Of a stretch of 63,143 nucleotides of DNA, positions 1 through 63,143 are shown piece by piece. This DNA is from Salisapilia sapeloensis CBS 127946. Taxonomy: Eukaryota > Protista > Oomycota. The DNA lies in contig JAADVB010000093.1 of assembly GCA_023334545.1 (NCBI GenBank), positions 1-63,143 on the forward strand, written 5' to 3'. A program made the translations under genes and the position numbers. The notes under the pieces were generated by a model, which saw nothing but the letters and a program-made list of their open reading frames with translations, made no database searches and was not told where the DNA came from. Every line of letters starts with the position of its first letter. Within the stretch, counting starts at the first letter, position 1.

Positions 1-298
1 CTTATATACGAGCGAAAACCTTTCGAAAGCACCAGCCCCGTTGGCGCGGCAGATGGCGGACACGACCTATAAAGGAAAGCTCTCGGGTTCGAGCCTACGC
101 GTCGACAGTGGTTTTTACAGGTTGCCCTTTTTATCATTTTCGTTTTTTAATCGAATTAATTTACGACGCGAACGCAGACCAGCGCTGGCCGCACTTCGCT
201 TCGGACAAGACCCACGCGAAATAAAGCTTCCTTTAAGCCATTCTCGACTCGTTTATCGTGCTTTGTCTTTCTTGCGTCGCTGGCGACACGCGCCTACA
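1..298 (+). mobile_element. Possible 3' part of a (solo) LTR, truncated by the window start
   Basis: TATA-like TATAAAGG near 68, AATAAA at 220-225 followed by a T/pyrimidine-rich tract, and a ...CCTACA end at 298. This is the order expected for LTR U3-R-U5. No partner LTR, PBS or gag/pol is seen. Confidence 0.25.
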
Positions 299-1411
299 TA
301 AGCGTAGATGGAGAGAGGTTTCCACTGGCGCGCTATCGGACCAGTGTGCGCTACTGCAAATGCCCATATGGATGCTAGGAACGAACTGCAGATGGCAGTA
401 TGCAAAGCTTGCAATATTTCCATGCGTTTTCTATCTATGTCGATAGAGCACGGTTATAGTGGAAGAAGCTACGAATCGGAGTGCTAGTTGAGGGCAAGTT
501 GCGAGTGTGTCTACACGTCAAGCTGTCAGATGAACCAAAAGTAAGCAAGAATAGACCATGTTTTGACATATCGTTCCATCTGTGAACCATACAGGATCCA
601 TTGGGTTAGTAAGCTAAACTTAGTTGCACACTGAGGACATGTTCGTTGAGAGTACAGTCGGGGATTATGCTAGGCAAAAGATGCATTGAGCAAACGAGGA
701 AATCATAATGTATACTATGTCTCGATAATTCCTCTTTTCCTAGTTGACGAACAAGGTATATCAAATTGAGTGGGTATGTCGATGTAGGCCTAATTCGCTC
801 CGGACAGAACTCATCCATATGTCGAGATTCTACACAATGCATGTTACGAAGAGCATGACAATGGAAGCGTCAATTTAAGGAGAGGATGGAGCACCAAAGG
901 CAAGTTGGACCGAGAATATTGAGCGGCAACTCCATTGGCACGATCCTTCACTTACTAATATATTCTAGCAACGATGGCAAAGTTATATCGAGGAATTTCG
1001 TTAGTTTTTCAATGCCATGTAGCTAGTCCGGATTGGCTATTCTCAGCGAAAGCAGAATGTCCCGATTCGACTACCGTGGACATGACTACAAAAGGTGGGT
1101 ATCCAATGACGCCGAGTCAGTATTCAGAGTGAACGCCGTCCTAGTAGCTTTATAATGCAGTATTTCCACATCATCTTTGGTGGTAACCTCGTAATTGAAC
1201 GCAACAGAAAGACCTTTGCGAACGAGATAGACTGCATTCAAACAACCTCCATCCAACTAGAACGCACTCAAGCAAAGCAAGATAGTGGAACATCTTTGTC
1301 ATGGTCAAAAAGCCCGCGAACATGGTTATCCACCACCATACAAAACTCCAGTCATTTTCAAACGCCGTGCGAAACGCTACGCACGAGGTCTAATAGCTAC
1401 TTCCGCCCTCC

Positions 1412-4400
1412 ATGCACATGTTCAAAGAAGAGTTTATCGGTGCAGTCACTTTCGTCCGTTTCTCGAAAGACGGATCAATCCTCTACGTTGGAGCTGGAGC
1501 CACGCTCTACCTGTACCACGCAGCAAATGGGGAGCTCCTCGCCAGTCATTCCATCTTCTCCCGTGGCATTCTGCATGGCGCTGACTTTGGTACGTCTCGT
1601 GTTATTCGATATCCACCACAAGCTATGCAAGCAATTTTAATGCTAATCTATCGTCTATCTACCTCTAGCAACCTCTAGTACAGGCGATTGGAGCCTCTTC
1701 TACGGTCAGAAGAAGCTCACGTACATCTCGAATCTGCCTTCCACCGTCGAAGAAGCAGTTGCAACGCAGAAGTTAAATCGAATCGGTTCAACCCGTGTCT
1801 TTGACGACTGGATTGTCGACGCTCGTATCCTGACAGAGGAAGATGAAAACGCGTCCGTACCTCCAATTGCAATAGGCTTTGCCAAGAACTACATTCAGGT
1901 ATGGGACGGTGGTATCCAGGAAAGACTCTCCACGATCCAATGCTCAGACCGCTGTGTCGTCTACGCTCTCTCGTTCCACGGTCGTCGGACGCAAGACTTG
2001 ATCGTCGCGTCTGGAACGGTCTTTCAGCAAATCCTCCTGTGGCATCCTTTCGCTCCAACCGCGTCGCAAGAGTGTACTCCTACCCAACGCTTGCATTCTC
2101 ATGACGGTGTCCTCTTCAAGCTCACGTGGTCTCAAGACGCCTCTTTCCTCGCCTCCGTTTCAGACGACCGAACGGTCCAGCTGTGGTCCAACGCCACTCC
2201 AGAAGATGAAAGTAAGCTGGAAGCTGCCTTCCTTCATGCTAACGAAGCGCACTCGTCATCTAAAGTCTCTGTAAAAGAGCAGGTGGCACGACCCTTCCAC
2301 TCTGTCTTTCGTGCGTGGGGACATGCTGCTAGGCTATGGGACGTCCAGTTCTGCGGCAAGTACATTGTCACGAGTAGTGAAGACTGTCTCGTCAAGGTAT
2401 GGACGCTAGGAGGTGTCTGTGCTGCCACGCTGCATGGGCATGACGGGAAGCACGTATGGCGAGTAGCAGTGCATCCGTCCAACACGCTCTTAGCTTCCGG
2501 TGGAGGCGACGGAGCTGTCAAGCTGTGGGACATGCAGCAGCAAATCGACTCGAACAAGGAGGCTGGGGAGTGCCCAAGCATTCATTTCACACCATCCGAA
2601 GCAAAGGACACATCGTCCAATATCCGGAGTGTCTTGCTGGACCCGACATCACATCATATAGGCTACGCTGCGATGGAGACAGGGGATCTATACAAACTAG
2701 ATCTGTCTCGGAAGACGTCTGAGAAACTAACAACTAGTCCATCGTCTCATGACGCTAGTCGATCAAGTGTCTCTTGCTTTGCATATGATCCAGAATCGAA
2801 ATGCTTCCTGCTTGGGGACGCAACTGGACACTTGCAACTGATCGACTCGGATAGTATGCAAGTTGTAGCTATGTGGAAGGGCCATCGGACGCGAGTGCTG
2901 AATATCTGGTGGAGCAAAGGAACGTCTGACTCGATCTTCACGGCCAGTGCCGACGGACTGCTTTGTGAGTGGACGAAGCCTAGATCAAGTGTAGATAAGT
3001 CTCTATCGCTAGTGTGTACGTACAAGATCACGGCCAAGGCTGGTGTCTCTAGTCTAGAGGTAGTAGAAACAGCTAGTCGATGCTACATTGTCTGTGGAGA
3101 CGGTAGAGGACACTTGTACGTTTTCAATCGTTTTGTAGAAACCTCGGAAGATCAGGTAGATGGGGTCGAGACCCAACCAGCTTCTGTACTAAAGAGTGTG
3201 CATGGCCGAGACTTGGTATCGTCCCTAGTGATGGACACCAAACGTTCCATTCTTCTATCCAGTGGTCACGACGGATACATTTGCAAGCACCGACTGGATC
3301 TTGCAGACGACCATGTCTCGTTAGAATGCATCGGACGATACCCTGTCAAAGGAATGACGACTATAAAACGCATGTGGCTAGATCAAAGCAACGACCTCCT
3401 CGCGTTCGGCTTCCATTCCTCCAGAGCCATCCTAGAGAACACAAGCGCTCACTATCGCCTCTTCTCCATCGATTGCGGCGGATGGAAGAGACCACATGAC
3501 ATCTCGATACTACCTCGGACATCTCTCGGCAGTCCAGCTCACACACTTCTCTTTTCTCCTACATCGTCCAAGGATGCAGACGTACCTGTGATCCAAGTCC
3601 ACTCGACCATTCCGACCCCTGTAGATAGAAGAGAAGCTCCTAGCGCATTCAAAGCTTCCATCCATGACCAGTTCCATAGCAAAATCGTTTACTGCCTAGA
3701 GTACCTAGAGGATGGAGAGCGAGTGGTAACTGGAAGTGAGGACAATAGTCTCCGTCTGCATCGACGACAGCAATGTAGAGCTCTGGCGTCTGGCTGGAGA
3801 TGGCGGTGCGTCGACATTGGAGTTGCACATACGACTGCCATCCGGAGCATGACATCCTTCCAGTACCTCGATGGAGACGTTGTCATTACAGGTGGAGGCA
3901 AGCACCGGCTGAACGTGTGGAGAGTAGGTACGACGGACGTCCTAGAGCACCTCTGCGGATACGAAAAGCAAGGTGCTGAGCAGGACCAGCGTATCTTGGG
4001 GCTGACTGTCCTGGAGCTAGGAAGTGACCATACGCATCAGCGACTGGTAGTGTCCTGCGACTCGGAAGGTGTCGTCCAGCTCCTACTCTTAGACCTCTCG
4101 TCCTCTCGACTCGTCGCTCTTGGACATGTGAGTGCGTCTAGTAAGCCAATCCTTTCGTGTGGGAGTGTCGACGGTCGAAAGACGAGAAGCAGCCTGCCTG
4201 TCGTCGTCACGGGAGCAACGGACGGAACGATCCACGTATGGAACTTTGCAGAGGTGACTGCCACTCTAGAGACCTTGCTCAGACAAGGTCAGTGGGAGGA
4301 AGCAGAGCTCCTTCGTCAAGTAGAGACGATCACAAGTCGAATGACCGTATCAGCAGCATGGAGAGCGCATGACATGGGTGTCAACTGCCTCGCTGTTCTG

Positions 4401-4763
4401 CCAACTGAGGAAGCCATCAACACATACGCCGTGGTAAGTGGTGGTGACGACCAGAACCTGTGCTTGAACGAGTTCGACGCATCCACTTTCCACCTCCTTC
4501 GTTCCAGTCGAAAGGTAAACGCCAGTGGATCTGCCATCCGAGCCGTCTGCAGCGACAACCGAGCGGTCTTTTCATCCGGGTACGACCAACGCGTCAGTCA
4601 CTGGACGATCGAAAGCGACCTCTCTCTAAGCTTCAAAGCGACAGTCGTCTCGGAATGTGCCGACGTCGCCAACGTCGCCGTGTGTCATCATGATGAAGAC
4701 TACCATGAGGTCATTGTCGTCGGCCAAGGGCTCCAAGTGGTTCGGTTCGAGAGAGAGAAATAA
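1412..4763 (+). CDS. WDR6: WD40 repeat protein, WDR6/Trm734-like; join(1412..1589,1669..4763), about 1090 aa
   Basis: Splicing GTACGT...CTAG (1590-1668) joins the 1412 ORF in frame to the 921-aa ORF. Many WD repeats (HDGVLFKLTW...SDDRTVQLW, GHAARLWDV, GHDGKHVWRV...GGDGAVKLW) and a C-terminal VVVGQG match the WDR6 family. Confidence 0.85.
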
Positions 4764-4998
4764 ACGAAAGCGCTTCCTTGCTTGGTATATATATTGAACG
4801 TACGGTTAAAAGCGGCTACGTCCACTTCCAAGGTTTTTTCCTATTTTGTGCTCCCATCCCGACTCAACTCGTCACACGAATCCAGTCCAGACGCAAGCTT
4901 CATGTCGAAATAATGCAAAGAGAAACGTCTTGTCCGTTGTTGTCGCACAGCCACTTCAAAATCCATCTCCGGCCACGGCCAACGACAGTTTCAGACGG

Positions 4999-5528
<530 letters not shown>

Positions 5529-5856
5529 TCTAGTCGATGTGGGTTGAATCTGGAGCGTGGAGGGAGAACTAGACCAAAAGATTCAGTATCAGTTTGTCGT
5601 TCTGTACTCGTGATGTGTCGGTCAAGGCAGGTAGTAGACAGTATGTCTAGCTCAAAAACAAAGACAGAGGTACTAGGAGACAGTTTGTCGACTGGAAGGA
5701 GGAGGAAGGAGAATCTAGTCGATGCGACATTGAAAAGAAGCGATTCCTTCTCGACTGACTCGAAAGCCCATCGGATACAAGGGTCCTCCTCGTGAACTAT
5801 CCAGTCGCACGAGCCTGTCTCGTTTCCTCGGCCTAGCCTTGCACCGAGGAGCATGG

Positions 5857-6140
5857 AAGCGCACATACCTTTAACGGTCGTTTCTTCTTCCGTTTGAGCT
5901 CTTCTTCGCTTTTCTCGCTTTGAAAACTTTTCACACTGGGTCAGGTCGGCAGAGGACGACAATAGTACCCACGCTTTGTCTTGGACGCTGTATGCTATCC
6001 ACAAAAAGAGCGACGGAGAACAGGTCGTACCCAGCTGGAGAACTACGGTATAAGTCTCGCGGATGAAGGTCCTGGCCGCCACCTCTCGCCCCAAGTAGCA
6101 AGATTTGGAGATAGGACACCACAAAGTGGTATGTGCGCTT
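5857..6140. promoter_or_regulatory. Probable bidirectional promoter of ATG8 and Rab1, bounded by two outward-facing 5'UTR splice donors
   Basis: G|GTATGTGCGCTT occurs on the minus strand at 5869-5857 and on the plus strand at 6128-6140. Matching branch/acceptor sites lie just before each ATG (minus: ACTGAT...GGTCTAG near 5570; plus: CTAAC...TTTCTAG at about 6718-6748). Confidence 0.45.
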
Positions 6141-6759
6141 TACCACTGACAAGAGTTAGGATTTGATTGCAAGTAGATGCATTGCTAGTATTGTCGAATC
6201 AGAGTACCGCATATTCTAGGTGTCTTTGCATCCAGTTAAAAACCTTCAAACGGAGGACGATGGCAACGTACTGGACTCTAAACTTCCATCCAGTGCACTT
6301 GCACTTTTCTAGTCGTTCTACGACGGCATGCAACGCCACGACCTTTTTTCCTTCTTCCCTCCTCTACTTCCTCCAAGTCTCCAAGGCTCTTCCCGAAGCC
6401 AAGTTTCCATCCTCTGCGTCTCTTTTCATTGGTGCTAAATATACATTATCACCCAATCGCCTAGAAAGAAGAAGCTCTGGGATCGAACCAAGACATTAGG
6501 AAAAAAGCGTAGGAACCGCAGACTCTTTGCTCTTCGACGCTAGACGCCACACGACCCTCCCCTGCCTCTACTTTGCTACAGACCAAGCGCTGACAAGGTA
6601 CATCTCCCTCTCATCTAGTTTTGATACAGGCAAGATACGTCGGATATGGTGGCTTGGAAGAAAAGATTTCGGGCCGAAAGCCTTCCGTCGCATGTATTCT
6701 CCCTCCCTCTTCCATCACTAACTCTTTTCTTTCTATCCTTGTTTCTAGACTAGACCAGC

Positions 6760-7538
6760 ATGAATCCAGAATAGTACGACTGACAACGTCTAGCTTGTAA
6801 TATTTCTCCATCTAACCTTGTCTCTCCCAGCGACTACTTGTTCAAGCTCCTACTCATCGGTGACTCTGGTGTCGGTAAATCCTGCCTCCTCCTGCGTTTC
6901 GCAGACGACACGTACACGGAGAGCTATATCTCGACTATCGGTGTCGACTTTGTACGTCAACTCAGTTCTCTACTAGCTACTCTTCCCCATCTTTAACGCT
7001 CTTGTACTAGAAAATCCGAACCATTGAGCTCGACGGCAAGACCATCAAGCTCCAGATCGTACGCTTGCCATGTTCTACCTACCATGTTCCTACTAACTCA
7101 GTCGAAATCTAGTGGGATACGGCCGGACAGGAACGCTTCCGAACCATCACCAGCAGCTACTACCGTGGCGCCCATGGCATCATCGTCGTGTACGATGTGA
7201 CGGACCAAGAGTCGTTCAACAACGTCAAGCAGTGGCTGCACGAGATCGACCGGTACGCCTGCGAGAATGTGAACAAGCTGCTCGTCGGCAACAAGAGCGA
7301 TCTGACCGCCAAGCGCGTCGTGTCGACGGACGCGGCCAAGGAGTTCGCCGAAAGCCTCGGCATCGAGTTCCTCGAGACGAGCGCTAAGAACGCGGCCAAC
7401 GTCGAAAAGGCCTTCATGATGATGGCGGCGCAGATCAAGAAGCGGATGGCCAACGCGCCTGCGCCGCCGCGCCCCGGCGGACACCGCCTGACGCCTGGGC
7501 AGTCGGTCCAGTCCAACGGAGGCTCCAAGTGCTGCTAG
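6760..7538 (+). CDS. RAB1: Rab1/Ypt1 GTPase; join(6760..6773,6831..6951,7011..7058,7113..7538), 202 aa
   Basis: [54 protein letters not shown] motifs and a C-terminal CC prenylation site. Three canonical introns keep the frame. Confidence 0.97.
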
Positions 7539-7665
7539 GCGCTTCATTTATCTCGGCTTTTACGTTTGCCTCGGCTTCTAGATCAGGACAAGGAATCATC
7601 CGAGAGCCTTTCTCTTTCATTTGCACCAACACTAGCTTCGTTTTTCTTTGATTTGTCTTGCCACT

Positions 7666-8823
7666 CTACTGCGATGGAAACTCAAAAGGGACATCCGACG
7701 ACGTCGTCGGCGCACCCGCCATGATCTCCAGGTGGTCGATACGCTCCTTGTTCTCGACGGCCCACGCCAAGTACTTCTGGAATTGCTGCGGAGACAAGTG
7801 CGACTGCATCTGCTGCAGCGTCGACTCCGTGCCGCCAAAGTAGAGCCAGTCATGCGCCCGCAGCGTCGTGAAACACTTGTCGATCGCACGCAGCTTACGT
7901 GCCTCGTCCTGAGTCAACGCCGCCAGGTCCCGGAGACGTCGACACTGGTCCTCCGACAGCTCAAGCTCTCGCAACGGTCCGTCCTTGTCGTCCACGTCGC
8001 CCAGGACCGCGGCGATCAGCGCCTGGTTCTCCAAATTCGCTCGTTCGATCTACTCTGTCGTTAGCAAGATGCTCCGAGGTAGATATCTAGATGCGTACGG
8101 CTTTCGTGTAGAGCGAGTGCTGGCCGAGGATGCGCTTCAAGAGACTCATCTTGGCCTCTCGGCCCATACGCGCATGCCGCTGATGCTCCCCTGATCCGTA
8201 CTCTACGCACTCGTTACCATCTCCTCTGTTTCCTACTCTACATCATACCGACCTAGAGCGTTCTTCAGGTCGTCGACACAGCCTTGGCCGAACGTGTGCT
8301 TATTCAAGAGTCCTAAAGCCTTCTCGAGGTCCGCCACCTCGGCCTCGTACGTTTCAATCACGCTCCGCTTCTTCTCTCGACGCACTCTTGCAGACGCTCG
8401 ATTACGCTCCAATCTACCATCGACCATGAATACCTCTACCGAATGGAAAATACGACGATTGTACCTGCGTTGGCGCCGATCGTCCTCCTCCTGGAGCTTC
8501 TGGTAGATAGTCAAAATGTCCGGCGTGTGCATGATCTGCTTGAGCTGCTCTGGATTCATATTGGCTGCATCCTCTGCTCGGAGCCTCGACAGTTCCCCAG
8601 AGCTCACTGCCGGTGTCTCACTCGATGCTTCGGGACCTCGAGAACTGTCGCTCGACCTCGCGGCAGTCCCTCGCTGCTGTGTCTCTGCGAATGGAAACGG
8701 CGGTCGCCACGTGTCTCCAGACGCATAGCCCATCGGGATGTCAGCACTCGAGCTAGATGGTGGTGCGTACGATGGTAAGGAAGGCGGCAGGTCGCCGTCC
8801 TCGCCGTCTCCGCCTCGCTGCAT
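7666..8823 (-). CDS. bZIP transcription factor, 4 exons
   Basis: After removing intron 8464-8414 the basic region reads RRQRRLERNRASARVRREKK (N-x7-R), followed by a zipper-like IETYEAEVADLEKAL. Two further GT-AG introns link it to the 7666..8034 ORF. Confidence 0.75.
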
Positions 8824-8912
8824 GTCGACGTTTGCTCAAGATACACTTGCTTTCACTATCGTACGGCCTAAAGGTCTCACGGCCAGCCACCACCATTCTA
8901 CCCGGACGCGTC

Positions 8913-11276
8913 ATGACGGCCAAGTGGACGGATGCACGGTCGAGAGAGCGCATAGGCGCGATTCCGATGACGCCAGGCAATGTCCAATACTCGGACGATG
9001 GCAAGCTGCTCGTGGTCACGGACACCAAGGTCCTCGTCGCGAGCTATCAGAACCGCGAGCTCGAGATGTACTTGCAATTCGGTCCGAGCGTCACCAAGAG
9101 CTACATCCAACTGCCATCGTCGACTGCAGATGAGCGACTGCCCATACGTCCACCAGTGCTGGAGGAATTGAGCAAACAAGACTACTTTGAGCTCAACCAC
9201 GACCAAGTGCCGACGGAAGGACTCGCAGCACTCTTATCTGCGTCCACGGAACGAACCAAGGCCGATCCACGAGAAGTCTCGATCGCGAGGAACGACGGCA
9301 ATAGCTTCACATCAGCTGTATTCGGTCCACGAGGCTCTGGACCGAACGCCACTTGTGCCGTCATGACACTCACGTCTCTCGGTCGCATCGGCCTCCACTA
9401 CTCTCCTGGCTTTAAGCTCCACTGGACACACGGACCAGTGCTTTCAGACATCTTGTACGACTATCTAGCGAGTAAAGGCTTTAGTATGAACGGCGACAGT
9501 GTGATCGACGTCCAAGATGAGCCAGAGGTAGCGCCTCGGTCGCTCAAGACGCGAAAGCGGTCTCGTGCCAGACCGTCAACCATGGCTGCAGAGAACATGC
9601 TGGCTGTCACGACTCGTAAGATCAATATGATGACAACCAAGACCATCGCGTGGTCTCCTTTTTGCCACGTTACGCCCACAGAACGCACGTCTCTCCTCGC
9701 GCTTGCCGGTCAGAACGTCGCTACCGTGTGGAAGTACGCTCCCTACGTAGATGCTAGCGACACGTGCTGTCTATCAAGAGCTCCTATCGCATGGATCGAC
9801 ACGGAGCAGTATGGTTGGGTCCTTTGCAGCGCATGGGAACGTCGTAATTATAGCAAGAAAGAACAGAGCTCGTTGCGTCTCGTGTTGGGCACTGCGTCCG
9901 GCAGCATCTTACTCTCGTCCATCCCTCTCTCTTCTCTCGAAACGACTCAAGTGTCCATCGACCGACACATTCCTTGTCCTCTTGCCCAGCCAGTACTCTC
10001 GTTAAGTCTCAACATGACCGACAGCAGCCACTTGATCGCTGCCTACGGATCCACCATCTCCGTCTGGAACGTCGAGCAGGAGCAGGAGCCTCCAACGGCT
10101 TGGAAGGCTCATGAAGGGAATATCACTGGCCTCGACACGGATACCACAGGGTCGCTCATCCTCTCTTCAGGTATCGATGGCGCCGTCCGCGTCTGGGCAA
10201 GTGCGTCTGGAGCTCCCGTGCCGTACAAATTCACCACACCAAGCGGCGTCGATAGTAGCTCCCACGAGAGCAAGGACGTTGCCAATCGATACCCGCTCTT
10301 TGGTGTGGCCATGTCCTCTTCCTCTGCCCAAGTAGCAGTTGTATACGTCGTCCCTCCGACGTCTCGACCGAGTCGACGGTCGCAGGCGGACGTGACCTTC
10401 TCCCGCGTCTCCTGTGCCTACGAGTACATTCCGTCTCCCGTCGCCCGCAACCGAAATACGTTTGCAGAGAGCATGGTGGCGCTTCTGGATAAGACGAAGA
10501 GGGTGAGTGCCTTCCGAGACGTCCTGTGGCTATGTCACGATGACAATCGGTCTGTCGAAGCTCTGTATGCCAGTGCAGCTCTTCCAAAGCTCATGAAGCT
10601 AGTCAAAGGTAGTGAAGATGTAGACGCTGCAGCTGATGACGAGGTCCAAGAACCGCTGTACATTGGACTGTGCGACGCTCTAGAGAAGAAGCATGAGGAG
10701 AGTCAGGAGCTCGTCTTCCTCCAAGCGTCCTACCTCTTACGTAATTCCATTCGACCAGTAGAACAGTATGCACATATACATGAAAAGAGACTAGAGCATG
10801 CCTATCGAAAGCTACTAGTGCATTGGGCACACGTATGTCTAACGGCATGGAAGGCTCGTAATACGAGTCTGTCGGAAGAAGAGCAGAAGAGTGCTCTGGC
10901 CATGGCAGACATCCTAAGTGTCCAGTCGTCTCCTGACTCCGTGAGTCTAGCGCAGGACGTGTACGACCACTTGTCTCCTGGAGACAAGGCTGGAGACAAG
11001 GCCTCTCCACCATCTCGACACTCGTGCTACATCTGCGAGGCTCCCGTGCCATTCGCAGAGCTCCGTCTCGAATGCAGTCGCGAGCACTCGTTAGATCGAT
11101 GCTTTCTATCCTTTGCACCAGTGTCGCCAATGGAAAGCTGCAAGTGCATGGGGTGTGGTGCCAGTGCTCACGTAGCGTCGGACGCTTTTTATTTATTACC
11201 TCCTGACTCTACTAGCCTAACGCTCGAGTGCCGTCTTTGTGGCAACGATTGTGTTCGGTGCCATGACCGGTCATAA
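8913..11276 (+). CDS. GTF3C4: TFIIIC subunit (GTF3C4/Tfc8-like): WD40 propeller plus C-terminal Zn ribbon
   Basis: N-terminal WS/YSDDG-like motif, WD repeat AHEGNITGLD...SGIDGAVRVW, and a C-terminal CxxC...C.xH.xxRC...CxxC...CxxCG zf-TFIIIC pattern. ATG 8913 was chosen because the upstream ORF extension overlaps the bZIP gene. Confidence 0.75.
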   Translation: MTAKWTDARSRERIGAIPMTPGNVQYSDDGKLLVVTDTKVLVASYQNRELEMYLQFGPSVTKSYIQLPSSTADERLPIRPPVLEELSKQDYFELNHDQVPTEGLAALLSASTERTKADPREVSIARNDGNSFTSAVFGPRGSGPNATCAVMTLTSLGRIGLHYSPGFKLHWTHGPVLSDILYDYLASKGFSMNGDSVIDVQDEPEVAPRSLKTRKRSRARPSTMAAENMLAVTTRKINMMTTKTIAWSPFCHVTPTERTSLLALAGQNVATVWKYAPYVDASDTCCLSRAPIAWIDTEQYGWVLCSAWERRNYSKKEQSSLRLVLGTASGSILLSSIPLSSLETTQVSIDRHIPCPLAQPVLSLSLNMTDSSHLIAAYGSTISVWNVEQEQEPPTAWKAHEGNITGLDTDTTGSLILSSGIDGAVRVWASASGAPVPYKFTTPSGVDSSSHESKDVANRYPLFGVAMSSSSAQVAVVYVVPPTSRPSRRSQADVTFSRVSCAYEYIPSPVARNRNTFAESMVALLDKTKRVSAFRDVLWLCHDDNRSVEALYASAALPKLMKLVKGSEDVDAAADDEVQEPLYIGLCDALEKKHEESQELVFLQASYLLRNSIRPVEQYAHIHEKRLEHAYRKLLVHWAHVCLTAWKARNTSLSEEEQKSALAMADILSVQSSPDSVSLAQDVYDHLSPGDKAGDKASPPSRHSCYICEAPVPFAELRLECSREHSLDRCFLSFAPVSPMESCKCMGCGASAHVASDAFYLLPPDSTSLTLECRLCGNDCVRCHDRS

Positions 11277-11659
11277 CTAGTTCTTGTCTTGAGCTTGCAT
11301 CCTTTCTAGTTGCTGTCGTTTCGACCGGAGTACGTCATCCTTGTTCCGTAGGAAATACACATTGCTCTTCTGGACGTACGTCGACTAGCTTGGCACGTGA
11401 GACCACCAATCAAAGACTCTAGTACATCCTACGTGGTACATACACTGTCATGTTTCGCCGTCTCTAACTCGGCAATCGCGACGCGAAGGTGTTGGATCTA
11501 GCATGTAGAAGCGATTAATACACTCTTTTGCCATCGTAAGAAGAGTTCTCGTACCTTTGCTTGCGTCTCCATCTCCCTCTGCACTTGTCCTGGAGGTATC
11601 TACTGCGCCTATTCCAGTGAGACGACCAACGCCCCTTTCAATCGACCAGCCATTCGACC

Positions 11660-13553
11660 ATGCCGAGTGAAGACGAACAAGAGTACGGACGACAACTGAC
11701 GGTCGAAACAGACCCGATGGAGCAGGAGACGATGCCCACAGCTATGCATGCACATGAAGACTTTCGACTGTTGACGTCAGACCAGCTAGCGGCTATCAAG
11801 CCACAGCAGGCGACCACCGCCTCCATCGGCGCGTGGCTCAAGTCGCTTCCAGTCGCATGCGACTCACACGAATGGAACGTCGTGGAGATTCGCATGCGGC
11901 CGGATCGAGCGTGGGAGGTCGTGAAGGACCTTGTCGTCACAGCGTGCATGGGCAAGTCTCTGACGATGCAGGAAGAAAAGGAGAACAGCGTCCTATTGCG
12001 TCGACAGCTCCATCAGGAGACCATGGCAGCGGGCGTCGCGCAGGCCACGACCTACGAGAACGCCTTTGCTCGCATCGGCGTCCTCCCGTCGAAACTCCGT
12101 GTGCTGCACATCGGCTACGTCGTCTCATGCGAGCGGAACGTGCTGGGTGCGGCGGTGCCAAGTCAGGCGCAGCGACTCGCAGCCATGAACCTCGAGACGA
12201 AGAAGGAGGCGGAGTACGGTCTCGACCGACTCTTGGGGTCCATCCAGTCGACTTTATTGAGCCAGCAGCTTACGCTCAGCCAACTGGACGATGCTTGTGC
12301 AGACTCGACCGACTCTGGTACGTTGTAAAGGTAGAGTACGTCTATCACATGCCTCATCTCCTGTCATAGTCGAGACAGCAGAGCTGGATGCAGGGTACAT
12401 CAAGGACGTTCGACGTAAATTTACAAGGTACATGCTCTCTCGACTAGTCGATAGATAGACGCTAATGATCGCACAAGTGAGATGAAGACGAATATGCGAG
12501 AGCTGTCGATTCCTTTGGAAGAGTACGCTTATGAAGAAGAGTTCTCCTGTGCGCTTCTCGTAGGTCTCGTCGAGCCTCTCCTGAAGAAGCACGAGATCGA
12601 CGTGAACGCTCTCTCGACTTCGGACGCCTCGGCGCCCAAGCTCCCGGAGAAACTGGTGCCGAACGCTACTGCAGATGACGCCAAGGACTTGGAGGAGAAG
12701 GCTGCGCCTCCAGCCCACTTGCAGGAGAAGGGCGCATATGCCAAGCGTATCCAGCAGCTCGTCCAGCGTCTGTGGGACCAAGCGCAGACCGAGTGTGAGC
12801 GCAAGGTCCGGGAAAAGGTGGAGGAGAAGCAGCAGCAGGTCCAGTCCCGCGTCTCGACCGTCCAAAAGCTCCGATCTCGAGTCATTCAGGCGATCGTCGA
12901 CTGTCCGAACGCAGACGTCTCTAGCATCAAGCCTCAAGCGCAGGCGAACAATAGGTAGACTGTATCCTCTACTACTTGTGTCTGTACAATGTGCTTATGG
13001 TGAAAGCAGAGACGACGTCCTTCTGTATGAAGCGTCCTGTATGATCAACAAGACACCAGTGAAACTACACGTCACCTATGGGTAGGAACATGGTATGATA
13101 TCAAGACAGGATAGATGCTGATAGAGTATGCTGCAGAGCTATTGTCTACCGATCCATGGTCCCCTTCTTCTCCACCACGACCGTCGTGCCCTTCGACGAC
13201 ATCCAGACCGTCTCACCCTCCATGACACTCGGCCTCCGGACGCTCTACGTCCAGCTCAAGGACAATAGTGGCAGCACCCAGTCCTTTACCATCGCCATGG
13301 GCCTCGAAGTCGACCTTCTCTATCAACTCTTACTCGAGGTATCTCCTTCCCTCCTACATTCCTGTCTAGTATACTTACAGTAAAGTAGATTCTGTCTATG
13401 CACGGCATCGAGCTCGAGCGTCAGGCGTTGGAACGGTCGGAGGAAGAGGCAGCCGAAATCGAGCGACTTGTGGGCGGAGAAGAAGAAGAGAGCAAGCAGG
13501 CGGAAGATGTAGATGCTCCGGCGGTGTCTAGAAACGTAGAGCTGCCCGCCTAG
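11660..13553 (+). CDS. Hypothetical protein with coiled coil and a GRAM/PH-like C-terminal domain; exons 11660-12317, 12370-12427, 12478-12954, 13007-13081, 13137-13338, 13389-13553
   Basis: Five GT-AG introns keep one frame to the TAG at 13553. The C-terminal LLYEASCMINKTPVKLHVTYGAIVYRSMVPFFSTTTVVPFDDI resembles a GRAM beta-sandwich. Confidence 0.7.
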
Positions 13554-13602
13554 ATGAACTTATATTGACGAGGAAGGAATACAAAGCGTCTTTGGATTAT
13601 AC

Positions 13603-13950
13603 TTAGACTTCTCCATCCGACTGGGGTCCGCTGCCAGAGTCTTCCCACGTCAGAGGCGGCGCAGACGGACTTTGCTTCGTGCCACCACGTTCGTTTGCTA
13701 AGAGAGGCTCGTCCATATCGTCCGACATCAAGTCCGTAGACGACACTCGCGCGTAGGTAACTGGATACGACGAGCGAGCGCATAGCGACCGGCAGCACAG
13801 GAGCGACGTGACGAGCAGCAGGAGCATGACGACCATGATCCACACGGCTTCCGTGTGTCCGGCCGTCATGCCGACCTGCCTCCCATGCCCCGCTGCTTGC
13901 TGGAGCTCAAAGGCCGTAAGGATGCTCGCGTCGGCGCCTCCGTGGTACAT
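13603..13950 (-). CDS. Small single-pass membrane protein (about 115 aa)
   Basis: ORF with one hydrophobic helix (AVWIMVVMLLLLVTSLLCC), a tyrosine motif (YARV) and a dileucine motif (DEPLL). Codon usage is gene-like. The start could be 14010. Confidence 0.6.
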   Translation of the reverse strand: MYHGGADASILTAFELQQAAGHGRQVGMTAGHTEAVWIMVVMLLLLVTSLLCCRSLCARSSYPVTYARVSSTDLMSDDMDEPLLANERGGTKQSPSAPPLTWEDSGSGPQSDGEV

Positions 13951-14022
13951 GAGCTTCTGATTCTTCAAGGAAGTAGGTCTGAGACGACGCCATATGCGGA
14001 CTACGGACACGAGTAGCAGATC

Positions 14023-15275
14023 ATGGACAGTGCCATCGCAGGCATCGACATTGGCGCCACGAGTGTCAAAGTGGGGGTTGTAGATGCAGACGGAAAGGTG
14101 CTAGGTCGGAAATATAGTGCATATGATCTCGTCGGAAGGGAACCGGAGGCTATTGTACGGCTCGCGTGCCAAACGCTCCAAGTGGTTCTGGAAGAGGTAG
14201 AAGGTGGTGGAGGATGGTAACTTGGCGTGGACTGACCTTGCTGTTTGTAGCTGCAGATAAAGTTGATCGAGCTGCAAGGTGTTGGCGTCGGATGTCCTGG
14301 TGTCCTTACCTCGGATGGAGTCGTACGGGCTGCTAGTAACTTTACCACGTGGAAGGACGTGCCTCTCCTCCAGCTCTTCCACGCAGAACTTTTGGCCGTC
14401 AAGGTATCTAGACAGCCTTTCGTATCAGCTAGTAGCAATATGCTCAGTCTGCCTATAGGTAGTCCTATGTAATGATGCAGACGCTGCTATCCTCGCCGAG
14501 CATTGGATCGGCAGCGCTCGGAACGACGTTCATACTTTTGTCATGTTGAGTACACTCTCTCCTACCTTCCTACACGTTCACTAGAGACACTGACAGACAT
14601 ATACACCAAGCTCTGGGCACAGGCGTCGGCTCTGGACTGATCGCCAACGGCCAAATTGTCCAAGGAGCTTCGCACAACGTCGAAGGCGGTCATATGGTAC
14701 CTCCCGTATGATCCATGCCACTTGTACGGCAGATAACACTTCTATGAACAATATAGATCGTAGAGAAAAACGGTCGACTATGTGGGTGTAAACAACAAGG
14801 ATGTCTGGAAATGTACAGCTCTGCTTCGGCTGTCGTAACTCAAGCCAAAGAGCGTTTGTCTCAATGTGCATCCGTCTAGCATCTACCAACACCCGACCCA
14901 CCATTGATCCTCTACATAGATCCAACCAGCTCTCTGCGCCAATACGCTTCCACCGATATCAACTCGAAGCTCATCGTCCAGCTCGCTCGTCAAGGCGATT
15001 CCCTATGCCAAAGCGTCTTGGAGGAAGCAGCCGACTACCTAGGTTTTGCCTGTGTCAACTACGCTCGTATCCTCGATCCGCAGCTGATCATCCTCGCAGG
15101 CGGACTAGCAGAGGCTGGAGACATCCTCTTCGACCTCGTCCGCGAGGCCTATCAAAAGTACACTTCTCCACTCATTTCGACTCGTCTGGAGATCGCACCT
15201 GCCTCTGCAGGCTACGAGTCTGGAGTCGTCGGTGCGGCTGCCATGGCAAGACAGCAGATAAAGTCGGAAGAATAA
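14023..15275 (+). CDS. ROK-family sugar kinase (glucokinase/ManNAc-kinase-like), 6 exons
   Basis: Spliced motifs GIDIGAT, GVGCPG, NDADAAILAE, TLGTGVGSG, EGGHM, the Zn motif CGCKQQGCLE and GVVGAA. Five canonical introns keep the frame. Confidence 0.9.
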
Positions 15276-15326
15276 AGAATGGTCCTCAACCTAAATGTAT
15301 TGCTAGAGGTAGACGAGAGTCTATTC

Positions 15327-16888
15327 CTACTCATCGCTCTCCGACCCACTCTCATCGCTCACCATCGGACTCCCGCCCTTGTCCTCCTTACTCTCTTCCT
15401 CACCCTCCTTCAAACCACTCGACTCCTTCGTCTCTTCCTCTGCCGACGCATCCTCTTCTCCAGAAGTCTCCACACGTCGACGCTTCCGGTCCGGCTCCTC
15501 TTCATCCAGAGAAGGGTCGTAGATGCCTCCGTAGTTGAGTAGAACCCCATTCCGACTCTGCAGCTCTGCCTCCGAGTACTCTCGACGATGCACGAGCGCT
15601 CCATGCCGACGCTTTTCGTCTCCGCTGCCCTTGGTCTTCTTGAGCTGGACGCGGTTGTAGATGTCACTGTAGGTGAACTGGTCCGAGTTCGGATCGAGAA
15701 CAAAGATGCAGTGCTGACTGTCCTCCTTGTTCTGAAGCGAGTTGATTGACACGTGGTACTCGCGATAGTATGAGAATTTTTCCTGCGTCGGCTCGCTCTC
15801 TTCCTTCCTCTACACATCATCCATTAGAAACACAATGTACATCTCATCGTCTGCACAGGAAGTACCTCTTCGTCGTTGCTACTGGCGCCAGGCAGCAGGA
15901 GAGAGCCATAGTACGCAGAGTTGGACTGCGACATGGCAGAGACGTCGCAGAGGAGAGCTCGACGCTCCTTGTCCTTCATGCTCTTGGACTTGACGTCGTT
16001 CGACGGAAGCAAGTCGTAAGACAGGATCGAGTAGTGGTTGGCGCCAAGCACCTGGTCTGGAAACACATCCCACACCTTGGTCGCCTTCATGCTCCTCTTG
16101 AACGGGTGCGTCAGCGTCTCCGTCTTCTTGACATCTTCGAACGACGCTTCTGCTCGGTCCTCGAGACTCACACTGACCTCGTCTGCCAGAGCCGTCTCCG
16201 TGCCTTCTCTCAAAGCGCTCTGGATTTCCACCTCACTCTTGAACTTGTGCACCGAGTCGTACAGGTCATTGCCCATGTACTCTGTCCGACGCAGCCACGA
16301 CACGCTCGGACGCACCTTGTTCTTCGCACTAGCCTTGCTCCCGTTCTCCTTGAGGTGCAGCACCTGCTCGTCGCCGATCTCGAGCTTGGGCGGAGCCTCG
16401 GGAGCTTCGTACTTGGCAGGATCGATCAGGTCGATCTGAAGCCCAAGGTCCGGCTCCTCATGCACCTGGAATGTATAGTCTTTTTCCAACGTGTTCGGCT
16501 TGTACTTGACCAAACGATTCGGCTCGTGAGGGTACTGGACGAACTTTGGATCGAACGGAACGTCTGGCAGGTCGTTCCGGAACTCGAGTGTCGCGAGGAA
16601 CTCGGACTTGCTACCTAACAGCGCCCGCCTCTTGTTCTGCGCATGGCTCTCTAAAATCATACGCGTATGGTCTCGACGAGCGCGAAGCTTGTCTTCCTTG
16701 TACTTAGCCACACGCTTGCGCTCGAGCTCGTACTTGGCCTTCTCACTCGCCGACGCATCAGGCCCTGGAGGTTCTCGTCCATGGTGGTGCTTCTCGCCTT
16801 TGCTGTGACTACTCTTGCGCTCCTTTGCACGCCGAGAGGACCTGTCCTCGGGCTTCTTGGGCGCGCTCGCGGCGCTCGCTTGCTCCAT
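15327..16888 (-). CDS. PAF1: RNA polymerase II-associated factor Paf1; join complement(15866..16888,15327..15809)
   Basis: FRNDLPDVPFDPKF, HEEPDLGLQIDLIDP, VSWLRRTEY, HPFK and YREY Paf1 motifs, plus an acidic tail. Confidence 0.92.
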
Positions 16889-17148
16889 CCTCTTCTTATG
16901 GTCGGGAAGGATAGAGGTACATGCAGATAGACAAGTAGATAGACGGTGTGTTAGTAGTAAAAGGAAAGGATCTTGAAGAGATGCTGCTAGGTTACCACTC
17001 TCCACTGACCACGTCTCTCCTTTTTACGTTCTACTCAGTATACGCTACTAGAAAGGGACCTGGAAGAAGGATGGAAGAGATAGCCAAGTCCAAGGTAAGA
17101 CGTTGTCGGACGAGAGAGCGGTTTCAGGATGCGATGTTACTATAAAAG

Positions 17149-18246
17149 ATGGCGGTGAGGTTGCTACGACAGCTCACGGACCACCCGGCCGAGTCGGCTG
17201 TCGTGCTCGTACTCTTGAGCTTTTGTTATGACTTTGCAAGGATACTCGTACTCCAAGCTGCTCTGTCGTGGATCCACAACGCTGTTGAGCGTCGTCCACT
17301 GCCGTTTATCCGACCCAAACACATCCGAGCGACTTTACTTGGTATCGTCGTCGTCGTCGCGTGGACTGATGCATCCATCCTATATATCCTTTGGAGGTAT
17401 CTAATACCATCAGCACTGACGTTACGTGGCCGAATGGCACATATTGTTGGTGTGCCAATCTTTGTGGCAGCTTGTGGTGTTGCTGAAGTCTTGCACACGT
17501 ACCGCCATGCTCCATCTGCAGAAGCCTCGACATTGTCGAACGTGGAGCAGTATTTTCAACCGTTAATAGCCAAGGATAAAGTCGATGCAGACGCTTTACG
17601 AGTCATGGTGATCGACACAATCCATAGACAACCATCCTCTGTATTTGATTCAACTGTCTTTGCAGTCGCAGGACTCGTCAGTGAAGTCGGTCTTGTCCTT
17701 TTTGTCACCTGTGCCTACAGTATCTGTGTCCTTTGTCACGAGCCCAAGCACGGTAGGCATTTCTTCGTACCATCATCTCTTCTCTTTACATAAAATATAG
17801 TAGACGGCGAAGAGCTTCGAGAGGCAGTTCGGAATAACGACAATGAACGAGTCAAGCTAACGCTAGCGAGAGGCGTCAATGTAGACGACGCATCAACAGA
17901 CGGAACTACGGCTCTCCATATCGGTGGTCAGCAAGCTCTTCCGACCATTGTAAAGTTGCTCTTATGTGCCAAGGCGAATCCGAACGTTACGGACCGGATC
18001 GGATTCACACCACTGCATTGGGCGGTGCAAGTCCGACGAGAAGAGGTGTCGGTGTCGAATCGCCTCGACGTCATTCGCCTCTTGCTGGAATATGGCGCAG
18101 ACCCAAAGCTAGGGGACGCGAGGGGCGTGACAGCAGCAGTGATAGCTTCCAAAAAGGAGAATGTTTATTCTTTAGAAGTTTTAAAAGAGGTCGTGGGAGA
18201 CGACCTGGGCATTCCGAACGAGAACCGGCCGCTCGAGTCTTTTTAA
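17149..18246 (+). CDS. Multi-pass membrane protein with C-terminal ankyrin repeats; join(17149..17752,17801..18246)
   Basis: Hydrophobic N-terminal ORF spliced in frame (GTAGGC...ATAG) to ankyrin repeats GTTALH, GFTPLHWAV and GVTAAVIA. Confidence 0.75.
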
Positions 18247-18347
18247 TTCCATCTCTGGACCCCTATCAGCTCCAAAGACACCGGCACAAGCACTACGCTC
18301 CGTCCTGTACGTACACTAGATAGACAAACGTGTAAAAGACGTCTTGC

Positions 18348-20859
18348 CTAGGACCGATTGAAGCCCGTGACGTCCATCTGGATTAACTAGTAGAGCGTTA
18401 GGACGTGCAGAGGTGTAAAGTGTAGAGAATAGAGACACGTACCATGGTGAGTGCATCGTCCACTTCCTTCTTCGTTTCGTACACCGGCAGGTCGAGTCGG
18501 TTGAGACAGGTGCTGGCTCGAGGGAGCATGGCAAAGTTGTGCGGATCGTACTCGAGCAGTCCGATGGTAAACGGCTGGAGCTCTCCGTCCATACCCGTGA
18601 GTGCCTGGAAGCCGCCGACAGGAACGCCACTGGATCCAGTCACGTATTGCAGCAGCCGCGCATGTCCGTCTGGCGTGAAGGTATCCAGGACCTGCCAGAA
18701 CCACTCGACCACCTGCGTCTCCATGTCCACGTCGACATTAAGCATACGGACGCTCGTGTTGGCTCTCCAGTCCGCGAGACTGATCTTGGGCAGACCGGAG
18801 AGCACGAGGTCGAGCTCCTTGTGATCCAGGACGTGGAGCAAGCCTTCCGGAACAACACTCCGGAGGCCTTCCAGCAGACTTCCGAGCTCCGCCCTGACGC
18901 TGTCGAAGAGGTAGTACTGAACGACCTTTTGGACGTAGTCGTGCTTGTTCGTGTCGTCCAGCAGCGTATCTGTTCCGTCTGGCACGAGAGGCGTGCCGTC
19001 GACTGTAAAGTTGAGTCCGAGGGCGTCCGTCCCGTCGTTCTCTAGAATCCAGACAAGACTCGAGTAGATCTGTTCGTCCAGAAGCTTCATGTCCACCAGA
19101 GACACCGGTGCGCCCAGCAGGTGTTTGAGCAGCGGCACCGACAGTCGGACGTTAAGGACGAGTCCCTCCATGATGGCCTTCCCGAGCACCTTGCCGAAGA
19201 AGACGAGCATCTGGAGATGGTTGCGACACTGGCGATAGGCGAGTCGGTTGAGCCAGTAGCCAGGGTGCGCCCCAGAGTCGGCCATGACAAAGACGGCTCG
19301 CTCGGACGAGAAGAGGTCGGTCGTGATGAGGTACAGCCACTCTCGAAGGATGCCTCCGCCGTCCACGCCTGGTTCTTCCATAAAGTCCACACGCAGTCTA
19401 CGTCGGAGGGATGGCGCTGGCGCCGTCAGGAAGAGGTGCTGCGACTGTTTTAGGACGTGCTCTCGATGGACGCCTAGAGGTCAGAGTGAGGATGGAAGCA
19501 GAGTGAAGAGCATGATAGGGGCGTACGGATGGTGTGGTATCCGTCGGCAGGGGTGGTGTTCATCTTGTTCAGAGTGTGTCCGATCCACCGGACCTTGTGC
19601 ATGAAGGGCAGTTGAGACACTCGCTACCATCATATCGTCAGTTGTGTTGAGATAAAGCTGTCTGCGGCACGTACCTGGAGCTCTTTCACGCGAAGGCTTA
19701 TCGTGTACTCTGTCCTAGCCTCTTCTGCTCATCATGCGTTACGGGACTTTTACGCTACAAGGCATATATAAACTACCTGCTGGGATCCACAGGAGAGGCT
19801 TCCCTGGCACAACGTCTCGGACGAAGGCCTTGTGGCTGTCGAACACAATTTCCGTGAGACTGAGGGAAGCGTCCTCCTCTTCCTTCTCACGACGTCGACA
19901 CACTTTCGACTGCACCCAATTCCACAGACCCTGCCGCTCACTCACAGCCACGTCTCGCTCCGACACGATCGTAGCACGCAGCCACTGGTTGCTCTGGACA
20001 CACTCTCGTTCCAGGTGGACCTATAGATATCTAGTTAGTCTTATAGCAACAGTCTTGAACAAAATACAGGACGTACCCATCGGACACCTTGGGACGACAC
20101 GCAGCGCTTCCACTCGTGCCGAAGGAAGGCCACGTTCTGACGCTCATTCCACTCGTCCACCTCGTTCGTCCGTGTCTCTCGCGGCGTCGAAACTACCTGA
20201 TAGTCAAAGTCAGCGTCTTCCACGTCGCCCTTGGACTCTCGAACTCTCGAGCGGCTGCGATCCGGCTTGTGCTCTAGTGACCAAAGCGTCAATCCGATGT
20301 AGCCAGCTCTTCTTTTTTCTATAGTTTGTACGTTTGGTGCCGCAAAGGACGCACACTGTCTCGCTAACGTCGTTCGCATGGTAGCACACGCCGCACTCCC
20401 ATCCAATTGCTCTATATGATGCCACTGGCGTTAGTGTCCCACGCAAGTCACCTAGTACCTCGACATGTACCCTTGGTGGAGCAGTACGCGCAGACGTATT
20501 GTGCGTATCCAGTCCATCCAGGCTTTGTGCAGACCCTTGTACGTGAAGCAGCAGGCGAGGAAGATGAAGATGATGCCAAAGGAGCCGCCGATAGTAATCA
20601 GGATCAAAAAGTCGCTGTTTCCATGGCCGTCCGTTCCTCCGTGCTGGTTCGAGTCCAGGTGCTGCAGCCGTCGGTGATAGAGCGATTCGCCATGAACACC
20701 AGCTGCGCAGGACGCGATACGAAGAATTGTTCGTGCCTGCCGCCGCCAACACATCTCGTCGCAGTCGGAACTTGTCAAGTGCTGTGTGAGACGAGTCTTC
20801 TGATATGATGTTTTGCCAAAAGAGGAACGGATTGACTGCGTTTGACAAGCCTTGTACAA
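18348..20859 (-). CDS. Membrane-anchored HECT E3 ubiquitin ligase with RanBP2-type Zn finger, multi-exon; 5' end uncertain
   Basis: HECT motifs FMEEPGVDGGGILREW, LLQYVTGSSGVP and LPRASTCLNRLDLP (catalytic Cys). The N-terminal exons encode a TM helix (ILITIGGSFGIIFIFLACCF) and WECGVCYHAND...CVLCG. Confidence 0.85.
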
Positions 20860-21282
20860 TCTGAAGCGAAGGGCTACGTTTTCCTCTTTCTTGAGGCATA
20901 TAAAAAGCTGAACGGCTTACTATAGGCACATCTACTCTAAAGACCCGTACGACCGATTCTGGAGGCTATGGAAGTCTACATGTCCAAGATAGGCCAGCAC
21001 CATTTTTATTCCAAACATCCTGACTTTTATCTACAACCGCACAATGGCCCCTCTTTTTGGCAAATGCCTATAAAATGACACAGACTGATTACGAAGCGAG
21101 AAGGCTGGAGAGAGAACGCAGCAGCAACCTTCCGTCGCCTTTTCAACCATGTCGTGTTCCGAAGTGTCCCATCTCTTCTGAACTATGCTGACGTCACTAT
21201 CCGGACCCATCGCCACCAACTTCAAACACGACCAAGATGCTTCCACGCATGTACCGAGGCAAAAGCCAAGCTATATTTCTTC

Positions 21283-22547
21283 CTACAACCTTCCTGCCGT
21301 CCAGAACACAGTAGTCTTAGCTCCAATAGAAGCCAAGAGATGTCGCTGCGGATTCCACTGGACGCCCACCACCGGACCGTCGTGGCCTTGCGGAAGCGTG
21401 TGGACGTGCTCTCCGGTCGAAGTCTTATAAAAGCAAATGCGACCGTCTTCTGAGCCTGTACTGACGTAGCAACTGTCGGGAGAGAAGCTGGCGCCCAGCC
21501 TAGTCTCTCTCTTGGGGTCCGCCACGTGCTCACTCAAGACGTGCAAGAGCACTCCTTCGAACGCATCTAAGAGCAGGAAGACGCCTCGATTCGTACCGAC
21601 CAGCAGCGTCTTGCCGTCCGGACTAAAGTGCAGCGTCATGGCATGCAGAGGCTTCGTCCGGAGATCGGCCGTCTGCATGCGAGCCAGCAGAGGCTCCACG
21701 ACGGTCGTAATGCTCGCGTCGTGCAGGTCGAACTTGGCAAAAGGTCCGTCCTGGTAGTTCCGAGCGTCGTACATGCGGATGAGGCTGTCGTCGAGCGAGA
21801 CGCCAAAAACCATGCCTTCGTCGTCGTATGCGCCGCACATGTACTGGACAGGTGAGTGGTCTGCCTTGAGCACTGCCTACATGTCTTGTCAGCACCTTGA
21901 GAGACGTCTGGTGGGTCGTGTCTATGACCTACCTTGGCTTCGGGCGACTGGAGGTCCCATATGCGTACAGATCCATCGAGAGAAGCGGACATGAACTCGT
22001 CGGCCGTCGGGTGCATCATGAGCGACGTGACGCTGTCTCGAGGTTAGATCCGACAGATATACATCTCGTAAATAAGAATCATCGTACGTGGCTGTGTGTC
22101 CGGAAAAGTATCGTAGGAACTGGTTGTCGTAGAAGGAGTGGTAGCGAATACGATCTAGAGCAGTATGAGGTGCATGTAGGTCGCATCTATTCTGTCGAAA
22201 CGTACGGTCGTTGGTGGCGTCGGAGAAGAGGACGCAGTCTGGGTGGTGCGTAAATGTCAGCAGGTCCACGCCATACCTCTTGGAGAAGATGGTCTTGACG
22301 ACTCTACCTCATCGTGAGCTCCTACCTCGTCTAGAATCCAATCATAGTCCTACCGTCCGCTCAGACAATTGATGAGCGTCAGGACGCCGTCGCTACGTGT
22401 GGTGGCGCATACTTGTCCTTGCTTGTGAAAGTCAATGTCTCGCATGTAGCCCGCCGCCCTCTCCTCTTCATCCGGCGGCGCAAAGCTCCTTCCGACGCCA
22501 TATCGTCGCAGCAGGTCGTCCGTGAGCGCTTGTCCGCGTGTGGTCAT
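21283..22547 (-). CDS. WDR82: WD repeat protein 82 / Swd2, multi-exon
   Basis: FTHH, IRYHSFYDNQFLRYFSGH, FMSASLDGSVRIWDL, YDARNYQDGPF and ASFSPDSCYVSTGSEDG are Swd2/WDR82 signatures. Confidence 0.9.
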
Positions 22548-22612
22548 CTGGGCTATGGCATTGTGTAGAAACTGGATCCGCCGGGTGTCTCCGAGGCACA
22601 AGACGTGGCAGC

Positions 22613-25600
22613 ATGTCGGGATCCCACCTATCCAAGGAGTTCTTTGAGCTGGTCAAGAGCATCGGCGAGAGCAAGAGCAAGCAGGAGGAAGACAGGATCA
22701 TACAGCATGAAGTCGCGACGCTCAAGCGGAAGCTGCAGGATCCGTCAGGAGGAGGCACGGGGGCCTCGGAGAAGAAGAAGAAGAAGGAGTTTTTGATCCG
22801 ACTGCTCTACGTCGAGATGCTCGGCCACGATGCGTCCTTCGGCTACATTAAGGCCGTCGAGATGACTGCGTCGACCAACCTCGTGCAGAAGCATGTGGGG
22901 TACTTGGCCTGCAGCCTGATGCTGTCTCCGACGCACGAGTTCCGGTTCATGATCATCAACCAGCTCCAGCGAGACCTCCAGTCGTCCAACCACTTGGAGG
23001 TGTGTGCAGCCTTGACGGCCGTGTGCAAGCTCATGACGGTCGAGATGATCCCTGCCGTCCAGCCGATGATCCTCGACCTCCTTCGGCACGACGCCGAGCT
23101 CGTGCGGAAGAAGGCTGTCATGGCGCTCCACAGGTTCCACCAGCTCCAACCGGAAGCCATGAGCGACGTCGACCAGGCGCTGCGGAGAGCTCTGTGCGAC
23201 CGCGACCCGAGCGTCATGGGCGCCTCCCTCTGCCTCCTCCACGACATTTGCGTCCAGACTCCAGGCGCCTACAAGGACCTCGTGCCGTCCTTTGTGAGCA
23301 TCCTCAAGCAGATCACGGAGCATCGGCTCCCGAGAGAGTTCGACTACCACCGCATCCCTGCACCATGGATCCAGATCCGACTGCTCAAGCTCCTGGCTCT
23401 CCTCGGCCAAGCAGACCAGCAGACGAGCGAAGGCATGTACGAGGTGCTGCACGACGTCATGCGCAGAGCGGACACGGGCATCAACGTCGGGTACGCCATC
23501 ATCTACGAGTGCGTTCAGACAGTCACGAGCATCTACCCGAACTCGACCTTGCTCGACGCTGCCGCCGCCAGTATCTCTCGCTTCATCAGCAGCGAGAACC
23601 ACAACCTTAAGTACCTCGGCGTCACGGGCCTCGCTGCCATCGTCAAGGACCACCCGAGGTACGCCGCACAGCACCAAATGGCCGTCATCGACTGTCTCGA
23701 GGACCCGGACGAGACACTCAAGCGCAAGACGCTCGACCTCTTGTACCGGATGACCAACCCTGTGAATGTCGAGTTCATCTCGGACAAACTGACACAGTTC
23801 CTGCGAGAAGCCACAGACGTCTTCCTCCGACGGGACCTCGTGAGTCGCATCACGCAGTGCGCAGAGAGGTACGCGCCGTCGAACGCATGGTACATCCAGA
23901 CCATGACCAACGTCTTTGAGCTCGGAGGAGAGCTCGTCGAGCCAGAGGTGGCGCACAACCTCTTGCGGCTGATTGCAGAGGGCAGCGGAGAGGACGAAGA
24001 GCAGGACATGGAGCTACGGAGGGACGCCGTCGACACATACCTCGATCTCCTGGAGCAGCCCAAGCTCCCAGACCTTCTCGTTCGCACCATGGCCTGGGTC
24101 CTCGGCGAGTACGGCTATCTCTCGGATGTGATGCCGCAGGAAGAGCTGTGCGAACGCATGTGTGAGCTCGTGGACCGGCCCTTCGACGACGAGGATATGA
24201 CGAGAGGCTACGTCCTGTCGGCCGTCACCAAGATCACGGCGCAGATGGGCCACTCGATCGACGCCGCCGACGCCCTCATGCACAAGTACAAGCTCAGTCG
24301 GAGCTCGGACCTCCAGCAGCGCTGCTTCGAGTACCTCGCCATGACGAGGAACCCGCAGGTCATGACAGAGGTGTACCCGGAGGACGCCAGCTGCGAGGAC
24401 ATTGAGATCGACCCGAACATGCCTTTCCTCTCGGCCTTTGTCGAGCAAGCGCTAGCCAACGGCGCGCCGGCCTACGACCCGCCGGAGGACTCGGACGAAG
24501 ACGAGGACTTTGCGTCCAGGTCCAAGGGCGCGCAGGATGGACTCAACTTTGAGGCGTACCAGAAGCCAGAGATGCCGTATGCCATGAAGCCTCCTCCGCA
24601 GCAGCCAGACCCGACGGCCAACCGCTGGGGACAGCACCAGCTCCAGTCGACCCAGTCCCAGCCGCCGCAAGACCAGGCCGCTGGGTTCGGAGCGCCGAGG
24701 AACCCTCGAGGCAACGTCTGGGGACCCTCTGGACTGTCCAACCCGAACGAGAGTGCAGACCAGTACCCCCCTGCGTCCCAGCCTCCTCCGATGGACGTCC
24801 AACCTCCGGTCCAGCCGCAGAACATGTACGCCCAGCCACCTCCTGCCAACACGTACGGATACAGCGGCGGCTACGTCGACGAAGACGTGTCGGAAGACCT
24901 ATCCGAGCATGAAGAGGTCGACCAGCCGGTGGACGAGCGACAGGTCATGGCCTCGGCGCTCTTTGGAGGCATCTCTGGCGGCCCCGCACCTGCGACGACG
25001 GCTGCACCGAGACGTAGTCCTGGTGGAAGACCGCCTCGACGCACTAGTGGGACTGCTCGTCAGCCGGTAAGACGGCAGAGCGGTCGTCAGGAGCTCAGCC
25101 ACAGTCAGTCGTCCAACCCGTCTGCTCCTCCTCAGCAGCCGCAGCCCAATCTGGACATCGACCTCCTCGACATGACCTTCGACTCGGCACCTCCGCAGCA
25201 GCCCCCGACACAAGCGCCGTCTCAGTCCTCCGATCCATTCGGCATGACTTCGAGCAACCCTCCGGTGCAGACAGCCTACTCGCCTGTCAGCTCCGAGCCG
25301 TCAGTCTCGTCATCCCAGCCATCCCAAGCCATGCCCAGTCAGGATCCGTTCAACATGGCAGGACTCGCATCCAGCATCAACGGTACCTCTTCTCTCGCTC
25401 TTGATCTCTACTAGCCTCTAACTCTTTTGATGTGACAGACCCTCCGCAGTCGGGAGACCCGTTCAACATGACTGGCACGTCGTCCGGCATGCCCTCCATG
25501 TCCACCGGCATGCCTGGGGAAATGACGTCATCCATGCATAGTGCCAACCTCGGCATCAGCATGGGCAGTGGCAGCGGAGAGTTCGAGTACCAGGGACGAA

Positions 25601-25982
25601 CGCTCGAGCCATGGCAGATCACCACGCAGGACTTTGGCGGACGCTGGGGCGCTTGTCCGTGCGAGCGCAAGATCAAGGTCACTTTCAGCACCGTCCACAC
25701 GCTCGACGAATTTGCCACTCGAGCCAGACAGTTCAACGTCCACCTCGTGGAAGCCATTCCAGCCAGTACGTAGCTTTATTCTTGTAGCTTACTAGAGATG
25801 CTAACGATCGAGTCATGATAGCCAACGAAGCCATTGCTGCTGGACGCCTGGCCAACTCGGAACACGTCGTCCTGATCCACGTCAAGGTGCGCAACGGAGG
25901 CTTCTTAGACCTGACTGTCCGTACGGCCGACATGGGGCTCACGGAGCAACTGCTGGAATCCTTTTCCCAACGACTGCACTAA
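22613..25982 (+). CDS. AP4E1: AP-4 complex epsilon subunit; join(22613..25382,25439..25765,25822..25982)
   Basis: MSGSHLSKEFFELVKSIGESKSKQEEDRII and YVEMLGHDASFGYIKAV form the epsilon adaptin N-terminus, followed by a hinge and a C-terminal ear. Two introns keep the frame. Confidence 0.95.
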
Positions 25983-25994
25983 CTCTGAAACAAA

Positions 25995-26007
25995 GTCACT
26001 TTACTTC
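25995..26007 (+). promoter_or_regulatory. Possible oomycete Inr-like core promoter element
   Basis: GTCACTTTACTTC resembles the oomycete YCAYTY initiator, about 80 bp upstream of the ATG at 26075. It is a short motif and could be chance. Confidence 0.25.
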
Positions 26008-26074
26008 ATGACGTTCCAACTGCTTTCTACACTTTTGTTTGACATCTGGACAAGATCCTCTACGATTAACAAAG

Positions 26075-27202
26075 ATGAACGACAGTCAAGTGCCGTCGAG
26101 ACCACAGGAGCTCACGAACGGCACGCTCTACAGACTACTCCAGCCAAAGTATCCTCTGCAGGCCATCTCTCGAGTGGAATGGAAACCCATGGGTGCAGGA
26201 GTGCTCTCTGAAGTCGTCATTATCACCGCAGAAGGATCGACAAGAGAGAACGTCCCGTGGCGAGAAGAGTTCGTCGCCAAATTCCGACGACCAGAGTTCC
26301 CGTTTGAAGGCATGTTCAACGTCGAATCCACGCTTTACCTCTTGTTGGACCAGGATAGAGACTTGAACGACCGAATGCCCTTCGCATTGCCCCCAATTGT
26401 CTTCACGTCAGACAGACTCATCATTCTCGAGCGAGTCAAAGACGTCACGTCGACGCCAGCAGTCGAAGGATGCCCTGCTAGCAGCATACCACCAATCATC
26501 AAGAAATTGGCGCAAATGCATGCCCGATTCGCCGGCCTCGACTGCACCTCATTGGCGGCGAACGCTGGCATTGGAAGCGACTTGACTGGAGATACGAAAC
26601 GCGACAAATTCCCATCCACCTACAAGCCATTCCTTGATGACCTCGACCTGGAACAAGCAGATCGCTCTCGGATGAACAGTCTTTGTGAAGCTCTGAGCTC
26701 CAAGCCGGAGATCTTGAAACAGGTCCATGACGCTTTGCTCTCGAGTCCCTCCACGCTTATTCATGGCGATTTCCATATCGCTAATATGCTTTTCCCAAAT
26801 GAGGAAAACGACCGAACATGGCTTCTGGATTGGGCTGCCAGCGGACGTGGCAATCCCATGCGCGATGTCGCATTCTTTTTCATTGTGAGCACCACGACAG
26901 AGGACCGGCGTGCCCAGGAAAAGAACTATCTGAAGTTGTACATGTCAACAGTCAAGGACGAAGATGGATCGCTTGCATGCAGCGAGCAAGAATGGTGGTA
27001 CCAATACCGTCTTGCCGTCCTAAACCAGTTTGCTATTCTCGTCGTCTATGACCAGTTAAGCAAGCAACTGGCAAACAATGCGCCGACCGAAGAACTACGC
27101 ACTGCATTGCACCATCACTTTAAAGTCGTCAGCACCCGAGCGTGCCAATGCTTACTGGACCAGTTTCCGACCGTGGACTCTGTTCTGAGCTGGCTTAACT
27201 AG
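26075..27202 (+). CDS. Ecdysteroid-kinase-like / APH-choline kinase superfamily phosphotransferase
   Basis: Intronless 375-aa ORF with the Brenner motif HGDFHIANMLF, LLDW, G.G.P..DVAFF, and LAQMHARF. Confidence 0.85.
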   Translation: MNDSQVPSRPQELTNGTLYRLLQPKYPLQAISRVEWKPMGAGVLSEVVIITAEGSTRENVPWREEFVAKFRRPEFPFEGMFNVESTLYLLLDQDRDLNDRMPFALPPIVFTSDRLIILERVKDVTSTPAVEGCPASSIPPIIKKLAQMHARFAGLDCTSLAANAGIGSDLTGDTKRDKFPSTYKPFLDDLDLEQADRSRMNSLCEALSSKPEILKQVHDALLSSPSTLIHGDFHIANMLFPNEENDRTWLLDWAASGRGNPMRDVAFFFIVSTTTEDRRAQEKNYLKLYMSTVKDEDGSLACSEQEWWYQYRLAVLNQFAILVVYDQLSKQLANNAPTEELRTALHHHFKVVSTRACQCLLDQFPTVDSVLSWLN

Positions 27203-29379
27203 TGTCCATGAGAGCGGAATGCCTCGGGTGGCAATACATTGCACATGCGCTATCCTTTAAAACCCAATCAAAGACTTTGACCTATCCGACTATTTCGTTA
27301 TTCGCGTGCAGGATGAGTCGTTGAGAGGAAAGAATATGCTGTAACAAGCTATAGGTACATGGAACTTACCCTTCCGCTGCTCTGGAGGATAGACAAAGGA
27401 CTGACACAACATCCATTTGATGAATATCAAGCAAGGTAATGAACATGCCAAATGTAGTGTATCAAGGTACAACCATCGACACGAATGACGCATAGAAGTC
27501 ATAACGTCACAAACCGCATAATAATCAAACGACAGTATATGAATGCTCTCCAAGAGACATTGGCATCAATGTACATGAAATCGCGATAGCAACAGTTACA
27601 ATGCAGCTTGTAAACAGTACGATAAAGCTACATAAAGTTTTTTGCTTAAGCTCGCGTTATTCGTGATTCAGTTTTGTCTGTGAGTAAACACACTTCACCA
27701 AGAGCTGAGTACAAGCTTCTGAAATGAATTGCATCGTGAGCACTTTAAAAGCACTTTTATCTCTAATCGCACAAGGCAGAAATTTGATAAAATACACTAC
27801 GGATTGTTCACAAACCAGTCGGCGACTGACACGGAACGACATTAGATTAGTCGAGACATAATTGTGAACAAGAAATACAATAAGTATGTGCTTCTAGCGT
27901 AAAGCCGATACGTTGTGAAGGTAAAAGTGAGTTGGACTACTCTTAAGCATACTCAGCTTTGCGCAACGATTACGTCCAATATATCGTGTCGTGTGAAGGT
28001 TAAAATTCCAGGTCATCTCGTAGATGTGTCAAGGATACTGTCGAGTCATGATCCTGCGTCTAGGCAACTGATGCATTTATGTATTCCGGAATGGATGAAG
28101 ATTGTTTCAAACCCGAAGCATATTCATGTGGGCTTACGTGCTGGTGTTTCTTTTCAAGAGGATTATATTGCATACATAGGCATTCTTCCGCATAAGCGCA
28201 CGGTGTATTTTCGACGAAGAGTATAAAAGCTGATTTTGTCAAAATGCTTGACTGTCAAACATGACAATATAGATAAAGTTGCGTATGTCAGAGACTTCGA
28301 CTATAAACGAAGGATAGAACATATTAGTTTAAAAGACGGAAAGCATCGACACCGCTAGTAGGTGTAGTTCAGAACAAGTATTTCGGAGCAGATAATCAAA
28401 CGACAATGAGTGCCACGATCGAAACTTTAGCGTTTACAGTTATTGGCCTGGATCGAATGACCAGATGCGAGAGAAAAAGAAAACAAGCGACAAGAAGCCG
28501 AAAGCTTTACCAAGTTGCAGCGTACGTCTACTCCAAGGTAGACCTACAATGCGAAAAACTCCACAAAGACCTTGGCTTCATGCGTCTCTCTTCTCGTTCA
28601 AGATAGGCGCACACTGCATAATGTCTTTTAGCGACTTTCATCTATAGCCGCGCATACTATGCACGCAGGTGACAGCGCACTTACTTACACCAATTTCAAA
28701 AAGACATCTCCTCTGAAGTCGATATATGAAGTCGATCGGTGGACGTTGTGCCGAAAGGTCTTCGGTCAAGAACACACTACCTTTGAGTCCATGGCACCGT
28801 TGTCGTCCTCATCAGCCATTCGATTGAAGCATGGAGGCGCCGTTTTCAATCTTCAGGGCAGGCTTCATGTTCCGATCTATACACTTTCACAGTTCGCTTG
28901 TCCTACGACACTCGTCAATGGTATTGATACGAGACATTTGTTTCACACGAGCTGACATCAAAACACTAAAGTTAGACTTTCACTCGCCAAAAGAGGTAAC
29001 TATGTACACATACATAGTTCCCTCAACAAATGTAAACTTTCACATCAAGCTAGAAAATGGCTTTATAAACTAGACCGTGGGTCAACAACAGCAAAAGTAT
29101 TTGGCATAGAGAAGATATAACCGAGCGGAGCGACAATTTCCGCATAAAAGCTAAGTTAAGACACAGGTTAAACAGCAACCATACTCTTTATGACTCGCTC
29201 TTAGAAGGGACATAAATAGAGGATTTACAGTCTTACACATCAAAATATTTCGGTAAAGTGTCTTTGTTTCCATGATACGCATAAAGTTGTAAAACAAAGT
29301 ACGGCCAATACAACAACGAATCCCTGTTAGATTCTACAACGCAATCGTCGGTTCGAACTGCCTCCGACTCGAGTTAACG

Positions 29380-32200
29380 TTAAATAAATGCGTTCTCCTG
29401 AATGCTTAGTTTTTTAAATAAAACGTATACTTAGCATTAGGTATACAAATATGTCACAAATAAAGCTAAGTGTGATATAACAATAAATTGAGCAAATAGA
29501 AGACAATTCTTTTTCAGCAAAAAGATGGTATTGAATCGTTTATCGCTGTGTTAAAAAACTTAAAAATATGAAACAAATTCAACAATGCATTTCTACCTAT
29601 TATGACTTACTCCAAAAAAAAGTGACAAAAAAAATTTCAAGCTGAGAATAGTTTTAAGTACCTCTTCCCACGAAAAAAATGTAAACAAAGACGAACCACA
29701 TTTTTTCAAATAATTACAAATGCAAATCAATCGTTCAAATTTTAGTTTTTGTAAATAAATATTTATGGATATAAGTCTTATTATACTAACGACTTCGTAG
29801 AATTAAAGTGGTTTGTTTGATAGCGCATTTGCTAACCTTTTTAGTAGTATATACAGGTTATATAGCATCACAACTTAAACTTAAACTTAGGTTAAGTGAT
29901 AGCTTGCTAAGCAAACAAAAAATACCACAACATATCTTTATAAAATAGTTACTAGAATCAAAATAAAACTTAATTTTACACACAATTTACAAATTCAACC
30001 TCTGAAAAAAATAGTGCAAATTTCAAATATAACGTTTGCAGATGGTCAAATATGCCGTTAGTTTAACATAAATATAAACAGAAACAAATAAAAATTATAA
30101 TTAGTGATAGCAAAGACTTATTTATATTAACTAAAGCAATATCAAATAAAATTGTAAACATTTGTTTTCGTAACAATTAAATCAGTAGTACTTATTTGTT
30201 TTGCAAACCACTGTCGTCTGTATTAAAATAAATATGTACAATTTGGAATTTATAAATTGGTTTGTTTTAATAGAACAAAATCGCAGAGAAACGGGTTTTT
30301 TTGTAACAATTATCATAAAAAAACAATAGAGTATTAAACGTTATACAGCCACTGTAATATAAAACGTAAACTTCAATATAAAACATGTATCTCATAAATA
30401 AGATAAAAAATGTTAATTTAACACAGCAAAATTCAAAATTAATAGTTTTAATCCTTAAGCATATAACAACACAAAAATGCAATATACGCTATAAATACAC
30501 AGTTACGACAAACGGCAACATCAAGCAATAAATCACAATAAAATCTATCTAACACATAAAATATTTATTAATAAAACGACTTCATGAAGAGTGTTAAATA
30601 TGAAAGTTTTATCAAAATATTGAAGATAATCTATATATTTTATTATATCTTAAAAAGTGCATAGTTGAAAAATATAGACACAAATTATAAGATAATATAT
30701 AATAAAAATTAATATTCAATTCTTCCTGATTAATATATAATTGTGTTGTAAAATTATTGTTTTCATTTTTTAATATTTTGAAAAATTTAAAAATTGTGTA
30801 CTATGCTGTATGTGTTAAAATGCAGACTTTCATATTTCACAAACAATACAGACAGTTCAATTTCAACCTGTTGTATAAAATACTTTGTATTTCATCTTTG
30901 CATTTTGCACGTTTTATAGATGTATTTTAATTTACTTTTGCGTTTTTAAATATAAACAGTCATTTGTTAAGCAATATTGCTATCTATAAAGTCTTTTACA
31001 TATCATTTTGTTTTAAGGAAACTTAAAATGAGTAATAGCTTAATTGTATGCATTTCAACCATGTTGTATTGTACCATTTTTTTAGCGATGAAATTTCTAC
31101 TTTAACATGCAAATGGTATTAATGTACTGTATTAATATATAATTTAAAAGTCTTTTCAGAATATACTATATTTTGTAGAATTTACTATTTTAAAATAATA
31201 ATAAAAAGGTTACACTACCTGCAATTAAGATCACATGTTATTAGTTTGTATGTGTAGCAGTTTTTACAAAGTCAGCACACATTAAATAAAAATAGTTGTA
31301 TAATGTTGTGTATATGCTGTATCTATAAGATGGTCATACTTTTATTGTTATAAGTATAGAAGTCGATTGTGTTTTAATGACTGCTTATGCAAAATATAGG
31401 TCATGAATTATTTTACAAACTTTAAAGATTTTACTTTTATATTAAAAGACCATAGCCTACTATTCTTCTTATATTTTAATGTTTCTTATTCACAGATTTA
31501 AGAACACAAAACATTATAAAATTTTTAGCAAATGACTTTATAGATTTTAAAACATTTAAACATAAAAAAATATATTGTAGAAAAACTGTTAGCATACATT
31601 ATGCTTAGGAATTTAATGTAGCATATTTAAGGACTATTTTGGCTATGTTAGGTCTACTGTCATCTACATAAACGTAGAGTTTTACGATATACATCTCGTA
31701 TTATTTTTTTTTTGTTGAACACATTACAAAGCTTTGTGGTTGTAAATTACATAAATGGCGACTTCGAAACGTTTTACAAAAATATTTTATTTAAAAAAAA
31801 TAAGTCATTTTGTTCTTGAAAATTTGTTTACATACGCTTAAAATGTACGTGAGATAGTTTGCATTATCTTGATAAGTGCTGCTTTATATATGTTGAATTT
31901 TTTTATGTTATATAATACTTTAAGTTTCCTTGTAGCTACACAATGGTAACTGTGGTTTATTAAACTATTTTGTTAAATTGTAATAAATATTGACAGTACG
32001 ACATGACTAATTTTCAATGCGACATGACACTTTGCACTGTATTGGATATGTGTGTCATCTTACATATGCACACCGTATATCAACAACCTATAGTCAAGTG
32101 CATGTACAATTAAAATAAACACGTATTTATTCGATCTAGAATATTGCAAACTGTTTTTTAAAATTCTTTTACAAATTTGCAAATTGATGGTTTTATGATG
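29380..32200. other. AT-rich non-coding island (about 20-25% GC) within a gene-free block of about 8.6 kb
   Basis: Hand count gives 83 G+C in 420 nt at 30361-30780 (about 20%), versus GC-rich flanking genes. No credible ORF. GC declines gradually on both flanks. Confidence 0.9.
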
Positions 32201-34126
32201 CCATGAAGAATAAGTGTACATTTAAACTTATAGCAATAAGCTGGCAGCTATGTGTAGTATAAAAGTCTCTTTGATGACCACAAATCTGAGCAGCAGTATT
32301 AATGTTTGGCCGACCACGAATAGCAATTTCAAACCGCTTACAGCATATGTGGCCCTTCTTTGCAATACATCCTTCTCTTTGGCTAAGCATGCAAGATAGT
32401 TTTCATAATTTAAAATTAATCTTTGTATCCTTTAGATCTAAAATTAAAACTGCAGAACTACTCGACACATCAGTTACTGCAGTCGGGTATCACAATGAAG
32501 CTAAGGTAGTGTTTGTAGAAAATACAGTTTTGTGAAATGTGGTAGCTGGAAACCTCTATGCTCTCAAGACTGTATCGATACATTCAATTACTTGTTTATG
32601 CATGCATAGGAGTACAAAGTACTTCCGAGGTGTCTAGCTCAGACGAAAGAATTTTCAGCACTACGAAAGATGTCATGTACACATATGTGTAGAATCCTGG
32701 AGTGATCAACAGATGTGCTATACTTGCAGGTTTATATTCAAGAGAAAGTGTATTCAATCTGAGTACGACATTCTTTCATAGCGCTTTTGTCATACTAATT
32801 TGTCTACGTAGAACTTTATACGTTTCGGATATGCCTTTGTTATGAAGATTAAGGTCTTATAGAATCTCCGAATTCCTGAGAAGTTATGAAATACGCGAAT
32901 ATTACGCTCTGTTCAATTTCGCATCGCTTGCTCCGGTAATATACCATCTTAGTAGCAGCACAGGCTCTGAAGATTCTTAATGAACAATTATTGTACTTGC
33001 AGTCCTTGCTATATATATTATATTATTACCTCCAGCATTTACCGCATTATTTGCAGTGCGATATAGTTTGGGAAAACGATATTTACCATGGCTTATTTAT
33101 CTAGGATCCTAAAAAGGAAGTGCTATTGATCGCTGGGAGCTACTGAGGTGAACCAGACTGCAGCCAACGAACAGATGAAGGTTGAGCTTTGTACTTGACT
33201 GAACGAATCCAGGTATACACAATGGGCCGTATTGGTATAATAGCCGAAGTTAATCCGGAGGTAAGACCTGAATTTCAGCGAATTTAGTCCGTTTGCACTC
33301 TTACATATCAGTCTAGCATCTAGTCAACGAAGAAAGCGTTCTTGTTCCAAAGAATAAAGGTATTTTAAGATCGCATATCATCAGTAACGACTTCCTTAAG
33401 CGAAAGCAACCTAGATTTTTGCGTTTGAGATCTACTACAGCGGCCTAAATTTGCACTTGAGTCAGAGCTGGAATTGATCTTTCGTCCATGTATGTACTTG
33501 CTACAGAGCCTGCCGATGTTTGTAATTTTAACGGGTCAGGTTTGGTCTTAGCGATTGATGAACCTCATGCTACAAAATTAAATAGTGTACGTTGTCTATA
33601 TAATGGTAACAGCCAAGACAGTATGAAGACGGCTATAAGTCTCACAGATTTGCCCTCTGGACGATCCTAGAAGCGTTTATGAGTGATAGCGCTGCACCTA
33701 TACAACTTTTCCTAACCCATAACACTAAATACTTTGCGATTATTGCGGGTCTACCTGCGCCTTCACAGTACTATGGAGGTTTCAGCGTTGTCATAGTTCG
33801 ACTACGCGCGTCGACGCCAGAAGCTCAAATACGCTGAACAATGGGTCAATGTACGTTTATCGGTCAAATTACACATATATCGCAACTACATCGTGGCCTA
33901 TATCACCGGCTACGTGCTTGCACGACTAATGCCTCGGATCCATTTCACGTAGTATCTGACTCCCGTCAATTTGTCAGACACTACGCGTGCAGGCGGCCAC
34001 CGCTAAACGGCATAATAACATCTATTGGATGTATTTACAAATGGCTGATTCCCGAAACGTTGCCTCCTGGAGTAGGTTAGTAACAAGCTATGACAAACCT
34101 GCTAGGCGGTTGGCTGTTTCCTGCGA

Positions 34127-34867
34127 CTAGCGCATGTCAATAATGACGTTAGAAGAGGTGAATTCCCAATTATACCAAAACATCATCGAGCGCGAATACA
34201 GTCTGTAAGATCCGAATACGAGCTGATGAAAATCCTGAAGACTGTACTCTTCAAAACTGTCTTGGATAGGGAAGTGAGGTTCATTGGAGTCGAATGTCAT
34301 ACGAGATCTAACTCTGTTTATGACGACCGACTCGGGCAATTCTGCGTTCGCTAGGAGTAGCCGATGCTTCTTTGCCACTTGCGATTGGTAACCCAACATA
34401 ACATTTTAATGTAACTTTCCCGACAAACGAGGAGTACAAAGACAAGCGATCGGTGGTACCAATGGACACGCCGCCTTACAATGTTGATAAATCTCGCCTC
34501 ACGTGTTCCATCCTCTGTCGTAATTCACGTTTCCATTGCCATGCTCGCTATAGCATGAGTTGTGTGGGAATTGCAACATATAAATGTCTTGCTTGGAGCG
34601 AAGCAGGCCTTTGTAGATGTATTCTTCGAAATAATCTACTTTTTTCGTCGGTTTCTAGTAGGCCAGTTCAAGAGGCATGATACCGATCACAACTCGCATG
34701 TACTCGTTTTCATATTGCATCCTTTGCCTCGTATGGTCGCCAACTGCCTTCTCAACGAGCACAACCTTAGTTCTTTCTGGTCCATCTCTGTCTTCATCTT
34801 GGGTGCAATCAGGAGGAAACGCTCTTCGAGAAGACTTCAAGCCACGCCTGGGTCTCGAAATGTGCAC
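34127..34867 (-). pseudogene. Possible decayed coding or transposon-derived remnant
   Basis: Colinear protein-like ORF fragments (34867-34655 and 34399-34127) interrupted by stops. No family recognised. Confidence 0.2.
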
Positions 34868-35819
34868 ATTTGAAAAAGCGCGCGAACGACTCGGTGAGCT
34901 CTTCGCTATTATTTTGGAACAGACGTAGTACAGTGTTAGATGGAATAACTGAGCGACATCTGTGACTCACTGTACTCCGTCCCAATGAAATGACGAAGAG
35001 CTCAATAGCGCAAATAAATCGACTACAACTTCAACCTGAAGGGCTTCTGAAGATACGCACGACACGATTCCCGCCAAGGCATGACAGAGGTATGCGCGAT
35101 ACACGTGGATAGGTCTGGAGATATAAATAGCTACGTGAAAGTAGCACAAGCTATCAAAGACTCATGCTTAATGAAGTTCATGTACATATGTGATTCTACC
35201 CGCGTTCATTGAGCGGATAATCGGGTATTAGTCTAAGAATATGCAAAGAAACATAGATGAATTGTAACAGGAATTAATGCCTATCATCTTCGTCTAGATC
35301 GATCCATTGGATTAACCGTATACAAATCCTCTTGTGCCGTTTGTCCATACGATATTGTGTACCTACATTTGCGATCGCATCCCGTGGCATTGAGGCTTCA
35401 CTTGACCAAATCATTTTCATATCAACGGACGTAGCGATGCCATCGAAGTTTCTAGCGTCGTCGACCGACCCAAGTTTCCACCATCGAGCGCATTCTCTAT
35501 ACAGGCAGCTTGACTGTCGAGACAGTGTATCGTATCCCGCACCATCTATCCACTGACGAAGCCAAACCGCAACACGTACTCCTTTTGACGGTTGCCACCT
35601 GTGTCCGTGTGTATCATCTGCGTCTGCTCCAGTGCCTCCTTCCCGCCGCCTGTACCAGTCTCAAGTGGTCGCTGTACCATTACCCCGTAGCCATGATGGA
35701 CCTTTGCCCAATCCGAGTGCCAGAAAGTCACCTTTTCGACCAATCGCAGTCTGTACATCTCTACCATATTCAGCACGGCCGAAGTCAGTTGGTAAAAGGA
35801 CAAGAGCAGACTAGTCACG

Positions 35820-36509
35820 ATGGAAGACGTTAGCTTAAAGACCACGGAGCAGCCACAGGCACAGGAGGCCGGCAACGACAAGGCCCTCGACAACCTCATC
35901 TTTAGCGAAAACAAGGAAGAAGGGTCGACGGAGCACTCGGAGACGAAGCCCAAGAGCGGATCGCAGGACGGAGCTCCCGCCGCCACGTCCTCCGAGACGG
36001 ATTCGAACGAAGATGGAGAGGGAAAAGAGACCAAGCAGCGTTCGTCTTCTGGCCGATCTTCTCTCGTCAACGCCTTCCCCGTCGACAAGCTCAAGAACGG
36101 CGCGTCCACTGCCACCAAGGTAGCAGGCGGCGTCTTTAGCCTGGTCCGTGAAAAGTCTGGTGTCGCCTACGAGACAGCCAAGTCTTCCCAGGCGGGCTCC
36201 GCTGTCTCCAGCGGCTACACTCGTGCGACAACGGCTGGGTCGGAGCAGTTCGGAAAGCTCAAGGAGACCGATGCGTACAAGCGCAGCACGGCCGTCGCGT
36301 CTGGCGCTTATGACAAGGTGCTTTTCGTATTTGAACTAGAAAGAATGCAGTGTATTGATGTGTCGTAGGCTCGAATGGCTGCATCGTCTGGGTATGAGAT
36401 GGCCAAGACTGGCGCTTCGACTGGGTACGAGACCATCCGCTCACGCATGAACTCTGGGCAAGGGAGTGCGGAGACGGCAGCACCGTCGCAGGAGAGCAAG
36501 AAGGAATAA
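35820..36509 (+). CDS. Hydrophilic LEA-like/disordered protein; join(35820..36318,36369..36509)
   Basis: Low-complexity charged N-terminus, then repeated S/TG.YE.AK-type amphipathic units. One GT-AG intron in phase, TAA at 36509. Confidence 0.7.
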
Positions 36510-37760
36510 AGGTTTGGACATGAGCGTGGATAATCCGGCGTCCTAGGCGCATGCTTGGCTTGCTCTTTTCCCAGTTTTGTATGATGGTCGACGCGTCCTC
36601 TCGGCCGACTTTGCTTTTCACTTTCGTATCAGACAAGAGCTAGCTACAAAGAGAATAAAAAGAACGTAAAGCTTTGGACTTTGTGCATGAAGTCTTGCCG
36701 TTTGGTCGGCGGACTTGAACTCGACTTGAAGGTCCACTTGAACACCTGTATCAACATCAAGTTCGCTTCGACAACAACCGTTTGGTTTGGACTATCTTAA
36801 TACGTAGAAACAGTTCCTGGTTATTGTAATGAAGCTGCTAGTCTGAAGCATTGCTTCGTTGCTCTCTTGTACAGAGTCTGTTAGGTGGCTAGTGGAGTAG
36901 TGATAGTCTGTATTGCTACAGGACTACTTGACTATATTTTTGACGGGTGACACTTGGAAGCGACGTGTTCATGCTTCCGTATCTCTTGAACACGTCTACC
37001 ACTGTATCGTCTACCGACCTAGTCATCAAGTGAAATGTGATTCTTCTAGCTCTGGATTTAGACGACCGAAAGCTTTTCAGACCATACTCGATCTTGTCTT
37101 CGACTTTGGTGAGTACATCCAAGCATGACTTCAGTCGTCTTGTAGACTTCGTTCGAGTCTAGTAGTCGGATCTGTAGCGAAGACTCCCACTCTTGGAATA
37201 CTTGTACGTGTGGAATTGTAATTTCATGTTCACGGCGATAGGCATCGAGGTAAGGACCGAGAATACCGGACCAAGATTACTTCAGAAAGCAAAGCCCTCG
37301 ACACGATATGACTGTGCACCTATCTGCGTTAGCTGCCATCGTATCCAGTGGAGCCCACCGACCAAGTCTAGAAGAGGTAAACGGTAAAACGACAGTTTAT
37401 GGAGTAGCTGCGTGCTGCCCTATAACAGTCGTATCCTGCCGGAATCTCCACGTCGCTTCCTGCCAATCCTGCCATGTATTCGACTCACTCCAAACGATTG
37501 AAGGCACTCATATCCTTCCTCTGTCACTTGGTTCTTACCAACCAAGTGCATTAGATTCAATAGCTGTACTCTCTACTCCCGCAGCTAGATCTAAAGCGTA
37601 TATGCATGACCAGCACCTCTTGAGCACTCGGTAGCTTATATCTAAAACACTGCTACGGACGTTTACCATCCTGATGGCAACTATGACAGACGAAAGCAAG
37701 AGCAAGAGGTAGAAACGTATTCGCGTTGTTGCTTAGAAGAGATATCTCGTCCATCGTCCA

Positions 37761-38543
37761 TCATCCGCTTCCGACCGCACTCATGAGCTTAAAGTACTCT
37801 GTCGCGTTTTCTGTCACATGGTGCTTCATGAGCGTCATGTCCGTCGGCGCAGCGCTCGTGACGTGGACAACTCGCGCAACGTGTTTCTCCAAGGCCAGCA
37901 CCGTCTCCTCTTCCACTATAGCCACCATGTCGTTAGTTACCTTCTGACCGTCCTATCGATCATACATACTACCTTCCACGTGGACTTGCGGCTCGATCTG
38001 ACGCACGAATGCGATCCGTCCGATGCTCGTGGTGCAAAAGAGGATGCGCTGCGGTGCGAGTCCCGTCGGAGACGAAGGCTTCAGGAGCGGATCGCTCGTG
38101 ACAAACGACCGGAGTTTTTGCATATGCTCCTGCGTCTGCTTCTCGTCCATGCCGGAGACAGTTGCTAGGAGGTAGACGTCCGCGACGCGGACTAGATCCG
38201 CGATCATCTGCGGCGTGTCAGCACTCGCCCACTCGCATTCGCCGTCGGCTTTAACGAGCGTCTCGAGGCAGATCGTAATGGCCCTCGTGCCCATCCGCGA
38301 CGGCAGCGATCGATGCAGTGTAAGCTGGCTGTCGCTCAGTCCGTTCGTATTAATGAGCTTGGCGGGCAGCGTCGCGTGTTCATTCGTCTGGAAGCGTCCT
38401 GGCATCAGCCGATTGTCATTCTGGGCCGGATGCCGGTCGCGTATGGCCGTGGGTTGCTGGGAGACGAAGAGGTAGGTCGTAGCGGCTAGGAGGACGAGTA
38501 CAAGGAGCACGAGGCCAACAGAGCTGTCGTCCTGCACGTCCAT
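37761..38543 (-). CDS. PEX22: Peroxin PEX22-like protein, 2 exons
   Basis: N-terminal TM anchor. ADVYLLA, ILFCTTSIGRIAFVRQIEPQVHVE and the spliced EETVLALEKHV match the plant-type PEX22 pattern. The start could be 38603. Confidence 0.7.
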
Positions 38544-38577
38544 GATTAGACTTGGTTTTTGTATACGCTTGGGCCGG

Positions 38578-39310
38578 ATGAAAGAAGTGGCGGATGGCTG
38601 CATGCAGCAGCTTTATGCAGAGCTCGTGCGATCGACGGTAGGTTTCAGAGTAGGATTTAGGCAAGAGCAAATGGGGAATGAAGAGTGGATCGGATGCATG
38701 TAGATCGCAGCGTACCCCCGAGCGCTGGATGGTGACGAGAGCCATCGGGAGAAGGAGGATCTGATACGGCGGCTGGAAGCCATGGGATATGACGTCGGAT
38801 ATCGATTCGTGGAACGGTAGATGTAGTTGATAGGTACGAGGCACTAGATGTTATTGATATGAAAGTCAGGACGTCCAAGGACCGACCGCGGATGATGGAG
38901 CCGCTGGACGTGATCAAGTTCCTGTGCAAAGACTTTTGGGTCGCGCTCTTTAAGAAGCAGATCGACAAGCTCCAGACCAACCACCGCGTGTGTACTCGTT
39001 CTCTAGACTCTTTAGATGGTCTACTAAGTCGCAGGACGATAGGGTGTGTTTGTCGTCCAGGACCTCCACTTCCGCTGGCTGACGAATCTGTCGGCCGGGA
39101 GCGACGACAGGACCAAGGAGCTCGCCCTCCTCTTCCTCGTCTTCCCCTGCGGCGTCATCCGAGGTGCTCTGGCGAACCTCGGCATCTCCGCCGACGTGAA
39201 CGCCGACGTCGGGACTTTGGGTCTCCCAGGCTGTACTCTTTCGTCCATTCCAAAGTCGTACTCGTACTAACGATCTACTAGGTCTGTTTAATATCAAGAT
39301 GAACACGTAG
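38578..39310 (+). CDS. TRAPPC6: TRAPP complex subunit 6 (Trs33), 5 exons
   Basis: MKEVADGCMQQLYAE, LEAMGYDVGYRFVER, LDVIKFLCKDFW..FKKQIDKLQTNHRGVFVVQD and FPCGVIRGALANLG. Confidence 0.93.
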
Positions 39311-39328
39311 CTCCTTTCATTCCATTTC

Positions 39329-40960
39329 TTAGACGCCCATGCTTTGCCCAAAGGCCTGGATGAACTCATCCAGCGCATCCGTATGTCCTCCCTTGGCCCT
39401 CCCTCTCGGCAGCTCCTCCGGTCGGTACAGGTCCACGATCAGGATCGTCCGGTTCTCCGTCGGATGGCTGTTGAACGCGTAGTGGAGCTTACTGTCGTCG
39501 AATACGAGCACCTCATTTGTCTTGTGATACTTTTTCTCTCCGTCGTTCCCCACCACCATCGCACAGCAGTCCTCTCCGTCTACCGTCGGCACATCTAGTG
39601 GCAGGTGGCACCGGAGGATGTGGTTTGACAGGTCGGCCCAGCCTCGATGGGCGCCCAGTGTCGTGCCGGGCCCGAGCTTGGAGAAGAGGGCAGTGCGGAT
39701 GCCTGGGAGTTGCCGTAGGAGCTCGACGGTGCGAGGACACCTGTCGCATGTGGTGGGCACCCACGTCGTCTTGGACGCGTCCCACGCCGGGAAGGTGTAG
39801 CAGAGAGGAAAGACGCGCCACTCGCTGTCTTCGTCCATGTAGTGGGACTCTGGCCAGAAGGGCCACGTGGCCGTCTTCTCCACCGCCTTCATCTCGTCCA
39901 AGATCGTTTCGAAGTGGTCTTGGAGGAGACGGAGGGCAGGGAAGATGGACTGGTAGTCGTAGTAGTTGGGCAGGTCGTCATCCTGGATGTTGTTGATGTC
40001 ATCCTCGGACGCAGTAGCGTCCCAGAAGCTAGAGTCGTCTTCCTGGTACTCATCCGTCTGGCCTTGAGGTCGACGACGGAGACACACGAGACGGTAGTCC
40101 ATCTCTCCGGCTTCTAGTCGCCGATAAGTCTCAGAGCCTCTGACGAAGAACACCTTCTTCATCTCGTCCTGGAACTCGAGAGGGAAGAGCTGCTCGATGA
40201 GCGTCGTCATGGTGCTAGAGGAGGCAGCACAGGCTCTCGCGACGTCCTTCCCGACGCGTCTCTCGTGTAGAATGTCAAAGCCAGCGACGCTAGGGTCGGA
40301 TCTGGCGAGCGAAAGGAGCTCTTCTTCTACTGTGTCTGATGTGCTTGGCACCAAGTCAGCTAGGAGTAGGATGCCACCTGGACGCAGGACACGGAGAAAC
40401 TCGCCAATTGCTAGCTGCAATCGATCTACCTCGTGCAGCGTCTGGACGGTCGTGAGGAGGTCGACGGAGGAGGATGGCACCGACAGCATCTTTTCACAGG
40501 ACGTGTGGAGAGGTCTAAAGGACGGAGCGGAGGAAGTCTTGTGCTTGCTCAGATGCTGCTGCCACACATCTTTGGCACGAGCGAGGGCCTGGCTGGAAAT
40601 GTCGACACCAACAAGGTGGATGTCTGTGTCTAGGTAGGAGTGGATGGCAGCTAGACCTCCGCCTGGACCACAGCCGACTTCGAGGACGTTGGCAATCGGT
40701 CGACTGTCGTGAGGCAGGAGAGACAGGAGCTCATGATACAGTCTCTGATGCAAGGTGTCTGGAGATACTTTATCATCATCCTCGTCGGTGATGAAGAAGC
40801 CGAGGTTGCAGCAGATGAGATGGTGGGCTGAGTACAGGGGTGCGTAGTAGATGCCGTCGTAGAAGCCTTGGACGCCCATACTGTCCAGGTCGAATTGCAA
40901 GATACATTCGGCTCGATGACACGCATGAGCGGGGAGAGTTTTATGAGATGCTGGTGGCAT
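39329..40960 (-). CDS. Fusion of a class I SAM-dependent methyltransferase and an Asp/Asn beta-hydroxylase-like Fe(II)/2OG dioxygenase
   Basis: One uninterrupted ORF. N-half has VLEVGCGPGGG, VGVDIS and LRPGGILLLAD. C-half has FSKLGPGTTLGAHRG..LRCHLPL, FDDSKLHYAFN and RTILIVD. Confidence 0.85.
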   Translation of the reverse strand: MPPASHKTLPAHACHRAECILQFDLDSMGVQGFYDGIYYAPLYSAHHLICCNLGFFITDEDDDKVSPDTLHQRLYHELLSLLPHDSRPIANVLEVGCGPGGGLAAIHSYLDTDIHLVGVDISSQALARAKDVWQQHLSKHKTSSAPSFRPLHTSCEKMLSVPSSSVDLLTTVQTLHEVDRLQLAIGEFLRVLRPGGILLLADLVPSTSDTVEEELLSLARSDPSVAGFDILHERRVGKDVARACAASSSTMTTLIEQLFPLEFQDEMKKVFFVRGSETYRRLEAGEMDYRLVCLRRRPQGQTDEYQEDDSSFWDATASEDDINNIQDDDLPNYYDYQSIFPALRLLQDHFETILDEMKAVEKTATWPFWPESHYMDEDSEWRVFPLCYTFPAWDASKTTWVPTTCDRCPRTVELLRQLPGIRTALFSKLGPGTTLGAHRGWADLSNHILRCHLPLDVPTVDGEDCCAMVVGNDGEKKYHKTNEVLVFDDSKLHYAFNSHPTENRTILIVDLYRPEELPRGRAKGGHTDALDEFIQAFGQSMGV

Positions 40961-42524
40961 TTTGGTATCTGAGTTGAAACGTTTCAACCGAATAAGTCTG
41001 GATGTAGCAACTTCAAGGAGAACATGCCGAGGTTGAGTGTCAGGTGGACGCTGGGAAGAGGGATGTGAGAGTAAGTGATACTGTTGGTCAAGGATGGAGA
41101 GCGAATAAATCGGTTTGACTTAGGAGTGACAAACTTGGCTAGTTTTGTTATCTTGTAACGGTTACAAGAGATTCATGACGGACGTGATTGACGATACTAG
41201 CGGTATAATCTCGGCTTGTTTCATCCGTCTAGCGTTGTCTGAGTGTTGCAATGTACGGTACTTGAGTGTTTTGCATGCGACCGATGCTACATTGCTCCGG
41301 CTTCCCGTCACTATCTTTGTCTATCCTTTTCTAAGACGACACTGGCGACAGGATTTGAAAGATGATTCCCCTGACACATCCGAGTAGTTCTCTTGGGAAA
41401 GTGGAAGCAATTCATACTAGCATGTGCGTTCAGTCGTACAGGTTTGACTCGGTACGGATCTATTGATGTTCTGGTCACTGAAATAAACTTTGACAGTGCC
41501 GTGCACGACGCTTCGTCGAACCAAACAATGTAGGATGGAAGCTTACGAGGTGCTCTATTCGAACAGTGTTCCCCTCTGACCACAATCGTACATTATTCCC
41601 CATGCATGTGAATAACCTATATCCTTGCCTGTTTGTGAAGCAAGACAACAAACTAGACAGCAAGCGTCTCGAGTTGATACGCGCAGACTGCCACATGTCC
41701 ATTCGTACATCAAATTGTAACCGAACGCCGGAAAGGACCAGCTATAGACTGCTTCTTATTATTTGCACTTTCAGAATAGCTAGGCTATGAAAGGATGCCA
41801 CAAAGTACATGCTGGACAAGTATCTATCCTTACCACTCCTTTACATACGTTCTATACGACTTAGGATGCTGCATGTGGGGAACGCTGTTCTTTTTTTCCA
41901 TCTAGCTATGCCATTCGATGCATTTATAGCACTCACGGACGATTACAACTTCCATGCTTAGCAAAAGAGATGGCAAGTGAAGCGGCCATCAAGTTTACGA
42001 GTCAAAATTTTACCCGTTTCACGTCTGTGGTGGAATAAGTCCAGGGTCTGTAGACTTTTACGAGAGAGATCTATGTTCTTGCTATGAAGCCCCTAGGTTT
42101 CCGTGAGAAATCGGATGCTCCAACGAAAAGGCAGTGAGGTACCAAAATATATTTCTACCAACCTCGGAATGCTATACTAGCGAGTAGGGACTATCGTTGC
42201 GTTTAGGAATGTCCACATACTGCGTTACCGCTAAGTACATGGTCCGTTCTAATCGTACAGATGGGCCTGATCCGTTTATATCTGTTCTTCGTTTGAGCTT
42301 TTCATTGCTCATGGCATCTTATAAGTCATCCTTGTGCAAGCAGTGGTAACGAAGGAGTGATCAAAGATCACATTAAACCAATTGTATTCGTGACCTTTGC
42401 GTCAGTCTTTCCTGTCCCTCTTAGAGACCTATTAAAAGCTCCGTTGTAATCTTGTCGTCTCATGTCCTGCAATCTTATCTTTGGAGCAAGGCGTCGGTTC
42501 GTACACAAGAATAAATCCGTCCGG

Positions 42525-43049
42525 ATGGAGACGACGCCCATCAAGGCGATGTCACCTCGACGTTTATCCGACAAACAGTTGCGAGAGCAGTCATCAATGA
42601 AGGGCCCGAGCTTGCACGATTTCGACAGTCCGTTGGTAGTAAGGCCCAAGACTCCATTTCTCGAAGATGACTTGGGTCGATCTCCGCAAAGCTCCAAGCC
42701 TCCGCATCGATCTCGACGCTCCGCCTCGACGGAGCATATCAGTACGCATGCCCTCGAACGTCTTGGCGTGGACTTGGAGGTGCTCAAGAAAGAGAAGGGT
42801 ATGAAAAAGTTAGGTATATGCGACGAGGATATTGCTCGCAGTGAAGAGCTGCGGCGGTACAGTGGCATCGTCGTCAAGCGCGACTCGACTCCTACGAAAA
42901 AGGAGTGTATTCTCGGCTTCTCGGAAGAACAGTTGCAACGTGTAAAGGCAGTCAAGCACCTCGGGACGAGCGAACACGAGATCTGGGAAGACTACAGCAA
43001 GCGTGTATCTGGTCTCGGCAGCAATCTCAAGGGCACACCACGCAAGTAG
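42525..43049 (+). CDS. Hypothetical protein (174 aa) with repeated K.LG..EE helical units
   Basis: Gene-like codon usage. Internal repeats LERLGVD, MKKLGICDED, ILGFSEEQ and VKHLGTSEHE. Confidence 0.65.
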   Translation: METTPIKAMSPRRLSDKQLREQSSMKGPSLHDFDSPLVVRPKTPFLEDDLGRSPQSSKPPHRSRRSASTEHISTHALERLGVDLEVLKKEKGMKKLGICDEDIARSEELRRYSGIVVKRDSTPTKKECILGFSEEQLQRVKAVKHLGTSEHEIWEDYSKRVSGLGSNLKGTPRK

Positions 43050-43094
43050 AATTGAAACGAAATACATTCGCACGATGATGATCCTAAAATTTGT

Positions 43095-46000
43095 TCATCT
43101 ACCGAATGAAAAAGCACTCGGGTTCTTCTCGAGCTGATCCAGCTTGTTACCGAGAGACGCCGAGGACGGCAGTCCACCCGTCCGCCTCCCTCCATGTGCA
43201 CTACCACTGGCAGCTTCCGGTGCCCTGGAAGAACCAACACGAAAGTTGGACAGCGCTGGCGAGTCCATCGTCGCGGAGGCGAACCTATTGGCGCTGCTCT
43301 GCCCTAGCTCATTCCCACTGGAGCTGTGGCGCCGGTGGTGGTTTGCTCTCGGCGTTGCACTCTCGACTCTTGCAGGTGAAGTCGCTTCCTTCTCTTCCAC
43401 CCTCTTTCTGTCTCGCGCCAGTGGCAGGTCGAGGTTCTGGCACTGACATTCGCAGTCGGTGACAGGGCACACGCGGTGGCTTTCGAACCAGTTAGACATG
43501 TGATGTGCGTGTCCGCCGTGCTTGCAGGACTGGCACCACGTGAACCATTCGGCGAAAGGGATACTGGAGAGCTGGGCGAGACTCTCCTGCGACGTCTTGC
43601 TGCTGCCGTCATCATGCTCCAGACCGGCATTGCCCTGCGTCGTGAGAGAAGACGCGATGCTATCGGCCTGGTGCTTGCTCCGTCGATGCGCGAGCTCAAA
43701 GTACGGGTTGAGCGTCCCGAATGGCATGAGACAGAGGGCGCATTGGGGCAAAGGCTTGCGGCACGTAGGACAGCAGGACAGCTTGGGCTTGGTGCGGTTC
43801 AGCCAGGACGCATGGGAGCCTCCTTGGCGCAGGAGGTTGGACAGGGACAATGACGTGTTACAAAAGTTACAACGAGCAAAGAGCTGCGGGTCTATGCGGA
43901 GTGTCGTGGGTGGTTGGAGGGACGCCGTGACATCGGATGTGACCTGCTCGTCGTCTTCCGCCGGCGCATCTAGGGACGACAGGTAGTTCTCGAACTGCGC
44001 TCGACCGACGTCGAAGCGAGCGCGTTCGTGGAAGAGCTGCCACTGGTTCAAAAGGTCTCGATAGACCTCGACCCAGTGCCACATGGCTCTCGTCCGCGCG
44101 ACATGGGCGACCGGCAGACGTGCCGCCAGTAGTGCCAGCGTCTGGACGTCTCCGCCGCGGTCAACGTACCTCTGTAGCAGCTTGCGGCCGCTATCTCCGA
44201 GACCTGTGACGAGCAGACCGTCGAGGCGGCCGATGAACTCGCAGTCCTCTTGTTGCTGGGTGACCCACGTGAGAAGTCCTTCCGCAGGCAGGTAGCGACA
44301 CGCGAGGGCGAGTCGGTCGCTCAACGGGAGCGTCGTATCGCTCAGCAGCGGTGCGTACATGCTGACAGTCGGCTGCTTGGCAGACGCATGACGTCCGGAG
44401 AGCGTTTGGAAGGCCGAGTCGGACGACTTGATGACCGTCAAGAACGTCAAGAGGGCAAAGAGGTAGCGAGGTTGGTGCGGCGACAGGATCTCTTCTCGTC
44501 GCAGCAGTTGCTGGCACATGCCGCTCCACATGGATGTGGAGGCGCCGGAGGCCGTAGAGTACCCCGCGACAGCCATCGCGACGAGCTGCAGGACGTCGGA
44601 CGAGTACGGCGCCGAGACGCTCACATGCAGGTGCTGCATCTGCGACAGCCACGCGGCACCTTGCTGGAGCAGATGAACGGCCGCGACCAAGTCGCCGTGG
44701 AAGACCGCCAGTGCCGCGCCGCGCGCGTAGCTCTTCTCGGTCTCGCACTTGCGTAGAATGCTCTTGAGCTCATATCTCTCCGACTCGATCGCGTCCTCCG
44801 AGGTGCTGGCGCGACTGCTCCGGAGACTCGCTGGCTCTTCCTCCTGCTCACCGTTCCCTCGACCGCAGTTCGGATCCCAGTTGCACGCTTGGAGCGCCAG
44901 GCGCCGACCGACACCGTCGTAGTAGCAGCACCCGAGCACCGCGTCGACACAGAGCTCCGACTCGATGCCGGCGCTCAGTCGGGACTTCTGTCGCGGCGAC
45001 GTCGCTGCGTGATCTCCGGCGTACAAGAGGTCGCGGACACCGCACGTCTCGAGGGCGGTGGCGCTCGTCCGCCAGCCACTGAGCGCCTGGAGGTTCGTGT
45101 CGGAGTGCGCGAGGCGGCGCAGCGTCTCCACCTGCTCCACCCACGTCCAGAGACTGCGGAGTTGCCGATGTCGCTCCGACGACGCGTAGAAGAGCTTGAG
45201 GTTCGTCGCGACGGACATAGAGTAGCCTTGCTTGGCCAGCGAGTACATGGCGCGCGAGATGTCTTCCGCGTCTTGTAGCGTCGACGCGCGTTTCAGCGCT
45301 CCTTTCTCCATCCGCGCCTGTTGCTGCTCGGCGTCCATAGCGCCGGAGAAGAGGACGCGGCCGCAGCTGAAGCCAAGGTCGCTCAGAGGCGACAACGCGA
45401 TGGGGATCGTGTCGTGCACCGACATGTCCTCGAGCTCGCCTGACAGATTCGCCGTCAGAAGCCGGTTCGGGAACGCCGCGGCGGCGATCGCGCGCGCATC
45501 TGTGTGCTTCTCCTGCGGCGGCCACCCGGCGCTGGTTTCCGTCGCGCGAGGGACGTACTGCCACGAGAAGGAGGACAGAGGACCGGACGTGTACCGCCGA
45601 CGGAAAGGTTTCTTCACCTTGTGCGTCTCCTGCTCCTCGGCGCCGTCGCTTGTGGGTGCGCTTCGCCTTCCGACTACCTCTTCCTGCTCCAAATCTTCAT
45701 CCAGCTCGAAAGCCGTCTCAGCGCCGGCGTCCCACAGCGACACCCACTTCTCCTCCGCGGAGGACGTGATGAGGATGCCTGGCTTGGCGGGACACCAGGA
45801 CACCTGCGTCAGCGTCTTGCTCGTTGGGTGCAGCGACAGCACTGGCCCAGCGCTCGAGTCCAGGCGACGAATGTCCCACACTTTGATCGGCTCGTTGTGT
45901 CCGTCCGAGTACGTCGCGACCATGTGCGGTCGGTGGCGATCAAAGTCGACGCCGAGGACGGACTTGGTGTGCGCCACGACGCTGAGCGGCGAGTGCGAGT

Positions 46001-46823
46001 TCTTCGTCCGGAGGTCGTAGATACGGAGCCATTTAAAGCCCGTGCCTGTCGCCAGACACGTGGGCTGGTGCGGCACCCACGACAGCGCCACCGTCGCCTC
46101 TGAGTTCGATAGTTCGTACAAAGGTTTATCGTTCGAGTCGCGCTTGTGGACGCTCGAGTCGTGCCGACTGCGCGGCGGCGACGCACCGCCGGCCGAATTC
46201 GACATCACCGAGTGGGCACTCGGACGGCGCTGGGGACCTGCCAGCGTCATGCTGTTGCTACCGTCCAGCGCTTCCCCCGGGTCGCCTACGAACTCGGTGC
46301 CGAGGTCGTCGCCGCTGCTGCTAGCGTGGGACCCATACTGGCCTGGCGATGGCGCCGAGACGCTCAGGCCAGGGACGGCGGAAGGCGGCGTCCCCGTCGC
46401 AGCCTGGACGTCCCATACGAGTGTGCAAAAATCGCTTCTAACTTTCTCGAAGCCGGCGGCTAGCTGGTTTGGTATCGCAGCGTTCCATGCGACAGCATTG
46501 CATGGACGGCTATACTTTGGATGGAGCTCGCCGGCCGTGGCGTTCCCGGCGCTATCCTGGAAGTCGGTCAGGACAACTTTGCCGGCACCTACGCCTGCAG
46601 CGATGAGCGACGGACAGTGACTCGATGGGCTCCAGGACAGACACTTGAGCTGGGAGATCTGAGCATTGATTTTAAGCAATCGAAAGGAACGCTTGCGATG
46701 CGTAGTGCTGGCGTTCGAGGCAGAGTCAAAGGTAGTCTCGAATAGCCGGAGGTTGTCTGTCCCGACGGCGAAGAGCGACGAGTCGTGTGGACTCCACTCG
46801 ACCACCGTGCGCTGCCGGCTCAT
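43095..46823 (-). CDS. MIOS: GATOR2 complex protein MIOS/Sea4
   Basis: 1242-aa ORF with N-terminal WD40 repeats (RPCNAVAWN...[12 protein letters not shown]), central RAAALAVFH and [12 protein letters not shown], and a C-terminal Zn/RING region ([28 protein letters not shown]...CPV..C.C.C). Confidence 0.95.
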   Translation of the reverse strand: [1242 protein letters not shown]

Positions 46824-47342
46824 GCTCTAGACGAATAGCGGCTGCTGTCGTTCCTGCCTCTCGTCTGATAAATACCCCCTTTTTACCCATCGATTCTCTC
46901 CGGATGACGAGAGCTGTTTGTCCTTCTCCTATGAGAGAGGGTCTACGGCTGAGGAGGTGGCATCCTGGTACTATTTTAGTGTACTATTTGATTATACATG
47001 GAGAAATGAGCATGGACGTAGTATCTCTACTAGAGTAAGAAATTATTGTTCCTTATGTGGTAATGTCGATACAAGTCGGATGGTCCATTATTGATCTTCC
47101 TACGCCTGTATGACAATCTCACTCCTACATTCACGCTGGAAGGGTAGGCGGTGTCCTCATATAGAGATGCGAAGGAAGGAGGATGATATCGCAGGCGTCA
47201 TGGACACGAGGAACGACCAGTTCATGGCGATTGGCTGGAGGCCTAATCTCGGCACACGTTCCTATCTCTATCTCAATCCGCTCCCCACTTTGTATCTCGA
47301 CGCGCCTTTACCAAGTCCTATCTAGCCAAAAATATCGCTACG

Positions 47343-47741
47343 ATGGATGCTTCGCTATCGCCCTTCACGAGTGCCATCGTCGTGACTCGAAGCCAAGTTT
47401 CCATGTCGGACCGTGCCCCATCGGACTTTGCCCGGATCATCACGAGCTTCTTGGACACTTCACACTTGCATAGTTTCCACAAGGCCATCGAAGTGGGGTC
47501 GCCGAGGCTGATGAGGCGCTGGAGGAGAATCCAACGCGAGTCGTATGTCAATTACACGGACTGGACGCGAGGGCTGGAAATCGCCAGCAAGAGAGGACAC
47601 GTCGAGCTCATGCACTGGGTTGCCACGTATCGACCAGAGCGGAGTTTATCGGTTTCGCACATGCGAACGTCAAAGGACTCGCGCAGTCTCGGTCGGGCGT
47701 CCATGGCACCCAGTCGAAACCAAATCATATATGTCGAATAG
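47343..47741 (+). pseudogene. Truncated member of the oomycete ankyrin-like repeat family
   Basis: The N-terminal RIITSFLD and one GLEIASKRGHVELMHWVATYRPE repeat resemble that family, but the ORF degenerates after a single repeat. Confidence 0.45.
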
Positions 47742-48056
47742 AAGTTTATGCTATGTACTCTCCGTCTTCCCACGACCGTTTTACATAGAGCAAACATACA
47801 CTTTAAATCCTGCATGCATACGTCTCTTCACCGTGTTTAATGCGAATGCCCATTTCTTACAGCACGAGTGCGAGAGAATTATGAGGAGTACCATCTACTA
47901 GCTACATTCTACATAAATATTCGGAAGAGGCAGACATGATATTTTCGATGCTCTTCAATGTACTGCAAAGATGACATGCGACCAGGAAAGGATTGGTCAG
48001 GAGCTACCATAAGCCAGTGCCCAGACGAAAACGAAAATTTACTACGCATTCGCGAA

Positions 48057-49205
48057 ATGGCATCCCAGTTACTGTACCGCCCCACTACCGCGCTTCTCGT
48101 GCGTGCACCCTGCCGCAAGTATGCCCCTGTACTCGCCACGACGCTGCAGACACGGAGCTTTTCGACGCCGTCGCCCATGGACGGCGAGACCGAACTGACG
48201 CCGTGGCAAAAGGTGCGTCGATGGCTACAGCCGTTTGCGACGGGGACCAAAGCCATGTACCTAGAAAACAAACAGGCGTGGCATATCCGCAAGCGTCTGA
48301 AGGCTGCGGAAGAAGCAGGGGATGCGACGCCCACCGAGACCAAGCTCACGCGGCAGGAGATGATCATTCTTCGTCGAGCTCACCGTGATCTTCTAAAGTC
48401 GCTGCCGCTCATGGCACTCTTCACCGTTCCATTGCTCGGCTACATCGCTCCTATCATCGGTTACCAGTTCCCGAAGCAGTTGCTGCCGTGGCAATTCTGG
48501 CGTCCGGACCAGAAGACACAGTTCTTCCGAGAAGATGCCTTGGCACGGGCTGCGTACTACCCGAAGCTGCTGACGTTCTTGGAACGCATCGAGGAGCCCC
48601 AGGTCGCTGGTGACTCTGGTCCGGGCTCATCGTCTTCAGGTGAGACGGAATCGCTCAAGCAAATGCTTCGAGACAACAGCGATGGTGCGGATGGATTGAC
48701 ACCTGCACAAGTCGCGGAGCTAACTCCTTTCTTCGACGAGATCGGTCCGGCGAGTTTGACCAAGCTCAACTGGCAGCACATTAGCACGCTGACCGAGTCC
48801 TTTGCGGTGTTCCCGGCGTTTTCCTTTGTGGCCAACTTTTTCCCTCGTAGCGTCCTCTTGAACCACTTGGAGAAGCAAGGCCAGCAGCTCGCTGTCGATG
48901 ACCAAATGCTCTTGCAAGAAGGCATCGAGTCCTTGTCGTTGAACGAGCTCGAGTTTGCCTGTGCGGAGCGTGGCATCGTGTATGGCTACGGCGACATGGA
49001 AGCTCTTCGCTCGGCTCTGAACCAGTGGCTCGAGATGTACGACAGGAGTCAATTGGGCTCAGCTTCGCCCCGTGCGCTTCCGTCGTCCTTGCTGCTGCAT
49101 GCGCCGGCGCTATCCTTGTTCTCAGCGCCTTCGACGCCACGACCAGAGGTCGAGCCTCTAGAAGTCGAGCAGCTCGAGCAAGAGAAGACGAGTATCTCTG
49201 GATAA
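48057..49205 (+). CDS. LETM1-like mitochondrial inner membrane protein
   Basis: Arg/Ser-rich acid-poor presequence, DLLKSLPLMALFTVPLLGY...FPKQLLP TM/LETM1 motif, and DDQMLLQEGIESLSLNELEFACAERG. Confidence 0.85.
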   Translation: MASQLLYRPTTALLVRAPCRKYAPVLATTLQTRSFSTPSPMDGETELTPWQKVRRWLQPFATGTKAMYLENKQAWHIRKRLKAAEEAGDATPTETKLTRQEMIILRRAHRDLLKSLPLMALFTVPLLGYIAPIIGYQFPKQLLPWQFWRPDQKTQFFREDALARAAYYPKLLTFLERIEEPQVAGDSGPGSSSSGETESLKQMLRDNSDGADGLTPAQVAELTPFFDEIGPASLTKLNWQHISTLTESFAVFPAFSFVANFFPRSVLLNHLEKQGQQLAVDDQMLLQEGIESLSLNELEFACAERGIVYGYGDMEALRSALNQWLEMYDRSQLGSASPRALPSSLLLHAPALSLFSAPSTPRPEVEPLEVEQLEQEKTSISG

Positions 49206-49348
49206 AAGCCATTTAGAAATAGACCAAGCACCCTTCTCGCATCCGCCTACTTGGTAGGAACTATCCGTAAGGTAGTAGTCGTCTACTAGAGAATAGAAAC
49301 GTTTGGAGCAAATGCTTTTTATCATTCAAATCTATCGGTACATGGTAT

Positions 49349-52300
49349 CTACTCAAGCTTAATTTTGGCCTTGGGGATGTGAATGACGTTGGCGCCAGTG
49401 ACTTTTGTGAGCGTCTCGGGGGATCTCAAGACTCGTATGAGCGTTTCAAAGATGCGCACTTCGTCTTTGAGATGACCGATGTAGTTTCCGTCGCGCGCGA
49501 TGTAGACGCCTTCAATGAGCTCTAGGACGTCCTCCGGGTCCGGCAGTTCAGCGTACTGGATCTCGAAGATCTTGCCTCGGAAGAAGCCTTTGACGGCACT
49601 TCCGATCGTCACGACGACGAAGAAGTAGACTGCTGCGAGACCGTACTGGTCAATATCGAGCGAGTTGAGGCCCTGGACGATATTGTCCGATACGGCGATG
49701 ATGCAGAAGGGCATCTGTTTGGAGCAATAGTCCTCTTTACTCGACGTCGCTTCGTTGAACGAGTCGATGGTCCACCAGCTCTGCGAGTCGGCCATGTGTC
49801 GCTGCAACTTGATGCTCCTCATGGTCGTGGATCGATTCAGCACGCCTTCCGTCGCTGTCAGCTGCATGATCGGAGGGTACAGATCCGGCACAAGCAGCGG
49901 CTCCGTGCTTTCGATCGAACTTCCGTTCTTGTTCGTCATGTCGAGCATGCGTACGAGGAGCTCTCTCTGCTCTGGATCAAGCTGTCCGTAGTACTTTTGC
50001 TCGACCGTCTCGTCATTCTCAGGTCCAGGTCGAACGAACGTGAGCTTCATGCTCCACTGGAGCTTGGTCGTGTTCGCCTGGATCTGCGACACGAGGAGGT
50101 CGATGCGCGGTGGAGACGTCGTCCAGATGTACCTCGAGAACGGATTGAATCGAATGCGCTGGACACTCGCGCCTTCCGTGTTCTTGTCGATGTCAAAGTC
50201 TGGGCTATTAAAGTCTGCGTTCGAGTACAATTCGCTAAAGGTGCCGAATGAGTCTTCGAGGCCAAAGACGACGGTCGAGTGCGTGACTTTATTCTCGGCC
50301 GTGGACGGATTCGCAGAGCTGAAGATCGCGAGTGGGCCGATGAGACAGAGCAAGAGGAAGAAGAGCATGACACCAGCCGTCATGAGTTTGGTTCGCATCG
50401 GCTGCCGGCGTTTGCCTTGCAGTACCTCTGCTTCTTGTACTCTCTTACGCATTTCTAACTTTACTTTAAAGAGGTGGGCACCAGCGTCTTCTAGAAGGAC
50501 CCAATGGGCCCACTCGAGCGACGTCTTGGTGCAGATGTAGTCTAGCAGAGCTCGCATCTCGAAGAGGAACGGGATGAGCATCATGAGAGGGAACGTGACT
50601 TCCGACAGCTTGGTGTAGATGTTGTGCTTGGTGTAGTTGTACCTGGATCCGCGGAAGACCTGGTAGCCGTATCGGATCTGAAGCGCACCGAGCCATAGGT
50701 AGCAGCATTGGACGAGGTAGAAGATGACGAGACCGGCGCGGTGCTGAAAGTACTTGTTCGTATGCGATGGGATGAGGTACCACACGGTCAGGTGGAGGAC
50801 GAACGTGTAGACGTATTGGAGGACGAGTTTCGCACGTAGAGAGCCTCGTACGAAGGCTACTCGGTCCCAGATGACGGTGATCATTTGGATAAAGACCGTC
50901 AGGACGAGGTAGCCAGAGAGCATGGAGCTACTGGTGAGTCGACCACTGGCGTTCGCTACGTCGCTCTCGTCGCTCGGTTCGCCAAAGTCTTCGAAGAAGA
51001 TGAGCGAGTACACGATGAGGAAGAGCTGGACAGCCAGTGATGACGTGTAAAAGTCTCTCCCAGGCTTCTCGCCCTGGACTGCGACGTAGATGTCTTTATC
51101 CCATTGCGGCGGCGGGTCCGCCATGACGCCTTGGAAGTAGTGGTAGACCTTTGGGATCTTTTGCTCGAGCCACTTTTGCTTCGTATGCCCATTCACGTTG
51201 GTCGTCGAGTCCTCGATCTCGACTTGCTCCGTCTCTTCGACCTGCTCCTTTTCTTTCTTCTCGTCCTCTGGGATCGAGTCGGACGAGAGACGCTGAGGAG
51301 CTTGGTGCTCCGCTCCCTCCTCTTCCTTGTCTTCTTCCTCTGCCGCTTTCAGTCGTTCCTCCTCCTCCTCTTCCTCTTGCAGCTCTCCTAAGAGCTCCGA
51401 GGCCAAGTCGGTACTCATGTCCGTACTCGGCTTGCTCATGTGGTTGCTGATCGCCGTCGTCGTCGTCTGTCTCGTAAGCATGTGGACATCTCCTAGTCGA
51501 GCATCCGTGGATGATCCATTCTCCATCTCGGAGCTCTCGTGCTCCGAGCTTTGTCTCGCAGTCGGTTGCGGAGGTAGCTGCGTCATGTTATCAGCCGGAC
51601 GCATGCTACTGACGCGATAGACTTCATCGATCGAATCTCGAGACGAGCTCTCCGAGTTCTTGATCACATCCGAGTGGAGCACCATGTCTTCATCTCCTTC
51701 CTCCTCCTTGGAGATCCAGAAGCCTCGTATCATGAGCTCTCGCCTGTGCCAAAGGATCGCGAGGACGATGTAAAAGTCCCATTGAAGACCAATGTAGATG
51801 CTGCTGATGCTACTGATGGCGCTTTCATCGAACTTGTACAGGCCGAGCAAGACCATCGGCTGGATGGCTTGCGGCGACCGAGTGATCGTATACGAGTTCA
51901 TGGACGTGCAATGGGGCTCAACGCTCGGGACGTAGTACCCGTCGTTATTCAGTTTATCGCAAAAGACCGACAGCTGATACGCGTACCGGAGGCCGATGAC
52001 GAGGAACGAGTAGAGGAGGAGGGTGACCCATGCCTTGGCGCTCGGCCGCGGGTTTTCCAGGATCAAGTAACAGAACGCAAAGAGGACGTAGATCATGTTC
52101 AAAAGGTCTGCCTGGCTCATGAACGAGATGACCATGACGAGGCAGCACACGGCGGCGCTGTGGCTGCGGAAGACGTTGGTCGTGATGCGCAGGAGCTCGG
52201 CCATGGATGGCTCGAACTGGTCTTCCGGCTCGTATCGTATCGTGTCGAGTCGAAAGCCAGCGTCCTGGAGCTCGTAGACGAAGCGGTATACCGGGATGCG

Positions 52301-55300
52301 CCAGCTCAAGAGCGACTTGCTCGCTTCTTTATCGAACTCGAGGTCTTCCAGGTCACCCAGAGTGCTCTCGTCGCCCGTTACGCTACTCCATTCGCTGTGG
52401 CTGTCGTCTGTGTCGTCGTCCTTGCCGTAGATGTCACGCGCCTCTTGGTCCAAGGGACTCGGGAGGTTCTTCTCCGCCAGTGTCGACAGGATGCTGGGCT
52501 GCAGCGCGTCCTTGGGGGCAGCGAACGCGAGCGCCTGGAGAAACTTGGCAAAGTCCTGCACCTGTTCTACCTGGAATTCATACTTGAAGTCGCACTTGCG
52601 TTCTGTGCTGCGGACAACGATCTGATATGTGTATAGGAGAGGCGAGACGTCGTCGAACTGGACCTTGTTCTCGCTCAGCTGAAGCTTGAGGACATGTCGC
52701 CACGGGAACGACGTCTTGATCTTCTTCCGGCGCTTGCGACTTCGATGCTTGAGCGCTTTCTCTTCATCCTGGTAGAACGCCAGGCCGTTGTTGTCGACCA
52801 CGACATATCGATGGAGGTACTTTGGTCGCATCCAGGACACGACAAAGTCGAGCTTCGGGGGAGGAACGTGTTCTCGTCGGTACTTCATCCACCCGGCGGT
52901 GCACGTGCCATTCAGGTTGAGCGCGAGCGTCGACACGGGGTCACAAGCGGTGCTAAAAGGTCCTTCGCCCATGCGAGAGACGGCCGCCACTTTGAACTGG
53001 TAGCTCGTGCCTGGTCGCAGGCCTTCGATTGTGACTTGCGTCGTGGATCCCTTGACTTCCATGAGGTCTCCAAAGTCTCCTAGTAAGGTTAAGGATGGGT
53101 ACTGCTGTCGTACGATGCGGTAGAAGCGGATCTTATGGAGCGACTCGGACGGAGGCTCCCAGGACAAGGTGACCGAGTTCTGTGTCGTGTCGACGACTGT
53201 CGGCCGAGGCGGTGCCATGGGTGGAAGGTTGTGGTGGAGTCCCATGGCGATGTCCATGAGCTCATGGACTTTGTGCACGAGTTTCGACACGATGACACGC
53301 AGGCGTTGGATCGCCGCGCTCTTCTCGCGTTTCATCTGGAGCCACTGGGCCGTCCGCTCTTTGAAGAAGGCGCGAGTGATCTCGTAGCTCCGGACATGGG
53401 CTCGAAGGAGCTCGCGTTCATAGTACTGACAGACCTCAAAGTATGACGAGCTCTGGAGCATCTCGCACTGGACGCTGATAAAGGCAAAGACGACGATCAG
53501 CCCCACTGGTGTATAGTCGAGCGGGACGCCCAGGAGGTTGGCGATGGACGCACAGCCGCCGTAGGCGTCAGCAGCCGAGCGGTTGCCGAGCTTGCAGTCG
53601 AGGAGCTGGTCTCGAAAGTACGGCGCTTGGAGGACAATGATAAGGAAGAGATGGAACCAGTTGAAGCGTCGGAGGTAGCGGATCCAGACGTTCTGCGGGT
53701 CGCGCGTGTCGTCGATGCGATAGAGCATGACGCCGGACGCCCAGACGTACGCGAGCGACAGGATACCGCCTTGATTGGCGCCGACGACGAAGCACGTGAA
53801 GAGCACGACTGGCAGCCACGTCGACAGGACGATGAACTCGAGGTAATACCACATGTACTTGCGCGTGCGCATGATGTACTGGGATTCTGGCTGAACCTCG
53901 GGCGACTGGGCAGTGAGGCCGCTGGCGCCAGAGGCATGACGCGCGAGAGGCGAGGCTTCCATGACCGAGACTTGGTTCAACGGCGTCGGGCCGGAGGACG
54001 GTTTGAGGAATCGATGGGACATGGGAAGGAGGTAGACTGCCATGAGCGCGATGAAGTCCGCGAGCATCGCCCACTTTTGCTGATGCGCGAGCATGTACCA
54101 CTGCTGGTAGTCTAGAGGGACGATGCGCCAAGGGAAGGTGCTTTGTTTGTCCCATCCCAAGTCTGGCGGGAGGAAGAGGAGGAGATAATACTCAATGAGA
54201 ATGACAAGAGAGAGGACGATGGCGAGAAGCAGCCATCGCTTGATGACGTTCACTGCTTTGGCATACATGAGGCTATAGACTATCAGCATATACGGAATGG
54301 ATACAATGTCTTCATGCAAAAAGCTAGAGACGACAAAGAGCAGGATGACGGCGTTCACGGACACTTTGCTCGCATAGTCGACGCAAAAGTCACGGAGACA
54401 CGAGAGGAAGTCTTTGTCGCCTGCGCCGGAAGAGTACCCAGCGTTCAGGAGCATGGCCGTGGACGATGGACTGCGTGGCGAGTCGCCACGGACGCCTGTG
54501 ACATGGGACATGTTGGAGGGCGCAGTGCTCGGCGGATGGACGTCATCATCGCTGTCCATGATCGCGACGTTCGACGCTGTCTGGTGCTTAAGGTCTCTGT
54601 TGCCCATGCGCTGGGCAAAGTCATGCTCAAAGCGTGAGATAGCGAGCTCGACTCGGTCTTTCGATCGATTCGGAGTAATGCCGGTGCTGCCGTCAAAGTA
54701 CTGTGCCGCGCGATGGAGGATGCACATGCCGACGATGGCGAGTTCTCCGCTCAAGAGACCCCAGAGCGAGGCCGTCGCTTGGTTCGTGTCATACCTTTCC
54801 GAGAGACGCAAGAGACCGATCCAGTCGGTCGTGTCTTGGATGTGCGTTGGCGCAACGTTGGTCTCCTGTTCCGGGTCAAAGGTGCTCATCTGGATGAAGA
54901 ACTTGAGGACGGCGGCAGTAGCTGCGATCCAGAAGAGTGGTCGCCAGAGACAGCGCCAGTTGCCGCTAAAGAAGCGGCCGAGGATGATGGTGAGGACGTA
55001 GAGAGCACCGATGGCATCGATCTTACGAATCGCGACTACCATGGAGATGATCGTTAGTGCAGGCGTGCTGATGGCGACGAGGATGCGACGTATCGAGTCG
55101 AGAGCGAAGAGGAAGCGATCTGCCGCGACACTTCTTCCTGCAGCGAATAAGGGATAGACCTTGACGTCTTTGGACATGGAAGACATTTGCCAGAAGGTGA
55201 GTGCCATGAGAATGGCGGTCGGGAGGAGGTAGAAGAAGACATTGGAAAGGTTTTTATAAGTCGAGTGGTTTTCGAGGCCAATAGCTTCGGCCGAGACAAA

Positions 55301-58017
55301 GTGCGACGTGAAAAAGTGTTCTTCCAAGTAGTTCGCGACACGATCGAATTGATAGATGTAGCGACAGGTGAGGACGAGGAGCTCGATGAACAAGGCGAGT
55401 GACCAAAGGAGTTTTAGACGAAGACTTGTGCGTGGTGCACCGAGGAAGCCACCGAGGTGATTGCCGAGGATGAGGAAGAGCAGGACTAACTGGATGGCAC
55501 CGACAAAGTTCGTGTGCAATGACGTCACGCCTCGCTCGTACTGCATCGAGACGACGAGGAACGCAATGTAGCACAAGAGAGCTCCGCCGATACGAAAGCA
55601 ATTGTCGATTTCGACGACGAGACGCGAGACGAAGTAGATGGGGTTATGCACCGCGTCATGGATCGTCCGTTTCCCCTTCTCGATCGTCCGTTCATTCGCG
55701 ACGTACAGCGCCATTTGGAAGACAAGTTGGAAGACGATGACGAGTTGAGCCATGAAGAGCGTCGGCCAGAGCGCGCCCCATGTGTTGGCGTTCGGGTCGA
55801 AGCAGACGAGGCCGATGAGCGCCAGACGCTCGTTCTCTTTGCAGTCAATGTTCCGCACAAACTGCGCGAGGCACGCGAGTAGCGCGTAGCAGAGCAAGAC
55901 GCGCCAGAACTGACGTCGACGCTCGAAGAAGAACATGAGGACAACGGCGATGGCGAGGTAACCGATTTGAATGAACGAAACACGAGTGCTTAGGACAACG
56001 GCGAGGATGGTCACGAGGACGAGGGCGTCGACGTGGGTCATTACGACGATCTTGGCGTCTGCGAGCCACAGGCCGACGATGCTGCGCCACCCAGACTCGA
56101 GCTGAACCTGCATCTCCGCTTGCATCTGGATATCTTCTGTACTCGGTCGATGCTCAATGTCCTTATCTTCATTGGAGATCGTGCCAGAGGACGTCCGCGT
56201 CGGCTCTGGCGCCATCTCTTCCATGCGTTTCTGCCGCTGCGACTCTTTCAACAGATCTTCAAAGCGCCATCGCGTCCGGATGGAGTAGAAGAGGAAGAGA
56301 AGACAGAGATTATGCATACCTAGGTCTAAAAAAGGGTACTCGAAGGCTTTGAGGCCGATGCTGACATACTCGTCCTTGTCGATGAGGCCGATGGTCAAGT
56401 TGCAGATGTACTCGACGATGGCGAGGCCGACGCCGTAGCACGGGAGGACCCAGATGACAAAGGCTGGTGTCGGGAGACCGTAGAGTGCGAGGTAGAGGAA
56501 GGCCCAGGCCATCATGGGCGTCGACAGGTACGAAGGGTACGATACGCACCAGCAGATAGCCCAGACGCTCGCGAGGAGGAGACCTCCGCCACGCAGCAGG
56601 ACGCGCGTGAAGAACGGCTGTTGGTTCAAGAGGTCTTCGATGCGGACGCTCCCTTGCTCCGTCGCGCCGGCGTCCTGCAGTGGAGCCGCCGCAGCGCCGT
56701 GCATGACACGATCGTTCTTGAAGACCTCGTCCTGTAGAATCCGCAGCTTGGCGCAGCACACCATGAGGAGCGTCTGGCAGATTAAGAGGATGTAGTGCGT
56801 CCAGTCGGCGTGTCCGTCGGAGAAGTCGACGAAGCCGGCGTAGAGCGCGATCTTTTGCATCGTATCGTTCTGTCGGATGTCGCCAAAGTGGTAGATGTAC
56901 CAGAGGACATTCATGACGGCAGACATGCCCATGAGGAACGTCGTGACTTGTCGTCCGAGGAACATCTGAGCTGTCACTTTGTACGTCTGACGTGCCTGGA
57001 GGTGCGCAACGGTCTCTTTCTTGGCTTTCCATGTCCAGTGGACGAGGCGCTGGAGGAAGATGAGGTAATAGACGGCAGTGACGAACGCAGGGACGCTGAG
57101 ACTCGTGATGAACAAGAGCGTGGCGGTGAGCAGACCAACAGATCGGCGCATGGCTCTTGTCTTTTGGAAGGAACTGCGTTTCGTGCCTCGAACGCCTCGC
57201 ATGAGGTGGTCGCCGAGCTCAAAGACGTCTAGGTACTGCCGCTTAGCGCGCAAGTGCCGAAGGACATAAAAGTAGTGGAAGAGGCTACAGACGATGACGA
57301 TGGTATCGACGCCAAAGCTCGTCCAGTAGTCTATCGCGCCGTCCATGCGGTCGAAACCAAAGTACGAACGAGCGTCTGCACCCGGGAGCGAGTCATGCGT
57401 TTTAAATAGAACGAGAAAAGTGATATGACCGACGAGCGCTAGTAGCGAGACGGCAAAGGTGACGAGTGCGAGGGGCTTGGAACCGAATGATGTAATGGTT
57501 CCGAAGCAAAACGCGAGTAAATAGTACAAGGATACGACGTTGATGCGGACGAGAGCGCATGCGAGGAGGCAGACGGCGAAGACGACGTCCGCGAAGGTTT
57601 CCAGGAAAGCGATGGCGTTGATCGATAGACCGTTATTTTTGGATCTGTAGCAGTAGAGGAGGTCAGCTAGCTTACGTAGGAAGTATACTAGTACACGTAC
57701 GTCGCACGCGTCGACGTCCCATCGGCACGGTGGGAGTTGGTGGCGAAAGGAGCATATTGCGTCCGGAACGACTGCTGTGTCGGGATAGAGCTCCCGTCCT
57801 GTACTTGTGGCAGCGCCGTCGTGGAAGCCGTGCCACGCGATTGAGCGTCTGCGTTGGGTGTATTAATCTCCCGATAGGGCGTCGTCGGTGCCGAGCTCGG
57901 TCGTTCTGGTGATCTCGAGATTTGAAAGGACCGATTATGCTGTGTCGGCATGATGGAAGATGGCAACTCTTCGGCTGATGGCAGTCGTTGTTGACTCGTA
58001 CGTCGCCGGAACGCCAT
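49349..58017 (-). CDS. PIEZO: Piezo-type mechanosensitive channel with internal FN3 and PH-like domains; join complement(57701..58017,49349..57644), about 2870 aa
   Basis: Many TM helices, KPGRDFY, PFLFEMRALLDYICTKTSL..WVLLED, KxxTAGVMLFFLLLCLIGPLAIFS and C-terminal LPDPEDVLELIEGVYIAR...LIRVLRSPETL are Piezo signatures. Intron 57700-57645 keeps the frame. Confidence 0.95.
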
Positions 58018-59224
58018 GTTCGTGTTAGCCACCGGGAGTAGTTTCGGGACTGGCGCCTGTCAATGAAAAAATCGTTTCGTAGCTGATTTGTCCGTTTGAC
58101 TGGCACCGAGTATAGAGTCGTACGGCGTGGTACGAGGTTTCCACTGGATTCGACTCGGATCGATATAACGGTTGTCGTCGAGAGCTATAGTTGCTTACTT
58201 GGAATGGGATTGGATGTGGATGACAAGTGCAGCTGAAACGACTTGGCGGATGTACAGAGATTGGACTTGTGCTTCTTCTTCTGGTAGAGACAATGGACAT
58301 GTTGGCATGGCAAGTGGTCAGCGCGATACGGAGGCGATTGATATAAACATGATATATTGCATTTGGTTCATGATGGATGGGAGGGTTTATCTAGTATCTG
58401 TTGTGTCTTACATGAGAGCAAGTGTGAGTGCTTTCGAAAGGTCTGAGGATCGTGGTAGCAATGGGACATGTTGACGATCATATTGACAGTTGGAGATGAG
58501 GTTGAAATGGCTTTGGTAGGCGAGGTCTGTGGCGCTTTGGACGGACGGAATAGTGCGAGGTAGTATGCTAGAAAGCATGGTGTGTAGAAGAGTCGGTCAT
58601 GAAGGGTGGAAGTAAGTCAGTCTGGTGTATTCGAAGTGATGTTCTGGGCAATCCTTTCTCATGGAAACTCGGTGACACGTACGAACAAGAAGAATTTTGG
58701 ATCGAAATAAAGGCGGTCAACTGCCTACATACAAGAGATCGAGTAGTACCTCGACTACAAACTTCGTTCATGGGAATAACTTTCGCTCGCTAAGCCCATC
58801 GTGCATCGTATCAACCATACGAGATCATGTTCTTCTCGACAACTACAATCCCGTTACAAAGTTGAACAAGAAATGATGGCCATCATACCAAGCACATCCG
58901 GCTGCAAGTCCTTCCAATCCCACTACACGGAAACTCTAGCTAAAACACCCATGTGCCGACTACCAAGCGTTTCCTCACATATACCTCTAGAAATCGCTCT
59001 ACCACCATGTCTCCAACCAAAATTTCAAATCCAACTCCATCTAAGCACCATCTCTATCTCGGTCGCAGCCTGCTCTTCCCGCCCTCGTCGTGTCTATCTT
59101 GCAGAGTCGTTTGAAACGTCTTGTTATCTAGTGTTGTTAAGGTGTTTCTAACATCTTCGATTTGCCACCAGCCATTTTCCAAGTCCTCGAACTCGTTTGG
59201 TAAAGAACCCTTTTGCTTATTGAG

Positions 59225-59794
59225 ATGACGTACAGCCAGGAGCCGGAGGATGCCCAGCGTGCGGCCAAGGCCCGCGCGACCCAGGTCCGTGTCCACTTCA
59301 AGCACTGCCGTGAGGTCATGCACGCTATCAAGGGCCTGCCGCTCGTGAAAGCCAAGACGTACCTGCAGGACGTGCTCGACTACAAGCAGGCCGTTCCGTT
59401 CACCAAGTTCACGGGTGGATGTGGCCGTCACGCCCAGGGCAAGCTCGCCAAGGCCGCCGGTGACAAGGTCAAGTGGCCCCACAAGGCGACGCAGGTGATC
59501 GTGGACTTGCTCAAGAACGCCGAGTCCAACGCCGAAGTCAAGGGCCTCGACACGGACCTCCTGTACATTTCCCACGCCCAGGCCAACCTCGCCATCAAGC
59601 AGCGTCGCCGTACGTACCGTGCCCACGGTCGCATCGGACCGTACCTCGCGCACCCGGCCCACATCGAGCTCATCCTGACGGAGAAGCGCACGAACGTGGC
59701 CAAGGCCGAGGAGCCGGCCAAGCAGCCCAAGCTCACGCGCAAGCGTCAGGCTCAGCTGCGCCTCAAGTCTGGCGGAGGCGTGCCTGCCAACTAG
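59225..59794 (+). CDS. RPL17: 60S ribosomal protein L17 (uL22)
   Basis: [47 protein letters not shown] and [11 protein letters not shown]. Strong codon bias. Confidence 0.97.
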
Positions 59795-59859
59795 GAAGAC
59801 AAGAAAGGATAAGGCATAATTCAGTTTGCTTTGCCAAGGGTTCCATTATTTCCATGTTT

Positions 59860-60932
59860 TTAATCGTCTTTGTTGTCCTCCGAGTCATCGTCCGACGAGC
59901 CTTCGTACTCGTCTTTCCCGGCAGAGTGAGCGCCGCTGCGGAGGACGCCTAGGAGCACTCGGATCAAGAGCGCCGTCCACCAGATGTGGAGCAGGTAGAG
60001 CGTGATCAGGAGCACGTTAAAGAGCAGCCATGAAGGCGGTCCTGGCGACGGAAACAAGATGGAAAAGTCGTGTGCGTCTACCAAGGCCATGCTGGCCTCT
60101 CGGTTCTCGACCAAGGTCGTGTAGAGGATCTTGACCGGGTAGAGGTAGACGCGGAGGTAGATCCACTGGAGCAGCATGAAGACAAAGGTTATTTCGCTCG
60201 CAAAGAGCGACTTCATGCCCTCGAGTTTGAGGTAGTTGATCATCTTGAGGACGTCTAGAGGGACGTCGGAGACGTCATGCAAGAAGAGGACGATGACGCC
60301 GACGGGGAGGAAGCCGACGGCGTAGGACCAGGTCATTAAGGCGATCGTGACGACGTGATGGGTCATCATGACGTAGTAGTCTTTCCGTATTTCTTCCAGG
60401 AACTTGCACGAGAACGCCGTGTAGATCCAGATCGACAGCTGCGTCACGTATAAGAGTTTGACGGCAAGCCGTTGCGTCGGGAAGACGCCCGTGGAGGTCC
60501 CTTGGGCCCACACTGTGGCAATGTGCAGATATGAATATAGAGTACAAGTGTTAAGTGGTGCGAATGTGTATACGTACAGGTGGTCGTATCATGCCACCAG
60601 TCCTCGTCCTGGAGGATGTAGCACTCAAAGATGGACATCCAAAAGTGGATCGTCAGTTGCCAAGACTGGTCACACCATTTCTTCATCGTCAGGTGCTTGT
60701 GCAACGGGTCACCTAGGTATTGGAGGTAATTGCGGCTGAACCAGCCGCCAACGGTCGCGAAGAACTGCTTCGTGATCTTCACGACGATGGCGACGACGAA
60801 GCAGCCGCCGACGAGGAGCTGGAGCATCAAAGGGTCGTCCCATAATGTATGTGTGATGACGACGAGCTCACCGAACAGCGTCGCCAGGAGCACCGTGTCT
60901 AAGAAAGAGTCTGGCTTGGGGTTCTTTGGCAT
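59860..60932 (-). CDS. Ceramide synthase (LAG1/TLC domain); join complement(60578..60932,59860..60512)
   Basis: Lag1 motif RKDYYVMMTHHVVT...FLHDVSDVPLD, upstream KKWCDQSWQL, and an acidic tail. 5' end uncertain. Confidence 0.9.
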
Positions 60933-62216
60933 ACTCCCTTCGTCCTCGTACCGAACCGCTTCTGGGAGCTCCTGTGTCCACCTCACGCTCGAATTAGGTT
61001 GTGCAGTCCCAGATTATTCACATACAAATGAAAACGTTTTTCTAGGATGGGTACACGAGTGCTACTCTCGGTCGAGATGGATACGAACACACGAACGACG
61101 ATGGCGGGATAAAGCAAGGTGTGTGCAGCTATGGGTAATAGAGAAGGATCGAAAGTATCCGGTTGTGTCGAAGAAGGATCTGTCCGATAAGTGTGACAAG
61201 GCAAGATTGTGATCGTTTGAACTGGCTCGTGTCTGTTCACAATTGGTGCTTGGTTCATTCCGTTCAACATGTGTACCTTCCATTCGGCCACGGTTTGGGT
61301 CTTGACACGGCTATTCATGGAAAAGGTTGAAGGTCTAGGACGGTCCGTGATCAGACCGTACATGCCACTAGTCATTTGAAATGTGGATCGCTGTCTAGTC
61401 TGACTTTGTTTGTGGATTTAAAGCATTTATGGAACCTTCGAGGTGCAAAATTCATTGTAGCACACGTCCAGATCAGTCGAAACCCGAGTAGACAGTGTGG
61501 GAGTTAAACTGATTGGCAAGATCGCGATTAATTTTACTACTAAAAATTCGCCACTGACGTACATGTATACTTGTTCGTCTACTTACGACTACCAAAAGGA
61601 TATATCTTGCCATCTTTGCTTACGTTTGTCATGCTAATCATCTTCAATACTTGAGACGATCGAACTCTCGAATAAATATGTTTACCCCTTGTACTCCGCG
61701 TCTTGTAGCTTCTTAAAAAGTTGTGAACTAGATACCTAGATGCCAATGTCTATCCATCAACATTTAAGGAACGTCGATGGTCCTAATCTGGCTAGAGATG
61801 GTTGCTGAGCGTTGTGCGTCGAACGAATGCGTAAGATATGGTGCGTAGAGCTCTAGGCTGTATCAATAGTTTGCAGAGCCAGGTAGAATAGTAAGGTCGC
61901 AGACATGTAATAAACTTGTAGCTCTTACCAAAGTGATATGTCCTAACAAGGGAATGCTTAAAGTCTGACCTGCTTTCTCTTTGTGCCATCTCAGGAGAAT
62001 ATCCTAATAAAGCATGGTTTTAATGCTACCATTGCAGCAAATAACATCTACCACCTAGCGCTCTTGGAAATATAGATGATCAGACCTTTGCAAGTTTCCA
62101 CGACTGCCAAGCCTTGTCAAAAGACGATACTATCTACATAAGAACACTCATCACGTAAGCTTGTAGAGACAGCTACGCTCACAGATCAGACTACCAATTC
62201 TGGTAAAAAAAGTAAT

Positions 62217-62289
62217 CGCCCACCGTGGGGCTCGAACCCACGACCACAAGATTAAGAGTCTTGCGCTCTACCGACTGAGCTAGACGGGC
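62217..62289 (-). tRNA. tRNA-Lys (anticodon CTT)
   Basis: Reverse complement GCCCGTCTAGCTCAGTCGGTAGAGCGCAAGACTCTTAATCTTGTGGTCGTGGGTTCGAGCCCCACGGTGGGCG, 73 nt, forms a cloverleaf with A/B boxes. An oligo-T Pol III terminator follows (62211-62205). Confidence 0.97.
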
Positions 62290-62947
62290 TTGTTGTATAA
62301 TTGTGTTTTATGTTATATAATAATATAGTTATAATTTGTAGATATCATTCTATGTCGATGATAGTCTCTAGAGTAAAAACTTAATTCTTTGATGTTTTTG
62401 ACTTTGTTGACATCTTTGAGGAAAGAGGATAGCTTCAAAAGCTACAATAAATGCTCAGTTCTTTGAAAAAGTATTTTAAATTGCTTTAAACATGCTACAG
62501 AGAATCAACAAGCGGATAAGTGAGAAAAGGAAGCACAAGATATTTCCCTTCACCAGGTTACCAATACTTTGTTCCATCCAGATTCACTAGAAGACAAAAA
62601 TTAAAATTAAAAGATTAAAATTATAAATGCGGTGTTCCCTACCAAGCACGCGACTGCTCCCGATCCAGGTAGTATCGAATCTCAATTGTCAGTCCGTTTA
62701 AAGCTATGGAATGGGCAGACTCAGTTGCTTACTTTTGAGTTTTATGTCGAAAGCGTGAGCAGATGACGCATAGGGCAACATCTCTGCCTAAAATCTTAAA
62801 CAAGCCCAGCCCCGAAATGACTTGAATTCATATCAGACATAAACAAGATTAATGCGTAAACTAAGCACAAGAAGCGCCTCAATTAAAGCTAAGACTTTAG
62901 TAATTTGGCCCGCTGATAGAACTAGTTCTTAATGCAAGCTTCTTGTT

Positions 62948-63143
62948 TTACTTTAAAGCTTCATCGCACAAGTACAAGTCATACTTCATGTCCGTCTCTG
63001 TGAGACAGAACCGGCACGGAGTGTCCGTATCGGAGGCAAAGCAACCGGACTCCTCGTCAGACACACACGTCGGGTCCGACAGCCACGACATCACTTGCGG
63101 AAGCATCGCTTTGGAGGCAGGACACTTGGGGTCCAGAAGCACC
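62948..63143 (-). CDS. 3' end of a Cys-rich protein running off the window end
   Basis: Open frame to the window edge, GC-rich gene-like composition against AT-rich neighbours, and a C..C..CRFC..C pattern reminiscent of oomycete secreted Cys-rich domains. Confidence 0.55.
   Translation of the reverse strand, partial: VLLDPKCPASKAMLPQVMSWLSDPTCVSDEESGCFASDTDTPCRFCLTETDMKYDLYLCDEALK

What the first reader, a model, noticed from the sequence alone, without database searches (positions are those of the whole stretch)
27203..35819. Candidate small AT-rich regional centromere in a GC-rich, gene-packed oomycete-like genome
Seen: most gene gaps elsewhere in the window are under 250 bp and none exceeds about 2.7 kb, yet this 8.6 kb has no credible gene. 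GC falls gradually on both sides to a core of about 2.8 kb (29.4-32.2 kb) near 20% GC (83/420 at 30361-30780). There is no tandem satellite and no recognisable intact retroelement. Known: short low-GC centromeres occur in diatoms, Plasmodium and Cyanidioschyzon, whereas Phytophthora sojae centromeres are large and transposon-rich. Inference: this could be a compact AT-defined centromere of a type unlike Phytophthora's. The symmetric gradient would fit loss of GC-biased gene conversion in a non-recombining locus.
Basis: partly seen in the sequence, partly recalled or inferred. Interest (0 to 1): 0.75.

Follow-up and report, generated by a model that had tools for sequence, protein, structure and literature searches.

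The report
Short AT-rich centromere-like island, oomycete
A unique, gene-free 8-kb gap with a 3.3-kb very AT-rich core is one of a set of near-identically built islands in a compact water-mould genome, and it is most likely a small centromere that also starts DNA copying, unlike the huge transposon-filled centromeres known in other oomycetes; no kinetochore data exist to prove it.

Summary
Window 27200-35276 has no open frame of 120 aa or more. The core 29151-32450 is 26% GC (minimum 19.8%), against 54% for the rest of the window.

The region has no satellite, RNA gene or protein-domain relic. It is single copy apart from one 0.85-kb dispersed repeat in the right shoulder.

I examined 32 of the 46 AT-run loci in the 22.4-Mb assembly. 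They split cleanly into 22 ordinary AT patches and a discrete class of islands:
- seven complete islands of 3.1-3.5 kb;
- three truncated pieces.

The islands share no sequence. They share one GC profile and one mirror-image strand skew: A/C-rich on the left, T/G-rich on the right. This holds in 7 of 7 islands against 1 of 18 control patches. The sign is that of a fixed replication origin.

This island sits exactly at the junction of two gene blocks conserved in other oomycetes.

The best reading is a small, composition-defined centromere with a built-in origin, as in diatoms and some Candida-clade yeasts (confidence about 0.5).

What I could not test:
- CENP-A binding;
- one island per chromosome. 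The assembly has no telomeres, so transposon-type centromeres could be unassembled.

This scan had already flagged the same island class on other pieces of this genome.

The parts
26039..27202 (+). Left flanking gene: EcKL/CHK-type kinase, the last gene of ancestral block A (WD40, AP-4 epsilon adaptin, EcKL)
   Evidence: Pfam EcKL E 1e-14. 46-51% identical to oomycete orthologues. In Pythium oligandrum and a Logan relative it is followed by TLC, L22 and MutS genes.
27203..29150 (.). Left shoulder: single-copy non-coding DNA, GC 0.38-0.47, weakly A-rich on the + strand
   Evidence: No open frame of 120 aa or more, no Pfam match, no other copy in the genome.
29151..32450 (.). AT-rich core island: 3300 bp, 26.2% GC, non-repetitive and unique in the assembly
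   Evidence: 52 of 59 100-bp windows are at or below 32% GC.
30600..30900 (.). Centre of the island: GC minimum (19%) and the point where the + strand switches from A-rich (with a weak, non-significant C excess) to T-rich
   Evidence: The cumulative AT skew peaks at island position 1557. AT skew is +0.135 left and -0.072 right (p 4e-7). GC skew is -0.075 left and +0.016 right: the same sign as the class, but not significant for this island alone.
32451..35819 (.). Right shoulder: non-coding DNA with GC rising from 0.36 to 0.47
34309..35282 (.). Copy of a non-coding dispersed repeat of about 0.85 kb inside the right shoulder, probably a non-autonomous transposon relic
   Evidence: At least 40 copies in the genome at 70-84% identity, many at contig ends. 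Copies also in L015 and L007. No ORF over 94 aa in the L015 copy.
35820..36368 (+). Right flanking gene: conserved oomycete protein of about 200 aa with no Pfam match, the first gene of ancestral block B (g200, Pex22, TRAPP, Asp/Arg hydroxylase-methyltransferase, MIOS, LETM1, Piezo-like)
   Evidence: tblastn with the P. oligandrum neighbour L035 18176-18920, E 3e-20. Block order is conserved in L035 and L036.

Best explanation
The 3.3-kb AT-rich core is most likely the DNA of a small regional centromere, with its non-coding shoulders as the immediate pericentromere. It would be composition-defined rather than sequence-defined, and one of a family of such islands, roughly one per chromosome.

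Inferred mechanism. A CENP-A chromatin domain of about 20 nucleosomes sits on the AT-rich core. The same spot fires as a constitutive, probably early, replication origin. Over evolutionary time the lagging-strand template on each side has lost cytosines, mildly preferring TpC. That leaves the + strand A/C-rich to the left of the centre and T/G-rich to the right, and drives GC down towards a minimum at the centre.

Shown: the anatomy, the discrete class, the skew and its sign, the uniqueness, and the synteny junction.

Inferred: kinetochore binding, origin firing and the mutational cause.
For: 1. Discrete class. All 64 runs of at least 24 A/T in the genome map to 46 loci. In the 32 loci examined, the lowest 2-kb GC is either 0.216-0.253 or at least 0.381, with nothing between.
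2. Stereotyped build. Seven complete islands measure 3100-3500 bp and share the same GC profile: core 0.19-0.33, shoulders 0.36-0.47.
3. No shared sequence or motif. blastn finds nothing between islands apart from one 96% allele-like pair. The only shared k-mers are A/T tracts.
4. Mirror skew. AT skew left exceeds right, and GC skew left is below right, in 7 of 7 islands. Pooled chi-square p is 5e-26 for A/T and 1e-7 for G/C. Only 1 of 18 non-island AT patches shows that sign pair (Fisher p 1.7e-5). The sign puts G and T on the leading strand of a central origin, as at Candida albicans, C. lusitaniae and Yarrowia centromeres. There such a pattern occurs once per chromosome, and ordinary origins lack it (PMC2924309).
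5. Count. Nine distinct islands among the examined loci extrapolate to about 12-22 in 22.4 Mb. That is far too few for general origins and in the range of oomycete chromosome numbers (12-18; PMC11139960).
6. It meets the diatom low-GC centromere rule (10.1101/096016).
7. It lies exactly at the junction of two ancestral gene blocks that are 1.24 Mb apart in P. oligandrum. Oomycete and Malassezia karyotype breaks cluster at centromeres (PMC11139960; PMC7025860).
8. The genome shows only three Copia reverse-transcriptase hits and no CoLT-type cluster.
Against: - No CENP-A, Hi-C, replication or transcription data exist for this genome.
- One island per chromosome cannot be tested. The assembly has 1365 contigs and no (TTTAGGG)3. 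The contigs carrying islands total only about 0.5 Mb.
- The assembly lacks telomeres and mitochondrial DNA, so repeat-rich CoLT-type centromeres could simply be unassembled or collapsed. One intact Copia element exists on C881.
- All oomycete centromeres studied so far are 100-350 kb, CoLT-rich and of average GC (PMC7082073).
- The census is incomplete: 14 AT-run loci were not examined, and islands without a 24-base A/T run would be missed.
- C519 carries a second AT-rich piece 2.5 kb from its island.
- In this island alone the GC skew is not significant (p 0.20).
- Divergent non-coding transcription would give the same skew sign.
Confidence: 0.5

Rival explanations
1. The island is a fixed replication origin or initiation zone, or a silent divergent non-coding transcription unit, with no kinetochore function. 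The AT richness and mirror skew come from strand-biased mutation around that point. The real centromeres lie elsewhere, perhaps in unassembled repeats.
For: The skew sign is the origin sign. A/T tracts are enriched. The assembly lacks telomeres and probably repeat arrays.
Against: About 12-22 islands in 22.4 Mb is one per 1-2 Mb, far too sparse for the origins of a compact genome. In yeasts, ordinary origins do not accumulate such skew and centromeric ones do (PMC2924309). The uniform 3.1-3.5 kb size and the gene-free shoulders are not needed for an origin.
Confidence: 0.17
2. The island is an old insertion captured at a rearrangement breakpoint: a transposon, a piece of mitochondrial DNA (oomycete mtDNA is also about 22% GC, from my own knowledge) or viral DNA. 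It has since decayed by AT-biased or TpC-directed hypermutation until unrecognisable.
For: It lies at a synteny breakpoint. TpC is depleted: 0.75 against 1.28 in genic DNA. A transposon relic lies in the right shoulder.
Against: - The islands share no residual similarity, though copies mutated by a RIP-like process stay alignable.
- About 27 kb of island DNA holds no tRNA or rRNA.
- There is no significant Pfam match and no phage match.
- CpG is not depleted and CpA is not converted to TpA.
- Independent insertions would not share a size of 3.1-3.5 kb, a symmetric profile and a centred skew reversal.
Confidence: 0.1
3. The island is another kind of AT-rich chromatin element that recurs about once per megabase, such as a scaffold or nuclear-envelope attachment site, a domain boundary or a meiotic pairing site.
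For: It belongs to a discrete, stereotyped, gene-free class. Nothing here ties it directly to the kinetochore.
Against: As far as I know, no such element has a fixed 3-kb size, unique sequence and a centred origin-type skew. The centromere is the only element known to occur once per chromosome (argument of PMC2997560).
Confidence: 0.1
4. The island is an assembly artefact or contaminant DNA joined to oomycete genes.
For: Extreme AT content is prone to coverage drop-outs. Three island pieces sit at contig ends or form whole small contigs. No reads were available.
Against: Seven islands are embedded in contigs of 27-111 kb with ordinary oomycete DNA on both sides. There are no Ns. Composition ramps smoothly rather than jumping. 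A 96% identical second copy of one island exists.
Confidence: 0.03

Closest known systems
Diatom centromeres (Phaeodactylum tricornutum; Diner et al., preprint 10.1101/096016)
   Same: Also a stramenopile. CENP-A peaks of 2-5 kb on unique, non-repetitive low-GC DNA, with no shared motif. They are defined by composition: at least ten 100-bp windows at or below 32% GC within 3 kb, and a 500-bp stretch under 33% GC. Runs of consecutive A/T matter for function. This island passes both numeric rules.
   Different: This island is much deeper (26% over 3.3 kb, against an average of about 39% over diatom peaks). The class is far more uniform in size. It carries a centred strand-skew reversal that the parts of the diatom preprint I read do not mention. 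CENP-A binding and episome maintenance are untested here.
Centromeres with a constitutive origin in Candida albicans, C. lusitaniae and Yarrowia lipolytica (Koren et al. 2010, PMC2924309), and GC-poor troughs at yeast centromeres (Lynch et al. 2010, PMC2997560)
   Same: Small, unique, gene-free regional centromeres. GC and AT skews reverse with opposite signs at the centre, with G and T on the leading strand. The pattern occurs once per chromosome. In C. lusitaniae and Y. lipolytica there is a local GC drop at the switch point.
   Different: The yeast GC3 troughs span 100-300 kb of genes. Here neighbouring genes keep GC3 of 0.59-0.79, so the trough is confined to 8 kb of non-coding DNA. The lineage is unrelated (fungi against stramenopiles).
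Oomycete CoLT-type centromeres (Phytophthora sojae, Globisporangium, Peronospora; PMC7082073, PMC11139960)
   Same: Same group of organisms. Poor in genes, and associated with karyotype breakpoints.
   Different: Those are 100-350 kb, rich in Copia-like transposons, heterochromatic and of average GC (52-58%). This is 3.3 kb (8 kb with shoulders), unique and about 24% GC. The assembly has only three Copia hits.
Malassezia (3-5 kb with an AT-rich core; PMC7025860) and Plasmodium falciparum centromeres (short, simple, AT-rich; cited in PMC7082073)
   Same: Short AT-rich cores of uniform size on unique DNA. In Malassezia, centromeres coincide with synteny breaks.
   Different: From my own knowledge, Plasmodium cores are about 97% AT in an already AT-rich genome and contain short repeats. 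Here the contrast with a 54% GC genome is the striking part.

Membership tests
Diatom-type low-GC regional centromere | At least ten 100-bp windows at or below 32% GC within a 3-kb region | tested here: met
   52 of 59 windows in 29001-32000. The best 3-kb window that does not overlap the finding has 4.
Diatom-type low-GC regional centromere | A 500-bp sub-region under 33% GC | tested here: met
   19.8% at 30301-30800.
Diatom-type low-GC regional centromere | Unique, non-repetitive sequence with no shared motif | tested here: met
   No repeats. The core is single copy in the genome. No similarity between islands. The only shared k-mers are A/T tracts.
Diatom-type low-GC regional centromere | CENP-A occupancy and ability to maintain an episome | not testable with these tools
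   No chromatin or functional data.
Any monocentric centromere | Exactly one per chromosome | tested here: inconclusive
   No examined contig holds two full islands, but the contigs are at most 159 kb. No telomere repeats are assembled, so chromosomes cannot be counted. The extrapolated 12-22 islands fit known oomycete karyotypes.
Centromere with a constitutive origin (Candida/Yarrowia type) | GC and AT skews reverse with opposite signs at one central point | tested here: met
   7 of 7 islands against 1 of 18 controls. In this island AT has p 4e-7; GC has the same sign but is not significant.
Centromere with a constitutive origin (Candida/Yarrowia type) | Earliest replication and ORC binding at the switch point | not testable with these tools
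   No replication data.
Oomycete CoLT-type centromere | A region of 100-350 kb filled with Copia-like transposon clusters | tested here: not met
   The gene-free span is 8.1 kb. No reverse-transcriptase or integrase domains. Only three RVT_2 hits in the genome, none on this contig.
Oomycete CoLT-type centromere | GC content like the genome average | tested here: not met
   24-26% against 54%.
Point centromere (CDE-type) | A short conserved sequence motif shared by all centromeres | tested here: not met
   No specific 9-11-mer is shared beyond homopolymer A/T tracts.
RIP-type AT isochore (fungal) | Derived from repeated DNA, with CpA-to-TpA conversion | tested here: not met
   Unique sequence. 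CpA 1.22, TpA 0.91, CpG 0.99.
Nuclear insert of mitochondrial DNA | Recognisable mitochondrial genes, tRNAs or rRNAs | tested here: not met
   No tRNA or Rfam match in any island locus and no significant Pfam match. The organism's own mtDNA is not in the assembly, so a direct DNA comparison was impossible.

The most novel reading that the evidence does not exclude
A compact oomycete lineage uses 3.3-kb, sequence-unique, composition-defined centromeres that double as constitutive replication origins. They would be closer to diatom and Candida-clade centromeres than to the transposon-filled centromeres of Phytophthora. If so, either low-GC centromeres are ancestral in stramenopiles and the CoLT type is derived, or centromere type was replaced outright within oomycetes. 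The strand-specific loss of cytosine around the centre would then be a readable footprint of that dual function.
Probability: 0.45. Interest if true: 0.8.

Novelty: new variant of a known kind. Interest (0 to 1): 0.6.

Why it matters
If these islands are centromeres, oomycetes hold two radically different centromere designs. That makes the group a test case for how centromere type changes during evolution.

It would also link oomycetes to the composition-defined centromeres of diatoms. Low-GC DNA already serves as a plasmid-maintenance element in diatoms and in a labyrinthulomycete (10.1101/096016; PMC12227449).

A 3-kb centromere with a built-in origin is small enough to test directly on a plasmid. 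That could give oomycete genetics a stable episome.

The stereotyped size and the centred strand skew also offer a sequence-only way to find such centromeres in other draft genomes.

Tried and rejected
Fourteen of the 46 AT-run loci stay unexamined: C688, C706, C746, C863, C878, C952, C978, C1002, C1147, C1159, C1168, C1178, C1189, C1213.
- Chromosome count from telomeres: (TTTAGGG)6, (TTTAGGG)3 and the scan's candidate repeat (TTATAGG)4 all gave zero matches.
- Mitochondrial origin: COX1 has no match in the assembly, so the organism's own mtDNA could not be compared. I relied on the absence of tRNA, rRNA and Pfam matches instead.
- Decayed genes in the shoulders: open frames from the relatives' neighbouring genes gave only chance-level tblastn hits between 27.2 and 35.7 kb. 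Pfam scans of 30 open frames gave no significant match.
- A 127-aa open frame inside the C590 island is a low-complexity F/L/I/Y/K/N translation of the T-rich strand, with no Pfam match. I treat it as chance.
- Locating the continuation of block B in this genome: an exon of the AKAP7-like neighbour from P. oligandrum found nothing.
- Phage DNA: no match.
- Rejected causes: fungal RIP and 5-methylcytosine decay, on dinucleotide grounds; a point centromere, on motif grounds.
- Not attempted: CenH3 in this genome, because its presence would not discriminate between the readings; positional homology with mapped Phytophthora centromeres, because no coordinates were usable here.


Full report
**Observation**

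The window is the whole contig C1289 (63,143 bp) of a 22.4-Mb assembly in 1365 contigs. GC is 0.48-0.65 in nearly every 1-kb bin. Between 27 and 35 kb it falls to 0.43, 0.43, 0.31, 0.22, 0.24, 0.36, 0.43 and 0.45.

At finer scale GC declines from 0.47 at 28.7 kb to a minimum of 0.19 at 30.6-30.9 kb, then climbs back to 0.45 by 33.7 kb. 29.4-32.2 kb is 24.3% GC and the rest of the window 54.2%.

No stop-to-stop open frame of 120 aa or more lies between 27199 and 35277, a span of 8078 bp. Such frames tile the rest of the contig, and the next largest frame-free gaps are 1.7 and 1.25 kb.

The region holds:
- no tandem array and no repeat over 29 nt;
- no tRNA or Rfam family;
- no significant Pfam match in 30 open frames from core and shoulders; the best two reached E 0.0037 and 0.07, both far below their cut-offs;
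- no phage-like DNA;
- no Ns.

- The right shoulder holds one copy of a non-coding dispersed repeat of about 0.85 kb (34309-35167, plus a fragment to 35282). The genome has at least 40 copies at 70-84% identity. Everything else in 27203-35819 is single copy.
- The shoulders (GC 0.38-0.47) are close to ordinary non-coding DNA of this contig (0.41-0.49). The structure is therefore a 3.3-kb core inside an unusually long non-coding gap, not one smooth gradient.

**The organism**

Flanking proteins are 46-51% identical to Pythium, Globisporangium, Phytophthora and downy-mildew orthologues, and 39-42% identical to Saprolegniales. This is an oomycete on a deep branch nearer the Peronosporales/Pythiales side. 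No closer relative turned up in the protein collection searched.

**A discrete class of islands**

I listed every run of at least 24 consecutive A/T in the genome: 64 runs at 46 loci on 45 contigs.

The loci are bimodal. The lowest GC over any 2 kb is 0.216-0.253 in ten loci and at least 0.381 in the other 22, with nothing between.

Seven islands are complete. Using 500-bp windows under 33% GC, their sizes are:

| Contig | Size (bp) |
|---|---|
| C1289 (this window) | 3300 |
| C269 | 3100 |
| C519 | 3300 |
| C590 | 3450 |
| C678 | 3100 |
| C1089 | 3500 |
| C1122 | 3150 |

Three more are cut by contig ends or are whole small contigs (C631, C1228, C159).

Aligned on their centres, the seven have almost the same GC profile: 0.19-0.25 in the middle 2 kb, 0.28-0.33 at the edges, and shoulders of 0.36-0.47 for at least 1.5-2 kb on each side.

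They share no sequence. blastn with 11-mers finds only one chance 21-mer. The exception is C159, a 96% identical copy of part of the C631 island and probably the other haplotype. No specific 9-11-mer is shared beyond homopolymer A/T tracts, which exceed first-order expectation.

Islands carry about one to three 24-base runs each. A truncated-Poisson estimate therefore suggests that roughly a third of islands have no such run. Allowing for that and for the 14 unexamined loci gives about 12-22 islands in 22.4 Mb. This is an extrapolation, not a count.

**Mirror-image strand skew**

In all seven complete islands the + strand is more A-rich on the left half than on the right, and more C-rich on the left than on the right.

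| Half (pooled) | AT skew | GC skew |
|---|---|---|
| Left | +0.083 | -0.077 |
| Right | -0.080 | +0.059 |

Chi-square p is 5e-26 for A/T and 1e-7 for G/C. Such a pattern is unchanged by reverse complementing, so arbitrary contig orientation cannot produce it.

As a control I centred the same 3.3-kb frame on the AT-richest point of 18 non-island loci. Only one shows this sign pair, against 7 of 7 islands (Fisher p 1.7e-5).

In this window the switch lies at about 30.7 kb, where GC is lowest. AT skew is +0.135 left and -0.072 right (p 4e-7). The GC skew has the class sign but is not significant alone (p 0.20).

The sign puts G and T in excess on the strand that would be the leading strand of forks leaving the centre. 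This is the classic origin signature. Koren et al. found it at the centromeres of Candida albicans, C. dubliniensis, C. lusitaniae, Lodderomyces and Yarrowia. There it occurs once per chromosome, with a local GC drop in the last-named species, and ordinary origins lack it (PMC2924309). Divergent transcription from the centre would give the same sign and cannot be excluded.

**Mutational texture**

- CpG is not depleted (0.99).
- CpA is enriched (1.22) and TpA is not (0.91).
- TpC is depleted: 0.75, against 1.02 in the shoulders and 1.28 in genic DNA.
- GpC is enriched (1.57).

This excludes 5-methylcytosine decay and Neurospora-type RIP. It is compatible with a mild C-to-T bias at TpC.

The depletion is slightly stronger on the strand that would be the lagging-strand template on each side: 0.68 against 0.76 on the left, 0.73 against 0.83 on the right. 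This is only suggestive.

**Synteny**

To the left lie a WD40 gene, the AP-4 epsilon adaptin and the EcKL kinase. In Pythium oligandrum and a Logan relative, EcKL is followed directly by an unnamed gene, a TLC-domain gene, ribosomal protein L22 and MutS.

To the right the order is g200, Pex22, TRAPP, Asp/Arg hydroxylase-methyltransferase, MIOS, an unnamed gene, LETM1 and a Piezo-like giant. This matches, gene for gene, a block in P. oligandrum and another Logan relative. That also confirms the ORF starting at 35820 is a real gene (E 3e-20).

In P. oligandrum the two blocks lie 1.24 Mb apart on one contig. In this genome L22, the TLC-domain gene and the unnamed gene reappear, rearranged, at 59.2-61.0 kb. 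The island therefore sits exactly at a junction between two ancestral blocks.

Centromere-associated breaks are the rule in oomycete karyotype evolution (PMC11139960) and in Malassezia (PMC7025860). A breakpoint is also where foreign DNA can be captured, so this evidence cuts both ways.

**Interpretation**

The best-supported reading is a small regional centromere defined by composition, with a constitutive origin at its centre. The combination behind this reading is:
- a discrete, stereotyped class of islands;
- unique sequence;
- gene-free surroundings;
- about one island per 1-2 Mb;
- a centred origin-type skew;
- a position at a synteny junction.

It passes the numeric rules that describe diatom centromeres (52 of 59 100-bp windows at or below 32% GC; a 500-bp stretch at 19.8%; 10.1101/096016). 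It fails every defining feature of the only oomycete centromere type described (100-350 kb, CoLT-rich, average GC; PMC7082073). The assembly has only three Copia reverse-transcriptase hits.

I put this reading at about 0.5 for four reasons:
- Nothing ties the islands to the kinetochore.
- One island per chromosome is untestable in this assembly.
- The assembly lacks telomeres and mtDNA, so repeat-rich centromeres could be missing from it.
- The census is incomplete.

Genes 1-5 kb away have GC3 of 0.59-0.79, no lower than distant genes. That is unlike the 100-300-kb GC3 troughs at yeast centromeres (PMC2997560). The strand asymmetry instead needs a replication- or transcription-linked process.

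**Rivals**

- A non-centromeric origin or non-coding transcription unit (0.17) explains the skew. It does not explain the low number or the uniform size.
- A decayed insertion at a breakpoint (0.10) is hard to square with the shared size, the symmetric profile and the centred skew, or with the lack of any tRNA, rRNA or significant domain match in about 27 kb of island DNA.
- Another recurrent chromatin element (0.10) has no known model.
- An artefact (0.03) is unlikely, because seven islands are embedded in long contigs with smooth composition ramps.

**Earlier notes**

This scan had already flagged the same class on other pieces of this genome, as about 15-21 look-alike islands with mirror skew and pyrimidine-C depletion. 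I used those notes as leads and re-derived the class, the skew, the uniqueness and the dinucleotide bias independently here.

What this window adds:
- a non-island control for the skew;
- the two-block synteny junction;
- the transposon relic in the shoulder;
- the GC3 argument against the gene-conversion model.

**Novelty**

I found no paper in the held library that describes short AT-rich centromeres in oomycetes. If confirmed, this is a new variant of a known kind of centromere, in a lineage where the opposite design is the textbook case.

Noticed in passing
window 34309-35282; also L015 5626-6373 and L007 5193-5712: A non-coding dispersed repeat of about 0.85 kb with at least 40 copies in the genome at 70-84% identity, many at contig ends. 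It has no long ORF and is unclassified; it may be a non-autonomous transposon or a solo LTR.
   Followed up: partly
L003 (C159, whole 1459-bp contig) against L018 691-2142 (C631): A second copy of part of one island, at 96% identity: 48 mismatches (30 transitions, 38 of the 48 exchanging G/C for A/T) and 11 gap columns. It is probably the other haplotype. If so, island alleles differ by about 3-4%.
   Followed up: partly
L022 (C1228, whole 2581-bp contig): A 23% GC contig whose first and last 153 bp are inverted copies of each other (98.7% identical). It is either a hairpin-like assembly artefact or a real palindromic end of an island.
   Followed up: no
L012 1-900 (C519:310-1210): A second AT-rich piece (25% GC, with a sharp edge) lies only 2.5 kb from the C519 island and runs towards the contig start. 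It contains an 85-bp palindrome-bearing repeat shared at 93% with C100. It does not look like half of a standard island.
   Followed up: partly
G000:C952:119-5173: Eight runs of at least 24 A/T within 5 kb, the densest cluster in the genome. It could be a longer or different kind of AT-rich region.
   Followed up: no
whole assembly G000: No (TTTAGGG)3 telomere repeat, no COX1 match and only three Copia reverse-transcriptase hits, one of them intact on C881 with a 1726-aa frame. Telomeres, mtDNA and perhaps repeat arrays are missing from the assembly.
   Followed up: partly
window 36400-37900: In Pythium oligandrum a mitochondrial-carrier gene lies between Pex22 and the g200 gene. Here the equivalent 1.5 kb has only short open frames and GC of 0.44-0.52, so the gene seems lost or moved.
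   Followed up: no
window 59200-61000: Ribosomal protein L22 (+), the TLC-domain gene (-) and the unnamed gene that follows EcKL in relatives (-) lie 32 kb to the right of EcKL, in rearranged order. Block B plus the island therefore appears inserted into block A by more than one inversion.
   Followed up: partly
window 49352-57862 (-): One uninterrupted open frame of 2837 codons, orthologous to a Piezo-like gene with fibronectin-3 and PH domains in P. oligandrum.
   Followed up: no
window 61400-63143: The contig end is non-coding and fairly AT-rich (GC 0.38-0.43). It carries a tRNA-Lys(CTT) gene at 62217-62289 (-).
   Followed up: no
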